The notes under the pieces are model-generated. The model made no database searches and was not told the origin of the DNA. It saw only the letters and a list, made by a program, of their open reading frames with translations. The translations under genes were made by a program, and so were the position numbers. Positions 1 to 64,000 of a stretch of DNA of 64,000 nt are shown one piece after another (positions within the stretch are counted from its first letter, which is position 1; the number at the start of each line of letters is the position of its first letter). Source of the DNA: Rebecca billardiae RCC1528 (lineage: Eukaryota; Protista; Haptophyta); the NCBI GenBank assembly GCA_965240325.2, contig OZ251237.1, positions 682,001-746,000 of the forward strand. The letters run 5' to 3'.

Positions 1-3000
1 TTGAATCTCAAGGGGATCTCGTACCCGGTGCCGAACTACGTGCCGCTGGTGCGCGAGACGGCGGACGCGGTGATCGGCACCGAGCGCGCGCCGACGATCG
101 TCGGGCAGGAGGCGCTGCTGCGCGGAGTGAACGAGCACCTCGATGCGGCCGGCCGCGTGTGCGTGCTCACCGGGCCGCAGGGCGCGGGCAAAACCACGGT
201 GCTGCGCGACGTGTGCACGAGGCTGCAGGCGTCGGGCGCGCGCCGCGCCATGTACATCCCCCTCGACCCGCTCTCGGACCGGCCGCTGCACGTGTGGCAG
301 GTGGTGTTCCAGCGGCTGCTCGAGGACGCGAAGGCGGCGGCGCTGCTCGCCGATCTGCGCACGCTCGCGGCACAGGCTGAGGCCGAGAGCAGCAACCCGC
401 CGCCGGCCGAGTCAGCGCCGCAGCCGCTGCCGCAGGGGCTGGCGCTGCCCCAGGGGCCGCAGCTCACGCTGGCGGCCGCTGATGCTGCGGACGACTCGGG
501 CTCGGGCGTGACCGCAGGCACGGGCTCGGGCTCCGGCGCAGGCCTCGGCATGGGCGCAGGCCGCATCGCACGCCGCCGCGCCAGCGCCACCGCGCGTGTC
601 GCACCAAGCACCGGCCACGCCGCGCGGCGCCGCTCCCGCATGCTGAGTGGGCTGGCGGGCGGGCGCGGCGCTTCGCAGCTGGTGGAGGAGCCGGCGGCCG
701 AGGTGTCTCAGCAGCTCGCCATGCTGAGGCGGGCCCGGCAGGAGAGCCGCACCTTGGCGGACGCGTCGACCGGCGCGCGCACGGGCCCTGAGGGGACCCA
801 GGCAGACGACAGGCGTCACACGAGGCTCGCGGCGCCGCCTGCGCTGCAGCCGGTGCCGAGCGCGAGCGTGCTCGTGGCGGGCGCCCCGGCGGACGAGCGC
901 ACGGACGAGGGCGACGACGTGCACGCGTCGTTCACGTCACAGCTCGGCGGCAGCTCTCTGTCGGGGTCTGGGTCCCCAAGGCGCGGCTCTGCCCAGCAGC
1001 CTGCCGCCTCCTCCTCAGGGCCCGCGCGGCAGCTCGCGCCGTTGGCCCCGCTGGCGCAGCGCCCACACTTTCGGCCGCGCTACTCCTCGCTCTTTGGCAC
1101 TGTGCTCGCGCCCGGCCAGGGGGCTCTGCCGCCAACTCAGCCAGGCTCACCGATGCGCTCGCCGCTGCGACGCCAGCGCTTCAACGCGGCCGTCGACCCA
1201 TCGCCGTCGCCGCTGCGGCATGAGCCGCGCTCGTCGCCAGGCTTGAGAGCGCGCGCGTGGGCGCGCGCGGCCGGCCCACTCGAGAGGATGAGCGAGGCAG
1301 CGTCGCACGGCTCGAGCCGCTGGAGCGCGAGCGCCTCGCCCGACGGCCCGTCCGGCCGGTTCCGGCTCTCGATCGGCACCGTTCACGCGGAGAGCACCGC
1401 CCCCGCGCGCGGCATCCATCGTGGCGGCCGGGGCAAGAGCACAGGGGACGCCTCCGATTCGGGCGCGACTGAGGCGAGCTCGGAGCTGGCTCGGGCGTCG
1501 GCCATGAGCGACGCCTTCTCGGTCGTGGGCGAGCTGCCTCGGGACTCGATCACCGACGAGCCCACGACGCGGCGCTGGGCCGAGCGTGTCGAACGTCGCG
1601 TCTCAGCCGACGGGCCCAGCCTGCCCAGCCTGGCCGCCTCTCCGCTGCTCGCACCCGTCGAGTCAGCGTTGACGCCGAATTCGATGGTGCCCTCGCCGGG
1701 CCGACCGGGCGACGGCGCATCTGACGCGCCCAGCCGGCTCGAGCTTGCGCGCTCCGGGCGGCCGAGTGACAAGAGCGGGGACGCGGCGCGCTCCGATCGG
1801 CCGAGTGACACGCGCTCGCGCACTGGGCGGCCGAGTGACGCACTCTCGCGCTCCGACCGGCCGAGTGACGCGCGCTCGCGCACTGGGCGGCCGAGTGACG
1901 CGCGCTCTGCTCGGCCAAGTGACGCCTGCTCGCGCACGACGCGCCCGAGCGGGGAGACTGAGCAGCCCGGCGGCGCAGGGCCGGGCGTGGGGCTGGGCGG
2001 TGGCGGTGGCGCGGGCTTGGCGTCCAGCTTTTCATTCCGGGGGCGGAGCAGGGCGAGGGCGACGCGGCTGAGCCACCTGTTTGGGGGCGCCGAGCAGCCG
2101 CAGTCGTCTGGGGCGGCGCCGTTCGCGCCGTCCAGCCCGCGCCACGCCGACATGCGATCGTCCGCGATGGCTGAGTCCCACGCGGGCTTCTTCAACAAGC
2201 TCACCAGCGGCGTGCGGCGCCGCAGCCGGATGATCAGCCGCGTCAACTGGCAGGCGCACGATGGCGGCGACGGCGCGTCGGGCGATGCGAGCGCCGAGCC
2301 AGCGCACGCGACGGCGTCCGTGCGGCCGAGCGCAGAGCCCGGTCGCTCGCTGCGCCCGAGCGGCGAGGGGCCTGGCGCCGCGACCAGCGTGGGCACGACG
2401 CCGCGGGGCGGCGGCGATGCGGCCGCGGAGGCACGGCCGACCACGCTCAGGCTCAAGCGCAAGAAGGCGACGACGCAGTCGCTGGTGAGCCGCGGCCGCA
2501 GCTCCGAAGGGGATGGCGGCGAAGGCATCGGCGGCGGCGGCGCGCTGCGCGGGGGGCGGCGCCGTTCCGAGCTGCGAGCGACGCTGGAGGGCGGATGGAC
2601 CCGCGGAGGCGTCACGCCGCCCTTCCTCTTCCAGTCCGAGCTCCTTCGCTCGAGCCCGAGCCTCGTCGCGTCGCTGCCGGTGCTCAACCCGCTGCTCGCG
2701 CTCGTCGGCGTGCGCCTGCCGGCCGGCCCCGCGCTTAGCCTCGGCGTCAACTTCGAGCGGTTTGCGGACGTGGCGCAGCTCGTGCTGAGCGAGCTGCTGC
2801 GGTTGTCGGGCCGCGAGCTGCTGCTCGCGATCGACAACGCCAACCACATGGACCCGCTCTCGTGGCGGCTGATCGCGCACCCGCGCTTCGCCGAGCTCAA
2901 GGTGAGCGCCTCGCTCGCGCTGCGCGAGCTCACCGCGCAGCAGGCGCGGCTCGTGCACGTGATGCAGCTGCAGGAGAGCCGGCTGCTCTCGCGCGAGGTG

Positions 3001-6000
3001 GCCCCGCTCGAGCGCGACGCGGCCATCGAGCTCTTCAAGTCGCGGCTCGGCGTGTCCCACGAGCTGCCCTCCGCGGTCGAGGGCGCGATGCTGGTGCGCG
3101 CGCAGGGCTCGCCGTATCTCGTGTGCGAGATGGCGCGCTATCTTCTGGACATGGAGTGTGTCCGCTTGGTCGACGGCGTGCCGACGCTCGGCGACGTGAA
3201 GCCGTCTGAGCTGCGCGAGCTGCCGACGATGGAGCACCGCGTCCTACTCGCGCAGATCGATCGGATGCCGCCCGCCGAGCAGCGGCTGCTCAAGACGTGC
3301 GCTCTGATTGGCCACTCGTTCTCGATCGCGGACGTGCACGCGCTGCAGGCGCAGGCGAGCGCCGCCGGCCTCCACTCGTCGCAGGAGATCTCGGACAGCC
3401 TCCTCTCGAGCGAAGATCTCTTTGGAATCTACTTCCAGCTGATGAATCTCGAGCGGCGCGACATGCTGCGGCTCACCGACTCGACGGAGCTCGTCTTCAC
3501 CTTCGCGAAGCGCGTGATCCGCGAGGTTGCGTACGGTACCATGACGTACACGCAGCGCAAGGCCATGCACTCGGTTGCGGCGCAGTGGCTGCGCGCGCGC
3601 CTCCACACGGGCGGGGAGTTCTGCGCGGACGACTTCGTGCGGCTCGCGAGGCATCACCAGCAGGCGGACGACGCGCCCGGCGCGGCGGAGGCGTGGCAGA
3701 GCGCCGCGAAGCTCGCGCTCGCCGACTGCTCGTTCGAGGAGGCCTGTGCGTTTGTGCTTGCCGCGGTCGAGCTGACCGCGCCGCGCGCGGCCGCGGGCAG
3801 CTCGATGCGCAGCTCCGGCTCCGGCGGCCGCGGCTCGATGCGCCGGCTGAGCGTGCCGGCGGACTCGGAGCTCCTGCCGGACGCGACGTGGCTCGTGCTC
3901 GGCGTCTCGCTCCACCACGTCGGCTTCGTCGGCGACGCGGCGCGCACGTTTGAGGACTTTCTCGATCGCGACGACTTTGGCTGGCTCGCGAGCTGCGTGC
4001 CGCGCGCGCGCCGCCGCGCCGAGCGCGCGAGCACGCTGCCGATGACGCGGCTCTCGAAGCGGTTCTCGATCCGAGCGCTCGGCGTGTCCGACAGCGCGTG
4101 GGCGATGGAGGAGCCCGCTGAGCCCGACGTCGCCGAGAGCTCAGTCGAGGGCGGCGGCAGTACAAACCCGCGCCGCCGGCACGGGGCGGGCTCGGCGACG
4201 CACGTGGGCTCGATGGCTCGCTCGGTGATGCCTCTGGTCGCCGAGCGGCGCGAGCCCACGCCGGGCGAGCCGCCGACGAGCGCCAAGCCGCGCGCGTCGG
4301 CGAGCCGAAGGCGGCTGCTCATGGATGCGCGCCCGCCGCTGCTCCGGCTCCGGCCGAGCGCGGCGACGATTGAGAGCGTCGACGAGCGGTGCGGCCTCGC
4401 CCTCACACTCGCAGCGCTGCTCCACCTCACCGCCGCCACGATCGGCCAGCCCAGCGCGGCGCAGACGACCAGCTGCGCGAGCCTGGCCGATCGGGCGCTC
4501 CGGGTGGCCGCAGAAGTGGAGCGGCGCGCCGCGCCCGAGCTCGCGGCGCTGTGCGCGCCGCTGGTGGTGAACGCACGCTCGTGGCCCGCGACCGCCGCGC
4601 GGCTGCTCGCCAAATATGAGCTGCTGGCGGCTCCGCTGCTTGAGGGCGGCGCGGACGCGGCGGGCGTGAGCGTGCTGCCGTCGCCCAGCGAGCGTCGGCC
4701 GCGCGCGCGCACGCTGCACTCCGCGTCCGACGGCGGCGAGCGCGGCGCGAGCGCGGGCCGCGCGATCGCCCGCATGGCGCGGCTGTGCGCGCTCCACCTC
4801 TTTGGTCTCGCGTACCTGAGGCTGGGCGACGTTGAGCGCGGCCGTTATTACGAGCACCTCGCGCTGCACGAGGCGATCCGCTGCCGCTCGCTGCTCATGT
4901 GCCAGCGCTCGTGCCTCGGGCTCGCGCTCGTGCTGTGGGAGGAGGGCGAGCTGCTCGAGGCCGCGCACCTGCTCCAGTACGTGCGCAGCATCTGCGTCGA
5001 CCTCGGCGACGCCCACGGCGCGCAGCTGATGAGCGGCTGCTGCGTGGTCGCGGCCGCCATGCTGCTGCGCTCGACGGGCGACCTCTCCTCGATGGGGCGA
5101 GTCCGGGAGCTCGCCCGGACCTCGGGCGTGCCGGCGATCGAGGCGTTCGTGCTCCTGCGCTCGGCGGACGACGACGCGGCCCCCGAGCTCACCGAGATCG
5201 AATCTCGGGTGCTCGAGCTGCTGCAGGCGCACGACGAGTCCAGCGCCGAGTACAACTGCTTGGCGTACGTGCCTGCCTACTGTCACACGCGCGTGTGTCT
5301 CGAGGTGCTCGCGCGCGGGCTCGGCGACGCCGAGCTCGCGCGCGCGCGCGCGCACGCCGCGGTGAGCCGGCTGAGCGCGCTCGCGGCCGAGTGGCGCGTG
5401 CTGCTGCCGCGCGCGCTGCTGCACGAGGGAGAGCTCGCCGTGATGCTCGGCCAGCGCGGCCGCGCGATCCGGCTGTGGCAGGACAGCTTTCAACTCGCCG
5501 CGCGCTCGGACCTCAAGCTGTGCCGGGCGGAGGTGCTCTCGCGGCTCGCGCTCGTGACGACGGGCGAGCGAGGCGCGTCGTTCATGGAAGCCGCCTCCGA
5601 GTCCTTCCGCGAGCTGGCGCTCCTCTCGGAGGCGGCGGAGGCGGAGGATTGGCTGCAGGCGCACGGCGCGGAATCCTTTGACGTGTGGACGACTGTCGAG
5701 CCCGACGCGCAGCGCGAGCTCGGCGCCGAGCTCGAGGAGCTGCTCGAGCGCGCCGGCGAGCCGTCGAGCGACGAGCACGGGCCTTCGGACGCGGCCGCCG
5801 CCTCGTGGGTGCGCGAGCATATCGCGCTCGTCTCCGAGTCCCGCACGCACGGCGTGAGCCAGCGGGAGACGGACGCGGTGATCAGCCGGATTGCCGAGGG
5901 CAAGCGCAAGCTCACGGAGGATTCGTATCGCGAGCTGCACACGCGCGTGAAGGCGCTGGGCCAGGAGCCGCCGCCCTCGGCCGCGCGCCGCTCGCTCAAG

Positions 6001-6735
6001 TCGTCGGCGAGCTCGACGGGCGACTTGCTGGGTGCCGCCGGGCTGCGCGGCTCGACGGGCGCGGTGGGCGACGGCGCGACGCTCGGCACCGAAGCGAACT
6101 CGGCGCCGCTCCGCACGCGCTCGCGCGCGCAGCTCCTAGGCGCGAGCGCCGCATCCGACCCCGACCGCGCGCTCCTCAGCGCGCATCTGCGCCGCGCAGA
6201 CTCGGACGCATCGTCGCGTGGCACCCCGCAGCAGGACTCGCGCCATGCGCCGCCGCACGCCGGCGCGCCGCACCTGGCGGAGCCATCCCGCTGCAGTGGC
6301 AGCCCGCCCGCGTCGCTCCCGATCGACGAGCGCCGCGCGTCGGTCGAGCGCCGCGCGTCGGTCGAGCGCTCGTCCGTCGATTCGCTCGGCGGCGCGGGCA
6401 GCTCGATTCGGTCCGGCCAGACCAGCGAGACGATCACGCCGCCGGCCGCCGGGCGGCGCTCGCTGCTTCCCAGCCGCTCCATGTCCAAGGCCACGCTGGA
6501 GGACCGCGAGCTGCACAAGATGATCTCGGCCGAGCGCCGCGGCATGTCGTTCCGTACGGGTCTCACCGCGCGCGCTGCCGCCGACTCGTCAGAGTCGGGC
6601 ATCATGGAGCGCCCGCGCGCGGCGACGTCCGATCGTCACGAAGACGATGCGCCGGCGCCGCAGCCGCCACCGACGCGACGCAGCTTCTCCAGCTCGCTCG
6701 AGGAGCGTCGCAACCGGCGACAAGGATCAGGCTGA
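1..6735 (+). CDS. Soluble adenylyl cyclase (ADCY10)-like / STAND-class NTPase, 5'-partial
   Basis: Open frame from the window edge. It starts with LKGISYPV, which resembles the KG..PV end of class III cyclase domains. Walker A GPQGAGKTT at 172-198; Walker B LLLAIDNANHMDPLSW at ~2818-2865; then GSPY (GxP motif), LIGHSFS, FTFAKRVIREVAY, LARHH and a helical TPR-like tail. The cyclase domains themselves would lie upstream of the window. Confidence 0.75.
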   Translation: MNLKGISYPVPNYVPLVRETADAVIGTERAPTIVGQEALLRGVNEHLDAAGRVCVLTGPQGAGKTTVLRDVCTRLQASGARRAMYIPLDPLSDRPLHVWQVVFQRLLEDAKAAALLADLRTLAAQAEAESSNPPPAESAPQPLPQGLALPQGPQLTLAAADAADDSGSGVTAGTGSGSGAGLGMGAGRIARRRASATARVAPSTGHAARRRSRMLSGLAGGRGASQLVEEPAAEVSQQLAMLRRARQESRTLADASTGARTGPEGTQADDRRHTRLAAPPALQPVPSASVLVAGAPADERTDEGDDVHASFTSQLGGSSLSGSGSPRRGSAQQPAASSSGPARQLAPLAPLAQRPHFRPRYSSLFGTVLAPGQGALPPTQPGSPMRSPLRRQRFNAAVDPSPSPLRHEPRSSPGLRARAWARAAGPLERMSEAASHGSSRWSASASPDGPSGRFRLSIGTVHAESTAPARGIHRGGRGKSTGDASDSGATEASSELARASAMSDAFSVVGELPRDSITDEPTTRRWAERVERRVSADGPSLPSLAASPLLAPVESALTPNSMVPSPGRPGDGASDAPSRLELARSGRPSDKSGDAARSDRPSDTRSRTGRPSDALSRSDRPSDARSRTGRPSDARSARPSDACSRTTRPSGETEQPGGAGPGVGLGGGGGAGLASSFSFRGRSRARATRLSHLFGGAEQPQSSGAAPFAPSSPRHADMRSSAMAESHAGFFNKLTSGVRRRSRMISRVNWQAHDGGDGASGDASAEPAHATASVRPSAEPGRSLRPSGEGPGAATSVGTTPRGGGDAAAEARPTTLRLKRKKATTQSLVSRGRSSEGDGGEGIGGGGALRGGRRRSELRATLEGGWTRGGVTPPFLFQSELLRSSPSLVASLPVLNPLLALVGVRLPAGPALSLGVNFERFADVAQLVLSELLRLSGRELLLAIDNANHMDPLSWRLIAHPRFAELKVSASLALRELTAQQARLVHVMQLQESRLLSREVAPLERDAAIELFKSRLGVSHELPSAVEGAMLVRAQGSPYLVCEMARYLLDMECVRLVDGVPTLGDVKPSELRELPTMEHRVLLAQIDRMPPAEQRLLKTCALIGHSFSIADVHALQAQASAAGLHSSQEISDSLLSSEDLFGIYFQLMNLERRDMLRLTDSTELVFTFAKRVIREVAYGTMTYTQRKAMHSVAAQWLRARLHTGGEFCADDFVRLARHHQQADDAPGAAEAWQSAAKLALADCSFEEACAFVLAAVELTAPRAAAGSSMRSSGSGGRGSMRRLSVPADSELLPDATWLVLGVSLHHVGFVGDAARTFEDFLDRDDFGWLASCVPRARRRAERASTLPMTRLSKRFSIRALGVSDSAWAMEEPAEPDVAESSVEGGGSTNPRRRHGAGSATHVGSMARSVMPLVAERREPTPGEPPTSAKPRASASRRRLLMDARPPLLRLRPSAATIESVDERCGLALTLAALLHLTAATIGQPSAAQTTSCASLADRALRVAAEVERRAAPELAALCAPLVVNARSWPATAARLLAKYELLAAPLLEGGADAAGVSVLPSPSERRPRARTLHSASDGGERGASAGRAIARMARLCALHLFGLAYLRLGDVERGRYYEHLALHEAIRCRSLLMCQRSCLGLALVLWEEGELLEAAHLLQYVRSICVDLGDAHGAQLMSGCCVVAAAMLLRSTGDLSSMGRVRELARTSGVPAIEAFVLLRSADDDAAPELTEIESRVLELLQAHDESSAEYNCLAYVPAYCHTRVCLEVLARGLGDAELARARAHAAVSRLSALAAEWRVLLPRALLHEGELAVMLGQRGRAIRLWQDSFQLAARSDLKLCRAEVLSRLALVTTGERGASFMEAASESFRELALLSEAAEAEDWLQAHGAESFDVWTTVEPDAQRELGAELEELLERAGEPSSDEHGPSDAAAASWVREHIALVSESRTHGVSQRETDAVISRIAEGKRKLTEDSYRELHTRVKALGQEPPPSAARRSLKSSASSTGDLLGAAGLRGSTGAVGDGATLGTEANSAPLRTRSRAQLLGASAASDPDRALLSAHLRRADSDASSRGTPQQDSRHAPPHAGAPHLAEPSRCSGSPPASLPIDERRASVERRASVERSSVDSLGGAGSSIRSGQTSETITPPAAGRRSLLPSRSMSKATLEDRELHKMISAERRGMSFRTGLTARAAADSSESGIMERPRAATSDRHEDDAPAPQPPPTRRSFSSSLEERRNRRQGSG
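1757..1950 (+). repeat. Coding minisatellite (27-30 bp units) encoding RPSD repeats
   Basis: About 7 copies of cggccgagtgac..., giving GRPSD/DRPSD repeats inside the low-complexity insert. Confidence 0.8.
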
Positions 6736-7154
6736 GGCTCATTACGACGTTACGAGTCACGTCGCATGACGTAATACGACTGGACTAATCGAGACTGTCT
6801 TATCGACGACGAGCGCGCGCGTATATATATACTGCGACATCGTCACATCGATCGTCATCAGTCAGACTGCGCGCTGCATTAGCGACATCTTCGCCGCGCG
6901 TGTAGTCGTCTGCTGCATCGGACGTCGGAGACAAGCGCAGCCTTCCGCGTACGCTTTAAAAGATGGCACCGGAGTCGGCGGCCCACATTGTCGGCTCAGC
7001 GGCGTCTTCCGGCGATCGACGCGGGCCGACTGCCATGGACCATGCCCATGGCGTCTGGCGATCGAGGCCCGAAGCGGTCGGGCCTCGATCGCCAGACGCG
7101 ATCGCTTCGGGCCGCGAAGTTAGCAGGACGCGACGCCAGAGGTCGTCCTGCTAA

Positions 7155-8747
7155 CTACTGGACGCAGAACGTGACCGCAGTGAGGTACGAGCCCTCGGGG
7201 TACAGCGGGTGTACCGGATGGTCCGCCGCGGCGCCGCTCACGCCGAGGACGGTCACCGTGCGCGCATCGGCGGCGGAGGCGGCGGCGCCACCGCCGCCCG
7301 CGGCCGCGGCCTCGTGCACCGTGCGCACCAGCAGCCCCGGCTCGGCCGCCACGGCGGCCGAGCACGAGCAGCTAAGCAGCACGCCGCCTGGGCGCACCAG
7401 CCGCAGGGCGAGTGCGTTGAGCTGGCGGTACTTGCGGATCGCCTTGGGCAGCGTGCGCGCCGAGGGCGCGAGCTTGGGAGGGTCCAGCACGACGACGTCG
7501 TACTGCTTCGGCTTGCCGGGCGCGCCGTCGGCGTCGGCCGGCGGCTCGCGCAGCAACTGCTGCATGAAGGCACTCACCTCGGCGCGCTCGAAGCGCACGC
7601 GCGCGTGCAGCTCGTTGTGCGCCGCGTTGCGCTCGGCGGCGGCGACGGCGTCGGCGGAGGAGTCCACGCCGAGGACGGACGTCGCGCCGGCCGCCGCCGC
7701 GTTCAGCGCGAACCCGCCCGTGTGGCAGCACAGGTCGAGCACCGAGCACTCGCCCGACGCCGACGAGCTGAGAGCGGCACGGACCAGGCGGCGGAGGGCG
7801 CGCCGGTTGTCGCGCTGATCGCAGTAGAAACCCTGCGGGGCGCGGCGCGCGCGCGGCGGGGCGAGTCAGGGGCGGCGCAGGCACGCCGGTACGCGGCGCG
7901 GGGGCCCGGTCCGTGCGCCGCGCACCGTCTTCTGGCCCGTGGCGGGCCGCGCAAAGAACGCCAGCCCAAGCTCATGCACCTCACACTCAGCGTCCTCAGC
8001 CGCCGCCGCCTCCGCCTCCGCACCCGCGGGCTCGAGGCTCCAGCCGTCTTGCTTGAGCCGCATGTCGACGCGGCGCCAGTAGATCGTGGGCGGCGGCGCA
8101 CCCGTCTCGCTCGCACCTGTCGCCTCCGCCGCCACCGCGCCAACCGCCTCCTCAATCGCCGCCCTGTGCACCTCGCACCATCGAGCTGAGACCGAGATCA
8201 CAATGGCCGCCGGTCCAAGCACGTCGACGCAGAGTCCGGAGAGGCGGTCGCCCTCGCCGTTGACGAGGCGGTACGCGGTGGTGTGCTCCTCGCCGGGGGC
8301 GAGCGATGGCAGCCCGAGCGCGGCCTGGCGCACGGTGAGCGCGGCGCGCAGCCGTGCACGAAGCAGCGATTGCAACCCGCCCTCATCAACTGCACGCTTG
8401 GCGAGCAAGGGCACACTCTCCCCGGCGTGGCGCAGAATGCGCACGCGGAACATGGAGTCGGGATTGTACGTACCCCAGCCCACCGTCCGCGGGTTGGTCG
8501 GATGCCCGTCCTGCACGCGCACCAGCTCGCCAGCGGCAAGGCCCTCAGGTGCTTCGGCGACGGCGCCGCCGTAAACGAGCGGGTGGCCATCGCGGAACAG
8601 ACGAGCCTTGCCGCGCTTGAGCGTCACGGCACGGAATGCCGTCGCCGAGGTGGTAGCCGACGGCGGGGCGGTTGAGAGAGCGCGCGCGGAGCGGTACACC
8701 ACGGAGCAGCAGAGCAGCGTCGTGCGCATACGCATCGCCGCCGCCAT
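7155..8747 (-). CDS. RlmI/RlmK-type class I SAM-dependent RNA methyltransferase (PUA + MTase); exons 8747-7926 and 7832-7155
   Basis: Motifs GHPLVY, YRLVNGEGDRLSGLCVD, GQKT|GFYCDQRDNR (joined across GT-AG intron 7833-7925), VLDLCCHTGGF, YDVVVLDPPKLA, SCSCS, DHPV...YL. The N-terminus looks like an organellar targeting peptide. Confidence 0.9.
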
Positions 8748-9025
8748 CGCCGACGTGGACGGTCCAGTGCCGACGCGACGCGCAGCGGCGCGAGCCTTAT
8801 TGCCGTATTCTTTTTTCTTATTTATTCGTCATCACTCGCCTGCGGCTTTTTCATTTCTGATTTCCTTTCTCGAGGGCTGGCCGCGCAGGGCGGGTGACCG
8901 CGTCCGTGCCACAGCTGAGTGCTGCCACGGACGCGTGTCATGTCGTCCGATTCAGCGACAGCTGCGCCACTGGCGAACAGTGGCCTCATGCACGTCTTTA
9001 ACAGCTCATTCCAGCTGGTGGTACG

Positions 9026-11143
9026 TCAGAACGGCGGCTGCTGTGGTTGCGGGGCGCGCCGGCCGCGGATGGACGCGCCCGCGAGCGCGGCCGCAAGCTG
9101 TTGCGGGTTGGGTGCGCCGGTGGCAAAGAGCGAGATCACGTCGAGCGCGCTCAGCCGCAGCACGCTCGAGGCGCTGTCGCCGACGCCGTACGACACGAGC
9201 AGGTCCCACCGCCCCTCGGCCGAGAGCATCGCCTGCTGCACGTTGCGCAGCCGCTGCACCTCCCACGGGTCGACGCTGGGGAAGGCGCTCCAGTCGGTCG
9301 TCGACTCGTCGCCGACGCCCGGCCGCCTCGAGACGAGCTCGAGGCCGGAGACGAAGGCGATGCGCAGGCCGCACTCGCCGTGGAGCTTGGTGGGCGGGCC
9401 CTGCTGCGTGGGGCCCATTGCCGGCTGCTCCCAGCCCGCCTGCCGCGCGCTCGGGAACACCGCCGCGGTGCGCAGCCGGCAGTGCCCGCGCGCGTATTGA
9501 GGGATGTGCGCCCAGCCGAGCTCGCAGCCTCCATACCAAGGCACGTGCGAGCTGTGCGTGAGCAGTGGCAGCTCCGCGCTCACGCCGAGCAGCTGCAGGG
9601 GCTGGCGCGCGCTCGCGATGAAGAGGAAGTGCCGGTAGTCCTGGAACGACACGGGCGGGCACCCGTCGCCACGCCCCCCGTTCAGGCTGCTCGAGTTCAC
9701 GAGGCCCTTCAAGCGCGTGTGCACAACACCAAGCAGCACGCTGCTCTCGCCGTGAAATGGCCGGGCAAGCCGGAGCGGCAGCAGCGGCGCGCCGTTGAGG
9801 TGCACGCTGGTCTGGCTCCACGAGCCAGCCGGCCATGGCGGCTGGAAGCCGCGCGCGGCAAGCCCGAGCTGCGAGAGCATCACCGCCTGCGCCTTCAGGT
9901 AGCGCACAAACTCGCTCGACCGACTCGCCATGGTGCGAGGCTCGTGCACGCAGCGCAAACACGCGGGCAGCGCGGCGGCTGCTGGCTCATCCCGTAGCAG
10001 CGTCGAGATGCCGCGGAGCTCGCACGTCGCGAGCTCCGTCGGGCCGAAGTGGTATACCATTACCAGCGAGTCTGAGCGCCCGCCGCTCTCATCCACCCTC
10101 ACGGGCGGCACGAGCGGGCTCCAGTTCTTGTCCTTGATTGTGGCGCCGCGTGCGGCGGCGCCATCCAGGCTAAGCCCCATTGCTGAGATGCGCTCCGCGC
10201 GCGCCTCGGCCGTCCGCTCGGTGGGCGAGAGGTCGCACACCTCGTGCACGCGCAGCAGGCCCTGGCCGCAGCCGCGCGTCTGGGAGAGGCTGCCCCGGCA
10301 TGCCGAGTGGCACCGGCCCTGCAGCCCGCTCACGTTGCGCTGGGCCACACCGTGGCCCGCGCCGTGGCCAACTGACGGGGCCGAGCTGCTGGCCGCCCCG
10401 GCGGTCGCGCCGCTGCTGCCGCCTGGCGGGGCCGCGCACACCTCGAGCAGCCGCTGCTGCGAGGTGCGCAGCTGGGTCTCGACTTCCCGGTCGACGAGCG
10501 AATCGCGCCGCGCGGCCCGCTGCGCGACCACGTCGTCGTTGCGCGGCGGCGGCCCATCCACCCCGGCGACCACCAGCAACGAGCCAACTGGCTCACCTGG
10601 AAGGGTGGCCGCGCTGAGGCGCGGGGTGAGGCTCCAGCGCATCACGCGCAAGCCCTGGCGCATCGTGGTGACGGGCGGCGTCGCGTCGTCGGCGAAGAGC
10701 GCCGTGTTCACGGTGACCATCATCAGCAGCCCGTCGTCCACGCGCGCCAGCTTCGGATCCTCGCCCTCGCCAAGAGGGTGCAGCACGCGCGCAACGCAGT
10801 AGCCGTGTATCGCGCACGACGTCTCGTTCGCGTACAAGACGAAGGAGAATACGATGGAGCGGTAGCTCTCGACGGCACGCGTCCGGCAGAGCAACGTCGA
10901 CGCGTCGTCCCGCATCGACATGCAGCGCTTGCCGTCGCCATGGACGAGCATCATGCGCGCGACGCCAGCGAGGTGTCCGCTCGGCAGGCCGCACGAGCGG
11001 CACGACGCGATGCTTGGGTTGGTGATCCAGAAAGACGACTCCGGACCGGCGGCGACGATTCGCGGCAGGTCGACCCACTCGATGTGGGAGTGCAGCGGGC
11101 GCCCGAGCACCGCGGCGGCGAGAACTGCGGCAGCCATCGTCAT
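9026..11143 (-). CDS. Five-bladed beta-propeller glycosyltransferase/phosphorylase-like protein (BMT/GT91-GH130-like), intact copy 1
   Basis: 705-aa intronless ORF with ordered motifs NPSI, GEDPKL, KDKNWSP, GVVH, YRHF, IAFVSGL and LVSYGVGD, typical of this clan. Short hydrophobic N-terminus. Confidence 0.6.
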   Translation of the reverse strand: MTMAAAVLAAAVLGRPLHSHIEWVDLPRIVAAGPESSFWITNPSIASCRSCGLPSGHLAGVARMMLVHGDGKRCMSMRDDASTLLCRTRAVESYRSIVFSFVLYANETSCAIHGYCVARVLHPLGEGEDPKLARVDDGLLMMVTVNTALFADDATPPVTTMRQGLRVMRWSLTPRLSAATLPGEPVGSLLVVAGVDGPPPRNDDVVAQRAARRDSLVDREVETQLRTSQQRLLEVCAAPPGGSSGATAGAASSSAPSVGHGAGHGVAQRNVSGLQGRCHSACRGSLSQTRGCGQGLLRVHEVCDLSPTERTAEARAERISAMGLSLDGAAARGATIKDKNWSPLVPPVRVDESGGRSDSLVMVYHFGPTELATCELRGISTLLRDEPAAAALPACLRCVHEPRTMASRSSEFVRYLKAQAVMLSQLGLAARGFQPPWPAGSWSQTSVHLNGAPLLPLRLARPFHGESSVLLGVVHTRLKGLVNSSSLNGGRGDGCPPVSFQDYRHFLFIASARQPLQLLGVSAELPLLTHSSHVPWYGGCELGWAHIPQYARGHCRLRTAAVFPSARQAGWEQPAMGPTQQGPPTKLHGECGLRIAFVSGLELVSRRPGVGDESTTDWSAFPSVDPWEVQRLRNVQQAMLSAEGRWDLLVSYGVGDSASSVLRLSALDVISLFATGAPNPQQLAAALAGASIRGRRAPQPQQPPF

Positions 11144-11888
11144 CGCGGTGGGCTGCTCGACTCAGCCGGGGGGGGCAGCTTGGCCGCGATCCGAAGCAAC
11201 TTTGGGCCGTGACGCAGAGGCACCTGTGTGTCCATTTTTTACGTGGCGGGGGTATCTACGACGAAATAATCCGGCTCGTCAGCCTGGCCACCTGGGATGT
11301 CGAGCCGTCCGGATGGAGGGTGAGGACTGAGGATTGATCAGCAAAAGGCGTGCCCGCGACGCGCGGCGGACCGCTGGTCCGCTAGCGCTCAAGTTTCAAA
11401 GTTCGGATCGAATGAATCAGCAGCGGTGACCGGGACTCCGGTCTCCGGGAGAGTGAGTGAACGCGTGCCAGTGAACGCCGCGGGCTGGCAGTTCGGCGCG
11501 CTGTCGCATCGGCGCCCAGTCGGAGAGTTCGGTCGACGGCGTTGTGTGGACGACGGTGGGACGACGGGCGCTGGCGCGCCGCGAGGCGGCCGCAGCCCTC
11601 ATCCAGGCCTCGCAGGCAGACGGCTGAACGAACTACCCACGATTCCCGGACGGCGCCTACTCACTCAGTAGGCTACTGCATGGGGCTGTCACATCACATG
11701 GTCATGTGACACTGGCGGCCGGACGGCTTGGCCGATGGGCGGTGAGTCGGGTCACAGTTGGCGCGGGCGTCAACCTTGCCTGCCTATGCTGTGTCATAGT
11801 GTGTGCGTCTTTTATCAGTCGTATATTTAAAGTCGCATATATATATTCATAGACACTTAGTGACACTTAGTAGTATAGTATATTATAA

Positions 11889-13597
11889 GAGAGAATGTCA
11901 GCTGTATTGCCGTTTTGGAAAGTGTGGTCAGGTGTATTGCCAAACGCACGTTTTGACTACCGTGGTCAGTTGTATTGCCGTTTTCCATGTTTGGGAATCA
12001 CGTGTCAATCTTGTTGCCAACGTCGAATACTTGTCTCAGGTGTATTGCCGTGGATGATGGCCCAATACTTTGTCCAGCTGTATTGCCGTCGCGTAGTGTG
12101 GGTCAGTTGTGTTGCCGTTTGCGCATCTTTGATTCAGGTTTGTTGCCGCGATCGCCCACGCGCTGATGATGGCGCTTGCGCTCACGCGCCGCCGGCGTGC
12201 GCGGCGTGCCCTTGAGCAGCCCTGCCTGATCCCGGGCCAGAAGAGTGACCTTCAACGACGACGATCTCTGCCGGGGTAGCGCCGTGTTCCTCGACATCAT
12301 CAAGCCGAACGACGACCTGAACCGTGGACCGGAATCTGCACAAACGCTGCCGCATGCGCGCGCAGTGCAACACGCGCGTGCACCTCGGGCTTCTCGCCGT
12401 CTACGCGGAGACGGGCGAGAATCCGTCGCGACTTCTATCGAATCGGCGTTGCTTCGTGCTCACTTCGACTCCGGGACCGTCAAGCGCGCAGTCGATGACA
12501 TTGCGACGGCAGCGCATGCAGGTGCATGCGCGAAGCAGGGTGAGCGTGTGTTGCTGCGCCCCGATTCGCGGGAGTCGAACGTGCACGACGGGCGTGTGCT
12601 CTTCAACGGCTTCAAGGAGCTTGACCAACGCGACGCGCGTCCCCCTCACTCCCTGCCATCGACTGTCATTCACACCGTGACGATCAACCAACGCGCGTCG
12701 CTCTCGCTCGTGCAACACTGCTGGCGCGTGCCTTTTTGCGATTGTCATCACTCCAACAGCAGACTGCCCTTTGGCCAACCGTGTGCAGGTGGCTGGCCGG
12801 GCGCCAGTCGCACTCGTCAACGCAGGCTGATTGGCCCGTGGAGGAGGAAGTCCAAGGCGTACTGCCAGCTGGGACACAACGCACCGACCGGCGGGCGGTG
12901 CGCCGCGCGCGCCTCGACGAGCCAGCAAGCAGGAGGGGCAGGCGACGCTTTCTGCTGCTGCTGGAACCCGAGTGGCAGGCTTGGCGAGCGCGGTCGCAGC
13001 TTGAGGCGGCGCGTGCAGCGGCATGGGACGCGATGCGGCTCACGTGGCCGCTGAAGTAGCAGCAGTCCCGATGGCGCTGGCGGCCGGCCGCCGGCGGGCG
13101 GCAAGCGCGACGGCGACGGGAAGCGCCGACTGCTACTGGAAGTCAAGATGAGCTACGCAGGCCGCATGATGATGGCATGTCGGTTGGTTGCAGTCGCGTA
13201 TTCTGCATGCCGCGTGCAGGCAGTCGCAGCTCTGCACGCACGCGCACACGGGCTGCGCGAGTCTCTTGTCTGAGTGCGAGTCGTGCCCCAGCCACCAGCT
13301 GCTAGTGCTGGCGGCAATACAACTGACACATAGTTATGGAAAGGGCAATAATTATGAGCAGACTATGTTCAAGCTCGAAAACGGCAATATTCGTGAACTA
13401 CCAAGTAGTGTGAAAGGGTCATTGGTTTGAAACCAGTATTTGAGGGGCAATATTGTTGACACACTATCCAAAAGCGGCAATATTCTTGACCCATACTACT
13501 GAAAACGGCAATACAACTGACCACGGTAGTCATAACGTGCTTTTGGCAATACAACTGACCACACTATCCAAAGCGGCAATACAACTGACGTCGGCTC
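11889..13597. mobile_element. Non-autonomous Mutator-like element (MULE), 1709 bp
   Basis: Imperfect TIRs of >100 bp beginning GAG (gagagaatgtcagctgtattgcc / rc gagccgacgtcagttgtattgcc) with repeated tgtattgcc submotifs. Perfect 9-bp TSD ATATTATAA at 11880-11888 and 13598-13606. No transposase seen. Confidence 0.85.
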
Positions 13598-13895
13598 ATA
13601 TTATAATTATAAACTGTTAAAACTGTACGGAATCCATCGAAACCGACGCTGGGCGGCTGGGCCCGCCGGGCGCCGGCGCGCCGGGACTGTCAAGCCGTCA
13701 TTACTCGGCCGCGCGCTGTCGGCCGTGACCCCCCGCAGGGCCACTAGAGCAGTTACCGTATGCGAATAATGCGTCAGAACGGTGGCTGCCGTGGCTGCGA
13801 GAGCGGGGCGCGTGGGCCGCCGATGGACGCCCCCGCGAGCGCGGCGGCAAGCTGTTGCGGGTTGGGTGCGCCGGTGGCAAAGAGCAACGCCACGT

Positions 13896-14020
13896 ATAAC
13901 CGCGCGCGCGTCGTGCTCCTTCTGGCGATCCGGTGTTACGATACGCTGATGATGCTGCAGGGGTTGCCTGGGGCCGCCAGTCGCCACGCGGGGGGCAGGG
14001 CGGCGAGGCAGCGCCCGCCC
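13896..14020. repeat. 125-bp direct repeat B (partner 14561-14685)
   Basis: ataaccgcgc...cgcccgccc is present twice and appears identical. Confidence 0.95.
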
Positions 14021-14100
14021 GCAGCGCCCCGCGCCCCGTGGACGCTGACTCAAGCCGCACCCACCCCAGCGCGGCGATCCCACGCCAGGGAGGGCGGGCG

Positions 14101-14560
14101 GGAGGCGGAGGAGCGCCGCTGGCTGTCCGTGAGTGTGCCGGCGCCGCCGCGGCCTGCCGCCCGGGGGCCCCGGGCCCGGGCGGGGCCGCTGTGCTCAGGC
14201 GTCGGCCGGGGCAGGGTGCGCCGGGGGGCAGTCGCGGCGGAAGCGGTCGGCTGCACGACGTGGGCTGCCCTGACCGGCCCCGAAGGTGCGCCTGTCACGC
14301 CGAGGGTCGGCCCGCCTGCAGGTACGCTCACTTTCCGCTTGGTACCCGCGCCGCAAAGGCGAGCTGCTTCCGACTCACATCTCGTCACCGTCCGGTCACT
14401 CCGGCGATGCCGCTGCGAGCGCCGAGCCCGCGTCCGGCCGGGTACGCCCACCTAGCGGGGAGGGGCACGGGCGGCGGCGGAGCAGCGACGCGGCAGTCAT
14501 AACGCGATAACCGCCGCGGACTGCCAAACCCACCACTCCCGTCGCGTCGGCCATCGCCCC
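14101..14560. repeat. 460-bp direct repeat A (partner 17916-18375)
   Basis: The two copies look identical apart from one substitution noticed (ggctgcacg vs ggcggcacg). Confidence 0.95.
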
Positions 14561-15224
14561 ATAACCGCGCGCGCGTCGTGCTCCTTCTGGCGATCCGGTG
14601 TTACGATACGCTGATGATGCTGCAGGGGTTGCCTGGGGCCGCCAGTCGCCACGCGGGGGGCAGGGCGGCGAGGCAGCGCCCGCCCAAAGGGGCGCAGCGC
14701 CAGGCGCCACGCCGGCATGGCCGGCGTCGGCCGGCGCGGCCGAGGACAGGCCCGGCCCCGACCCCCAGAGGCGCAGCGCCCTGCCCACCACTCCACAGCA
14801 CGCCGCCGGCGCTTGGCCGCTGCGCGGCGGGTTTGGCCGCTGCGCGGCGGGTGGCGTGACGCCCCCTCCCGAGCGCTCAGCCCTTCCCAGAGGTCGCCGA
14901 GAGCCCGGCAGCGACCTTCCGAGCAGTGGGGTAACCTGCCCGTCGTCGCGCGCCGGCACCGGCCAGGCGAGGCGCTGCAGGTGACCAGCAGGCCATGCGC
15001 CGTCCACTCGCCCGAAATCGCCCAGCAGCACGCGCGCACCGCCCCCGAGGCCGCCGGCCGGCAAGAGCGCATACGCCCGAGCTGCCACAGCACACGCCCG
15101 AGCCGCCAAGAGGCTCAGGTATCGACGCCGGTTCGCCGACAACGTCGTCAATCACGCCCCGGCCGCAGACACCACGTGTGCCCATGAAAGCGCGACGAAA
15201 AGTGTGTGCGAGACGACGCGCACG

Positions 15225-17880
15225 AATGGCGATGGTCGCGCGGCGCACGCATGATGGTCGCGCGCGCGTGATGATCGGCGCATGATGATCGGTGCGCGCG
15301 CATGACGGCGCGCACGAATGATGAACGGCACACGCGCATGATGATCGGCACGCACGCATGATGATCGGAGCGCGCGCATGATGAACTGATGATCGGCACA
15401 TAATGATCGGTGCGCGCGCATGACCGTGCGCGCGCGTGACGATCACGCCCAGCCAGCGGCTCGAAGATAGACGATGAGCGCCATCACGCTCGAGCGAAGC
15501 AGAAGGTGATGAGTGAGGAAGAAGGAACAGGAATGAGGGAAAGGAACGCGCGATGCGTGACGAGAAGGATCAGGTGCGCCCGGCGCGAGGGATGGAACAC
15601 GTGTAGTAGGAACGAAACGGAACGGAAAGTAGCTGCTTGAGCGACAGGCAGAAAGTCATTGCCGATGATGAGCGCGTCCCCGCTCGAGCGACACAGAAGG
15701 TGGCAAGCGAGAAAGGCGGAGCTGGGATGAAGGAAAGGAACGCGCTGTGCGAGATGGGAAGGACCAGGAGCGTGCAGCGTGAGGCAGGGAATGCACGTAG
15801 ATCGGAACGGAACCGGATTGAAGGAGAGTCAGAGGAACGCGCGGTGTGACACTGAAGTGGAACGCTCCGGACCGCGCGTAGGAACGGAACTGAAGGCAGC
15901 TGCTCGAGCGAGAGGCAGAAGGTGATTGACGATGAGCGCGTCCACGATCGAGCGAAGCAGAAGGTGACGCGCGTGGATGACTGGCCAGGAGTGCAGGACA
16001 GGATTGGCTGTGGAGACGGAACAGACACGCGCGGCGTGAGGAAAAGGATGCACGCGCGTCGTGTAGATCGGAACGGAACTGGAATGAAGGAGCAGAGGGA
16101 TGCGCGGCGTGAGACGGAAGTGGAATGCTCGGACCGCGCGCGGGAACGGAAATGAAGGCCGCTGCTCGCGCGATAGGCAGAGGGTGATTGACGATGAGCA
16201 CGTTCACGCTCGAGCGAGGCAGAAGCGGTGACGCGTGCGGATGATTGACTGGGATGAAGGAGAGGAATGCGCAGCGTGAGTAGATGGAAGTGGAACGCTC
16301 GTACCGCGCACGGGAACGGAACTGAAGGCCGCTGCTCGAGCGATAGGCATGAGGTGATTGACGATGCGCCCGTTCACGCTCGAGCGAAGCGGAGGGTGAC
16401 GCGCGCGGACGAGAAGTTACGCGCATGTGAGGCGCAACGTCAGGCAGGCACATGTGACGCGCGAAGCCAAAGTTAAGCGCAGTGAGGCGCAGAGAAGTTA
16501 TATCATAGGTGCAAGTGACCCGTAAAGATACGCGCATGTGAGGCGCAAAGTTAGGCGCATGATTGTGACGCGCGGAGAAGTTAGGCGCAGTGAGGCGCAG
16601 AGAAGCAGTTAGGCGCAAGTGATGACCGTTAGGCGCAAGTGACGCGCGAAGTTACGCGCATGTAAGGCGCAAGGTTAGGCGCATGTGACGCGCGGAGAAG
16701 TTAGGCGCAGTGAGGCGCAGAGAAGTTAGGCGCAAGTGACCGTTAGGCGCAAGTGACGCGCGAAGTTACGCACATGTAAGGCGCAAAGTTAGGCGCATGT
16801 GATGCGCGGAGAGGTTAGGCGCAGTGAGGCGCAAAGACACGCGCATGTAAGGAGCAAAGTTACGCGCATGTGACGCTCGGAGAAGTTGGGCGCAGGCTGA
16901 CACGCAGCCGCGCGAGTGCGGGCTCAGGCGAGCGGCGGCGAGCGGCGGCGGCGTGCGTGACACGAGCACGCCGCGTGCGAGCGGCTTGGTCCGTATCGAT
17001 ATGCGCCCCGCCTTCGCGCGCTGCCGAAGGACGTAGAAGTAGCAGCATGGATGTGGCCACTGCCTGCCCCGCCGAAGCGCGCTCCATCCACAGCTCGAGC
17101 GAGGTGGCGGAAGGTGATGATGAGTGCGCTCTCGCGCGAGCGAAGCAGACGGCGATGAGCGCTGAGTGACCGCGACGGACGCCCGCGCAGCGGCACCTCC
17201 CGCGGCGCCCCGCTGCGCGCTCAGCCGCCGGACGCTGCAGGAGGAGTAGCACTGATGCACTCGTCGTCATCCCCAGGATACAAGCGCGCTCGAGCTCGAG
17301 CGAAGCAGAAGGCGCGGAGCGCGCGGCTCGTTCGAGCGAAGCAGAGGGTGGTGAGCTAGGAGCGCGCACGACGGGCGACAGCGCACCGCTCCCTCGCGCT
17401 CCGCTCCGCTGTGCGCCCAGCGCCGGAAGCCGCAGGAGACCCCGAAGCAGCACTGGTGCAATTGCATGAGGCCGGGCGTGATGAATGCGCTGAGGGCGCT
17501 CTCGCTCGAGCGAAGCAGACGGCGATGAGCGCTGAGTGACCGCGACGGACGCCCCTGCACCGGCACCTCCCGCGTCGCCCCGCTGTGCGCTCGGCCGCCG
17601 GACGGTGCAGGAGGACGCCGAAGCAGCACGGATGCACGCGTCATCCCCAGGATAAAAGCGCGCTGGCGCACGAGCGAGGCAGAATGCGCGGAGCGCGCGC
17701 CGCGCTCGAGCGAGGCAGAGGGTGGTGACGAGCGAAGAGCGCGCACGATGGACGACAGCGCACCGCCCCCTCACACTCCGCTCCACTGTGCGCCCAGCGC
17801 CGGAAGCCGCAGGGGACCCAGAAGCAGCACGGGTGCAATTTCATGACGAGGCCGGGCGGGATGAATGCGCGCGCTGCTCG
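15225..17880. repeat. Composite tandem-repeat interior of the split-repeat element
   Basis: ~20-bp atgatgatcgg(cg)n units (15225-15440); ~260-bp purine-rich units (15470-16410); gttaggcgca(a/t)gtgac units (16415-16890); ~360-bp degenerate units (17130-17880). Confidence 0.8.
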
Positions 17881-20565
17881 CAACACCGAGGGGACACCGA
17901 TGAACGAAGAACGAAGGAGGCGGAGGAGCGCCGCTGGCTGTCCGTGAGTGTGCCGGCGCCGCCGCGGCCTGCCGCCCGGGGGCCCCGGGCCCGGGCGGGG
18001 CCGCTGTGCTCAGGCGTCGGCCGGGGCAGGGTGCGCCGGGGGGCAGTCGCGGCGGAAGCGGTCGGCGGCACGACGTGGGCTGCCCTGACCGGCCCCGAAG
18101 GTGCGCCTGTCACGCCGAGGGTCGGCCCGCCTGCAGGTACGCTCACTTTCCGCTTGGTACCCGCGCCGCAAAGGCGAGCTGCTTCCGACTCACATCTCGT
18201 CACCGTCCGGTCACTCCGGCGATGCCGCTGCGAGCGCCGAGCCCGCGTCCGGCCGGGTACGCCCACCTAGCGGGGAGGGGCACGGGCGGCGGCGGAGCAG
18301 CGACGCGGCAGTCATAACGCGATAACCGCCGCGGACTGCCAAACCCACCACTCCCGTCGCGTCGGCCATCGCCCCCAAACGCGCTCAGCCGCAGCATGTT
18401 CGAAGTGCTGTCGCCGACGCCGTACGACACGAGCAGGTCCCACCGCCCCTCGGCCGAGAGCATCGCCTGCTGCACGTTGCGCAGCCGCTGCACCACCCAC
18501 GGGTTGACTCTGGGGAAGGCGCGCCAGTCAGTCGTCGACTCGTCGCCGACGCCCGGCCGCCTCGAGACGAGCTCGAGGCCGGAGACGAAGGCGATCCGCA
18601 GGCCGCACTCGCCGTGGAGCTTGGTGGGCGGGCCCTGCTGCTTGGGGCCCGTCGCCCGCGGCTCCCAGCCCACCTGCCGCGCTCTTGGGAACACCGTCGT
18701 GTTGCGCAGCCGGCAGTGCTCGGGCGCGTCTTGCGGGATGTTCGCCCAGCCGAGCTCGCAGCCTCCATACCATGGCACGTGCGAGCTGTGCGTGAGCAGT
18801 GGCAGCTCCGCGCTCACGCCGAGCAGCTGCAGGGGCTGGCGCGCTCTCGCGATGAAGAGGAAGTGCCGGTAGTCCTGGAACGACACGGGCGGGCACCCGT
18901 CGCCACGCCCCCCGTTCAGGCTGCTCGAGTTCACGAGGCCCTTCAAGCGCGTGTGCACGACACCAAGCAGCACGCTGCTCTCGCCGTGAAATGGCCGGGC
19001 AAGCCGGAGCGGCAGCAGCGGCGCGCCGTTGAGGTGCACGCTGGTCTGGCTCCACGAGCCAGCCGGCCATGGCGGCTGGAAGCCGCGCGCGGCGAGCCCG
19101 AGCTGCGAGAGCATCACCGCCTGCGCCTTCAGGTAGCGCACAAACTCGCTCGACCGACTCGCCATGGTGCGAGGCTCGTGCACGCAGCGCAAACACGCGG
19201 GCAGCGCGGCGGCTGCTGGCTCATCCCGTAGCAGCGTCGAGATGCCGCGGAGCTCGCACGTCGCGAGCTCCGTCGGGCCGAAGTGGTATACCATCACCAG
19301 CGAGTCCGAGCGCCCGCCGCTCTCATCCACCCTCACGGGCGGCACGAGCGGGCTCCAGTTCTTGTCCTTGATTGTGGCGCCGCGTGCGGCGGCGCCATCC
19401 AGGCTGAGCCCCATTGCTGAGATGCGCTCCGCGCGCGCCTCGGCCGTCCGCTCGGTGGGCGAGAGGTCGCACACCTCGTGCACGCGCAGCAGGCCCTGGC
19501 CGCAGCCGCGCGTCTGGGAGAGGCTGCCCCGGCATGCCGAGTGGCACCGGCCCTGCAGCCCGCTCACGTTGCGCTGGACCACACCGTGGCCCGCGCCGTG
19601 GCCAACTGACGGGGCCGAGCTGCTGGCCGCCCCGGCGGTCGCGCCGCTGCTGCCGCCTGGCGGGGCCGCGCACACCTCGAGCAGCCGCTGCTGCGAGGTG
19701 CGCAGCTGGGTCTCGACTTCCCGGTCGACGAGCGAATCGCGCCGCGCGGCCCGCTGCGCGACCACGTCGTCGTTGCGCGGCGGCGGCCCATCCACCCCGG
19801 CGACCACCAGCAACGAGCCAACTGGCTCGCCTGGCAGGGTGGCCGCGCTGAGGCGCGGGGTGAGGCTCCAGCGCATCACGCGCAAGCCCTGGCGCATCGT
19901 GGTGACGGGCGGCGTCGCGTCGTCGGCGAAGAGCGCCGTGTTCACGGTGACCATCATCAGCAGCCCGTCGTCCACGCGCGCCAGCTTCGGATCCTCGCCC
20001 TCGCCAAGAGGGTGCAGCACGCGCGCAACGCAGTAGCCGTTCATTGCGCACGACGTCTCGTTCGCGTACAAGACGAAGGAGAATATGATGGAGCGATAGC
20101 TCTCGACGGCACGCGTCCGGCAGAGCAACGTCGACGCGTCGTCCCGCATCGACATGCAGCGCTTGCCGTCGCCATGGACGAGCATCATGCGCGCGACGCC
20201 AGCGAGGTGTCCGCTCGGCAGGCCGCACGAGCGGCACGACGCGATGCTTGGGTTGGTGATCCAGAAAGACGACTCCGGACCGGCGGCGACGATTCGCGGC
20301 AGGTCAACCCACTCGATGTGGGAGTGCAGCGGGCGCCCGAGCACCGCGGCGGCGAGAACTGCGGCAGCCATCGTCATCGCGGTCCCCGCGCTTGTGGGTG
20401 CGATAGTGCGATGAAGGATGGCGCGGCAACCTGCCACCGTGAGCCTTTTAAAGCAAATAAACTGTACCCCCATAGAGGTAGGATGGCATCTCGACCGATA
20501 CCGCCTTTTATTGCGGGTCCTTTGGCTCCAGACGTGCGTACGTACTGTCAAGCTGTGCAGTATCC

Positions 20566-21174
20566 TATGGAGCGCTCGTTGGAACTTGGCGGGGCTTGGA
20601 ACTTGACACCGCATTTCCCAGCGAAGTGCCCCATCTCGGCGGGGCTGGCACGGTCGGCACACGCTCCTGAGCGCTCGCTTCGCGGTGCGGCAGGCCTTGG
20701 GCAGCCCAGACAGACATGCCGCGACCGAATCACCGGGCCATGCGCGCACCACACCCGCGCCACATGGCCTGCGCGCTGGACGACTGAGAGGCAACGCCGA
20801 ACCACTGCATTCCACTGCCCCGCATGCACCCCAAGTCACCTTCAGAGGGCGTCGACGAGCGCAGAGCGGGTGCGTGGGAGTTCGACAAACTCGTGTACCT
20901 TCTTGCTAGCACCAGCGGCGAGGTCGCAAGCCGAACCTTGACCAGCCGTGGAACTTGAGCTGGTCGGCAGCAAAACCACCGTTTAACCCGGATCAAGTTA
21001 GCAGCGTGCGAGGAGGAGGCGCGGTGCGCGTCCGCGGCTGGCGAGAGGCGTCCGGACCGTGCCGTTCTCGGCCGCGCCCGCGCGCTTCCCGCCGCCGCGG
21101 GCCCCGTGTACGCCCGTCGTCGCCCTCGCCGCGCGGGCGCCAAACCGGCGTCAAGTTCCAACGAGCGCTCCATA
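20566..21174. mobile_element. MITE with 23-bp TIR TATGGAGCGCTCGTTGGAACTTG
   Basis: Perfect inverted termini at 20566 and 21174. TSD ambiguous (TA, or atcc/ctcc). Confidence 0.75.
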
Positions 21175-21218
21175 CTCCTAAATCAGGCCCTTGCCCCCCT
21201 TTATTTCTTTGTTGCTAC

Positions 21219-23252
21219 TATGGAGGTATCGCATGTGTGCAGGCACGACCCCTCGCGAGTCACCTTCAGAGGGCGTCGAAAAGCGCAGAGCGGGTGTGCG
21301 GGAGTTCAACCAACTCGTGTACCTTCTTGCAAGCACCAGCGGCAGGTTGGTAGCAAAACACCGCATCGGCCCCCCAGATGAACTCATGAAGTTCCCAGCG
21401 TGCGAGGAGGAGGCGCGAATGCGCGTCCGCAGCTGGCAGGAGGCGTCCGGACCGTGCCATTCTCGGCCGCTTTCGCGCACTTCCCGCCGCCACGAGCGCC
21501 GTGTACTGTGTAGACTGTAGTTACGCCCGTCGTCGCCCTCGCGGCTCGCCGCGTGGTGGCCGTCAAACCGGCCACTGGGCTCATTTATGACCGCGTTCCG
21601 CGGTCCTTTTCCGTAGAACGAACGTAGTTCGGGGCCCGCGGTGGCGGTGCACCCTCCGTCGCAGTCGTCCCGTACACGTGTAACTAGACTCCATCCAGCG
21701 GCGCGCCGCCCCAGCGCCGCGCCGCCGCCGGCGTGCGCCGAGTGTGGATGTCGGTCGTCGGCCGAGCTGCCCTCATCACAGACGGCCCTTACCTGACCCC
21801 CTGCGCGTGCGCGACGGCCGACAGGCGGATGCGACTCGGCGTGATCGACGCACGAGCGCGACTGTTGCACGCCAGGCCACCGGCGGAGCTGACTGACAGC
21901 CAGGGAGCCGGACGGCGCGGGACCGCGCGGATTCGACCGTTCGTTCGGGCCTGCCGCTGACCGTCGTCGCCGCGACGCCAGCAGCGCAGGAGTAGATGAT
22001 CTGCAGGTCAGTAGGGTTCGACCTGCGCGCCTGCGCGACGGCCGACAGGCGGGCGCGAGGCGTGAGCGACGCATGAGCGCGACTCTACGTGCACACCAGG
22101 CACCACGCGGCCGAGCTGACTGACCGCGAGCCAGGGAGCACGGTGCGAGCAGCCATGCAGCACCGGTGCTTGCGCGCGCCGCGCGTGCACGGGGTGACAC
22201 ACCTCGGTCAGGCTCGGCACGCGTCGCAGAGGCACGGCCAGCTCTGGGCACGCCAGGCGCCCAGGCCACGCGGAGCTGACAGCCACGGGGAGCCGACGGC
22301 GCGCGGGGCCGCGGCCAGTTCCGAGTTCGACTTGCGCCTGCTCTGAAGAAGAGTTCTGGGAGACCCTGGCGGAGAGGCATGGCAAGGGGGGCGTGTGGTG
22401 AAGTCGGAGACTCAGAGATCGATCAGTCCGGCATCATGCGCCGCTGCCCCCGAGCTTGCGAGAGCCCGAACACAGGGCGGCGGCTGCGGCGGCGGCGGCG
22501 CGGCCGCGCGCCGGCCGGCCGCGCAGGCATCGACAGGGCGCGGCAGGGGCGTGCGGAGTGACTAGTGAGCGGGCACGAACGCGATGTCGACGGCCGTCGG
22601 GACCCGCCGCAGACGCGCGCTCCAGGCGCCACTCGGCACTTGCCACGCGCACCTGCCCATCGAGCGCCCCCTTGGAGGCTTGGACCAAGAGTCGTCGCGG
22701 CTCGCTCGCCACCCCGAAGGAACCTGCGCGTCACGTGCTTGCGACGGCGGCAGGTTTTGAGCTCGCCAGCTCGGTAAGTCAGTGACTATGGAATGGGCTG
22801 GCAACGAATAGCTGCGCGGGTATTTTCAATAAGGCTTGCGGGTTTTAGACTCTAGATACCAACCGCCGCGAAGCCAAGTTCATATTCATCAAGGCGGAGG
22901 CAAACTATCACACATGAACGAGAGTCTACCCACAAAATCGCGCTCGTAACGAACCGTTACACTAATGTCACGTCCAGCTGACGTCCAGATCGCACTTTAC
23001 TTAAGGGAATCAGCTGGGCGCGGTTATTTTCGGCCTAATAGACCTCTCTATGCGATCTCAAAAACTCGAAACTCGGTCTCCGCCAGCCCTAAAAATCGCC
23101 CCCCGTCCCTTTTTTCTTGATCAAAGATCTTTTTGAAACGTGGTTCGGGCCCGCTGGTGCGGGCTCCACGCTGCGCGCTCCGCCCTGCACCGCGGGCCAT
23201 AATTGACAACTTAGCTAGTTTAGTAGTTACTAGTTCCAACGAGCGCTCCATA
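21219..23252. mobile_element. Second, degenerate copy of the TATGGAG MITE, interrupted by the 21586-23201 element
   Basis: 21260-21570 is homologous to 20834-21150. The right TIR gttccaacgagcgctccata reappears at 23233-23252, after the nested insert. Confidence 0.65.
21586..23201 (+). mobile_element. TATG-family non-autonomous DNA element, copy 1
   Basis: Left end TATGACCGCGTTCCGCGGTC; conserved right end finishing CACCGCGGGCCATA; 3-bp TSD ATT/ATT. Confidence 0.75.
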
Positions 23253-24560
23253 CACACCGCGTACGACTCGCCCGTCATATATAAGCTATCGTCCAAGGCG
23301 GACCGCGCCTGCTGGGGTGGTCTATACTTATAAAGGTGCTATTCCACGTATACTATTCGGTGGATCATCAGAGGCGCGGCGATTCCGCCGATTGCAGTGT
23401 CAAGATGTAGTATTAACGCTCCAGTGACCGGACTTATAGGGGGTCAACCGAAGCTGGATCCGCAGATGTATCGTATCGGTAGTCATACGAATACTCGTCA
23501 CTGGATGGAACCGTAATCACTCACCACTGGACTTAGTGGGGTCAGAGCTCCGACCGTTACACTCCCGGGTGCCACTACAATCTCCCGAAATCTCTTAACA
23601 TGAACTATCACACGGGTGTATACTTGGAAGAACTATAGTTAGTAGGCGTTAAGGCTTCGTTCCAGGGTGATGTATAGAATCCGCCTGCGCCAAAGTTCAG
23701 ACTGTCAAAATGTGATCTAGCCGGTGCGATTCTGGTGCAAATCGCGAGATCACCTTGGAGATCGTGTATCTCCCCTACTAACGTTGCCGAGATCGCGTCG
23801 AGATTGAGGTCGTAGTTATATCCGTAGCTAGTCGGAGTCCAATAGTTATACTATGTCGTCACACATTTTTTCGCAAAACTTGTCAGCGTGACTGCCCAGG
23901 CTGCAGGCAGTCATAGCAGTATTCGTCAGGTCTGCGTTTTTCGAATTCAGACTTGACATCCCGAAGTTCACTAAGTTTGACGAGAGCCTCATCTCAGCAT
24001 CGATTGACGACAGAAATAAGTTGGATTTTGGGCCATCACACACGCACCCCACAGTGCGGGGCTCTAGTGACCCCTCGCCCTCGGGCTAAGACCTCAAGTC
24101 TCACCACGCGGCCGACCGGACAGTCCGGACACAGTTATATATATAAATTATTAACGTCAACGACTCAGATTACCCATTTACCCGGCGAGTGAGTCAGTAC
24201 GTACTACGTAGTATAACGCCATTATTTTATAATCAGCAAACCGCGGCGCACGTCCGGTCCGGATTTGTGGCGCGGAGAGCCGGAGACGACCTCGGCGGCG
24301 GCGGCACCATGAGCGGATGGCACGCGGGCTCACGGCCCCATGCAGTGGACCCCATGCAGTGGCGTCACGGTCCGAGGCCGGCTGCGCGGCCGGTCGCCTG
24401 AGGTCTACCGTCGGGCTGCGGCAGCCAAGCCGCTGCCGAGCCGAGGCTTCGCCACTACCGGCGACGCGCGCTGCCATTAATAGGATGACGGTGATGTTGT
24501 AGTTGTTGAACTCTGACTCCGCCCTTGACATGAACGTTCACGTTGCGCCTTATTCTTGAG

Positions 24561-26180
24561 TCACAGGAGCACGACCGTCTCTGCTCGTGGAAGCGCCGCT
24601 CGTTCGCGTTGGCGGCGGAGGCGTGTAGCCGCCAGTGCACCAAGAAGCAGGAAGGCGGCAGCCACGCTCACGACGAGGCACACCGCAGGCGCCGCCACAG
24701 CCGTATATCTGTGCGACTCGCCCAACCGCGCGCCCTCGGCGACCAGCGCGCCACCGTGCGCCTCGCGGATCGCCTTGATCACCTCCCGCGTCTCGTAGAT
24801 GTTGTACTCTCCGCTCGGCGTGCGCACGTTCACCTGCTCAGCCGTGCACGGGAAGCAGTAGTGCGTGTCGAGCGCGTGTGCGAAGGCGGGCGCGCCGAAG
24901 CCCGCGCTGCCGGGCTTCTGCCGCGCCAAGTTGCGCGCGCAGTCGCGCGGGGTCCACATGTTCAACCGGATGCCGGTCTGGAAGGAGCCGCACGCGTAGC
25001 CGGCATACAATAAGCCGCGGCCGAGGCCCGGCGGCGAGGGAGGCGCCGACGGCGCCGCAGGCGGGAGCAGGGGCGGCGGTGCGGGCGGCGGCGGGAGCGA
25101 CGGGCTGCTCGGCGGTGGCGCGGGCGGGCGTGACGGCGGCGAGAGCGGCGGCGACGGCGCGTGTGTGATGTAGATGTCAAAGGCTGTGTCTCTGTGTCGC
25201 GCGTTCACCTCCGCCTGCGTGCACGCGAAGCACGTCTGCTGCAGCGGCGAGAGGCTGAAGTAGGGCGTGTCCAGCGTCGTCGCGACGAGGCGCTGGCACT
25301 CGAATGGCGAGACGATTTTGATCTGCACCGGCTTGCCGCACGCGTACCCCACGTAAGCCGCGTTCAGCGCCATGGGAGGCATGGGCGGCGGCGCGTCTGG
25401 CGGCGCTGGGGACGGCGGCGGCGGTGCCGGCGGCGAGGCAGCTGCGGGTGTGCGGGCAGGGCGAGGCGCACGCGAGGCGGCGGAGAGGGGGCGGAGGGCC
25501 GCGCGGCGGTGGAGATAGGGCGGGGGGTCGGAGGTCAGCAGTGGCGGCACGGAGCCGAGCTCTCGAGCAGCTGCTGCGCGTGTGCGGCGCTCGGGGTGGG
25601 GTGATGCGCGGCGGCACTCACGTGGCGGCGAGCCCTCCACATAGCCGTACTCGGCACCGCCCCACGCCTGGCGCACGTGCGTGAGGAGTGTGGCGAAGTG
25701 ACGGCGCGAGGAGGACTCGTCCATGCCGCACAACCCGTGCAGATCGAGGAGCTCCGCCGGCACGGGCGTCTTGAATTTGCCGCACTTCTGCAGGTGGCGG
25801 CCAAAGGCGTGGAACGAGTCTGTGCAGTGCCCTGAGCTGCAGACGGCCGACCGGAGAGCGCCTGGGAGGGCGGTGCCATCGCCGCTATCGACGATGGGCC
25901 AGGTGGGGCGCGCGCAGTCCGAGCACAGCAGCTCCATCGCCATACCACCGAGCTCGTTGGCCGAGCACTCCAGCTCGGAGGCGACCATCGCGCGCAGCAC
26001 GTCGTAAAAGTTGCGGCACCGCGGGTGGCACAAGCCCTCGATCGAGGTGGGCTGCGACGAGTCAGTCGGGGCGTGGCCGGACGGATGCTCGAAGGGGGAG
26101 AGGCATCCGCTGGGCTCGTCGCCGGCGCGGGCCATCGCCGCCAGCAGTAAGACGGCGAGGTGCCGCCATCCGCCACCCAT
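24561..26180 (-). CDS. Type I membrane / secreted Pro- and Cys-rich protein; intron 25442-25621
   Basis: Signal peptide (MGGGWRHLAVLLLAAMARAG), Cys-rich domain, SPPP linkers, two YxGYACG...CFxCT.xVNxR...IY modules, C-terminal TM helix. GTGAGT...GCAG intron. Confidence 0.75.
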   Translation of the reverse strand: MGGGWRHLAVLLLAAMARAGDEPSGCLSPFEHPSGHAPTDSSQPTSIEGLCHPRCRNFYDVLRAMVASELECSANELGGMAMELLCSDCARPTWPIVDSGDGTALPGALRSAVCSSGHCTDSFHAFGRHLQKCGKFKTPVPAELLDLHGLCGMDESSSRRHFATLLTHVRQAWGGAEYGYVEGSPPRECRRASPHPERRTRAAAARELGSVPPLLTSDPPPYLHRRAALRPLSAASRAPRPARTPAAASPPAPPPPSPAPPDAPPPMPPMALNAAYVGYACGKPVQIKIVSPFECQRLVATTLDTPYFSLSPLQQTCFACTQAEVNARHRDTAFDIYITHAPSPPLSPPSRPPAPPPSSPSLPPPPAPPPLLPPAAPSAPPSPPGLGRGLLYAGYACGSFQTGIRLNMWTPRDCARNLARQKPGSAGFGAPAFAHALDTHYCFPCTAEQVNVRTPSGEYNIYETREVIKAIREAHGGALVAEGARLGESHRYTAVAAPAVCLVVSVAAAFLLLGALAATRLRRQRERAALPRAETVVLL

Positions 26181-26462
26181 CGCTCGCCGCCCCGGGATCG
26201 GCTTCAAACTTGCTTGAGTACTTCACCGCAACCTTGGACTGTCAGCAGGTAGCTTACGACGACTGACTGTCGAGTGACCATGGCTGAACCGTGTCTCAGA
26301 GAACGACCAGTAGCTACTGGGAGTGCATGAAACTGCGCTGACTGGCACACCGTTGATCGTGCAGACTCGTGCTGACTGCTGAGCCGTGAGCGCGCATCAG
26401 AAATACAGTATGCCAGGCCGAGGGGTACTCGTAACATGCAGCAACATGAACAGTTAACTCGA

Positions 26463-28616
26463 TCACAGCCGCTGCACAACCTCTGTGCGCGAGGGCGGCG
26501 GGCCCTGCTGATCGTTGGGACCGGAGCCATCCGCGTGATCCACGCCGCGCGTGTCGGCGTCGGCGGTGGTTGCAGCGTCGGGCGGTCGACGCAACGGTTT
26601 GGGTGCCGGCCTGCCAGTGCCACCGCGCGCTGGCTGGCCTGCGGCGGCGCGGCTGCCCGCCGGGCGTGCCGCCGCCGCCCTCGTGCTCGTCGCGACAGGC
26701 TGCCCGCCCTCGCCGCCGACGGTATCTCGCGCCGGCAGCACGGCTAGCAGCCTGTCCCCCCACTGCAGCACGTGGTCGTCCAGGTTGTGCGACTCCTGCG
26801 CCGCCTCGACCGCCGGGCCGACGCCCGCCTCAGCCGCGGCCCGCCGCCGCGCCTCCACGCCGCTGCCGCCGTCCCGACAGACCATACGCAAGGCCCCCAT
26901 CGCCTCGAGCTGCACGCCCACGTCGTCCCAGTGCATGCCCATCGCGCGCACGGCCACCTTGAAGAAGCCGCACTCGACGGCCGCCTGCCTGCGCGCCGGG
27001 CCGCCGTCGTCGCTGCCCGCGCACACGCCGGTGATCGCGTAGCAAGCGTGCATCTGCAGCCGCGCGTCTGCAGGGTGGTTGCGCATGGCCCGGCAGATGC
27101 CAAGCAGCGCGCCTCCGTCGGCCGCGTCCTGCCTGCGCGCTGTGGCCGAGGCGTCCGAGCCGACGATGAGGGTGGCGAGGGCCTGGCACGCCAGCTCGAG
27201 CATCCGGCCGTCGACGCCGCCCGCGCCGCCGCTAATCGCCTGCACAATCTCCTGCAGCGCGCCGGCGTCGGCAGCTGCCTTCTTCCGCGCGCCCGCCGCC
27301 GCGTCGGAGCCGACGCAGATGGCGGTGATGGCCATGAAGGCGTGCTCCAGGATCGGCGGCTCGGAGTGGTGCGTCTCCATCACGCGCGAGAGCGCGGCGA
27401 GCGCGCCGCACTCCACGGCGTCGTGCTGCCGCGTCGGGTCGCCGCCGTGCGTCATGTGCGCGATCGCGAGGCAGGCGGTCTCGACTACGTGTGCGTTGCG
27501 CGTGAACGAGCGAATGGCGCGCACCGTCGCGCTGAGGCCGCCGGTGGCGACGGCCGAGCGCGCGAGGGTGTGCGCGGTCGCGTCCTTGCCGGCGCACAGC
27601 TCGGCGAGGAGCAGGCACGCGCGCCTCTGGATCGCCGCCTTGGCTGCGTGCTGCCCCATGGCCTGCGCGACGGCCGGCAGCGCGCCCGCGGCAGCTGCCG
27701 CGCCACGCTCGACAACGCCGCCGTGCGTGACGCGACGGGTCGCCTCTCGCAGGCCGCGCTTCGCGACGTCCGCCTCGTTGGAAGTCACTACAACCAGGAG
27801 GCGCGCCCAGTCGAACATACGCAGCTCGGCTTCGGTGAGGCTGCCAACGAGCGCCTTGCTGCCGCGTCGCTCCGCAGCGCGCGGTGCCGCGGGGCCAGGA
27901 GGCGGCGGCTTGGCCGGAGACGGCACAAAATCCGGTGACGGGGCGAGCGGAAGCTCGCGCGCCGCGGGCCCGCCGAAGGTGCACTCGACCCATGGGATCG
28001 CCTGCTTCGAGCCGTCGCCCCCGCTCGCCGCCGCCGCGTCCTGCAGCTGCAACCCCACTTCGGCGAACAGCTCACGCGCCGGCATCACATCTCCGTGCGC
28101 GAGATGGTCGAGCAGCGCCGGCACGTAGCGCAGGCGAGCGTCCCGCTGCGACGCCGAGGGCTGCGCGCCGGGCGCGGTGGCGTAGGCGATGATCGAGCCG
28201 CCGTCGCCGGGCGCAGCCGGCGGCTCGATCCGTCGCAGGCCAGCCGCGCCGCCCGCCGGCGCGAGCGCGTCGATGACGAGCACATTGAGGCCGCGGCCGC
28301 GCTGGGCCAGACTGTGCACCAGGTCCTCGACTCGGATGGCGTGGCGTTTCACATCAGCACTGCCGTCGCAGTCGCTCGGGAGCAAGTAGTTGCCCCCATC
28401 CACGTGCGCCGCGGCGCCAGCGAAGAAGAAAAACGCGACAGCCGCTTTGGCAAGTCGCCGGCTGAACGCGTCAGTCGCCGCGCGCAGCTCGTCGTACGTG
28501 CAGTCGCACGCGAGTATGACGCGGAAGCCAAGCTCGCCCAGAGCGGTAGCGACTTTCTCCGCGTCGTCCGCCTGGGGGCCGCCGATGCCGACGACAAGCG
28601 CCTCGAGCTCGTCCAT
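26463..28616 (-). CDS. Caspase-fold (peptidase C14, paracaspase/orthocaspase-like) pseudo-protease fused to armadillo repeats
   Basis: ALVVGI, DAEKVATALGELGFRV, FFFFAGAA, GGNYLLPSD, VLVIDAL, IIAYATAPG and IPW, followed by ~6 ARM-like repeats (GALxAxxxAMxxH...Q..AC). Confidence 0.8.
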   Translation of the reverse strand: MDELEALVVGIGGPQADDAEKVATALGELGFRVILACDCTYDELRAATDAFSRRLAKAAVAFFFFAGAAAHVDGGNYLLPSDCDGSADVKRHAIRVEDLVHSLAQRGRGLNVLVIDALAPAGGAAGLRRIEPPAAPGDGGSIIAYATAPGAQPSASQRDARLRYVPALLDHLAHGDVMPARELFAEVGLQLQDAAAASGGDGSKQAIPWVECTFGGPAARELPLAPSPDFVPSPAKPPPPGPAAPRAAERRGSKALVGSLTEAELRMFDWARLLVVVTSNEADVAKRGLREATRRVTHGGVVERGAAAAAGALPAVAQAMGQHAAKAAIQRRACLLLAELCAGKDATAHTLARSAVATGGLSATVRAIRSFTRNAHVVETACLAIAHMTHGGDPTRQHDAVECGALAALSRVMETHHSEPPILEHAFMAITAICVGSDAAAGARKKAAADAGALQEIVQAISGGAGGVDGRMLELACQALATLIVGSDASATARRQDAADGGALLGICRAMRNHPADARLQMHACYAITGVCAGSDDGGPARRQAAVECGFFKVAVRAMGMHWDDVGVQLEAMGALRMVCRDGGSGVEARRRAAAEAGVGPAVEAAQESHNLDDHVLQWGDRLLAVLPARDTVGGEGGQPVATSTRAAAARPAGSRAAAGQPARGGTGRPAPKPLRRPPDAATTADADTRGVDHADGSGPNDQQGPPPSRTEVVQRL

Positions 28617-28847
28617 GATGCCGCTGTGCCGACGCCCGACGCCGCCGCCCGGCCGCTGCAGTTGACTCTCCTCCTCCAGGCTGCCAAGCCGCAAAATAAT
28701 GGCCCGACGATTTTTCTCTCCTGCGCACGCCTCCTCATTTGTCAGTGCTTCCCATCATTTCCTTCTGACCGAACGAGTCTCGTCATCGTCAGCGAGGACC
28801 ACACAGCAGGGTGGCGCCGACCGACTCGGCTTGCCTCGGCGGTCACG

Positions 28848-29755
28848 ATGCGTCGCGCGATGTTCCACGTCGGTCGGGCGCTGCGGGAGACCGGTCAGGC
28901 GCTGGACCGCCTGGGCCTGCGCGCGCAGAACAACCTGATCTTCCAGGAGAAGAGTGCGTGTGCCATTCAAGCCCGCGCGCTCTGTTTGTCATTTTTGCGC
29001 CACAGTAACGCGCACCCGCCGAGTTGCCTGCTCACTCGCCGCCCCCACCCACCCCGCGCGCGCCGCGCGCAGTCAGCCGGCACCGTGCGGTGATGAGCCT
29101 GTACGAAAAGCGGCCAACGATGGCCTTGGATGTCTTCGTCGCCCCGAGCGCCTCCGTCATTGGCGACGTCATCCTGAATGACGCCGCGTCCGTGTGGTAT
29201 GGCGCCGTGGTGCGCGGGGATATGAACCGGGTGACGATCGGCGGTTACACGAACATCCAAGACCGCGCGGTGGTGCACGCCGCGGACGCGACCCCCACCG
29301 GCTTCAAAGCCAACTGCTCCGTCGGCAGCTGGTGCACGATCGGCCAGGGCGCGGTGCTGCGCGCGTGCACGGTCGAGGACTACGCCGTGATCGGCGCGGG
29401 CTCAGTGCTGCTGGAGGGGTCGCTGGTGGAGACGCGCGCGCTCCTCGAGCCCGGATCGGTGCTGCCCGCGGGTGCGCGTGTGCCCTCTGGCGAGGTATGC
29501 GCGCACGCGCACGCGCCGCGTGCGCGGGCGCACCCGGCGCTGCGTAGGGACCTTTCTCACCAACTCCAAACACTCACACGCCCGCGCGCGGCCGGCGCGC
29601 AGGTCTGGGGTGGCAACCCGATTTCCTTCGTGCGCAAGCTCGATAAAGACGAGATGGCTGACCTCGAGAAGCAGGCCACGGCGTACGCGAAGCTCGCCTC
29701 GGAGCACAAGGAGCAGTTCCTCCCATACGGCACGACTTACCAGCTCCGGGAGTGA
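28848..29755 (+). CDS. Mitochondrial complex I gamma-carbonic anhydrase(-like) subunit; introns 28954-29072 and 29495-29602
   Basis: RETGQALDRLG...SRHR N-terminus, hexapeptide repeats FVAPSASVIGDV, VWYGAVVRGD, TNIQD and VWGGNP. Both introns are GT-AG and restore the frame. Confidence 0.92.
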
Positions 29756-30003
29756 GTGAGGTGCCTCGGTCGAGTGTCGGAACGAGGTCTGAGATCGCAG
29801 GCAGCCGAGCGGCCAGCGCATGGCTACTGCGCGGACCATGATGAATGGAAGGAATTGCTGAGCTGCGGCGTCGACTCGGCACCGGGCAAGGACGCGTGAC
29901 AGGACGGGTTCGCCGCGGCAAGTACGTGCAGCGCCGCAGGCTGTCCAGGCTGTGAGTGCCAGAGGCAGAGGGCCTCTCACGGAGTCTCACAAGACACAAA
30001 GTC

Positions 30004-32074
30004 GTTGACGCAGACAACGTCAACGTCACTGAGGACAGAGGAGTGAGGAGGGACACGTCACACCGCTTCAATTCGCATCACGTGACACGGCTCATCATGC
30101 AGGCTTCACTATGACTAAGCTACGGACACTCACGGGTCCCGAGTGGCGAGTGAGTCCCGCGACACCACCGGACATAACGGACAGGTTGCACGGGAAACTG
30201 ACCTTGGTGTTACATTTCGGCCCTTTGGAGCATGGCTGCATGGCTGCCCGCCCATGGTGCCCACGGGGTTGCGGCCGTTGCTGCCGCGCCATGTACGACT
30301 CAATGAGTCTTGCGCACGGTTTAGGCCATGACTACTGACGCACATGTAGCAGACCGAGCCCTCCTCCCAAGCTCGCCAAGGGCCCGACCGCGTCATTTGA
30401 AGAGCAGCCGCCACGAGCGTCATCCGCTCGACTCGGTCGGCACCATGCGTGCGAGAGGTTGCGACGGCGCGCAACTCCTCGTCATCATCAGGAGTCAGCC
30501 AGCGAGCACCCTGCGGCCGCGCCTCGGCGACCTAGCACACGCAAGGCAGACTCGACCTTGGGCGAGCCTCGGCGACCTCCGCCTCGAGCTGGATGCCACG
30601 CGTAGCAGCCTGAGTCGACGTCGTGGAAAGGCACGCGCACGCATAGCAGAGCATCAGACAGTGCGCCGCATCTGCCTGCCGGAGTGTACCGTACCATCAC
30701 CGCGCCCGCGCGACCGGGTTGAAGAAGAAGTCGTCAACGACGAGCGAGCCGGCGTCCAGCGGAACGGGCGGTGCAGCCGGCGCCGCGCTGTGCGAACAGG
30801 GTGGAAGCCGACCGCTGCCGCGCGCGACGTGAGCGAGCTGGCGGGTGCACGCCAGTCAGCTGCAGATGATGCGGCGAAGAGGCGCGCTACCACCTACTCC
30901 ACCTCGCGCGACTTAGTCTTGCTGACGTGATCACACACGCGCGCGATCAACGACATACTCAAAGTCGAGCGACTGAGTGCTGTCTCGAAAGGTGCCTTCC
31001 CCCTCGCTCAGGGCGTGCCTGTCGGCGTGGTCGAGCGCCTCTCGTCGCCTCGGCCTGCTGAGCGTCAGCGAGGCGCTTGTCAAGGATCGCCTGCTTGCTG
31101 CGTCACAGCGCGCGAGCGCGCCACGCGCACGACCAAATGTGTGCGCTTCCGATACTTCTTGCCGGCGGCAAAGGCAGACTGCCCAGAGTTCGCCTGCTTG
31201 TCTGAGGACCCCGCGCCAGACGCCTGCACGGCCGGAGCAGCGGCCCGAGCTGCAACAGCAGAGGCCGCGCGCGCCGTAGCAAGCTTCACCCTCGCGCGCT
31301 GGACGCGTTTGGCGAGCATCTTCTTCTGCTTCCTTAGCGCGCTACGGTTGCCCGCCTTCTTCTACGAAGGCCTCGTGAGGCGAGCTTCACAAGCACTCGC
31401 GTGTGTGGTCCGAGCCACCTGAGCGCGTGCGCACGGTTGCGCGCTCGTGCGTACGGTATGAGCAGCGCAGCAGGAGACCAGCACACGTTCGTGCAAGGGT
31501 GCACGCGCATACCGCAACCGGTGCATCTTGATCGTTCGCGACGGCAGCCTCATTGAAGGCTCTATCTACCACCTGTATCCAGGTCACCTTGTGCTTCTTC
31601 CCGATGCGCTTCGGCTTCGCGCCACTGCCGACGCGGGAGTGAGAGGAACTGGGCACCAGACTGTGGTACCGATTGCGGGCGAACGGGGAGGCGGGCCCTG
31701 GCCGCGAAGGTCGGAAACGGACGACCTTCGTGTGCTCCTCCGTTTCCAAGCACTCGCGCCACGCGCCGGCCGCCATGGGACGGGCGCGATGTACCGAAAG
31801 ACGGGTGGACAGGTCGCGTCCACTGTGAATGTAACATCTGTCAGTCGCGGGCGGTCATTTTTGCGTGCAACCTGTCAACGCCGTCACGCGTCCCGGGTTG
31901 ACGCGGACAACGTCAACGTCACTGAGGACAGAGGAGTGAGGAGGGACACGTCACACCGCTTCAATTCGCATCACGTGACACGGCTCATCATGCAGGCTTC
32001 ACTAAGCTACGGACACACGGGTCCCGAGTGGCGAGTGAGTCCCGCGACACTCACTCACTCGCCGTCACGCGTCC
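30004..32074. repeat. ~160-190-bp tandem duplication (30004-30165 and 31897-32050) separated by a TIR element
   Basis: gttgacgc(a/g)gacaacgtcaacg...cccgcgacac is present twice in direct orientation with small indels. Confidence 0.85.
30180..31876. mobile_element. Non-autonomous TIR element (GACAGGTTGCACG family), 1697 bp
   Basis: TIR GACAGGTTGCACG / CGTGCAACCTGTC; 4-bp TSD AACG at 30176-30179 and 31877-31880. Confidence 0.8.
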
Positions 32075-33349
32075 GAAGCTGAGACGACCGGCCAGTGCCG
32101 GATCCAGTGATTAACAGATAGACTGACTAGTAATAACTAGAGCCAGTGATGATATACTGAACTCGGCGGTAGTTATTAGCGCAGTGTTAACGGACGCCCG
32201 GCCTACTATAGTGATTCCGCGCGGTACTTATAAGCAGCAGGCACTTAATTATTAAAGCTCGACCGGCCACTCAACTCCGAGCCACACTCACAGTCACAGT
32301 CTGCACAGACACAGGGTCCAGGCACCGACCTGTCCGTGACCGACGGCGACAGACCATGGCGGACATAGACGTCACGCCTCACGGACGCGCGACGCGGCTG
32401 CGCGACACAGCCACAGGTCTGACTTCTCGTCCGACTTCCGACTGTCATCACTGCCGGTGTGACTACATCAACATGCTACTCGTAGAACTATTGCCCGCCG
32501 CCGCAGAGTGACTCAGAGTCCGTGTGACACGGACAACACGGTCCGCCGCCCCACCGCGCCCGGTCACCACTCACCAGCAGTGCGGTCCGGTGCCCACGTT
32601 CAGCCCAGGCTCAGTGAGCCCAGGCCCGCGCCGTGGGGGCGGTCGTGCCGCGTGGGGCCCGTCGGGCCGTGGGGCAGCATGAGTACTTTATTTGCGTAAC
32701 ATGGCCCGTCGTTAATAACTATTAACTTATTCGGCGGAGCGCGGTGCCGCCTGTCACTGTCGCAGCGGCACTACTGTCTACTCGGTACTGACTCGGCCTA
32801 GCTACTCCGCGCCACTGGCAGACTACTACTACTGGCTACAGCGGGCTAGTCTTATTAGGCTCAGGCAGGACGGTCCGCGAGTACGGGGGCTTCGTGAGTC
32901 AATGACAATAAATAAGTGAGGCTGTGAGGCTGAGGCTCCGCACACGCGGCCCGCGCACGGGCTGAACGCCGCGGCCGGCGCGTTCCGAGAATCCGAGAGT
33001 GCCACTGCGGAGTGGCCCAGTGGGCCACTGCCAGCCAGCGTATAAGCCGCCATGTTATTTAGACGGGCCAGTAAGCGGCTCAGACAGTCACTACGTAGCG
33101 TACTCACTATTCTGCGGCATAGTCTACTAGTACTACTACTTATCGATCTACTAGGTAAGGCGCCTGCTAACAGTTCAACTTCTTACGAATGGCAGCGCGC
33201 GTACGTACGCGCGCTGCTGCCAGTCACTGCTGCCAGTGCGGCCCCCGGCGGTCCATCCAATTCTGTCTGGCGCGCCTGGCTCAGCCTCATGGCGTCGCCG
33301 CCCGTCGCGGGTTCACGTGCGCGGTCCGGTATAAATGTGACATCTGCTG

Positions 33350-34254
33350 CTAATTCTGGCGACGTCCCCGCCGCTGCTGCTGGCCGGGCTGCTCGACGCC
33401 CGTCTCCATGCAGAAGGTGTCGTACATTTTCGACCATTCCTCGAAGAAGGGCTGGCCCCAGAACGGCTTGCGGTGGAAGCGGCCCGGTCGCTTGTCGGCT
33501 GGGTTCTGCCAGCGGCTCTTGAGCAGCGGAAGGCGCTTCGCCTGCGACGCGGGCGCAGTGTGCGCCAGGGGTGCGACGGGTGTGAGCGCAGCGCGAGAGC
33601 GTGCACCGACGCGCTGGCGACCACCGCGCAGGCGCGCACCTCGAGGAACTGCCGGCGCAGCTTGATCAGCCCGTGGTCGGCCACCTGCACGACGTCGCCG
33701 TACGAGAGAATGTGCGAGGCCGACTTGGCCGGGCGGCCGTTGACGAGGATGAAGCCGTGGTGGATGCAGTGGCGCGCGGCGGGGAGACTAGGGACGAAGA
33801 GCACACGGCGCAAGAAGATGTCCAGTCGCGACTCGAGCTGGAAGTACATCGACTGCGCAAAGCCGTGGCCGGAGCGCACCGCTTTCCGCACCATCCGGTG
33901 CAAGCGCGACGTGCTGAGGTTGTAGTAGAAGCCCTTCACGACCTGCTTGATCCAGATGACGCGCTTACTCATGCCACGCCGCCCACGAACGCGCCTCCGC
34001 CCAAAGCGATCCACGCGCTTAACGACCACCTCGCCACCGACGGGCGACCCCGGCACCCATGGCAAGGGCGAGCCTCGCCGCGCGTCGCGCATGGCTCGCA
34101 AGACACCGGCCTCGCGCGGGAGCAGGGGCACCTGGCTGAGCGAGCGAGCGGCCAGGCCGTACGATACGCCCGGAGCCACCGGCTGAGGCGGCCGAGCGGC
34201 GAGGAGACCGCGCGACCACGTGACGGCGCAGCCACGTGCGAGCCGCGACAGCAT
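33350..34254 (-). CDS. rps4: Nucleus-encoded organellar (probably mitochondrial) ribosomal protein uS4-like; intron 33542-33639
   Basis: S4 motif QLESRLDIFLRRVLFVPSLPAARHCIHHGFILVNGR...SHILSYGDVV. Arg/Ser/Leu-rich presequence MLSRLARG. The spliced frame ends at TAG 33350-33352. Confidence 0.72.
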
Positions 34255-35228
34255 GGCTGATGCGCGCGGCGACGCAGTCGATCATCAACACCGGACGGGG
34301 CTTTGCATTTATTTGCCGCCATTTTCCCTCGTCCTCATTTTTCTGATTTGATGCCACCAAGCACGGTGCGCTCATGCTACTCCAGCTACTGCCTGCTACT
34401 GGTTCGCCGAGCGGGCCGCGGTGCTCTGCCACCAAGCAGTGTCGTTGACTGTCAGCAAGGGCCCTTGCTGTCAGTGTCACCAACGCCGACGTGTCGACGA
34501 TCGGGCACTGCCGCCGATAAATCAGGAGACCTGCGCCGTCATACCTGTGTCGTCGTCTTCATCAAACAAATCATCATCGACTCATAGAAATTAGAATCGG
34601 TCCGCGGTGGTGCCGCGGGCCTCGGCGGTGCCACGAGCCCACGACTCCGGGGCACTCGGCCTATGGCACTACTGAGTACTGGCTACTGATGACTGCTGTG
34701 CAATTAGCTGGTATAAGCAGTCTGTTCACGGACACCAACCCGTGCATCCGAATACAAGTCACGGTGTGCATCTGAGACTGAATACGAGTCACGGGTTGGT
34801 GTGCATCCGTGTGCATCCGAATGGACGGCTGACGCCGGGACCACCGTGTCCGTGAACAGACTGCTTATACCTCGTACGGTGCCACGGCTCCGGGACCGGG
34901 GGCCGGCGCGCGCGCCCGTACCGGCCCCGGGCACTGCCCGAGCTCACAGCTGCCAGCGGCTGGGCCCGCCAGCTGGCCGGCTGGGCGGCTGGCGACGAGG
35001 ACGGCAGTCAGGCAGTGCGCCGCCGGGCCTGAGTAGACAGAATGCCGGGCCGCTGTCAGTAGCTGTCAGCGGTATACGCATATGCGTTAGATCCGGTGAG
35101 CACGCCCTCCGATGGCGGAGAGGCTGTGCAAGGCGGCCTGTGCAAGACCTAGGGACGGTCTTGCACAGGCCGTCAGCCGCCGAGTATTCAGTAGACACTG
35201 TTGACGATGGAACCGCTTATGCTGGCAC

Positions 35229-36581
35229 TCATGCGACGAACCAGTCGCGCGCGGGATCCCACTGACGGCCCAGCTTCTCGAGCACGCGCAGCCGTATGGC
35301 GCTCGAGCCGTACGCGAAGACGCGCAGCCGTCGCGTGCTCGTCGCGGCAGCCTCCGGTGCCGCCTCCGCGCCGTCACCGCCATCGTCGCTGGCAGCGACC
35401 GCCTTGGCTGGGACGAAGGCGTGTTTGGGATTCCACTCCGTCGCTGAGAGCACAGCCAGGCCGGCGGAGCGGAGCAATGCCTCCCATTGGCCAAGCGTCT
35501 TGCCGATGCTCCACAGCTGCACCTCCGCCGGCGGCGGGGCCGGCGCGCGCGCTGCCTTTGAGAAGTAGTGCAGCTTGCACGCGCGCAGCGCATCGACCGA
35601 GCACCGGCCCTGCCAGCGCGTGCCGTTGCTCGTGTGCTGCCGCCAGCGGTACACCGAGCGGCGCCCTTCGTCGGAGCGCACGCGCAGCTTGGCGGCGCGC
35701 AGGCCCGCGGCGAAGAAGCGCATCACGAAGTCGTAGTCCACCGGCCACGCGGCGGGCTCGCGATACGTGAGCGCCCTGGCCGCATCGCCGCCGCCAGAGT
35801 GTATGGCACACGCGCGAAGCGCGCTCGCGCGATAGAGGCCCGTCTGATGCAGCGAGGGCATCTCGACGAAGCGCGCGCGCTCGAGGTCGTCGTGCGCGAG
35901 CAGCTCGTTCTGCCACTCGACGTACCTCGTCATCGACGCCGACACGCGGTCGCCGAACAGCTCGATGGGGCTGAAGACAGCATCGAGCGTCTCGTCCGCG
36001 CCGAGCGCGGCGAGCATCAGCGCCAGCCGATCGGGGCCGTACTCGTCGTCGGCCTCGATGTGGGCGATGAGCGGCGCGCGCGCGCAGTCGAGGGCGGTCT
36101 GCAGAGCCGCCGCCTGCCCGCGACCGTGGCTGCTCACCACGCGCAGGAAGCTGCGGCTCGCCTCGCTCGCGAGCACCGCAGCGGCACACTCGGCCGCACT
36201 CTGGAGTGGTGCTGGCTGCTCGCTGGCGGGCGCCGCAGCGCCGAAGTTTGGCGTTGCGGTGGACTCTGGCCGAAGTGGCACGACGAGCGCCGGGTTCTCG
36301 GTGCCGTCTCGGGGCGCCGCCTCGCGCTCGACACGCGCGCGTTCCGGGCCGAGCTCGGCAGCGAGCGCATCGAGCCATTCGGTCGAACCGTCCGTGGACC
36401 AGTCGTCGGCGACGATGACCTCGACGGCGAGGCCGGACTGCACGAGCGGCGAGCGCACCGCGTGCGGCAGCCACGGCATCGCGTTGTTGCACGGCACGAG
36501 AACGCTCACGTCGAAGTCCGAGGAGCTCTCGGATGCGCGAAGAAGCTTGAGCTTCTTCGCGGCCGGAGGCGACGTCGCCAT
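35229..36581 (-). CDS. Glycosyltransferase family 2 (B3GNTL1/QTGAL-like)
   Basis: VSVLVPCNNAMPWL, IVADDWSTDGS, IAHIEADD, RYVEWQN, PVDYDF, YRWRQH, QLWSIGK. Confidence 0.8.
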   Translation of the reverse strand: MATSPPAAKKLKLLRASESSSDFDVSVLVPCNNAMPWLPHAVRSPLVQSGLAVEVIVADDWSTDGSTEWLDALAAELGPERARVEREAAPRDGTENPALVVPLRPESTATPNFGAAAPASEQPAPLQSAAECAAAVLASEASRSFLRVVSSHGRGQAAALQTALDCARAPLIAHIEADDEYGPDRLALMLAALGADETLDAVFSPIELFGDRVSASMTRYVEWQNELLAHDDLERARFVEMPSLHQTGLYRASALRACAIHSGGGDAARALTYREPAAWPVDYDFVMRFFAAGLRAAKLRVRSDEGRRSVYRWRQHTSNGTRWQGRCSVDALRACKLHYFSKAARAPAPPPAEVQLWSIGKTLGQWEALLRSAGLAVLSATEWNPKHAFVPAKAVAASDDGGDGAEAAPEAAATSTRRLRVFAYGSSAIRLRVLEKLGRQWDPARDWFVA

Positions 36582-36657
36582 CGTGGCTGCTCCGCACGCC
36601 TTCGGGCCTCCCAACCCGGACCGGAAACTAACTCCGCGCGTCTTCGTGTGTCGGGCG

Positions 36658-37602
36658 ATGTCGGCACCGTTCCTTACGGCCGTGCTGGCTGCGGCGCTCT
36701 CGTACAGCGCGCAGCGCACCGCGGTGGGCCACGGCGCAGTGGGTGCGGCTCATCGGATGCGCTGCCGCGCCCACGCGTCGGACTCGGCGGCGTCCATTGA
36801 CAGGATGGACACGCCGGCAACGCGCAAGGACGCATCCTGCGTCGGCGATGACACCTCTGTGCTCTACTGGCCGATGACCGAGCACATCTTCGAGCGGATG
36901 CGCTCGGACCTGACGGGGCTGCGGGACCTCGACCTTCCCGCCGACATGGTGCTCGCGCGCAGCGCCAAGCCAGTCGCCGAGATGGAGAGCTGGTGCTTCC
37001 AGTCGGACCGATTCCGAAAGATCAGGTGCACACACATCGACGCTGGCCCCAAGGCGCAGGTGCTCAACTCGCTGTGGTACCCGGCGCCTCAGTACAACCT
37101 GCCCGTGCTCGGGCTCGACCTGCTCTCCTTCGGGCCGAAGAAGCTCTGCGTCGTCGACCTGCAGCCGCTCCCGCCGCACACGGCGCACCACCACGAGCTG
37201 GTGCAGCCGCTCGCCGCGGTGCGTGAGAAGTACCCGCTGTTCCTCGGCGAGAAGTCGTCCAAGATCTACGAGGACGACCTCTTCTTCTCGCCGGTGATGC
37301 TGTTCGGCCGTTTCCGCGACGAGGACGAGGTCAAGTCCACACTCTTCCCCGCGCTGAAGGAGTACGTCGACTTCTACATCAACCTGGCCAACACGTGCGA
37401 GCCGAATCACGACCCGGAGGCGATGGCTTCGGTCCTCGAGGGCCAGCGCGCGTACGACCAGTACAACAGCGAGCGGGACCCCGCGATCGGGCTGTTCCGC
37501 TCGTACTTTGGCGACGCCTTCTCTGAGCGCTACGTGTTCGACTTTCTTTTCACCTCCGCGGTGAAGACCGAGCACACAGGAGGCGCCGCTCGCACGCGCT
37601 GA
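36658..37602 (+). CDS. pebA: Ferredoxin-dependent bilin reductase, PebA (15,16-dihydrobiliverdin:ferredoxin oxidoreductase)-like, plastid-targeted
   Basis: FRKIRCTHIDAG..AQVLNSLWYP, PVLGLDLLSFG, VVDLQPL, FFSPVMLFGR, QRAYDQYNSERDPAIGLFRSYFG...FLF. The N-terminus has a signal peptide plus a transit-like segment. Confidence 0.85.
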   Translation: MSAPFLTAVLAAALSYSAQRTAVGHGAVGAAHRMRCRAHASDSAASIDRMDTPATRKDASCVGDDTSVLYWPMTEHIFERMRSDLTGLRDLDLPADMVLARSAKPVAEMESWCFQSDRFRKIRCTHIDAGPKAQVLNSLWYPAPQYNLPVLGLDLLSFGPKKLCVVDLQPLPPHTAHHHELVQPLAAVREKYPLFLGEKSSKIYEDDLFFSPVMLFGRFRDEDEVKSTLFPALKEYVDFYINLANTCEPNHDPEAMASVLEGQRAYDQYNSERDPAIGLFRSYFGDAFSERYVFDFLFTSAVKTEHTGGAARTR

Positions 37603-38345
37603 TGTCTGACAATTGAAAATCGAAATTTGGCGTGTCACTGAGTCCCGTGTGGCGCTACGCCACGCCCAAGGGGACGGGGTGCAGTACCGGGCGGACGTGT
37701 ACGACTCGCAGCCGTCAGGACGGCGGTCACCAATCACCATCCGACTCCGGGCAGGCCCTCACCGCCAAGGGCCGTGCCTCACCCTCGAGTCCGCGGCGCC
37801 GGATGCCCGTCTGATTGAATACTGTAGTTAGTGAATACGTCGTAGTACGTACTCGGAAAATTTATTCGTGATTCGTCCATTCGTCATCAATAGCATTCAG
37901 CAATCATCATCAACAGTAGACTGCACCGTCTGACCAAGGCGCGGCTGCGTGCGCCGCGGCGTGCTCGGCTGCGCCGCGGCGGCGGGGAGAGCGGGGCCGG
38001 CCCCATCGCAGATTTTCGCAGGCCTCTGACGGAAGCGAGCACAACAGAGCCCCCCCCCAACCTCCGCCGCACTGGGGGTTGAGTGCCCTTACGGCCCTTG
38101 GTCTCGTCACGATGGGCAGCCGTCACCAATCGATCGTCACCCGCCTTGGGCCCTTGGCTCCCGGGCTCCGGCCTCGCCCCGCCGCCAAGCACTCTGACTC
38201 GGCCACGCCGACGGGCCACGGTGCCTGCGCACCCGCCCACCTTCAACTCGCTTGCAGACTCGGCCTGCAAACTCGGCCTTTCCGTCGCTCGATCTTTGCG
38301 CGGCGCCGGCGGACGTCTGCAGCAGACGAATCGGCGTTCTCGGCC

Positions 38346-39104
38346 ATGGGGAAGACTGTCGTGATCACTGGGGCGAACAAGGGGCTGGGGCTGGAGATGG
38401 TCCGCCAGTTCGCGGCTCGGGGCGATCGGCTGTTTGCTCTCTGCCGCAGCACCTCCGATGAGCTCGCCGCCGTGCCGGGTGACGTGAACGTCGTGGCCGG
38501 CGTCGATGTCAAGAGCGACGACGTCGGGAATGTCCTTCTCAAGTCCCCGCTGGCTGGAGAGCGAATTGACGTGCTCATCAACAATGCAGGCGGCTACGGC
38601 GGCCCACCTCCAGGTGATGGTGGTGTGATGGCCGTCTTCGCCGCTCAGGCGCTCGACAAGATCACCACGGACATCATGCGTGACGCTTTTGAGCTTAACA
38701 CGCTGGGCCCGCTGCGTGTCGTCCAGGCGCTGCTCGCCCAGATGTCTGATGAGGGCAGCAAGGTGATCATCATCTCTTCTCTGATGGGCTCGATTGCGGA
38801 CAACACGTCTGGGGGCTCGTATGGCTATCGGACCGCCAAGGCTGCGGTCAACATGGTGGCGAAGTCGCTCTCCTGCGACCTGAAAAGCAAGGGCGTTGCG
38901 GTCGGGATGGTGCACCCAGGCATGGTCGCGACGAGCTTCGCTGGCGACCACGACAAGGTTCCGGAGGGGATGCGCAAGAACATGCACCCGCCAGAAGTTG
39001 CGGCGCAAGGCGTGATCGAGGCCATCGATGCGACCACGCTGGAGACCACAGGCAAGTTTTGGCACGGCAACTACGGCAAGGGCATCAAGGAATGCCCGTG
39101 GTGA
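38346..39104 (+). CDS. Short-chain dehydrogenase/reductase (CsgA-like)
   Basis: TGANKGLG, LINNAG, SSLMGS, catalytic YRTAK, VHPGMVAT. Confidence 0.92.
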   Translation: MGKTVVITGANKGLGLEMVRQFAARGDRLFALCRSTSDELAAVPGDVNVVAGVDVKSDDVGNVLLKSPLAGERIDVLINNAGGYGGPPPGDGGVMAVFAAQALDKITTDIMRDAFELNTLGPLRVVQALLAQMSDEGSKVIIISSLMGSIADNTSGGSYGYRTAKAAVNMVAKSLSCDLKSKGVAVGMVHPGMVATSFAGDHDKVPEGMRKNMHPPEVAAQGVIEAIDATTLETTGKFWHGNYGKGIKECPW

Positions 39105-39255
39105 GCAATCATGACCAGTGCCAGCAGCCCGTGCCCGTGGTGAGCTGCGTGGTGAGCGCAGCTCGCCACGGGCCGCCCAGGCGCCGGGCGCCGCGCGGAC
39201 CTGCGTGGCGCCTGGGCCGGCGCGGACGACGATATCGATCGTGCTGCGTGTAGTA

Positions 39256-39554
39256 TATTAACGACGTGGTATGCAACGGGCAGGCGTCAGAGTCAGCAAG
39301 CTGTAGCAGCAGATCGAGCAGCAGAGACAAACACCAGGATCAGCGCTCCTCGCCGTCGTCCCCCCCCCCTCATAGTCGCCCATCACTCCATCGCCGAGCG
39401 GAAGCTCGACGCACCGTCTGGCGTCGACGCGCACGCGCCACCGCGGTGGTCGCGGTGCCACGCGTCGTCAGCCGTCGTCTCGAAGTAGTCGTCGTATGCA
39501 GCGCCCCCGCGGGCGCGTGCCCCCGGGCGCACGTGCGCCATGCGCGCGCGGGCG
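39256..39554 (+). repeat. ~300-bp dispersed repeat / MITE family with a TATTAACGACGTGGTATG terminus, copy 1
   Basis: Matches the reverse complement of 40621-40922 and directly matches 50672-50944. Confidence 0.85.
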
Positions 39555-39680
39555 ATGAGCATCTTGGCCTGGCCACGCAGGCAGCGCATGCCCAGCTCGC
39601 GCCGCATGGTGCCGAGCAGCGCGCGCTCGGCGGCGGGGCGCGAGGGCGCGCTGAGGCGCGCGCGCCACGTGTCCCTATTA

Positions 39681-40595
39681 GGCCTGTTTTATTTCTAGGA
39701 GAGCCCAACGGCGACATTCGCCAAAACGCGGTAAAATGGCGGCTTGCGGCTTGCCCGCTGGTGGTGGGTGCCGGCGCGATTGCGGAGTAGTGATGGCACG
39801 TCGTTGGCGCATGTTCGTACTAGGGCGCTGAGCTGTAGCGAAATGTGTTGCCAAGACATGCTGCTTGCTTCGCCATGACACAGAGGTCACTCGCAGCGCA
39901 CGGCAGTGTGACGATCGCCGCGCCGCGGCGGCAGACCGCAGTAGTTGAGGGCGCGCTGCAAGCTGCAAGCACTATGCCTTGGCTGCGTCGCGCCCGTGTC
40001 AGCTGGTGAACCAGGATCGTTGAACAACAGATGGACTGCAAATGATTCCAGCTCTACTCGGTCTGCCACCACTTCCTTGTCGAGCGTGAGATGTTTCCGT
40101 TGCGTGCGCTCGCATGCAGCTTGCCGCCTGCATTTGAACGTGGTCACGGCAGGTTGGTGGGCCGGTTGCTTAAGCCTCCTCGGCGTAGATGACGACACGT
40201 TGCGTGCCACGCGCACCCATGACGCGCGGAAAGGCGTGCACACGCGTCCTCGCGCATCTAGCAGGCAGTCTTGGACAAGATGATGAGAACAAGCCTGCCA
40301 GTGCCTCGCCGCGCGGCTGCGAGCGCGCGGAGAGTTCTAGGATCCGACCCATGGTGTTGGGTGTACCTCGTGTGCGACAATGACGAGGCGGACGAGAGCC
40401 GCAACTGGATTCCTGCACTCACCGGTCACCGAGGAGTGCAGGAATCGCGTTCCTCGCGCACGTGGGGGCCGCCATCGGCCGTGAGAGGTACACCCACGGG
40501 GCGTGACACCGATTCCCACTGGCGGGCAAGGGTTTGTCGCCGTGACATATATATATATACATAGTAAATGGAATCTGGTAGAAATAAAACAGGCC
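39681..40595. mobile_element. Non-autonomous TIR element, 915 bp
   Basis: 17-bp perfect TIR GGCCTGTTTTATTTCTA; 4-bp TSD ATTA on both sides. Confidence 0.8.
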
Positions 40596-40610
40596 ATTAC
40601 TGCTGCTATA

Positions 40611-40922
40611 TATTAACGACCGCCCGCGCGCGCATGGCGCACGTGCGCCCGGGGGCACGCGCCCGCGGGGGCGCTGCATACGACGACTACTTCGAGACGA
40701 CGGCTGACGACGCGTGGCAGCACCGCGACCACCGCGGTGGCGCGTGCGCGTCGACGCCAGACGGTGCGTCGAGCTTCCGCTCGGCGATGGAGTGATGGGC
40801 GACTATGAGGGGGGGGGGACGACCGCGAGGAGCGCTGATCCTGGTGTTTGTCTCTGCTGCTCGATCTGCTGCTACAGCTTGCTGACTCTGACGCCTGCCC
40901 GTTGCATACCACGTCGTTAATA
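40611..40922 (-). mobile_element. TATTAACGAC MITE, copy 2 (short TIR at both ends)
   Basis: Begins tattaacgac and ends gtcgttaata; inverted relative to 39256-39554. Confidence 0.7.
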
Positions 40923-40980
40923 TTAACGACGTGGTATGTTCGCCGCCGACTGATTTTAGATGACGAATATATATGATCGG

Positions 40981-42115
40981 CTACGCCGATCTTCGGGTAG
41001 TAAACAACGAAGTTGAGGGCGCACGGCCCTGGGCATCGCGCGCAGGTGCTTGACGAGCTGGTTCGGCACCGTGTTGATGCCGAGCTTTACGGTCCGATAC
41101 GGTGAGGTGGCTGCCCGACGGGCTCGGGCTCGTGAGGTGAGCGAGCGCGCGCTTCAGCTGCGCGCGCCTGCGCGCGGCGTCGGTGCTCGATGCTTGGCCA
41201 CGCGCTTGTGGATGCGGGGGCCCGCCTTGCTGATGGTGGGCGAAACGGCGATGCGCCGCCGTATCTCCGCCGCCCGGCTCACCGACACCGGCAGCACGCG
41301 GCTCACGAAGGCGTCGCACGGCATGTGGAAGTCGGCCGCGTGCACGCCCATGAAGTCGGTCACCGCGACGTCCTGCGCGGTCAGCGTCCTCGCGGCCGCG
41401 GCCGCGTCGGCTGCGCCCGTCACCTTGATCTGCGCCACATGGCGCGCACAGCGGAAGCGGCAGCACTTCAAACGTCGCCAGCGCGCCCGCGTCCAGTTCG
41501 ACGCGCCGCGTGCCGAGATGCCACGCCGATCGCAGCTCGAGCTCGTCGACAAGCGCCTGCTGGCCGGCGCCGACCCACCAGTAGGCGTGCTTGGAAAGCC
41601 GCAGCAGCTTGAGCTTCGCGGTGACGCACAACTGTTGCGTCTCGGACACGAGCGGCGCGACCGCCGCGAACCACACCCTCCGCCACGTCGCCGGCTTCGT
41701 GAAGGACGGGTCGTCGTACTCCATCGGCACGCGCGCGTGCGCGCGCGCGCTCCCGCCCTCGTCTGTGCGCAGGTGCAGCTTCTTGTCGCCGCTCGTGCGC
41801 GCCCGTTCGGCATAGCGTACAGTCCATGATGTACAGTCCATGATCAAATTCGAATGTCGCCGCCACGTCGTCCTCCGGCCGCACAGCCGCCGTCTCGCAT
41901 CGGCGCCGCCATCGCGCCGCCGATGCCGCGCGCCGCCAGCGGCGCGTCCAGGACGGCGCCCATCGCGGCAAAGTCGACGTCCGCGTCGAGCGCGACGGAT
42001 GCGAGTGCGTCATCGAACCCGCCAGCGCCTTCTCTCGGCTCGGGCGGCGGCCGCGACCGCGGCGGATCGGGCGGCAGCGAGGCGTCGCCGTCGCCCGCCG
42101 GCGCCAGTCGTCCAT
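40981..42115 (-). pseudogene. Possible degenerate gene fragment, product unknown
   Basis: Coding-like pieces in shifting frames (MEYDDPSFTKPATWRRVWF..., VAVTDFMGVHAADF...) and a short tandem duplication (gtacagtccatgat x2) near 41817-41844. Confidence 0.3.
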
Positions 42116-43402
42116 GCCTAGCGCCTGCGCGCGCGAGCGCGGCGAGGCGGGCGGAGACGGTGCCGGGCCGGGAGAGAAGGGACGCGCGGTGAGCGTCCAC
42201 GGGCCGCCTCGGCAAGCCGATGTCCGCGCGTACCGGGGGCGCCCTGGGCGCCGCGAGGCGGGCGCGCGGGCCTGCCCGCGTACACCCATTTTCAGAGAAG
42301 TAGAGAACTCTTATGATATTGTTGATGAGCGAATTCAGGCCTCATCAACAAATGATCATATGGGTCGAGAGCGAGAATGTTCGCCTTCAGGCTGTCTCGT
42401 TCATCTGAAATACAAGAATTGGATTGCCACCGAACCAAATGTTTGGTTCGCTTTATGCAGAATCTCGTTTCAGCTGAATGGCGGGCGATCGTCTTTCGTT
42501 GAAACGGTGTTTTTGAAGCGCAGTTCTCTTAAGAGAAGAGGGATGCGTCTAATCTAAAACGCTGTTTTTCAGAAGCGCGTGAATCAAAGCCGACCCAACC
42601 TATCGTTTCTATGGTCGGCGAGCTGTTTCAGGCTCTTACAATTCAGGCATCTTACTATGACGGAATGTTCGAACACACGGCTGGTGTTATGTGCTATTCC
42701 ACCCTGCATTCCCCTAAGTGTTACTATCATTAAAATTAGCATCTACTACAAACGCAATCATTGCGGCAGCGATATCCACTCATACGCGGTGGCCACCTAC
42801 CGAAAAATCCCCAAAATCCTGCGCGCATCCTCTTTTTGATTTTGCGGAGCACGTGCGCCGCCCCCCCCCCCGGCTTTCGCTCACGCTCAGACCTTTCGGG
42901 GGGGGGGGCGTGCGCCATAAGACTACGCTACTGTAGCAGATGCTGCGCGTGCATATAATAGCCGGCCATATTCGGATATTCGTGCTCAGGTCCAGGTGTC
43001 ACCCTGGGACCGCATGACGAGGCTTCGTAACGTCCCGCCGACTGCGTCTGCGGCCTGCGCCGATGATCGAGTCCCGATTGATGCCGATGGCGGCGGATAG
43101 AAAAGTGTATAGCATCAGTCGTCGTATGTTGCCAGCAAGTACTATTACCGCTACTACTGAGCTATCTGAATCACTCATCAGTCGTCATCAGACTAGTGAC
43201 AGTTACGATTTTGCTTCTGGACACAGGACCGTTGGCCGCCCGCGCGTTGCCGCGGGCGGCTGCGGCGGGCCGCGCCCGCCGGGCGCGAGCCGGGTGGGGC
43301 CCGTCGGCCGGTGCGGCGGACGGGGGGCGGGGGGGCACGCAGCCACAGCTGCACGACGCGCAGCGTGGTCGGACTGGTCGGTCCCGGGCCGCCTCGGCAC
43401 GC

Positions 43403-45703
43403 TCAGACCCGCCTCCTGGCCATCACCACAGGTATGACCTGCTGTAGTTGAGACCGATGCAGTGCTCGTGCGGCTCCTCCTGGGCCCGGCGCTCCCGGCG
43501 CTGTCGATGAGGTTGGCGCCCATAGGTGCGCTGGCGCATCAGCGGTAGTGTTGATGCTTGCTGGTAGTCCCTGTTCGTGGCTGCCGGGGGTAGCCCGGAC
43601 TGCATCGTGCGCTTTGCCACGCTGATGGCGTTCGTCCAGGGCCCAGGCACCATCATTGACCACCCCGTCGTCAGCCGAGTGGATCGTGCCGTCTGGCGAG
43701 CGCCAGCGGACGATGCTGACTTCCACCAGCGGCGGCGATGGCGACCGCGGCGGCCCGACGTCCGAAACAGCGGCAGTGCGGCTGGTGTGCTTGCGTCGGC
43801 GCTTTGTGGCGCTCGGTCCCTGGTTGCCGGTGCCATGCTCCAGCTTTCGCTTGGGGACAGCGAGCCGACTGCGTACCATGCCAGCCAGCTTGTGCGTAGC
43901 GCACCGGCTGGCACGCGCGTCGCCCAGCATGCCGAATGAAGGCCCCTTGGTGCAGTCCGCGTGATCACACTTGGAGTTCTTCACGTCGACCATGCCGGCC
44001 AGCTTATGCGCAGCGCACAGGCTGGCACGCGCGTCGCCAGGCATGCCGAATGAAGGCCGTTTGGTGCAGTCCGCGTGATTACACTTGGGGTGCTTCACGT
44101 TGACCATGCCGGCCAGCTTGTGCGCAGCGCACAGACTGGCGCGCGCGTCACCCGGCATGCCGAAGTAAGGCCGTTTGGTGCAGTCCGCGTGATCACACTT
44201 GGGGCTCTTCACGTTGACCATGCCGGCCAGCTTATGCACAGTGCAGAGGCTGGCGCGCGCGTCGCCCGGCATGCCGAACGAAGGCCGTTTGGTGCAGTCC
44301 GCGTGATCACACTTGGGGTGATTCACGTCGACCATGCCGGCCAGCTTATGCGCAGCGCACCGGCTGGCGCGCGCGTCACATGGCATGCCGAATGAAGGCC
44401 CCTTGGTGCAGTCCGCGTGATCACATTTGGGGCTCCTCACGTCGACCATGCCGGCCAGCTTGTGCGCAGCGCACAGGCTGGCGCGCGCGTCGCCCGGCAT
44501 GCCGAATGAAGGCCGTTTGGTGCAGCCCGCGTGATCACACTTGGGGTGCTTCACGTTGACCATGCCGGCGAGCTTGTGCGTAGAGCACAGGCTGGCGCGC
44601 GCGTCGCCCGGCATGCCGAATGAAGGCCCCTTGGTGCAGTCCGCGTGATCACACTTGGGGCCCTTCACGTTGACCATGCCGGCGAGCTTGTGCGTAGCGC
44701 ACCGGCTGGCGCGCGCGTCGCCCGGCATGCCGAAGTAAGGCACCTTGCTGCAGTCCGCGTGATCACACTTGGGGCTCTTCACGTCGACCATGCCGGCCAG
44801 CTTGTGCGTAGCGCACCGGCTGGCGCGCGCGTCGCCCGGCATGCCGAACGAAGGCCACTTGGTGCAGCCAGTGTGATCACACTTGGGGCTCACCATGTTG
44901 ACCATGCCGGCCAGCTTGTGCGTAGCGCACCGGCTGGCGCGCGCGTCGCCCGGCATGCCGAATGAAGGCCCCTTGGTGCAGTCCGCGTGATCACACTTGC
45001 GGCCCTTCACGTTGACCATGCCGGCCAGCTTATGCACAGTGCAGAGGCTGGCGCGCGCGTCGCCCGGCATGCCGAAGTAAGGCACCTTGGTGCAGTCCGC
45101 GTGATCACACTTGGGGCCCTTCACGTCGACCATGCCGGCCAGCTTATGCGCAGCGCACCGGCTGGCGCGCGCGTCGCCCGGCATGCCGAACGAAGGCCAC
45201 TTGGTGCAGCCAGTGTGATCACACTTGGGGCTCACCATGTTGACCATGCCGGCCAGCTTGTGCGTAGCGCACCGGCTGGCACGCGCGTCGCCCGGCATGC
45301 CGAATGAAGGCCCCTTGGTGCAGTCCGCGTGATCACACTTGGGGCTCTTCACGTTGACCATGCCGGCCAGCTTATGCACAGTGCAGAGGCTGGCGCGCGC
45401 GTCGCCCGGCATGCCGAATGAAGGCCGTTTGGTGCAGTCCGCGTGATCACACTTGGGGTGCTTCACGTCGACCATGCCGGCCAGCTTATGCGCAGCGCAC
45501 CGGCTGGCGCGCGCGTCACATGGCATGCCGAATGAAGGCCCCTTGGTGCAGTCTGCGTGATCACACTTGGGGCCCTTCACGTCGACCATGCCGGCCAGCT
45601 TATGCGCAGCGCACCGGCTGGCGCGCGCGTCACATGGCATGCCGAACGAAGGCCGTTTGGTGCAGTCCGCGTGATCACACTTGGGGTGCTTCACGTTGAC
45701 CAT
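43403..45703 (-). CDS. EsV-1-7 cysteine-rich repeat array protein (16 x 38 aa) with an NLS-like C-terminal region
   Basis: Unit MVxVKxPKCDHADCTKxPxFGMPGDARASxCxxHKLAG matches the C-x4-C...C-x2-H EsV-1-7 motif. Uninterrupted 766-aa ORF; PKRK and TKRRRKH follow the array. Confidence 0.85.
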   Translation of the reverse strand: MVNVKHPKCDHADCTKRPSFGMPCDARASRCAAHKLAGMVDVKGPKCDHADCTKGPSFGMPCDARASRCAAHKLAGMVDVKHPKCDHADCTKRPSFGMPGDARASLCTVHKLAGMVNVKSPKCDHADCTKGPSFGMPGDARASRCATHKLAGMVNMVSPKCDHTGCTKWPSFGMPGDARASRCAAHKLAGMVDVKGPKCDHADCTKVPYFGMPGDARASLCTVHKLAGMVNVKGRKCDHADCTKGPSFGMPGDARASRCATHKLAGMVNMVSPKCDHTGCTKWPSFGMPGDARASRCATHKLAGMVDVKSPKCDHADCSKVPYFGMPGDARASRCATHKLAGMVNVKGPKCDHADCTKGPSFGMPGDARASLCSTHKLAGMVNVKHPKCDHAGCTKRPSFGMPGDARASLCAAHKLAGMVDVRSPKCDHADCTKGPSFGMPCDARASRCAAHKLAGMVDVNHPKCDHADCTKRPSFGMPGDARASLCTVHKLAGMVNVKSPKCDHADCTKRPYFGMPGDARASLCAAHKLAGMVNVKHPKCNHADCTKRPSFGMPGDARASLCAAHKLAGMVDVKNSKCDHADCTKGPSFGMLGDARASRCATHKLAGMVRSRLAVPKRKLEHGTGNQGPSATKRRRKHTSRTAAVSDVGPPRSPSPPLVEVSIVRWRSPDGTIHSADDGVVNDGAWALDERHQRGKAHDAVRATPGSHEQGLPASINTTADAPAHLWAPTSSTAPGAPGPGGAARALHRSQLQQVIPVVMARRRV

Positions 45704-45724
45704 GCCGGCTAGCTTGTGCGTGGC
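43880..45724 (-). repeat. Coding tandem array of 114-bp units (16 full copies plus a partial one)
   Basis: Strict 114-nt periodicity with no indels. Confidence 0.95.
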
Positions 45725-46051
45725 GCGAGCGACGTTCGCCGGTAGGTGGGGTGGTCAGGCCGCGCGATCCGGTTCGCCGATGCCCGCCCGATCGATCGGT
45801 GGACGACGAAAATCAAATATCAAAACTGCATGATGATACCTACCGATGGTATCATCATTGTACATCAAGTCATCAACTACATCGTCAAGTAAGCTATACG
45901 TTATCGTCATGATGATTGATGACACTGATGATACACGACGACTGTTGAAACGTAACTCTGACATAGTCAGCCGATCAGTGCGGACTCAGGCTCACTGCTG
46001 CATCACGTGGTACTCATTCGCGCCGTTGCCACTGCCACCGGTCTGCTGCTA

Positions 46052-47904
46052 CTACGCATCCGGCGTGAGGGCGGCACCATCTGCGGCGTCGTCGACGTTG
46101 CCCCCGCCCGCCGTTGCCTCGCCCTCCGTGCCGCTGTGCTCAGGCGAGCGGCGGAGATGCGGGATCAGTGGCGAGGTCCTGTGCCTGTACACGACGTAGC
46201 CCATCGAGGTGCCCGCCGCCTCCTCGGTCTGCGGGCGCACCACGCCTATCCTGTCGCCGTTCTTCAGCGTGACCGTCTTGTCGCGGCCGACAAACTCGCC
46301 GTTCACGTAAGTGCCGTTGGACGAGAGGTCAGTCAGCCGCGGCTGCAGCTGGGGCATCTGCCGTGACGAGCCTTCGGCGGGCTCCTGCGTGCGCCGGGGT
46401 GGTGGCAGCCGAGCCGCGCGCGGGGGTGAGGCGCGGCGCTGGCGCACGGCCTCTCCGCGCGCGCGCGCACGGCACGCGGCGCACGGCGCTCCCGCCGCGC
46501 TGCTCACCTCGTCGGCCGAAGACCAGATGCGACAGTGCAGCGACGACACGAACGGGTTGGAGAAGATGATATCGGCGCGACGCGACCGACCGATCGTGTA
46601 CTCGCGCTTGGGCTGCAGCGTCAGCGCCTCCTTCGTCAGCCGCCCTGCGTGCCGCGCGCGCGCAGATGCCCGGCGAGCGTTGGTCGTGCGAACGCGCGCG
46701 CGCGCGTACGCGCGCGTACGCGCGCGACAGCATGCGCGCTCGCGCAGAGCTGCAGGTGGGCAGTGCGCGCGGCCGCGCTCACCGTCTCGGCTGACGACGA
46801 CGAGCTCACCCAGCAGGTACTTGCGCGGCTCGACGCTGACGCTCGGCGTGGGCGGGTTCTCGTCCGTCTGGTATGCCATCGCCTCGCCGATCAGCGGCTT
46901 GAGGAAGTCGAGCTCGGCGCAGTCGGCAATGCGCTCGCGTACCGCGCTGAGCGAGTCAGCGTGCATGAGCGGCCATCTGACGTGCTGCGCGAGCCGGCGG
47001 AGCTGGGCGTGCTCGTCGGGCTGGCCCGCCGCCCAGCGCTGGACGACGTCCCACACGTCGTCCTCCTGCGCCGCGTCGCGCGGCGGGCGCGCGAGACGCG
47101 CACCGGCCGCGCGCATGAGCCCGGCCCGCGGCGCGCGCGCGCACGCGACGCGGCAGGTGGGGGCGCTGGGCCGCGCGCGCGCGCGCGCCGCACTTTGGTG
47201 CAGACCAGGGCACTTGACGAGACGGCCTCGAGCATGAGCTCGACGCTGAGCGAGGTGAAACTAGGGTTGCTCGACGCCACCGCCATGAAGTCGGTGCGCA
47301 GCACCTCCGCGCACTGCGCGCACAGCCGCTCGCACTCGAGCCAGCGGCCAAGCTCCCACCACTCGTGCAAGCTCTCGGGCCTCACGCACGACTCGAGGTA
47401 CGTGCAGCACTGGTCGCAGAGGGAGCGCACGTCGTAGAAGTCGCAGAGGGTGAAGAGCGCCGCCGCCGTCTCCCGATCCAGGTCGATCGGCTTGCCGTGC
47501 ACGTACCGCACGAGCAGCTCGAACGAGTCCGGGTCTGTGTCCTGAAGCGTCACGACGGACATGGCAGACTCCTGCATGTGCAGCCCGTCCGAGCCGATGA
47601 GCATGGCGGCGAGCGGGCGCGAGGCCGAGGCGATGAGCGATCGGACGCATCTGAAATCGCGCTCGCGCCCCTTATCGACCGCGCGGATGATCACCATCTC
47701 GTTGCTCACGTCGGCCGCGCTCGCATCGTCCGCGGCCGCAGCGCCGTCGTTGTCGAGCCGCGAGTGGAGCAGCGCGAGAGACGCCTGCAGCTCGGCGTAC
47801 GCGCGCACGGCGACACTCGGGTTCGTGCGCCTCCGCTTCGACTCGCGCGGGCCCACGCCGACCACGCCGGAGCCGGACGCGGACCGCTTCGGATTCCTTC
47901 GCAT
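46052..47904 (-). CDS. BTB/POZ-BACK-FHA domain protein; introns 47066-47193, 46645-46782, 46385-46507
   Basis: BTB (SLIASAS..LAAML, PDSFELLVRYVH, CDFYDVRSL), BACK (K|EDDVWDVVQRW, HVRWPLM), FHA (TIGRS, VSSLHC, DLSSNGTYVNG, LKNGDRI). Confidence 0.85.
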
Positions 47905-48209
47905 CGGGCGTCGAGACCACCACCACCACCGTGCCCCACTGGCCAACCCCAAAAACCTGCACCGGTGGACACAGGCCTCCCGTGATGATCTTGACGCATC
48001 AAGATCCGGGGTGCCTCCGAGTCCGGGCCACTGCGTTTGACTTCGCCTCGGCCGTAGCGTATCGGGGAAATCATCAAGGCGTTTTGCGATAAAATCGCCT
48101 CGCGATTTTCAAAGCGGCCCTCAGCTGTGTAGTGAAAGCCCAGCCGCCCTGGGTGTTGAGAGCAGCCACAACTCCCGACCGCTCGCGGCCGGGGAGCTTG
48201 CGCACCGAG

Positions 48210-50156
48210 ATGGCGAGCGGCGGTGGCGATGAGGTGACGGCGATGGGCCGGATGAAGTTCGACAGGCCCAAGTCGGCCGCGATGCGCCCATCCTCCGCCT
48301 CCGGCGCCGCGCCGCAGCCCGATCCCAAGGGCGGCGCGGGCGCGGCGAAGCCGGCCATGCAGCCGCTCTACAACCTCAACAGGGGCGCAGAAAGCGGGGG
48401 TGCGTCGGGCATTCGGCAGCCTGTGGGTGGCGGTCGGCGTCCCTCCGCCGGCTCCCGCCCGCAGTCGGCGCGCGGCGTCCCCAGCTCGCGCATGAGCGCG
48501 CTGCAGGCCATGCGCGGCCAGGCGTACACGCCGGGCAGCGACGACGATGACGACGACGACGACGACGGCGCCGCCGTCATCGACTCGCCCCGCGACTCGC
48601 CCTCGAAGCAGGTGAGGCGCTTAGCGTCGGCTCGCTCGCTCGAGAACGCGCCCACCAACGGCGAGAACCAGCCGTACTCGCCCAACTACAACGGGCCGGC
48701 GAGTTCGCTCACCACGTCCAGCTCGACAGTGCTCACGCCGCGCGGCATGGCGGCGCGCAAGGCGGCCGGCCCGCTCTCTCTCGGCCCGCAGGAGCCCGAG
48801 CCGGCGGCGGCGCATGGCGCGGACGCGAACGTGACCGACGCGATGATCAACGCGCGACTCAAGAACGCGCGGCAGAAGATCCAGCTGCGCGAGGGCCCGG
48901 AGGACCCGTTCAGCGGCGGCGGCGGCGGCGGCGGCGCGGCGGAGGAGTTGGCTGAGGACGACGACGAGCCGCACGCGCGGGCGGAGCCGTCGGGCAGGGA
49001 GCAGCCGAGCGCGGAGGACCTGCACACGCCGAGGGGCGTGCCCTCCCTCAACCTGCAGCAGCTGCAGGAGCTGCAGGTCCGCGCGCTCGAGACGGACCAA
49101 CTCGCGTGGCTTACCCACGTCGTCCCGCGCGGCAAGATGGTGCAGTGCTTCATTAAGCGCGATAAGTCCGGGCTCGACATGCTCTACCCGCAGTACCGGT
49201 GCTACCTGCAGACGCCCGACGGCGAGCGGTTCATCATGGCGGCGCGCAAGCGCAAGAAGTCCAACTCGAACAACTACGTCATCTCGATGAACATGAAGGA
49301 CTTGGGCCGGTGCGCGCGGCGCGCGGTTCGCGGATACCCGGCCCGGCGCGCAGTGGCGAGCGCGCGGCGCGGCGCGTGCGCGCATGCCGCTGACCTCGCG
49401 GCGCGCGCCCGACGCGCGCGCGCGCGGCGTCACCGCAGGCACAGCGAGAACTGCATCGGCAAGCTGCGCTCCAACTTCATCGGCACCGAGTTCGTGCTCT
49501 ACGACGCGGGGTACAACCCGAAGAAGCTGCCGAAGGACGCACTGAACGGCAAGGACAAGGACGGGCGCGGCATCCGCAAGGAGCTGGGCGTGTGCATCAA
49601 CACGCAGAACGTCGTGGGCGCGCCCTCGCCGCGCAAGGTGCGCGGGCTGATCCCGCAGGTGGTGGACGACGCGCCGGCGGTGCGTAGCAGCGCGCGCGCG
49701 CGCCCTCCGCTCCACGCCCTTGCAGCGCTCCGGCCCTCCGCTGCCCCAGGCCGCCGGCTGCTCACGCGCACGGCGGCGCGCGCGCGGCCCCGCTCTGCCG
49801 GCCTCATTGTGCTTGCGCGCGCGCAGGCGTACATGCCGACGACGGAGGAGCAGACCATCCTCGCGCGCGAGGGGAGCGGCAGGCTCGGCAACGAGTTCGT
49901 CGCGATGGCCTCCAAGCAGCCGCGGTACAACAACACCACAGGCAAGTACTCGCTCAACTTTAACGGGCGCGTCAAAATGGCCTCGGTCAAAAACGTGCAG
50001 CTCGTGTATCAGGGCCAGGAGGAGGTGCTGCTGCAGTTCGGCAAGACGGGGAAGAACGACTTCATCCTCGACTTCCAGTACCCGTTCACGCCGATGCAGG
50101 CGTTCGCGTTCGGCCTGACCAGCCTCGCGTACAAGCTGGCCAACGAGGGCGGCTGA
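48210..50156 (+). CDS. Tubby-like protein; introns 49310-49438 and 49680-49826
   Basis: VQCFIKRDK, AARKRKK, NYVIS, IGKLRSNFIGTEFVLYD, YSLNFNGRVKMASVKN, LQFGK, FILDFQYP. Confidence 0.93.
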   Translation: MASGGGDEVTAMGRMKFDRPKSAAMRPSSASGAAPQPDPKGGAGAAKPAMQPLYNLNRGAESGGASGIRQPVGGGRRPSAGSRPQSARGVPSSRMSALQAMRGQAYTPGSDDDDDDDDDGAAVIDSPRDSPSKQVRRLASARSLENAPTNGENQPYSPNYNGPASSLTTSSSTVLTPRGMAARKAAGPLSLGPQEPEPAAAHGADANVTDAMINARLKNARQKIQLREGPEDPFSGGGGGGGAAEELAEDDDEPHARAEPSGREQPSAEDLHTPRGVPSLNLQQLQELQVRALETDQLAWLTHVVPRGKMVQCFIKRDKSGLDMLYPQYRCYLQTPDGERFIMAARKRKKSNSNNYVISMNMKDLGRCARRAVRGYPARRAVASARRGACAHAADLAARARRARARRHRRHSENCIGKLRSNFIGTEFVLYDAGYNPKKLPKDALNGKDKDGRGIRKELGVCINTQNVVGAPSPRKVRGLIPQVVDDAPAVRSSARARPPLHALAALRPSAAPGRRLLTRTAARARPRSAGLIVLARAQAYMPTTEEQTILAREGSGRLGNEFVAMASKQPRYNNTTGKYSLNFNGRVKMASVKNVQLVYQGQEEVLLQFGKTGKNDFILDFQYPFTPMQAFAFGLTSLAYKLANEGG

Positions 50157-50671
50157 CAGCGGCGCCGCGGCCGCGGCAGCCGCTGCTGCAGCCGGCATGA
50201 GCCGGCATTGAACGCGCGGACTCGCGCTGCTGATATGAACGGCTGCGCACGCGCGCAACAGGCGAGTGGCTCTTCAAACGCCTGGCACCGCCGTCATCGG
50301 CGCTGCTCAGTGCTTGGTCTTCAGTCCAGCTCCGTCCGGCCCGCCGCGCTGTCCGCGGATCTGCTCCGCTGGGGCTGGGCCGGGCGCCAGCGCGATGCCG
50401 ACTGCGAGTCCGTGCGGGCCGAGGCCCGAGCCCGAGGTGCCGCACCCGGTCAATCACTTATCATGTCTCATGAGTCAGTGTCACTCAGCCTTAGAGCAGG
50501 CCTCATCAGTCAGGACTCAGGTGTGAGGGGAGCGTCCGGGACCCGGGCCCGGGGGGCCCCGGGCCCGGGGGGCCCCGCCCCCGGGGCCCGGGCCGCCGGG
50601 GCGTCGCCGGGGCCGGTGGGCCGGTGGGGTGCTTATTGTTAAATAGTACGGTATAGCTTATTGCTCATATA

Positions 50672-50944
50672 TATTAACGACGTGGTATGCAACGGGCAGG
50701 CGTCAGAGTCAGCAAGCTGTAGCAGCAGATCGAGCAGCAGAGACAAACACCAGGATCCGCAGCGCTCCTCGCCGTCGTCCCCCCCTCCGGGCCCTCGTAG
50801 TCGCCCATCAATCACTCGACACTCCATCGCCGAGCGGAAGCTCGACGCACCGTCTGGCGTCGACGCGCGCGCGCCACCGCGGTGGTCGCGGTGCCACGCG
50901 TCGTCAGCCGTCGTCTCGAAGTAGTTAGTCGTATGCAGCGCCCC
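50672..50944 (+). repeat. TATTAACGAC repeat family, copy 3 (truncated, followed by (AT)n)
   Basis: Direct match to 39256-39508 with small insertions. Confidence 0.85.
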
Positions 50945-50971
50945 ATATATATATATATATATTGTAATTTT

Positions 50972-52659
50972 GCCAGGTTGCACGGAAAAATGACCGCCCG
51001 CGACTGACAGATGTTACATTCCCAGTGGACGCGACCTGTCCACCCGTCTTTCGGTACATGGCGCCGTCGCCGTGCGCCCGGAAGCGGCGCGCGCTCTCGC
51101 GCGCTGCACGATGCCCGCTGTTGCGGGTGCAGCGCGCCACTCCGCGCCTCGATCGGCCTCTTCCTGCTTGAGTAGCATGTACCGAAAGTCAACCACCCTT
51201 GAGCTCCAATCGCGACATCGCGCAGCCGCGCGGCACGTTCGCGCGGCATCTGAGTCACAGAGGGCAGCAGAGCAGGCCGTCTCAGCCTGGAAGAGTCCCA
51301 GGCCCGGTGTGAAGAGACGTAGCAATGCAAGGTGGATACGTGCCGTGCACGTCGCAGTCTGGCTGCACACGACGTTCGCAGCCTACGACTCGCGCGTGCG
51401 TGCTTGCGCTCGGCCACGTCCATTCATCAGCCGTGCGTGTATTGGATGGAGCGCGCGCGCGACTGGTCTTGCACATCACGTCGCGCAGCAACAGTCGCGG
51501 GAAGAGACACGCGACACTCATAGTATGCGACAACTTTGCAATGTTCATCCAGCGCGTGTTGGTGAGGTTCGAAAAGCTGGCGGCGGCTACCTCTCAACCG
51601 CTCGGTTGCACTTGATGGTGCATGCGCGCCGGCCGGAGCGCTGAAGTGTCAGAGTCGTGGCATGCTCGAGGCTCTTGGATGAGGAGACGGCCGCTACGCA
51701 GTCTATCTATGTCGTCAGCATGAAGAACGGCATCCACGCACGACGCCTCGCGAACGCACACCTGCTTCCGCGCTGTGACACGCATCGACAAGAACCGCTC
51801 AGCAGGCTGACGAGGCACCACGCCTCACTCACGCCCAAGAACAGCAGGGCGAGTGCTAAGAAGCGGGCGAAGGAAGCTGTCGCTCGCTGCGGCAAGGACG
51901 CTCTCACTGTATGAATGTCATTGAGCCCTACATAGCCTTCTTTGTCTCGCGTGAGCTCAGCATCAAGGGTGAGGCGCGAGGTGTTGCGCAGACGGTCGCA
52001 CAGGCTCACGTAGACAGCTCGATGGTGATGATCGAGAGCTTCTATCAAGTGTTCAGATGCAGAGCGCGTGCGTACACCGAGCAGGAGCTGACGACCTACA
52101 TGGTATCTATGCCACGCGTGGATCTCCCCGCCGGCCCACAAGTCGCTGACGACTTATTGTCGAACTCGAATGCTCGCGCGCGGCATTGCGGGCGAAGGCT
52201 GCACTCGGGCGACGAGCTCGGTCCGATCATGACGGTTTGCCATACTGCGCGTGGTGACGGGCGTTGGGCTCGAGACGGATGGCGCGGGCGGTGTGACGCA
52301 GATAGAGCTGGGCGTGTGCGCTCGCTCCGAGACGCGTCGAAGGGAGGACTGTCTCCAGCTGCCTGATGATCCTGGACGAGAGGGTGATGCTGCCGTGGCT
52401 GTTTGCCGTCTCACGCGACGTGTGATGGGATGATGACAGTCACTGCCGACGGCGAGGGGGTCCCGGCTGTGCTAGCTCAAGGGATGTAGCGCACGCGGAC
52501 AAGTCCTGACGACACGCGCATTCAGCTAGTCATGATGCGGGGCTGCATCGACACGCGAGGCGCGCGCCACCCACGAGCGGCGAGTGGGCGGGCGCCATCC
52601 TTCAGAGGCGCCGTCTCTCAGAAATGTAACACCAAGGACAGTTTCATGTGCAACCTGTC
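50972..52659. mobile_element. Second GACAGGTTGCAC-family TIR element, 1688 bp, opposite orientation to 30180-31876
   Basis: Ends G(C)CAGGTTGCACG and TGTGCAACCTGTC; 4-bp TSD TTTT; subterminal ~100 bp and ~40 bp shared with 30180-31876. Confidence 0.78.
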
Positions 52660-52665
52660 TTTTAT

Positions 52666-54730
52666 TATGGCCCGCGGTGCAGGGCGGAGCGCGCAGCGTG
52701 GAGCCCGCACCAGCGGGCCCGAACCACGTTTCAGCGGGCCCGAACCACGTTTCAAAAAGATCTTTGATCAAAGAAAAAAGGGACGGGGCGGTGTTTTCCA
52801 GAGTGGGGAGACCGAGTTTCGATTTTTTGAGACCTCCTAACAGATGGATTAGCGTCGAAAAAGGGCGCGTCCGCCGTCTTGAATAGTGAACAGAGGAATC
52901 AACGAAACCCACGCCCAAATGTGCCAGGCAGGGTAATTGTGGGTAGACTCTCGTTAATGTAGTGTGACCATAGTAAAATAATATGGCCTCGCCGCCGCAA
53001 GATGCCATCACTAGAACGACAGTTGATCAACATAATAGCAGTCCAACCAACTCCAATAGTGCGAGACATTCAGCAAGGCAAGGGCTGTATCGCCTCTTGA
53101 TTGGGTGATTGTGGGTACTCTCCTTCAGTCTATCATATCAGTACATTGGCTATTTGGCTCGCTAACGGCGTTGGGGGCATAAGGTCATTTTGGGTAATTG
53201 TGGGTATTATCATACCCAGTTGGGGGCCAGGGGGCGCGCGGCACGCGCTCGCTCCAAAAACGGGGCGAGCCCTCGATCGACCGCCAAACGGGGCGAGCCC
53301 TCGATCGACCGCCATCGGTGTGGACGACCGCGCGGAGCGCGCGCCGCGCGCGCGCCGCCCGCGCGCGCGGCCGCGTTTGCGGGCGCGCGCGGATTGTCGA
53401 ACGAAGGCTTCTGTCTGTCGGGCGTTGCGTCACTCGTGCGCCATGTCGTGCCATGTCGTGGCGTGCGCATGTGCGCACTCTCGGTGGGGTGGTGCGCGGG
53501 CGGCGGCGCTCTCCTGAATTCTACCCCGCGCCCGTTTCGCTGTGCGTGCGCGCTGCGTCGCGCAGGCACGCGAGAGTACCTGCGGCTCCCGCGCGGCCGG
53601 ACGTGGACGGTCGCCCTGGCGCGCCGCTCGAGCATGCGCTCGCGTGTCTGCGTGGACTGGGTTATAGCGCGCGTGCCGCGCCTTCTTTTCTCGGTGCAGG
53701 CGCGCTGGCTGCAGGCCTTGGCCATCGACTACGCGGCGCGCACCCTAGCACTCCCTAGCAGCCAGCCGCGACGAGTTCGAGTCTGCGCGCGCAGATGGGC
53801 GGCGGCGCGCAGGCCGTGCACGCGCAGATACACGAGCACGTGCGCGTGAAGGCGCTGGGCGCCGAGCTGGCAAAGCGCGACGCCGAGCTCGACGCGTGCG
53901 CGCAGAGGCGCTGGGCGCCGAGCTGGCGAAGCGAGACGCCGAGCTCGACGCGCTGCGTCACGCGGCACGGATGCGCTGGGCGCGCGCGCTGCCCTTGTCC
54001 ACGCCCTGCAGCAGCTCGAGCAGGTGTGGACGGCCCTCGAAGCTACGGTGGGCGAGCGCGCGCCGCTCAGCCTGCCGCTGGCCGCCGCCATCCTCGAGGC
54101 CGACGCGGCGGAGCAGGCGGCGGGCGAGCACGGCGGCGCGGTGCGGAGCAGGGCACGCGTGCGCCTGGCGGCGGGCGCGACACGCCACTCGCTTCGTCCC
54201 ACCCCGAGCTCCGCTCGGTCTGCGCGTGGCTGCGCAGCGTGGGCGGGCAGCAGTGGCGCGCGCTCTCGCTATGCCGGCCCGAGGCGCGCCGGCTGAGCGA
54301 CCAGCGGCCCTTCGTCGAGCGCATGGCGCAGCGCGAGCACCTCAAGCAAGCAGGTGCGCGCGCGCGCGCGCACGCGCCGGCCCGCGCCGCGCGGCGCCTC
54401 TCGCCCTGCACGCGCGCCGCCCCGCTTCCCCGCGCGGCCCGTCCGCGCCTCTCGCCCTGCGCGCGCGCCGCCCCGCTTCCCCGCGCGGCCCGTCCGCTGG
54501 TGTCCCGTGCCACCCTTGGCCGTCGGCGCGCCCATTCACGCGCCGCGAGTCCGACGGACGGGCGGTCTGACTCTCACTCACTCTCCGAGACGGTGCGGCC
54601 TGCCTGTCTGACTGCCAGGCAGACGCCAGACCGTGCGGATTGACGACGTCACGGTCTCATTCTCAACCACTGCGCCGCGGGCCCCCAACTGCGTTGGTTC
54701 TACGGAAAAGGACCGCGGAACGCGGTCATA
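52666..54730 (-). mobile_element. TATG-family element, copy 2, carrying a gene fragment
   Basis: TATGGCCCGCGGTG at 52666 and GACCGCGGAACGCGGTCATA ending at 54730; 3-bp TSD TAT/TAT. Confidence 0.78.
53706..54355 (+). pseudogene. Frameshifted gene fragment (cargo of TATG element)
   Basis: ALGAELAKRDAELD...AAAILEADAAEQAAGEHGG...RRLSDQRPFVERMAQREHLKQ spread over several frames; ends at a caggtgcgc donor-like site. Confidence 0.65.
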
Positions 54731-55044
54731 TATTATTGATTTTTATTGATGAAACTGTAGTCTGCTAATCAAGTAGTCCTAAGACGATTAAAATATAGTC
54801 CGTGCCGCGCGTGCGGCGGCGGTATCATTATCAGCTCATACTGACTTACTCTTAGCGGATATCCCACTGCAACAGATATGACCGCGTTCCGCGGTCTTTT
54901 TCCGTAGAACGAACGTAGTTCGGGGCCCGCGGTGCACCCTCCGTCGGCTGCTGTCTCAGTCTGACATGTGTAAGTGTAACAGTTCGCCTGAGCTGCCACC
55001 GCCAACTCAGTCACTGCCGCCCACCGGGCCGGCGGGCCGATGAG

Positions 55045-56849
55045 TAGGGGGTCCAAGCCGCGGAATTAAAAATCGAAAATCGACTGCCCGATTTCGCGGT
55101 GACCATTTCCGAACATTGTTGCCTCGAATTGCGGCAGCACGGGCCGCGGCCGTTCAGAGCACGGTCGAGCCCGAGATCGGGCGAGTAGCACGCCTGGGCG
55201 GTGGACTTCATCGTCGCGTCGGCGCGGCGGAGCGCGCTCTGGCGTCAGAGGCGCGCGGGCGGGCGAGTCAGGGTGGCCACCATGACAGCGGTCGACCAAA
55301 TGATCGCTGGCAGCTCGCTCTCACCGGACATCTTGAACCTCACAGCCCCGCTCTGCGCGCCGTTCGAACTCTCATCCGGATGAGCGCGGACAACGCAGCC
55401 CCGCTTTCAGGTGAAGCGTGCACGCTGCGCGCTGGTTTACACCTGGTTTAGCTTGTCCATGATGAGCATGAATGACCCCCCGGCGCTCGGCCTGGTGCGT
55501 GCAGTGCTCACCTCCCCACGCGCTGCGCATGCACTCGCGCGATCGCTGGCCGCTCGTTCGCAAACGGGAGTGCGCGGCAGTCGTGGGTGGTAAGCAAGCT
55601 GGGCGACCCTGTGTACGTGCGGGGCCTGTCTTCCAGCTCACAGTAGTACCGCCAGAAGCTCCAGCTGGCACGCGTCGGCTTGTTTGTTGTGCCACTTGGC
55701 GTGCCGCTTGGCTGCATGCAGCAGCCGAGCTGCGCTGACGCGAAGAACGTGCACCTTGTCACGAACGTCAAGCTTGCTGCGGAGCAAACGCGCGCCGCCA
55801 AGCTCCGCTATGAGCGCTGCCACATCTGCACACCGTGTCTTCGTCTCGGGAGTGCCTGCGCCACTGTTGGCGGCCGTCTTGGAGCAGCGCGCGGACTGCA
55901 TGATGCTCGGGGCAGGAGTGCTGCTGGGCGCGGCAGTGGAGGCAGAGAGCTCAACGCTCGCCACCGAGCAGCTCGCAGAGTCAGAGGTAAGCTGGAGCAG
56001 CCTCGACTGCAAGCGCTGTAGCCGCAGCAGAGGTGGACCGGCGGCGGCCTCGCATGGGCTGGGGTACGACGAACGGCGACGGTGCCGGTGACACCTGAGT
56101 ACGGGCAAGGAAGCCGCCTGGCACATGGCGAGCTAGTCTGCGCACGCCAGCCTCGACGGCGGAGAGGACTCTCATGCCGGGATGGTGGCGGCATGTTCAG
56201 TGGCGGAGTTGGCCGTGTGCCGCAGCACGTGCAGCCCGCCACCGGCATCAGGCCCGCGTTCGCGGGCCGGCACTCACTGATGTGCTGAGTCCAGTGGCAT
56301 GAGCCGTCTCGGCGCCGCCGTACTCCGTATTCGGATGACCCAGCAAGTAGTGAGCAAGGTACCCATGTATAGGCACTCACTTGAATAAATATGGCAAAAT
56401 TAACCGCATTCTATATACAATGGGTAACATAGCGCTTATATGCGGGTAAATTCCCATAATTGAATGGGTAATGTGCTCGATCTTGGAGTAGTTTTTCATG
56501 GACGTCTACGCGCACAGTATTGTGCCCCACTTTTTCGGTATTTTCACCATAAAATCCTTTGGATAGAGGGCAGCGCTTGTCAATAAGTAAGTCCGACCGC
56601 GTATCGTCATCTAGCTGCCATGGCAAGTAGGTAACATTCGGCTGAATCTCTATGTGACACAGCGGGCGCCGCTGCGTGCGCGCGCGACCGCGCGACGACA
56701 CGCGGAGTCGGTTTCTAGTGCTTCTGGCGGCTGGGCTGGGCTCTGGGACATATTTGAGGGTGACTCCGCAAGCGTCACGCTCATCAGACGCCTACATGGC
56801 ATGGTTGTCAAATATCACCAATCGGTGGGCTGCTGGCTTGGACCCCCTA
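55045..56849. mobile_element. Non-autonomous hAT-like TIR element, 1805 bp
   Basis: 15-bp perfect TIR TAGGGGGTCCAAGCC; 7-bp flanking duplication CGATGAG at 55038-55044 and 56850-56856. Confidence 0.8.
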
Positions 56850-56974
56850 CGATGAGGACTGTCGCCGCGGGCTGCGCCGCGGGGACTAGCGGCCGGCGCG
56901 CGCGCGCAGGCAGGGCGAGGCCGAGAGGCGCTGGCGCGGCGCGAGCCGGCGCATGCGCGCGAGCGGGCGCACCT

Positions 56975-57630
56975 GCTTGAGGTACTCGCCCTGCGCCATG
57001 CGCTCGACGACGGGCCGCTGGTCGCTCAGCCGGCGCGCCTCGTGCCGGCAGAGCGAGAGCGCGCGCCACTGCTGGCCCCGACCTGCCGGCTGCGCAGCCG
57101 CGCACCAAGACCGACCGAGCGGAGCTCGGGGCGGTGGAACGAGGCGAGCGGCGCGTCGCGCCTGCCGCCGCGCGTGCGCGCCTGCTCCACCGCGCCGCCG
57201 TGCTCGCCCGCCGCCTCCTCCGCCGCGTCGGCCTCGAAGACGGCGGCTGCCAGCGGCAGCTGCGGCAGGCTGAGCCGCGCGCGCTCACTCAGTGAGTCAC
57301 TCACACTGTGAGTCACACCCGCGGTCGCCTCGACGGCCATCTATCCACAGCTGCTCGAGCTGCTGGAGGGCGCCGCGACGATGGCGGCGCGGGCGCCCAG
57401 CGCGTCCGTTGCCGCGTCGCTCAGCTCGTCGAGCTCGGCGCCGCACTTCGCCAGCTTGGCGCCTAGCGCCTCCGCGTGTCACGTGCTCGTGCACGTCAGC
57501 CTGCTGATACGCCGCCGCCCATCGGCACTTCTGGCATCTGCGCGCGCAGCTGCTGCAGCTCGACGGCGGAGTCGTCGCGGCTGGCGGCGAGGGTGCGCAC
57601 CGCGTCGATTGCCGAGGCCTGCAGCCCGGT
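56975..57630 (-). pseudogene. Second degenerate copy of the cargo gene fragment
   Basis: Homologous to 53706-54355 (AAAVFEADAAEEAAGEHGG, RRLSDQRPVVERMAQGEYLKQ), with stops and indels. Confidence 0.65.
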
Positions 57631-60600
57631 GATCGCCGCGTCGACGCGCGCGGCGATTTCCCCACGCAGCTCCTCGCGCCACGTGGCCGCCGCTCGCGTG
57701 CAGGCAGCTGGGCGCCGCTGCGCGACCCAGGAACCGGCGCGCGTCGCAAGGCACTCCCTTGGACAGGCTCCGCAGTTGACGACCTCTTTCACCTCGGCAC
57801 GTGCCTTAAGTAGCTCTCTGATCAAGAGTGCCTTGCGTGCCGGGTAGCTCTCTGATCAGTAGGTTACGACGCGGTGGATTCATTCTCCTGATGGCTCATT
57901 GATGAATACCATTTGTCGTCACGAAGCGGTGGATTCGTTCTCCTGATGGCTCCTTGATGAATACCATTTGTCAGATGGCGACGATCAGGTAACGAGTGGT
58001 AAAGAGTCCGGTCATACGCGACCCGCTTCCTCTGCAATCCCAGCTTTCGGCATACGCGGGTACTACGATACATTATGGCCCGCGGTGAAGATAAATACGA
58101 TGAGAGTCGTTGCGGCGGCGAGGCCATATTTATTTATTACTATGGTCACACATGAACGAGAGGCTACCCACAATTACCCTGCCTGGCGCACTTGGGCGTG
58201 GGTTTCGTTGATTCCTCTGTTCACTATTCAAGACGGCGGACGCGCCCTTTTTCGACGCTAATGCACCTGTAAGGGAGTCTCAAAATCGAAACTCGGTCTC
58301 CTCCAGCCCTAAAAAATCGCCCCCCGTCCCTTTTTTCTTGATCAAAGATCTTTTTGAAACGTGGTTCGGGCCCGCTGGTGCGGGCTCCACGCTGCGCGCT
58401 CCGCCCTGCACCGCGGGCCAGGATCTGATCCTATGGCATAGGATGAGTTCACCAGAGCGCCAGCGGCTCAGTTTCGCGCATACGAGTCTCATCGGTGTTG
58501 CTGTATCGTACACACAACTCCACCGGCTGTCGACACACACCATCTCCGCCTGCCGCCACTGCCACGGCGGTCGCGCGCGCGTGCGCGCGACCGCGCGCGC
58601 GCGCGCGATCCTATGCCATAGGATCCGGCATCCGCGCCAGGGACGGCTACATAGGATCGGCATGACAGCGTCAGTTGCTCGCCCCTGGCTTGTCTCCTAA
58701 ACCCCTGGGTTTCGTCAACGAGGTCCCCCCCCCCCCCCTCATTGTCCGGGCGGCGACGACCAGTGCCGCTGAGTCCTGGCTGCGTCGCCAAGCGGCGGCT
58801 GGAGGAGCGACGGGCGCGCGAGCGTGGCGGCCCGCGGGTATCGCAGACCTTGTGGCACGTAGTCGCGCGTGTGCGCGCCGTCACCTTGCGTGTACAACAC
58901 CAGGCGCTGACTCCCATGCCATTGCCTCGCCCGGAAGACTGCCTCGGCACCTTGTGTCTGCGTTCAAATGCTCACAAAGCTGGCTCGCGGCGCTTGTGGC
59001 AGTGCCTAGCGTGCAAGAAGCTGCTACAAGTGGTGTCATAGCACTCAAGACCCGGCCGTGACGCATGGGGCTAGTCGGGTAGGCTGATATATGCTATCGG
59101 CGACCAGCAAAGCAGTTCGATCAGTGATCCGTGACGCTGGAAATGTCATGCGCACACACCGTTTGAAACGCGAGAGCGCCGCGCGTGCCAAACGTGACCA
59201 CTTTCATGCGGCGTGCGGGGTCGGACGTCCAGCGCGCGTGTACGCATACATTGTGCATACATACCCCCACCACCCCGAGCCATCTCCTCGCGCCCAGGCT
59301 CCCCAAATGTCGAGTCGGCTGGCAGGAAGTGACCGCTCGCACAAGGTCAAGCTCGCAAGTGGTTGCGCGCGCCAACCGCAAGGGCGACGAGCGAGGAGAG
59401 ACATCAGCGGGCTGGTTTGTCGACGTTCCCCTACGTCTTGGGGCCCGCCCCGCCCAGCGTGCCGCCACGGAACGCCCCGCAATCGACCGCTAGGACGCTC
59501 GGCGAGCACGCACCCACCGCCGCCACGGCAGCCGTCCCCCGAGCCAGGGGTGTAGGGGACAAGCCCCTGGCAGCCGAGCGGCGACCCTGGGCACGGACGG
59601 CGCCGGCGGGTGCTCGCACTGGAAGCCCGCGCTGCCGCCCGCACCGCCGCCCACGCCGCCAGGCGCGTTGCTGCCCGTGGCACACCGATTCTGGGGCGGG
59701 GCGAAGAGAGGGCAACCGCCATCGTGCGTGCGGCCACGGACCTCCCACGATGGTGGCGGCCGTCCTTGTGGACCACGAGCCCACGAATCCAAGAGCGTGC
59801 GGGTCGAGCGTCGCGTAAATCGACTGCGGCACACGCATGGCGTGTCTACAGGTGCGATACCATCCACGCACGCGACATGGCAAGATGTTCCGGCTTCCTC
59901 CGAGGCTTGCTCTACATGCGTGCCGATGCTCGATCGCAACCACCTGACGACGCGAGAGACCCGCAGCAGCTTGCGCGCGCAGCCCCGGCGTGTCGTACAA
60001 TGCCATGCTTGGCGAGGACCAAAACGCATTGTGGATGAACCTCGTACGGCTCCGGTCGAACACAGTGAACCACGATGTGTGAGCATCAAGCTGGGTGTCA
60101 TCTACAAGTGCCACATGTCGGTCGGCGTTGCCGCCGTGGAGTCGCAAGGCGGCAGCGACCGCGACGGCTTCACGCGCTCCATCCGTGGAGCCCAAAACAT
60201 GCGGTGGTGGTCGAAAATCACAACAAGCTCGCTCTGGCGGATGGTGGCGACACTGCTACCGACCCCTAGGTGCAGTCGTACCATTCGGCAACATGAGAAA
60301 ATGTCGTCTGCTGAGTCGTCCCTGGGGCCATCCTATCACCTATGCCATAGGAATTAGGATTGAATCCTATGGGATAGGATCGCAGTGGGATATCCGTTAG
60401 ACTCTAATACGGTGATGATACTATTGGATATTGATAGTCTGGCTGGCTTACTAGAGAGTAGAGACAAGATATGCTTTCATATAAGTCTTTATTGTTATTT
60501 GTTATTTGACAACTAATCATAAACTAATCATCATCGAATCATCCCGCCTCGCCCTCGGCCGCCTCCGTGCCAGTCTCACTGCAGACCGTCTAGAATTCGC

Positions 60601-60728
60601 TAGAATGTAGATCTGACAGCTACTGTAGTGAGTCGTTCTAGATGCATGATCATCAATCACAATCTCGGTGCTTGAATTAATTATCAATATATATATACAT
60701 ATTGATAAATAAAATCGGCGGTGGTCTA

Positions 60729-62069
60729 CATGACCGCGCGCGTTCCGCGGTCCTTTTCTGCATAGAATCAACGCAGTTTGAGTTGGGATGGGGGCCCGCG
60801 GTGGCCGTGCAATCGCGGCTCTCTGCCGTAGTGGCAGTTCGCCAGTTGAAGTCGGTTCTGAGATGACTGAAGAGTACAGTCTAACTATTAGTCCGACCGT
60901 CGCCCTGCCTGCGATCCCGCGAGACTCATTCACTACACTTCACACAATTTCACAGCAGCGGACCTGAGACCGCACCCGGCACCCGTCAAATCGGACGTCC
61001 GTCTGACAACTAGCTGATGCCAAATGTCCAACTGGCTGATCAGCTCGGATCCGAACCGTCCGCGATCGTGCCATCATCGGCATCGGACGTCCGTCTGACA
61101 AACAACTTTTACGTCTTTTACTAGCTGCCAAATTACTGTCCAACTCCGATGGCTGATCAGCTCCGGGATCCGACCCGTCCGCGATCGTGCCGAGTGAGTC
61201 GTGCTGCCGCGGAGCTCATCGGAGTACTGAAGGAGTCGGGTGTGACAGCAGGGTGCTTTAGCGCTGCGGCCCGTGCCAGCCAACGACGACCAGACGTACT
61301 CTGGCCACTTGACCCGTTGCACGGGCCCGGGGGAGTGACCGTACGCCCTGCTACCGCGCGCGCCGCGCGACTCGGGGTGATGGAGAGCGGATGGCGACAG
61401 CAGCAGCAGTCCTCATGAAGACTATGAAGCTGGCGGCACGGGTGCACGAGGTGGCAGGCGAAAGCGCGCCGACGAGACCGCATTTGACACACCTGAGCCG
61501 CACGCGCGTGCCGTCGCCGAGCCGGCTGCACTGAAATGAACGCAACTTGACCGCGCGCAGCGCCACGACGGCGCGGCACTAGCTGATGCAGGCCGTACTG
61601 CCGGCACTGCTTCTGCGATCATGCGCCACGGTCGCAGCTGACTGCGTGAGCAGCAAGCGGGAGGCGGGTCCGGAGGCACGTGCAGGCGCGCTCGCAGCCA
61701 GGGGTTGGTCCCATCCGCCATCGTGCGCCGGGCACGTCACCTCCGATCCGGATGTGGCCAGTCCGGACGTCACGCGATCCGGGACGACGAATATATATAC
61801 GATTCGCTCGTAACGAACCGTTACGTTAAAGTCACGTCCGGCTCACACGCAGATCGCACTTTACTTAGGGAATATCGTGGGCGCGGTCTTTTCTCGCCGA
61901 ATGAACGTCTCTATGCGGTCTCAAAAAATCGAAACTCGGCCTCCACCTCCCTGAAAATCGCCCCGGCCCCGGGCCTTTTTTCTTTGATCAAAGATCTTAA
62001 TTTGAAACGTGGTTCGGGTCCGCACTGCGGGCTCCACGCTGCGCGCTCCGCCCTGCACCGCGGGCCATA
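60729..62069 (+). mobile_element. TATG-family element, copy 4 (more diverged)
   Basis: Left end CATGACCGCGCGCGTTCCGCGGTC; right end matches 22940-23201 and finishes GGGCCATA; flanks cta/ata. Confidence 0.62.
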
Positions 62070-62269
62070 ATATAACAGCTAACTCAATTAAAGTCGTAGT
62101 ATTATATAACATGCAGTAGTCATCTGCTAGCTACTTACTTAAGTTACTAATAAGCTACTTTGAGCTGGCCGGGGTACGGGGCTGGGCCTGGAGGCTTCAG
62201 CCGCCGGTCTGTACGACCAGTAACATCGTTGGAGCAGCGTCGTCAACTCGTCATGATGCATCATCATCA

Positions 62270-63670
62270 TCATGATGCATCATCAATAACATCAGCATTC
62301 TGATGATCAACGTGAACGTCGTGACGAGTATTCATGCCGCCATCAACATGTAGCACCACGGCAAGCGCCCCTGCAGGCGGCACAGCCATGAACAGCGACA
62401 GCAGCAGCGGCGGCGGCGGCAGCGCGCACGCCTCGCACGCGCCGGACGCCGCTTGCCCATGCGCGGCGATTGCCGCCGCCGAGACGATGGCGCGCGCGCT
62501 GAAGTGCAGCCCCATGGCAGTGGCGCGCAGCCGGCCGTCGAAGCGGCCGAGGCTGAAGTCCAGGCACTGCACGATGGCAACCGAGCGCGCGATGGGCACC
62601 GCGAGCATCGCACCCACGTATCCGAGCCACGCAACCGGCTGCGAAGGCCCGTGCGCCGCAGCGACCAGCGCAGCGGCGGCCGCGGCGGCGAGCAGCGGCG
62701 CGGCGGCCAGCAAAGCGAGCGCTGCCGAGAGGGCAGGGCGCCGCGGGCTGACTCCAGCAAGGGCACACCCGCGCTTGAGTGCGCGTGCGATCTCCGGGGC
62801 ACGGAACGAGCCGACCACGCCCGCGCCAGCGTACACGGCCATGTACCCGCCGTACGTGAACACGCCGCGCCCAAAGTAGCCAAGCACCACGTCCGGCGAG
62901 GCCGCTATGAACAGCCACGCGGCGGCGCACGAGCACGCGTCCGCACAGAGGTGAGCCATATACGGCAGGTCGCCTGTGAGGACGCCGAGCGTGCGCAGCA
63001 CACCGGGACGCTCGTCGACGCCATCGAGCGCGTCGTACGCGGGCAGGTCAGTGGCCCCATCGTCCGCACCGCCATGCGCGGACGCCGGCCGCGCGCGCTC
63101 GCCCGCATCCCCTGCGAAGACCGCGGCAAACACCGCTGCGGCCAGCGTGCCCGTGACTGCAAGCAGGGCAAACACCGATCGCCAGCCGCATAGTGCCAGC
63201 GCGAGCGAGCCGATGCTCGGCGCGCCGAGCACGGCGAGCGTGCGCGCCGCGACCACGCGCGAGAGCACGCGCTCGCGGGCGGGCGCGTCGCCTTCGAAAC
63301 GGTCGCCAATCATTGCCTGCGCCGCGACGAGCGACGCGGCGCCACCGACCGCCTGCGCGACGCGGAGCGCCAGCAGCAGGCGCAGCGAGGTGGGTAGCGC
63401 GGCAATCGCACTCGCCGCGACAAAGAGCACAAGCCCGATGGCCAGCGTCCGCACCCGGCCACACGTGTCCGCGCACGCCCCGACGAGCGGGTACGCGAAG
63501 CCAAGCGCGAGGAGAAAGACGGTGATCACAGACTGCGCGTGCGCGACGGGCACTCCGTACTCGAGGGCGATCGCGGGCAGCGAGGGCGCCACAACATCGG
63601 ATGCGAACGCCGCAAGGATTCCGAGCAGCACGAGCGCCGGCTCGAGGCAGCCCGCCAACAGTGCTAGCAT
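62270..63670 (-). CDS. MFS transporter, DHA1 (Bcr/CflA)-like
   Basis: SDVVAPSLPAIA, motif A GACADTCGR, LRVAQAVGG, APSIGS..GWRSVF; ~12 hydrophobic segments; intronless. Confidence 0.85.
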   Translation of the reverse strand: MLALLAGCLEPALVLLGILAAFASDVVAPSLPAIALEYGVPVAHAQSVITVFLLALGFAYPLVGACADTCGRVRTLAIGLVLFVAASAIAALPTSLRLLLALRVAQAVGGAASLVAAQAMIGDRFEGDAPARERVLSRVVAARTLAVLGAPSIGSLALALCGWRSVFALLAVTGTLAAAVFAAVFAGDAGERARPASAHGGADDGATDLPAYDALDGVDERPGVLRTLGVLTGDLPYMAHLCADACSCAAAWLFIAASPDVVLGYFGRGVFTYGGYMAVYAGAGVVGSFRAPEIARALKRGCALAGVSPRRPALSAALALLAAAPLLAAAAAAALVAAAHGPSQPVAWLGYVGAMLAVPIARSVAIVQCLDFSLGRFDGRLRATAMGLHFSARAIVSAAAIAAHGQAASGACEACALPPPPLLLSLFMAVPPAGALAVVLHVDGGMNTRHDVHVDHQNADVIDDAS

Positions 63671-64000
63671 CAGAAACAGTGATGGACGACGAACCGCCGC
63701 GCGCCATCTGAGGCCACTTCACCGAAATCCAGGTTGGGGAGGATCTCCGCTGCACTGGTGGGGAGGATGTCATCCTCCCCGCTCGCCACGGCTGGGGAGG
63801 ATGTCCGCCGCGCTGTCCGGTCTTTCGCCGCTGACAAAACTTTCGAAAACGAAAGTCGCGCTATGGCGGACCCGGTGTTCCCGCCCGGCGGCGAAAGGGG
63901 CGCGGGGCCGGTGGCTCGCGATCCGAAGGGCAGTAGCACGCGACCTCGCTTGGGCGGTGGCAGCGGCGCTGTGGCACGGCGTGTACCATCCGCGCGGCTG

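Follow-up and report, generated by a model that had tools for sequence, protein, structure and literature searches.

A 16-unit EsV-1-7 zinc-module array in a haptophyte, with fast-changing unit positions and a possible role in DNA binding

The array gene and its surroundings

In this study, we analyzed a 64,000-nucleotide window of contig OZ251237.1 from the haptophyte Rebecca billardiae RCC1528 (assembly GCA_965240325.2, positions 682,001 to 746,000 of the forward strand), where a minus-strand open reading frame (ORF) at 43403..45703 encodes 766 aa, made up of 16 indel-free 38-aa units and a basic tail. The features of the locus, in window coordinates and with the evidence in parentheses, are as follows.

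43880..45703, minus strand: 16 tandem 114-bp (38-aa) EsV-1-7 zinc-module units (TRF, unit table, Pfam PF19114, GC3 0.83)
45704..45757, minus strand: degenerate partial unit, in frame, PPHLPANVARATHKLAG (sequence; the TRF repeat reaches 45720)
43403..43879, minus strand: C-terminal tail, 158 aa plus stop codon at 43403-43405 (region search, Pfam, GC by codon position)
43787..43855, minus strand: NLS-like basic motifs PKRK (aa 617-620) and TKRRRKH (aa 633-639) (read from the translation)
45758..46051, no strand: low-GC spacer (42% at 45800-45999) from the upstream BTB-BACK-FHA gene to the array gene, probably an intergenic or promoter region (composition profile, sequence)
42400..43200, no strand: low-GC region (45-59%) downstream of the ORF, probably 3' UTR or intergenic (composition profile)

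TRF reports one array at 43875-45720 (period 114, 16.2 copies, 90% matches, 0% indels, score 2852), and the ORF, when cut from Met1, falls into 16 units of exactly 38 aa, with unit i running from 45703-114(i-1) down to 45590-114(i-1). This bears out the 16 indel-free 114-bp units described in an earlier note, which had been made from the sequence alone. A 30-nt unit pattern matches 15 times, where chance would predict 0. The spacing C-X4-C-X16-C-X2-H-X12 is exact in 16/16 units, as are the presumed ligands C9, C14, C31, and H34 (64/64 ligand residues intact), and the 1824 bp of the array contain neither stops nor indels; judging by this pattern, each 38-aa CCCH module is presumed to hold one zinc ion. 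The array is basic (pI 9.2; net charge of +1 to +4 per unit, with a family mean of +2.2), and its GC3 is similar to that of host genes in this GC-rich genome. Since a TGA stop at 45755-45757 lies before the partial unit, the earliest start codon available to the ORF is the ATG at 45703.

The tail is basic as well (pI 11.6), with 0 homologues in the region search and 0 Pfam matches, and Pfam found no domain other than EsV_1_7_cys in the entire ORF. PKRK and TKRRRKH, which lie 13 residues apart and follow the array as the earlier note had reported, may mediate nuclear import of the protein. From about 43700 downward, the coding-type GC3 signal is lost (GC by codon position), and the coding status of the distal tail is therefore doubtful.

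Two broader interpretations of the locus were rejected: a single BTB-FHA-EsV-1-7 gene, because two stops end the FHA ORF and are followed by the 42%-GC spacer, and because no relative carries BTB or FHA; and an endogenous giant-virus island, because the neighbors are cellular-type genes with host GC3.

Family membership and predicted fold

The array gene product is a canonical EsV-1-7 repeat protein (PF19114/IPR043822), as the earlier note had recognized. The Pfam profile EsV_1_7_cys matches the ORF with E=7.6e-216 and 698 bits (cut-off 25) in 16 stretches, and a single unit matches it with E=2.8e-15. In a comparison of predicted models, the top Foldseek match in BFVD is EsV-1-7 itself (Q8QNQ2; E=2.5e-17, TM 0.69, 45% identity). 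No other Pfam family reaches its curated cut-off; zf-C2H2, KRAB, and SET have no match in the protein, and the zf-CCCH profile has none on the array even at E up to 10. The AF2 model of the array (pTM 0.47) contains short strands by DSSP and no helix of ≥4 residues; it carries no metal. A sequence profile search of the PDB with a four-unit alignment gave 0 matches, and Foldseek with the four-unit model against the PDB gave nothing below E=1, the weak neighbors of the array model including LIM, RING, and PHD modules. The likeness to TALE or C2H2/PRDM9 repeats proposed by the earlier note hence does not extend to homology or fold, with no helices in AF2 and no significant PDB match.

Unit variation and array growth

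Amino acids vary at 16 of the 38 unit positions (3-7, 10, 12, 13, 15, 17, 19, 23, 24, 30, 32, and 33). The earlier note had placed this variation at 3-7, 17/19, and 30-33; it is indeed position specific, but also affects 10, 12, 13, 15, 23, and 24. The truly diverse positions of the window array are 6, 17, 33, 30, 3, 5, and 32, whereas the diversity of position 19 (13 S, 3 Y) does not exceed that of 13 or 24; from the proposed hot pair 17/19, position 17 thus survives, and the hot positions within this array are 6 and 17. We reproduced the 17/19 pairs of units 1 to 16 exactly (RS, GS, RS, GS, WS, VY, GS, WS, VY, GS, RS, GS, RS, RY, RS, GS), together with the codons at 17 (CGG, GGG, TGG, or GTG) and the constant association of His6 with R17-S19 (5/5 His6 units). 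For G and W at 17, a single base separates the codon from CGG, and one of these changes falls at a CpG.

The 17/19 states amount to five types that were spread through block duplication. Between unit pairs (4,5) and (7,8), there are differences of 3 and 2 nt, and units (1,2,3) are 7, 4, and 2 nt apart from units (11,12,13); given these duplicated blocks, the 16 units cannot be treated as independent. Of 153 site pairs in the array, 59 fail the four-gamete test, and mean unit identity is 84%, which is higher than in any of 74 other arrays (at most 82%, median 60%). The array has grown recently, by block duplication with recombination between units, and it exceeds every relative that we found in length and uniformity.

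At positions conserved in the family, the window units depart from consensus (Y/F30 to R/L, N21 to G, and K7 to P), and in 531 units sampled across the first 120 relatives, G, W, and V are seldom or never seen at 17. Yet a related subgroup of array-only proteins on eukaryote-like contigs has G17, P7, and G21 as its standard residues, so their presence in the window units is not simply damage. A DNA pattern scan of metagenomes returned 0 matches to the array, protein-guided scans of metagenome and viral contigs returned relatives at 30-42% identity only, and the exact product of the array gene is not on record. The closest relatives in an exhaustive representative search, P0007 and P0201, reach 58-59% identity, and both carry a C-terminal domain.

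Selection at positions 6, 17, and 19

Position-specific variability is real and extends across the family: in the 74 other arrays, residues vary most within an array at positions 17, 6, and 19 (here, the triad). At these positions, diversity within arrays is almost as high as diversity between them (Hw/Hb of 0.87-0.94), whereas equally diverse positions have ratios of 0.55-0.70. Codons 19, 17, and 6 rank as the top three in pN/pS in six other arrays with DNA (two usable in a first test and four added); the pooled triad pN/pS of the other arrays is 1.1-1.5, close to neutral, and triad omega is 1.7-2.8 in the two youngest. Codon 17 has pN/pS >1 in 7/7 arrays (P=0.008).

In the window array as a whole, pN/pS is 0.51, with 43 nonsynonymous and 27 synonymous changes (omega 0.47, P=0.002), and the scaffold is under purifying selection. 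The nonsynonymous rate of the triad is elevated, at omega ~2.6 (P 0.0003-0.013) versus 0.29 for the remaining unit, values that were estimated by Fitch counting over a tree of units that recombine, with small counts and overdispersed silent sites, the most conservative P being 0.013. The per-codon rates that the earlier note had named as a check therefore put the variation of the triad above the neutral expectation.

Positions 6-17 and 17-19 covary (z ~3), with an odds ratio of 3.7 for H6-R17. In a comparison of little power (0 protein pairs under the first criterion and five under a looser one), residues at 6, 17, and 19 match at 40-44% in orthologous units versus 20-23% in non-orthologous ones, and in these orthologous units the three positions are partly kept yet fastest changing.

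A nuclease-like domain in the relatives

A conserved C-terminal domain core is present in 203/257 relatives (79%), and array and domain share the same ORF at 19/19 uncut loci, including 7 IMG/VR giant-virus contigs. The domain bears the motif RPD...ExDExQH...RxNPD, in which E130, D132, E133, and H136 never vary and R115-P116-D117 hardly do. AF2 models it at pLDDT 91 and pTM 0.74, and its Foldseek list from the PDB consists mostly of PD-(D/E)xK nucleases (R2 RLE, Hjc, McrC, Bax1, and restriction enzymes), whose probabilities reach 0.91 and whose E-values are 3e-3 and weaker, none <1e-3. Weak matches to DUF2726 and to the PHROG "homing endonuclease" agree with a nuclease-like fold, and sequence searches of Pfam and the PDB gave no match over the core. 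The predicted fold of this domain is thus PD-(D/E)xK nuclease-like, and it may act as a nuclease. An HMM of 205 such domains found no domain core in six frames of the 64-kb window.

BFVD entries of the array-plus-domain type from cedratvirus, Faunusvirus, and pithoviruses are named "Endonuclease." For a second C-terminal domain type ("EFHGDFWHGNP"; P0224, P0177, and P0055), a link to Vsr-type nucleases was not supported, as its NCBIfam match reaches only E=0.11, and it shows neither a PDB match nor a profile relation to the main domain.

Proposed function and alternative explanations

The reading that we tentatively prefer, at slightly less than an even chance, is that the EsV-1-7 module array binds DNA, with the triad as contact candidates, and that the window protein is a reader without a cutting domain. 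Unequal crossing-over of one- to three-unit blocks, together with inter-unit recombination, would account for the recent growth of the array in this lineage; selection keeps the scaffold (the ligands, FGM, DARAS, and HKLAGMV), and positions 6, 17, and, family-wide, 19 outpace silent sites. DNA binding is plausible because most relatives, mainly on giant-virus-like and metagenome contigs, carry the array in front of a conserved PD-(D/E)xK nuclease-like domain; as the window protein lacks that domain, this fusion logic applies to its gene by homology only. The most likely job of the array would then be to bind DNA along its length, the fast triad providing the best candidate contact residues, and the window protein might, e.g., be a regulator or compete for the target sites of viruses. 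A nucleic-acid role of the array is thus indirectly supported; we only infer that the ligand is DNA, that the modules bind zinc, that the triad has the role proposed here, and that the window gene is expressed.

The main competitor, which we regard as rather unlikely, is that the array is a LIM-like scaffold for protein-protein or other non-nucleic-acid contacts, in which 6, 17, and 19 are the least constrained surface and the viral array docks its enzyme on a protein. LIM, RING, and PHD modules among the weak PDB neighbors fit such a scaffold, as does an array in which no helix or known DNA-reading element is predicted; the near-neutral pooled triad pN/pS of the other arrays (1.1-1.5) points the same way, and no biochemical activity is known for IMM, a developmental regulator of Ectocarpus and the one member to have been studied genetically (PMC7457493). 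However, a nuclease-like domain fused in 79% of relatives points to a DNA substrate, the units are basic across the family, and triad omega lies above the neutral expectation in the window (2.6) and in the two youngest other arrays (1.7-2.8). RNA as the ligand, with unit variation tuning the preferred RNA motif as in many CCCH zinc fingers, would be in line with the CCCH ligand set and the basic array, but we give it little credence: the C-X4-C-X16-C-X2-H spacing is not that of the TTP type, zf-CCCH does not match even at the loosest E-value of 10, and the domain joined to the array in relatives resembles enzymes that cut DNA (resolvases, restriction enzymes, and the R2 endonuclease).

It is likewise improbable, in our judgment, that the array expanded only recently and is drifting, with little or no function at present, i.e., that it is a coding minisatellite, amplified by unequal crossing-over from a transferred viral gene minus its enzyme domain and now decaying. 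Such drift would suit the lack of close relatives (0 DNA pattern matches, ≤42% identity at loci, and 59% for the best representative), a product that is not on record, an orphan tail with a weak coding signal, the replacement of the family-conserved aromatic 30, N21, and K7, and G and W codons at 17 that are a single base from CGG, one at a CpG. It is harder to square with an omega of 0.29 outside the triad and overall purifying selection (P=0.002), with an 1824-bp array that is free of stops and indels and keeps each of its 64 ligand residues, with a host-like array GC3, and with G17, P7, and G21 being usual in the array-only subgroup on eukaryote-like contigs.

DNA binding by the array, our preferred reading, also has a more ambitious form, which we consider unlikely: alongside C2H2 fingers and TALEs, EsV-1-7 arrays would make up a third class of natural modular DNA readers, with 6, 17, and 19 setting the preference and a viral nuclease being aimed by them, and the window gene would encode a host-kept, nuclease-less 16-module regulator or decoy. 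If this is true, giant viruses would aim a PD-(D/E)xK nuclease by means of arrays, and the window protein may occupy the target sites of the viral nuclease. Unit-by-unit reading of DNA would offer a new scaffold for programmable DNA recognition and would explain how virus-derived repeats turned into host regulators. If the array does not read DNA in this way, the locus is simply a large, young member of a known family. The triad rates and the fusion make EsV-1-7 function directly testable.

Comparison with known systems

TALE repeats are 33-35-aa two-helix units that bind no metal, with variation confined to residues 12 and 13. TAL effectors resemble the array in having near-identical, indel-free repeats with position-specific variation, followed by an NLS (NLS-like motifs in the array gene). 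In contrast, the array units are predicted 38-aa zinc modules without helices and show no sequence or fold relation to TALE repeats; instead of two adjacent RVD residues, 16/38 positions vary, and the hot positions (6, 17, and 19) lie 11-13 residues apart.

C2H2 arrays (KRAB-ZNF, PRDM9) are like the array in layout and in mode of change: both consist of zinc mini-domains that are repeated in tandem at a constant period and joined by a conserved segment, and both change through the duplication and recombination of units, with a few fast positions in each unit. Excess nonsynonymous change at few positions per unit is, however, a behavior common to both and not a criterion of membership. The C2H2 finger is a beta-beta-alpha fold with the spacing C-X2-4-C-X12-H-X3-5-H, whereas the array has a CCCH 4/16/2 spacing and no predicted helix, and none of the accessory KRAB, SSXRD, or PR/SET domains occurs in the ORF.

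Among smaller zinc modules, TTP-type CCCH fingers have the pattern C-X8-C-X5-C-X3-H (also given as C-X7-8-C-X5-C-X3-H), a spacing that differs from that of the array. The WRKY19-type zinc finger (PF24906) resembles the family in its short C...GC...C..H knuckle; its matches to family members are weak and below the Pfam threshold (E=0.006 on P0004 units, and faint precomputed matches), and it has none on the window units themselves.

For the fused relatives, the best PDB neighbor of the C-terminal domain is the R2 retrotransposon protein 8gh6 (E=2.8e-3, probability 0.80, below usual significance). With N-terminal zinc fingers and a C-terminal restriction-like endonuclease, the R2 protein follows a logic like that of zinc modules plus nuclease in the relatives, although the latter have no reverse transcriptase and the window gene lacks any nuclease part. 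Giant-virus-like "array plus C-terminal domain" proteins have the same type of array as the window protein, and one of them, P0007 (58% identity), also shares G21, R30, and the "DARASRCAAHKL" stretch with it; they carry a zinc ribbon and a PD-(D/E)xK nuclease-like core, whereas the window gene is without the core.

The closest system is the EsV-1-7 family itself (EsV-1 ORF 7, Ectocarpus IMMEDIATE UPRIGHT), which ranks among the largest gene families in brown algae (10.1101/2024.02.19.579948). Motif, spacing, 38-aa period, and tandem layout are common to family and array, and the predicted fold of the EsV-1-7 model is like that of the array; the brown-algal members of our sample, P0045 and P0120, are array-only, as is the window protein. 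The differences lie in the host (a haptophyte instead of a brown alga), in the non-consensus residues at 7, 21, and 30, in the orphan tail with its NLS-like motifs, and in size, with 16 units at 84% identity compared to the typical 5-9 units at ~60%, i.e., about twice the length. While the family was known already, what is new is the fast triad in independent arrays and the nuclease-like fusion in most relatives.

The window array: family, coding extent and growth

The EsV-1-7 array of the window is a single tandem array at 43875-45720, which Tandem Repeats Finder resolves into 16.2 indel-free copies at a period of 114 (90% matches), and it belongs to the following reading frame.

43403..45703, minus strand: ORF of 766 aa

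Read from its first Met, this ORF divides into 16 units, each exactly 38 aa long, and a tail of 158 aa; the ATG at 45703 is the first start codon because of an in-frame stop at 45755-45757, with a degenerate partial unit separating stop and start. Pfam EsV_1_7_cys matches the protein in 16 stretches (E=7.6e-216), in agreement with the family membership proposed from the sequence in the earlier note, and a 30-nt pattern derived from the unit was found 15 times where chance predicts 0. The protein has the C-X4-C-X16-C-X2-H-X12 spacing of a canonical EsV-1-7 repeat protein, and a search across the window found no second array of this type. At 0.83, the GC3 of the array resembles that of the host genes. 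In the tail this signal is gone from ~43700 downward, so that only the first 45 to 60 tail residues look securely coding; they include the basic motifs PKRK and TKRRRKH, which our translation reproduces. The distal half of the tail (43403-43700, minus strand) has its GC peak at codon position 1, whereas the array and the host genes peak at position 3, and may be untranslated, intronic or other-frame sequence. No homologues of the tail were found.

The EsV-1-7 motif is a proposed zinc finger, and the family, which has no known biochemical activity, is patchily distributed, is present in giant viruses and includes IMM, which controls early development in Ectocarpus. The family is expanded in brown algae (10.1101/2024.02.19.579948). 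Our search returned 5938 cluster representatives at E<=0.001, and none in the sequence collections searched was a close relative of the window array: the best, P0007 and P0201, share 58-59% identity with it. Their genes adjoin a ribonucleotide reductase gene on two metagenome contigs. These contigs (L001 and L026) are collinear and come from different sources, and a RING/helicase gene accompanies the ribonucleotide reductase small subunit on each; GC content is 66% in L001. They could belong to a giant virus of unusually high GC or to an element integrated in a related alga. The AF2 model of four units has good local confidence (pLDDT 85.8) and leaves the unit-to-unit arrangement unfixed (pTM 0.47); it contains no helices, only short strands at unit positions 20-21, 30 and 2-3 of the next unit. 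A PDB search with the array gave neither a sequence relative nor a significant structural match, and the best match among predicted viral structures was EsV-1-7 itself (E=2.5e-17, TM 0.69).

Within this known family, the window locus is an unusually long and uniform new member. Its mean unit identity of 84% is higher than that of all 74 other arrays compared (maximum 82%, median 60%). The units do not count as independent: units 1-2-3 are nearly identical to units 11-12-13 (differences of 7, 4 and 2 nt), as are units 4-5 to units 7-8 (3 and 2 nt). Recombination between units is shown by 59 of 153 site pairs that have all four gametes. Between units pN/pS is 0.51, and a neighbor-joining tree places 43 nonsynonymous and 27 synonymous changes (omega 0.47), with nonsynonymous changes across whole units below the neutral expectation (P=0.002); all 64 ligand residues are intact. 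Unit identity, change counts, intact ligands and four-gamete pairs together show that the array is young and was made by block duplication and exchange, with its scaffold under purifying selection.

A fast-changing triad at positions 6, 17 and 19

We reproduced the residue pairs that the earlier note had read at positions 17 and 19, the four codons at position 17, and the link of His6 to R17-S19. Variation as such is broader, with 16 of the 38 unit positions variable in the window array and the diversity of position 19 not above that of positions 13 or 24. Across the 74 independent arrays, within-array variability is highest at positions 17, 6 and 19, where the ratios of within- to between-array diversity are 0.94, 0.94 and 0.87, compared with 0.55-0.70 at other positions of equal overall diversity (bootstrap intervals do not overlap with those of the triad). 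When six other arrays with DNA are pooled, nonsynonymous diversity relative to mean synonymous diversity is greatest at codons 19, 17 and 6 (1.48, 1.36 and 1.12); in the two youngest of these arrays the triad ratios are 1.7-2.8, and the ratio at codon 17 exceeds 1 in seven of seven arrays, window included (P=0.008).

With the triad fixed beforehand from other arrays, we then tested it in the window array and counted 18 nonsynonymous changes where omega=1 would predict 6.9. Triad omega is therefore 2.6 (P=3e-4, Poisson; 0.002, conditional binomial; 0.013, resampling of overdispersed synonymous counts), compared with 0.29 outside the triad. Positions 6 and 17 supply the excess here; position 19 does not. 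The observation in the earlier note stands, and its interpretation is supported in part: position-specific diversification is real, family-wide and beyond neutral expectation, but it concerns 6, 17 and 19 instead of a 17/19 pair. The few orthologous unit pairs show the triad changing faster than the rest of the unit, yet partly kept. Covariation of 6-17 and 17-19 exceeds a within-array shuffle family-wide (z about 3), and His6 is associated with Arg17 (odds ratio 3.7 across the family), although common descent of duplicated units may inflate both values. Positions 3 and 6 of the family units show strong coupling (z=15.5): Asp6 is always paired with Asn3 (48 of 48), and His6 and Asn6 mostly with Asp3, which suggests a local structural contact at the start of the module.

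Two points qualify the triad result. The codons for Gly, Trp and Val at position 17 each lie one base from the common CGG, and in the first 120 relatives these residues are scarce or missing. A small array-only subgroup on gene-sparse, eukaryote-like contigs nevertheless has Gly17, Pro7 and Gly21 fixed, residues that many window units share; its members (L031:2511-4679, P0260; L032:6001-7764, P0239) have long N-terminal regions and share 48-50% identity with the window array.

A nuclease-like domain in the relatives

Several giant-virus structural matches were named "Endonuclease," and we therefore examined the C-terminal regions of 257 relatives. At least 100 residues follow the last unit in 232, of which 205 segments form one homologous group, and the domain core is present in 203 of the 257. 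The domain occupies ~215 aa.

L001:4052-4771: C-terminal domain
L026:2338-3057: C-terminal domain
L018:5619-6257 and 9551-10285: C-terminal domain, in two array-plus-domain genes within 10 kb
16 other loci: C-terminal domain

It lies in the array's own ORF at all 19 fetched loci uncut by a contig end, including all seven IMG/VR giant-virus contigs among them. The domain combines a zinc ribbon (CxxxxC...CxxC) with a core RPD...ExDExQH...RxNPD, in which E130, D132, E133, H136, R147, R164, N166 and D168 are invariant and R115-P116-D117 nearly so. Pfam does not cover it, DUF2726 being the sole match, in two members. Its AF2 model is confident (pLDDT 91.2, pTM 0.74), and nearly all of the top 50 PDB structural neighbors are PD-(D/E)xK nucleases, among them the R2 restriction-like endonuclease, Hjc resolvases, McrC, Bax1 and restriction enzymes, with match probabilities up to 0.91 and no E-value below 1e-3; four members weakly match a PHROG family named "homing endonuclease." We read it as a probable nuclease domain.

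The domain is missing from each of the four named cellular proteins: those of Coccomyxa, Pylaiella and Sphacelaria show no C-terminal domain, and that of Effrenium has a putative different one. It is likewise absent from all six frames of the window. A second, unrelated domain follows the arrays in P0224 (325-502), P0177 (448-622) and P0055 (273-490; Effrenium voratum); its conserved motif EFHGDFWHGNP ... YIWE recalls Vsr-type endonucleases, to which a weak NCBIfam match (E=0.11) and no PDB or profile link connect it.

Genomic surroundings

The window (GC range 57-76%) carries cellular-type genes for a ferredoxin-dependent bilin reductase, a Tubby protein, a metacaspase, a STAND NTPase and an MFS transporter, and low-GC spacers flank the array gene on both sides. 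The nearest named relative of the bilin reductase is from the haptophyte Diacronema lutheri (67% identity), which makes a haptophyte the probable source of the window; the bilin reductase ORF (35965-37602, plus strand) encodes 545 aa, compared with 314 aa in the recorded product P0121. Run ERR14847148 also contains the gene, on a Logan contig of 3.4 kb (L025), and therefore probably sampled the same organism. Upstream of the array lies a separate gene, which closes with two stop codons 300 bp before it.

46052-47952, minus strand: BTB, BACK-like and FHA domains, two overlapping ORFs

The split of these domains over two overlapping ORFs implies at least one intron or frame change. At 1-6735 (plus strand), a very long ORF (2244 aa, open at the window start) matches AAA_16 and STAND NTPase weakly near its N-terminus and holds internal tandem repeats of 30/60 bp at 1786-1949. 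A non-coding tandem repeat cluster at 16094-16895 (periods 23-25, 71, 114 and 170 bp) sits where GC and AT skew are strongly positive (14-18 kb); its 114-bp period coincides with the EsV-1-7 unit by chance, the repeats being unrelated.

Ligand and comparison with known systems

A nucleic-acid role of the EsV-1-7 array is plausible. We prefer DNA as the ligand because tandem zinc modules precede the nuclease-like domain in the relatives, where they would most simply be the DNA-targeting part; for the window protein, DNA is a plausible ligand by homology. We found no prior description of a fast-evolving triad with a nuclease-like partner domain in the literature searched, and this combination is the wider lead from the locus. 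The likeness to TALE RVDs or PRDM9 fingers suggested earlier is not kinship: the protein is unrelated to TALEs and C2H2 fingers alike.
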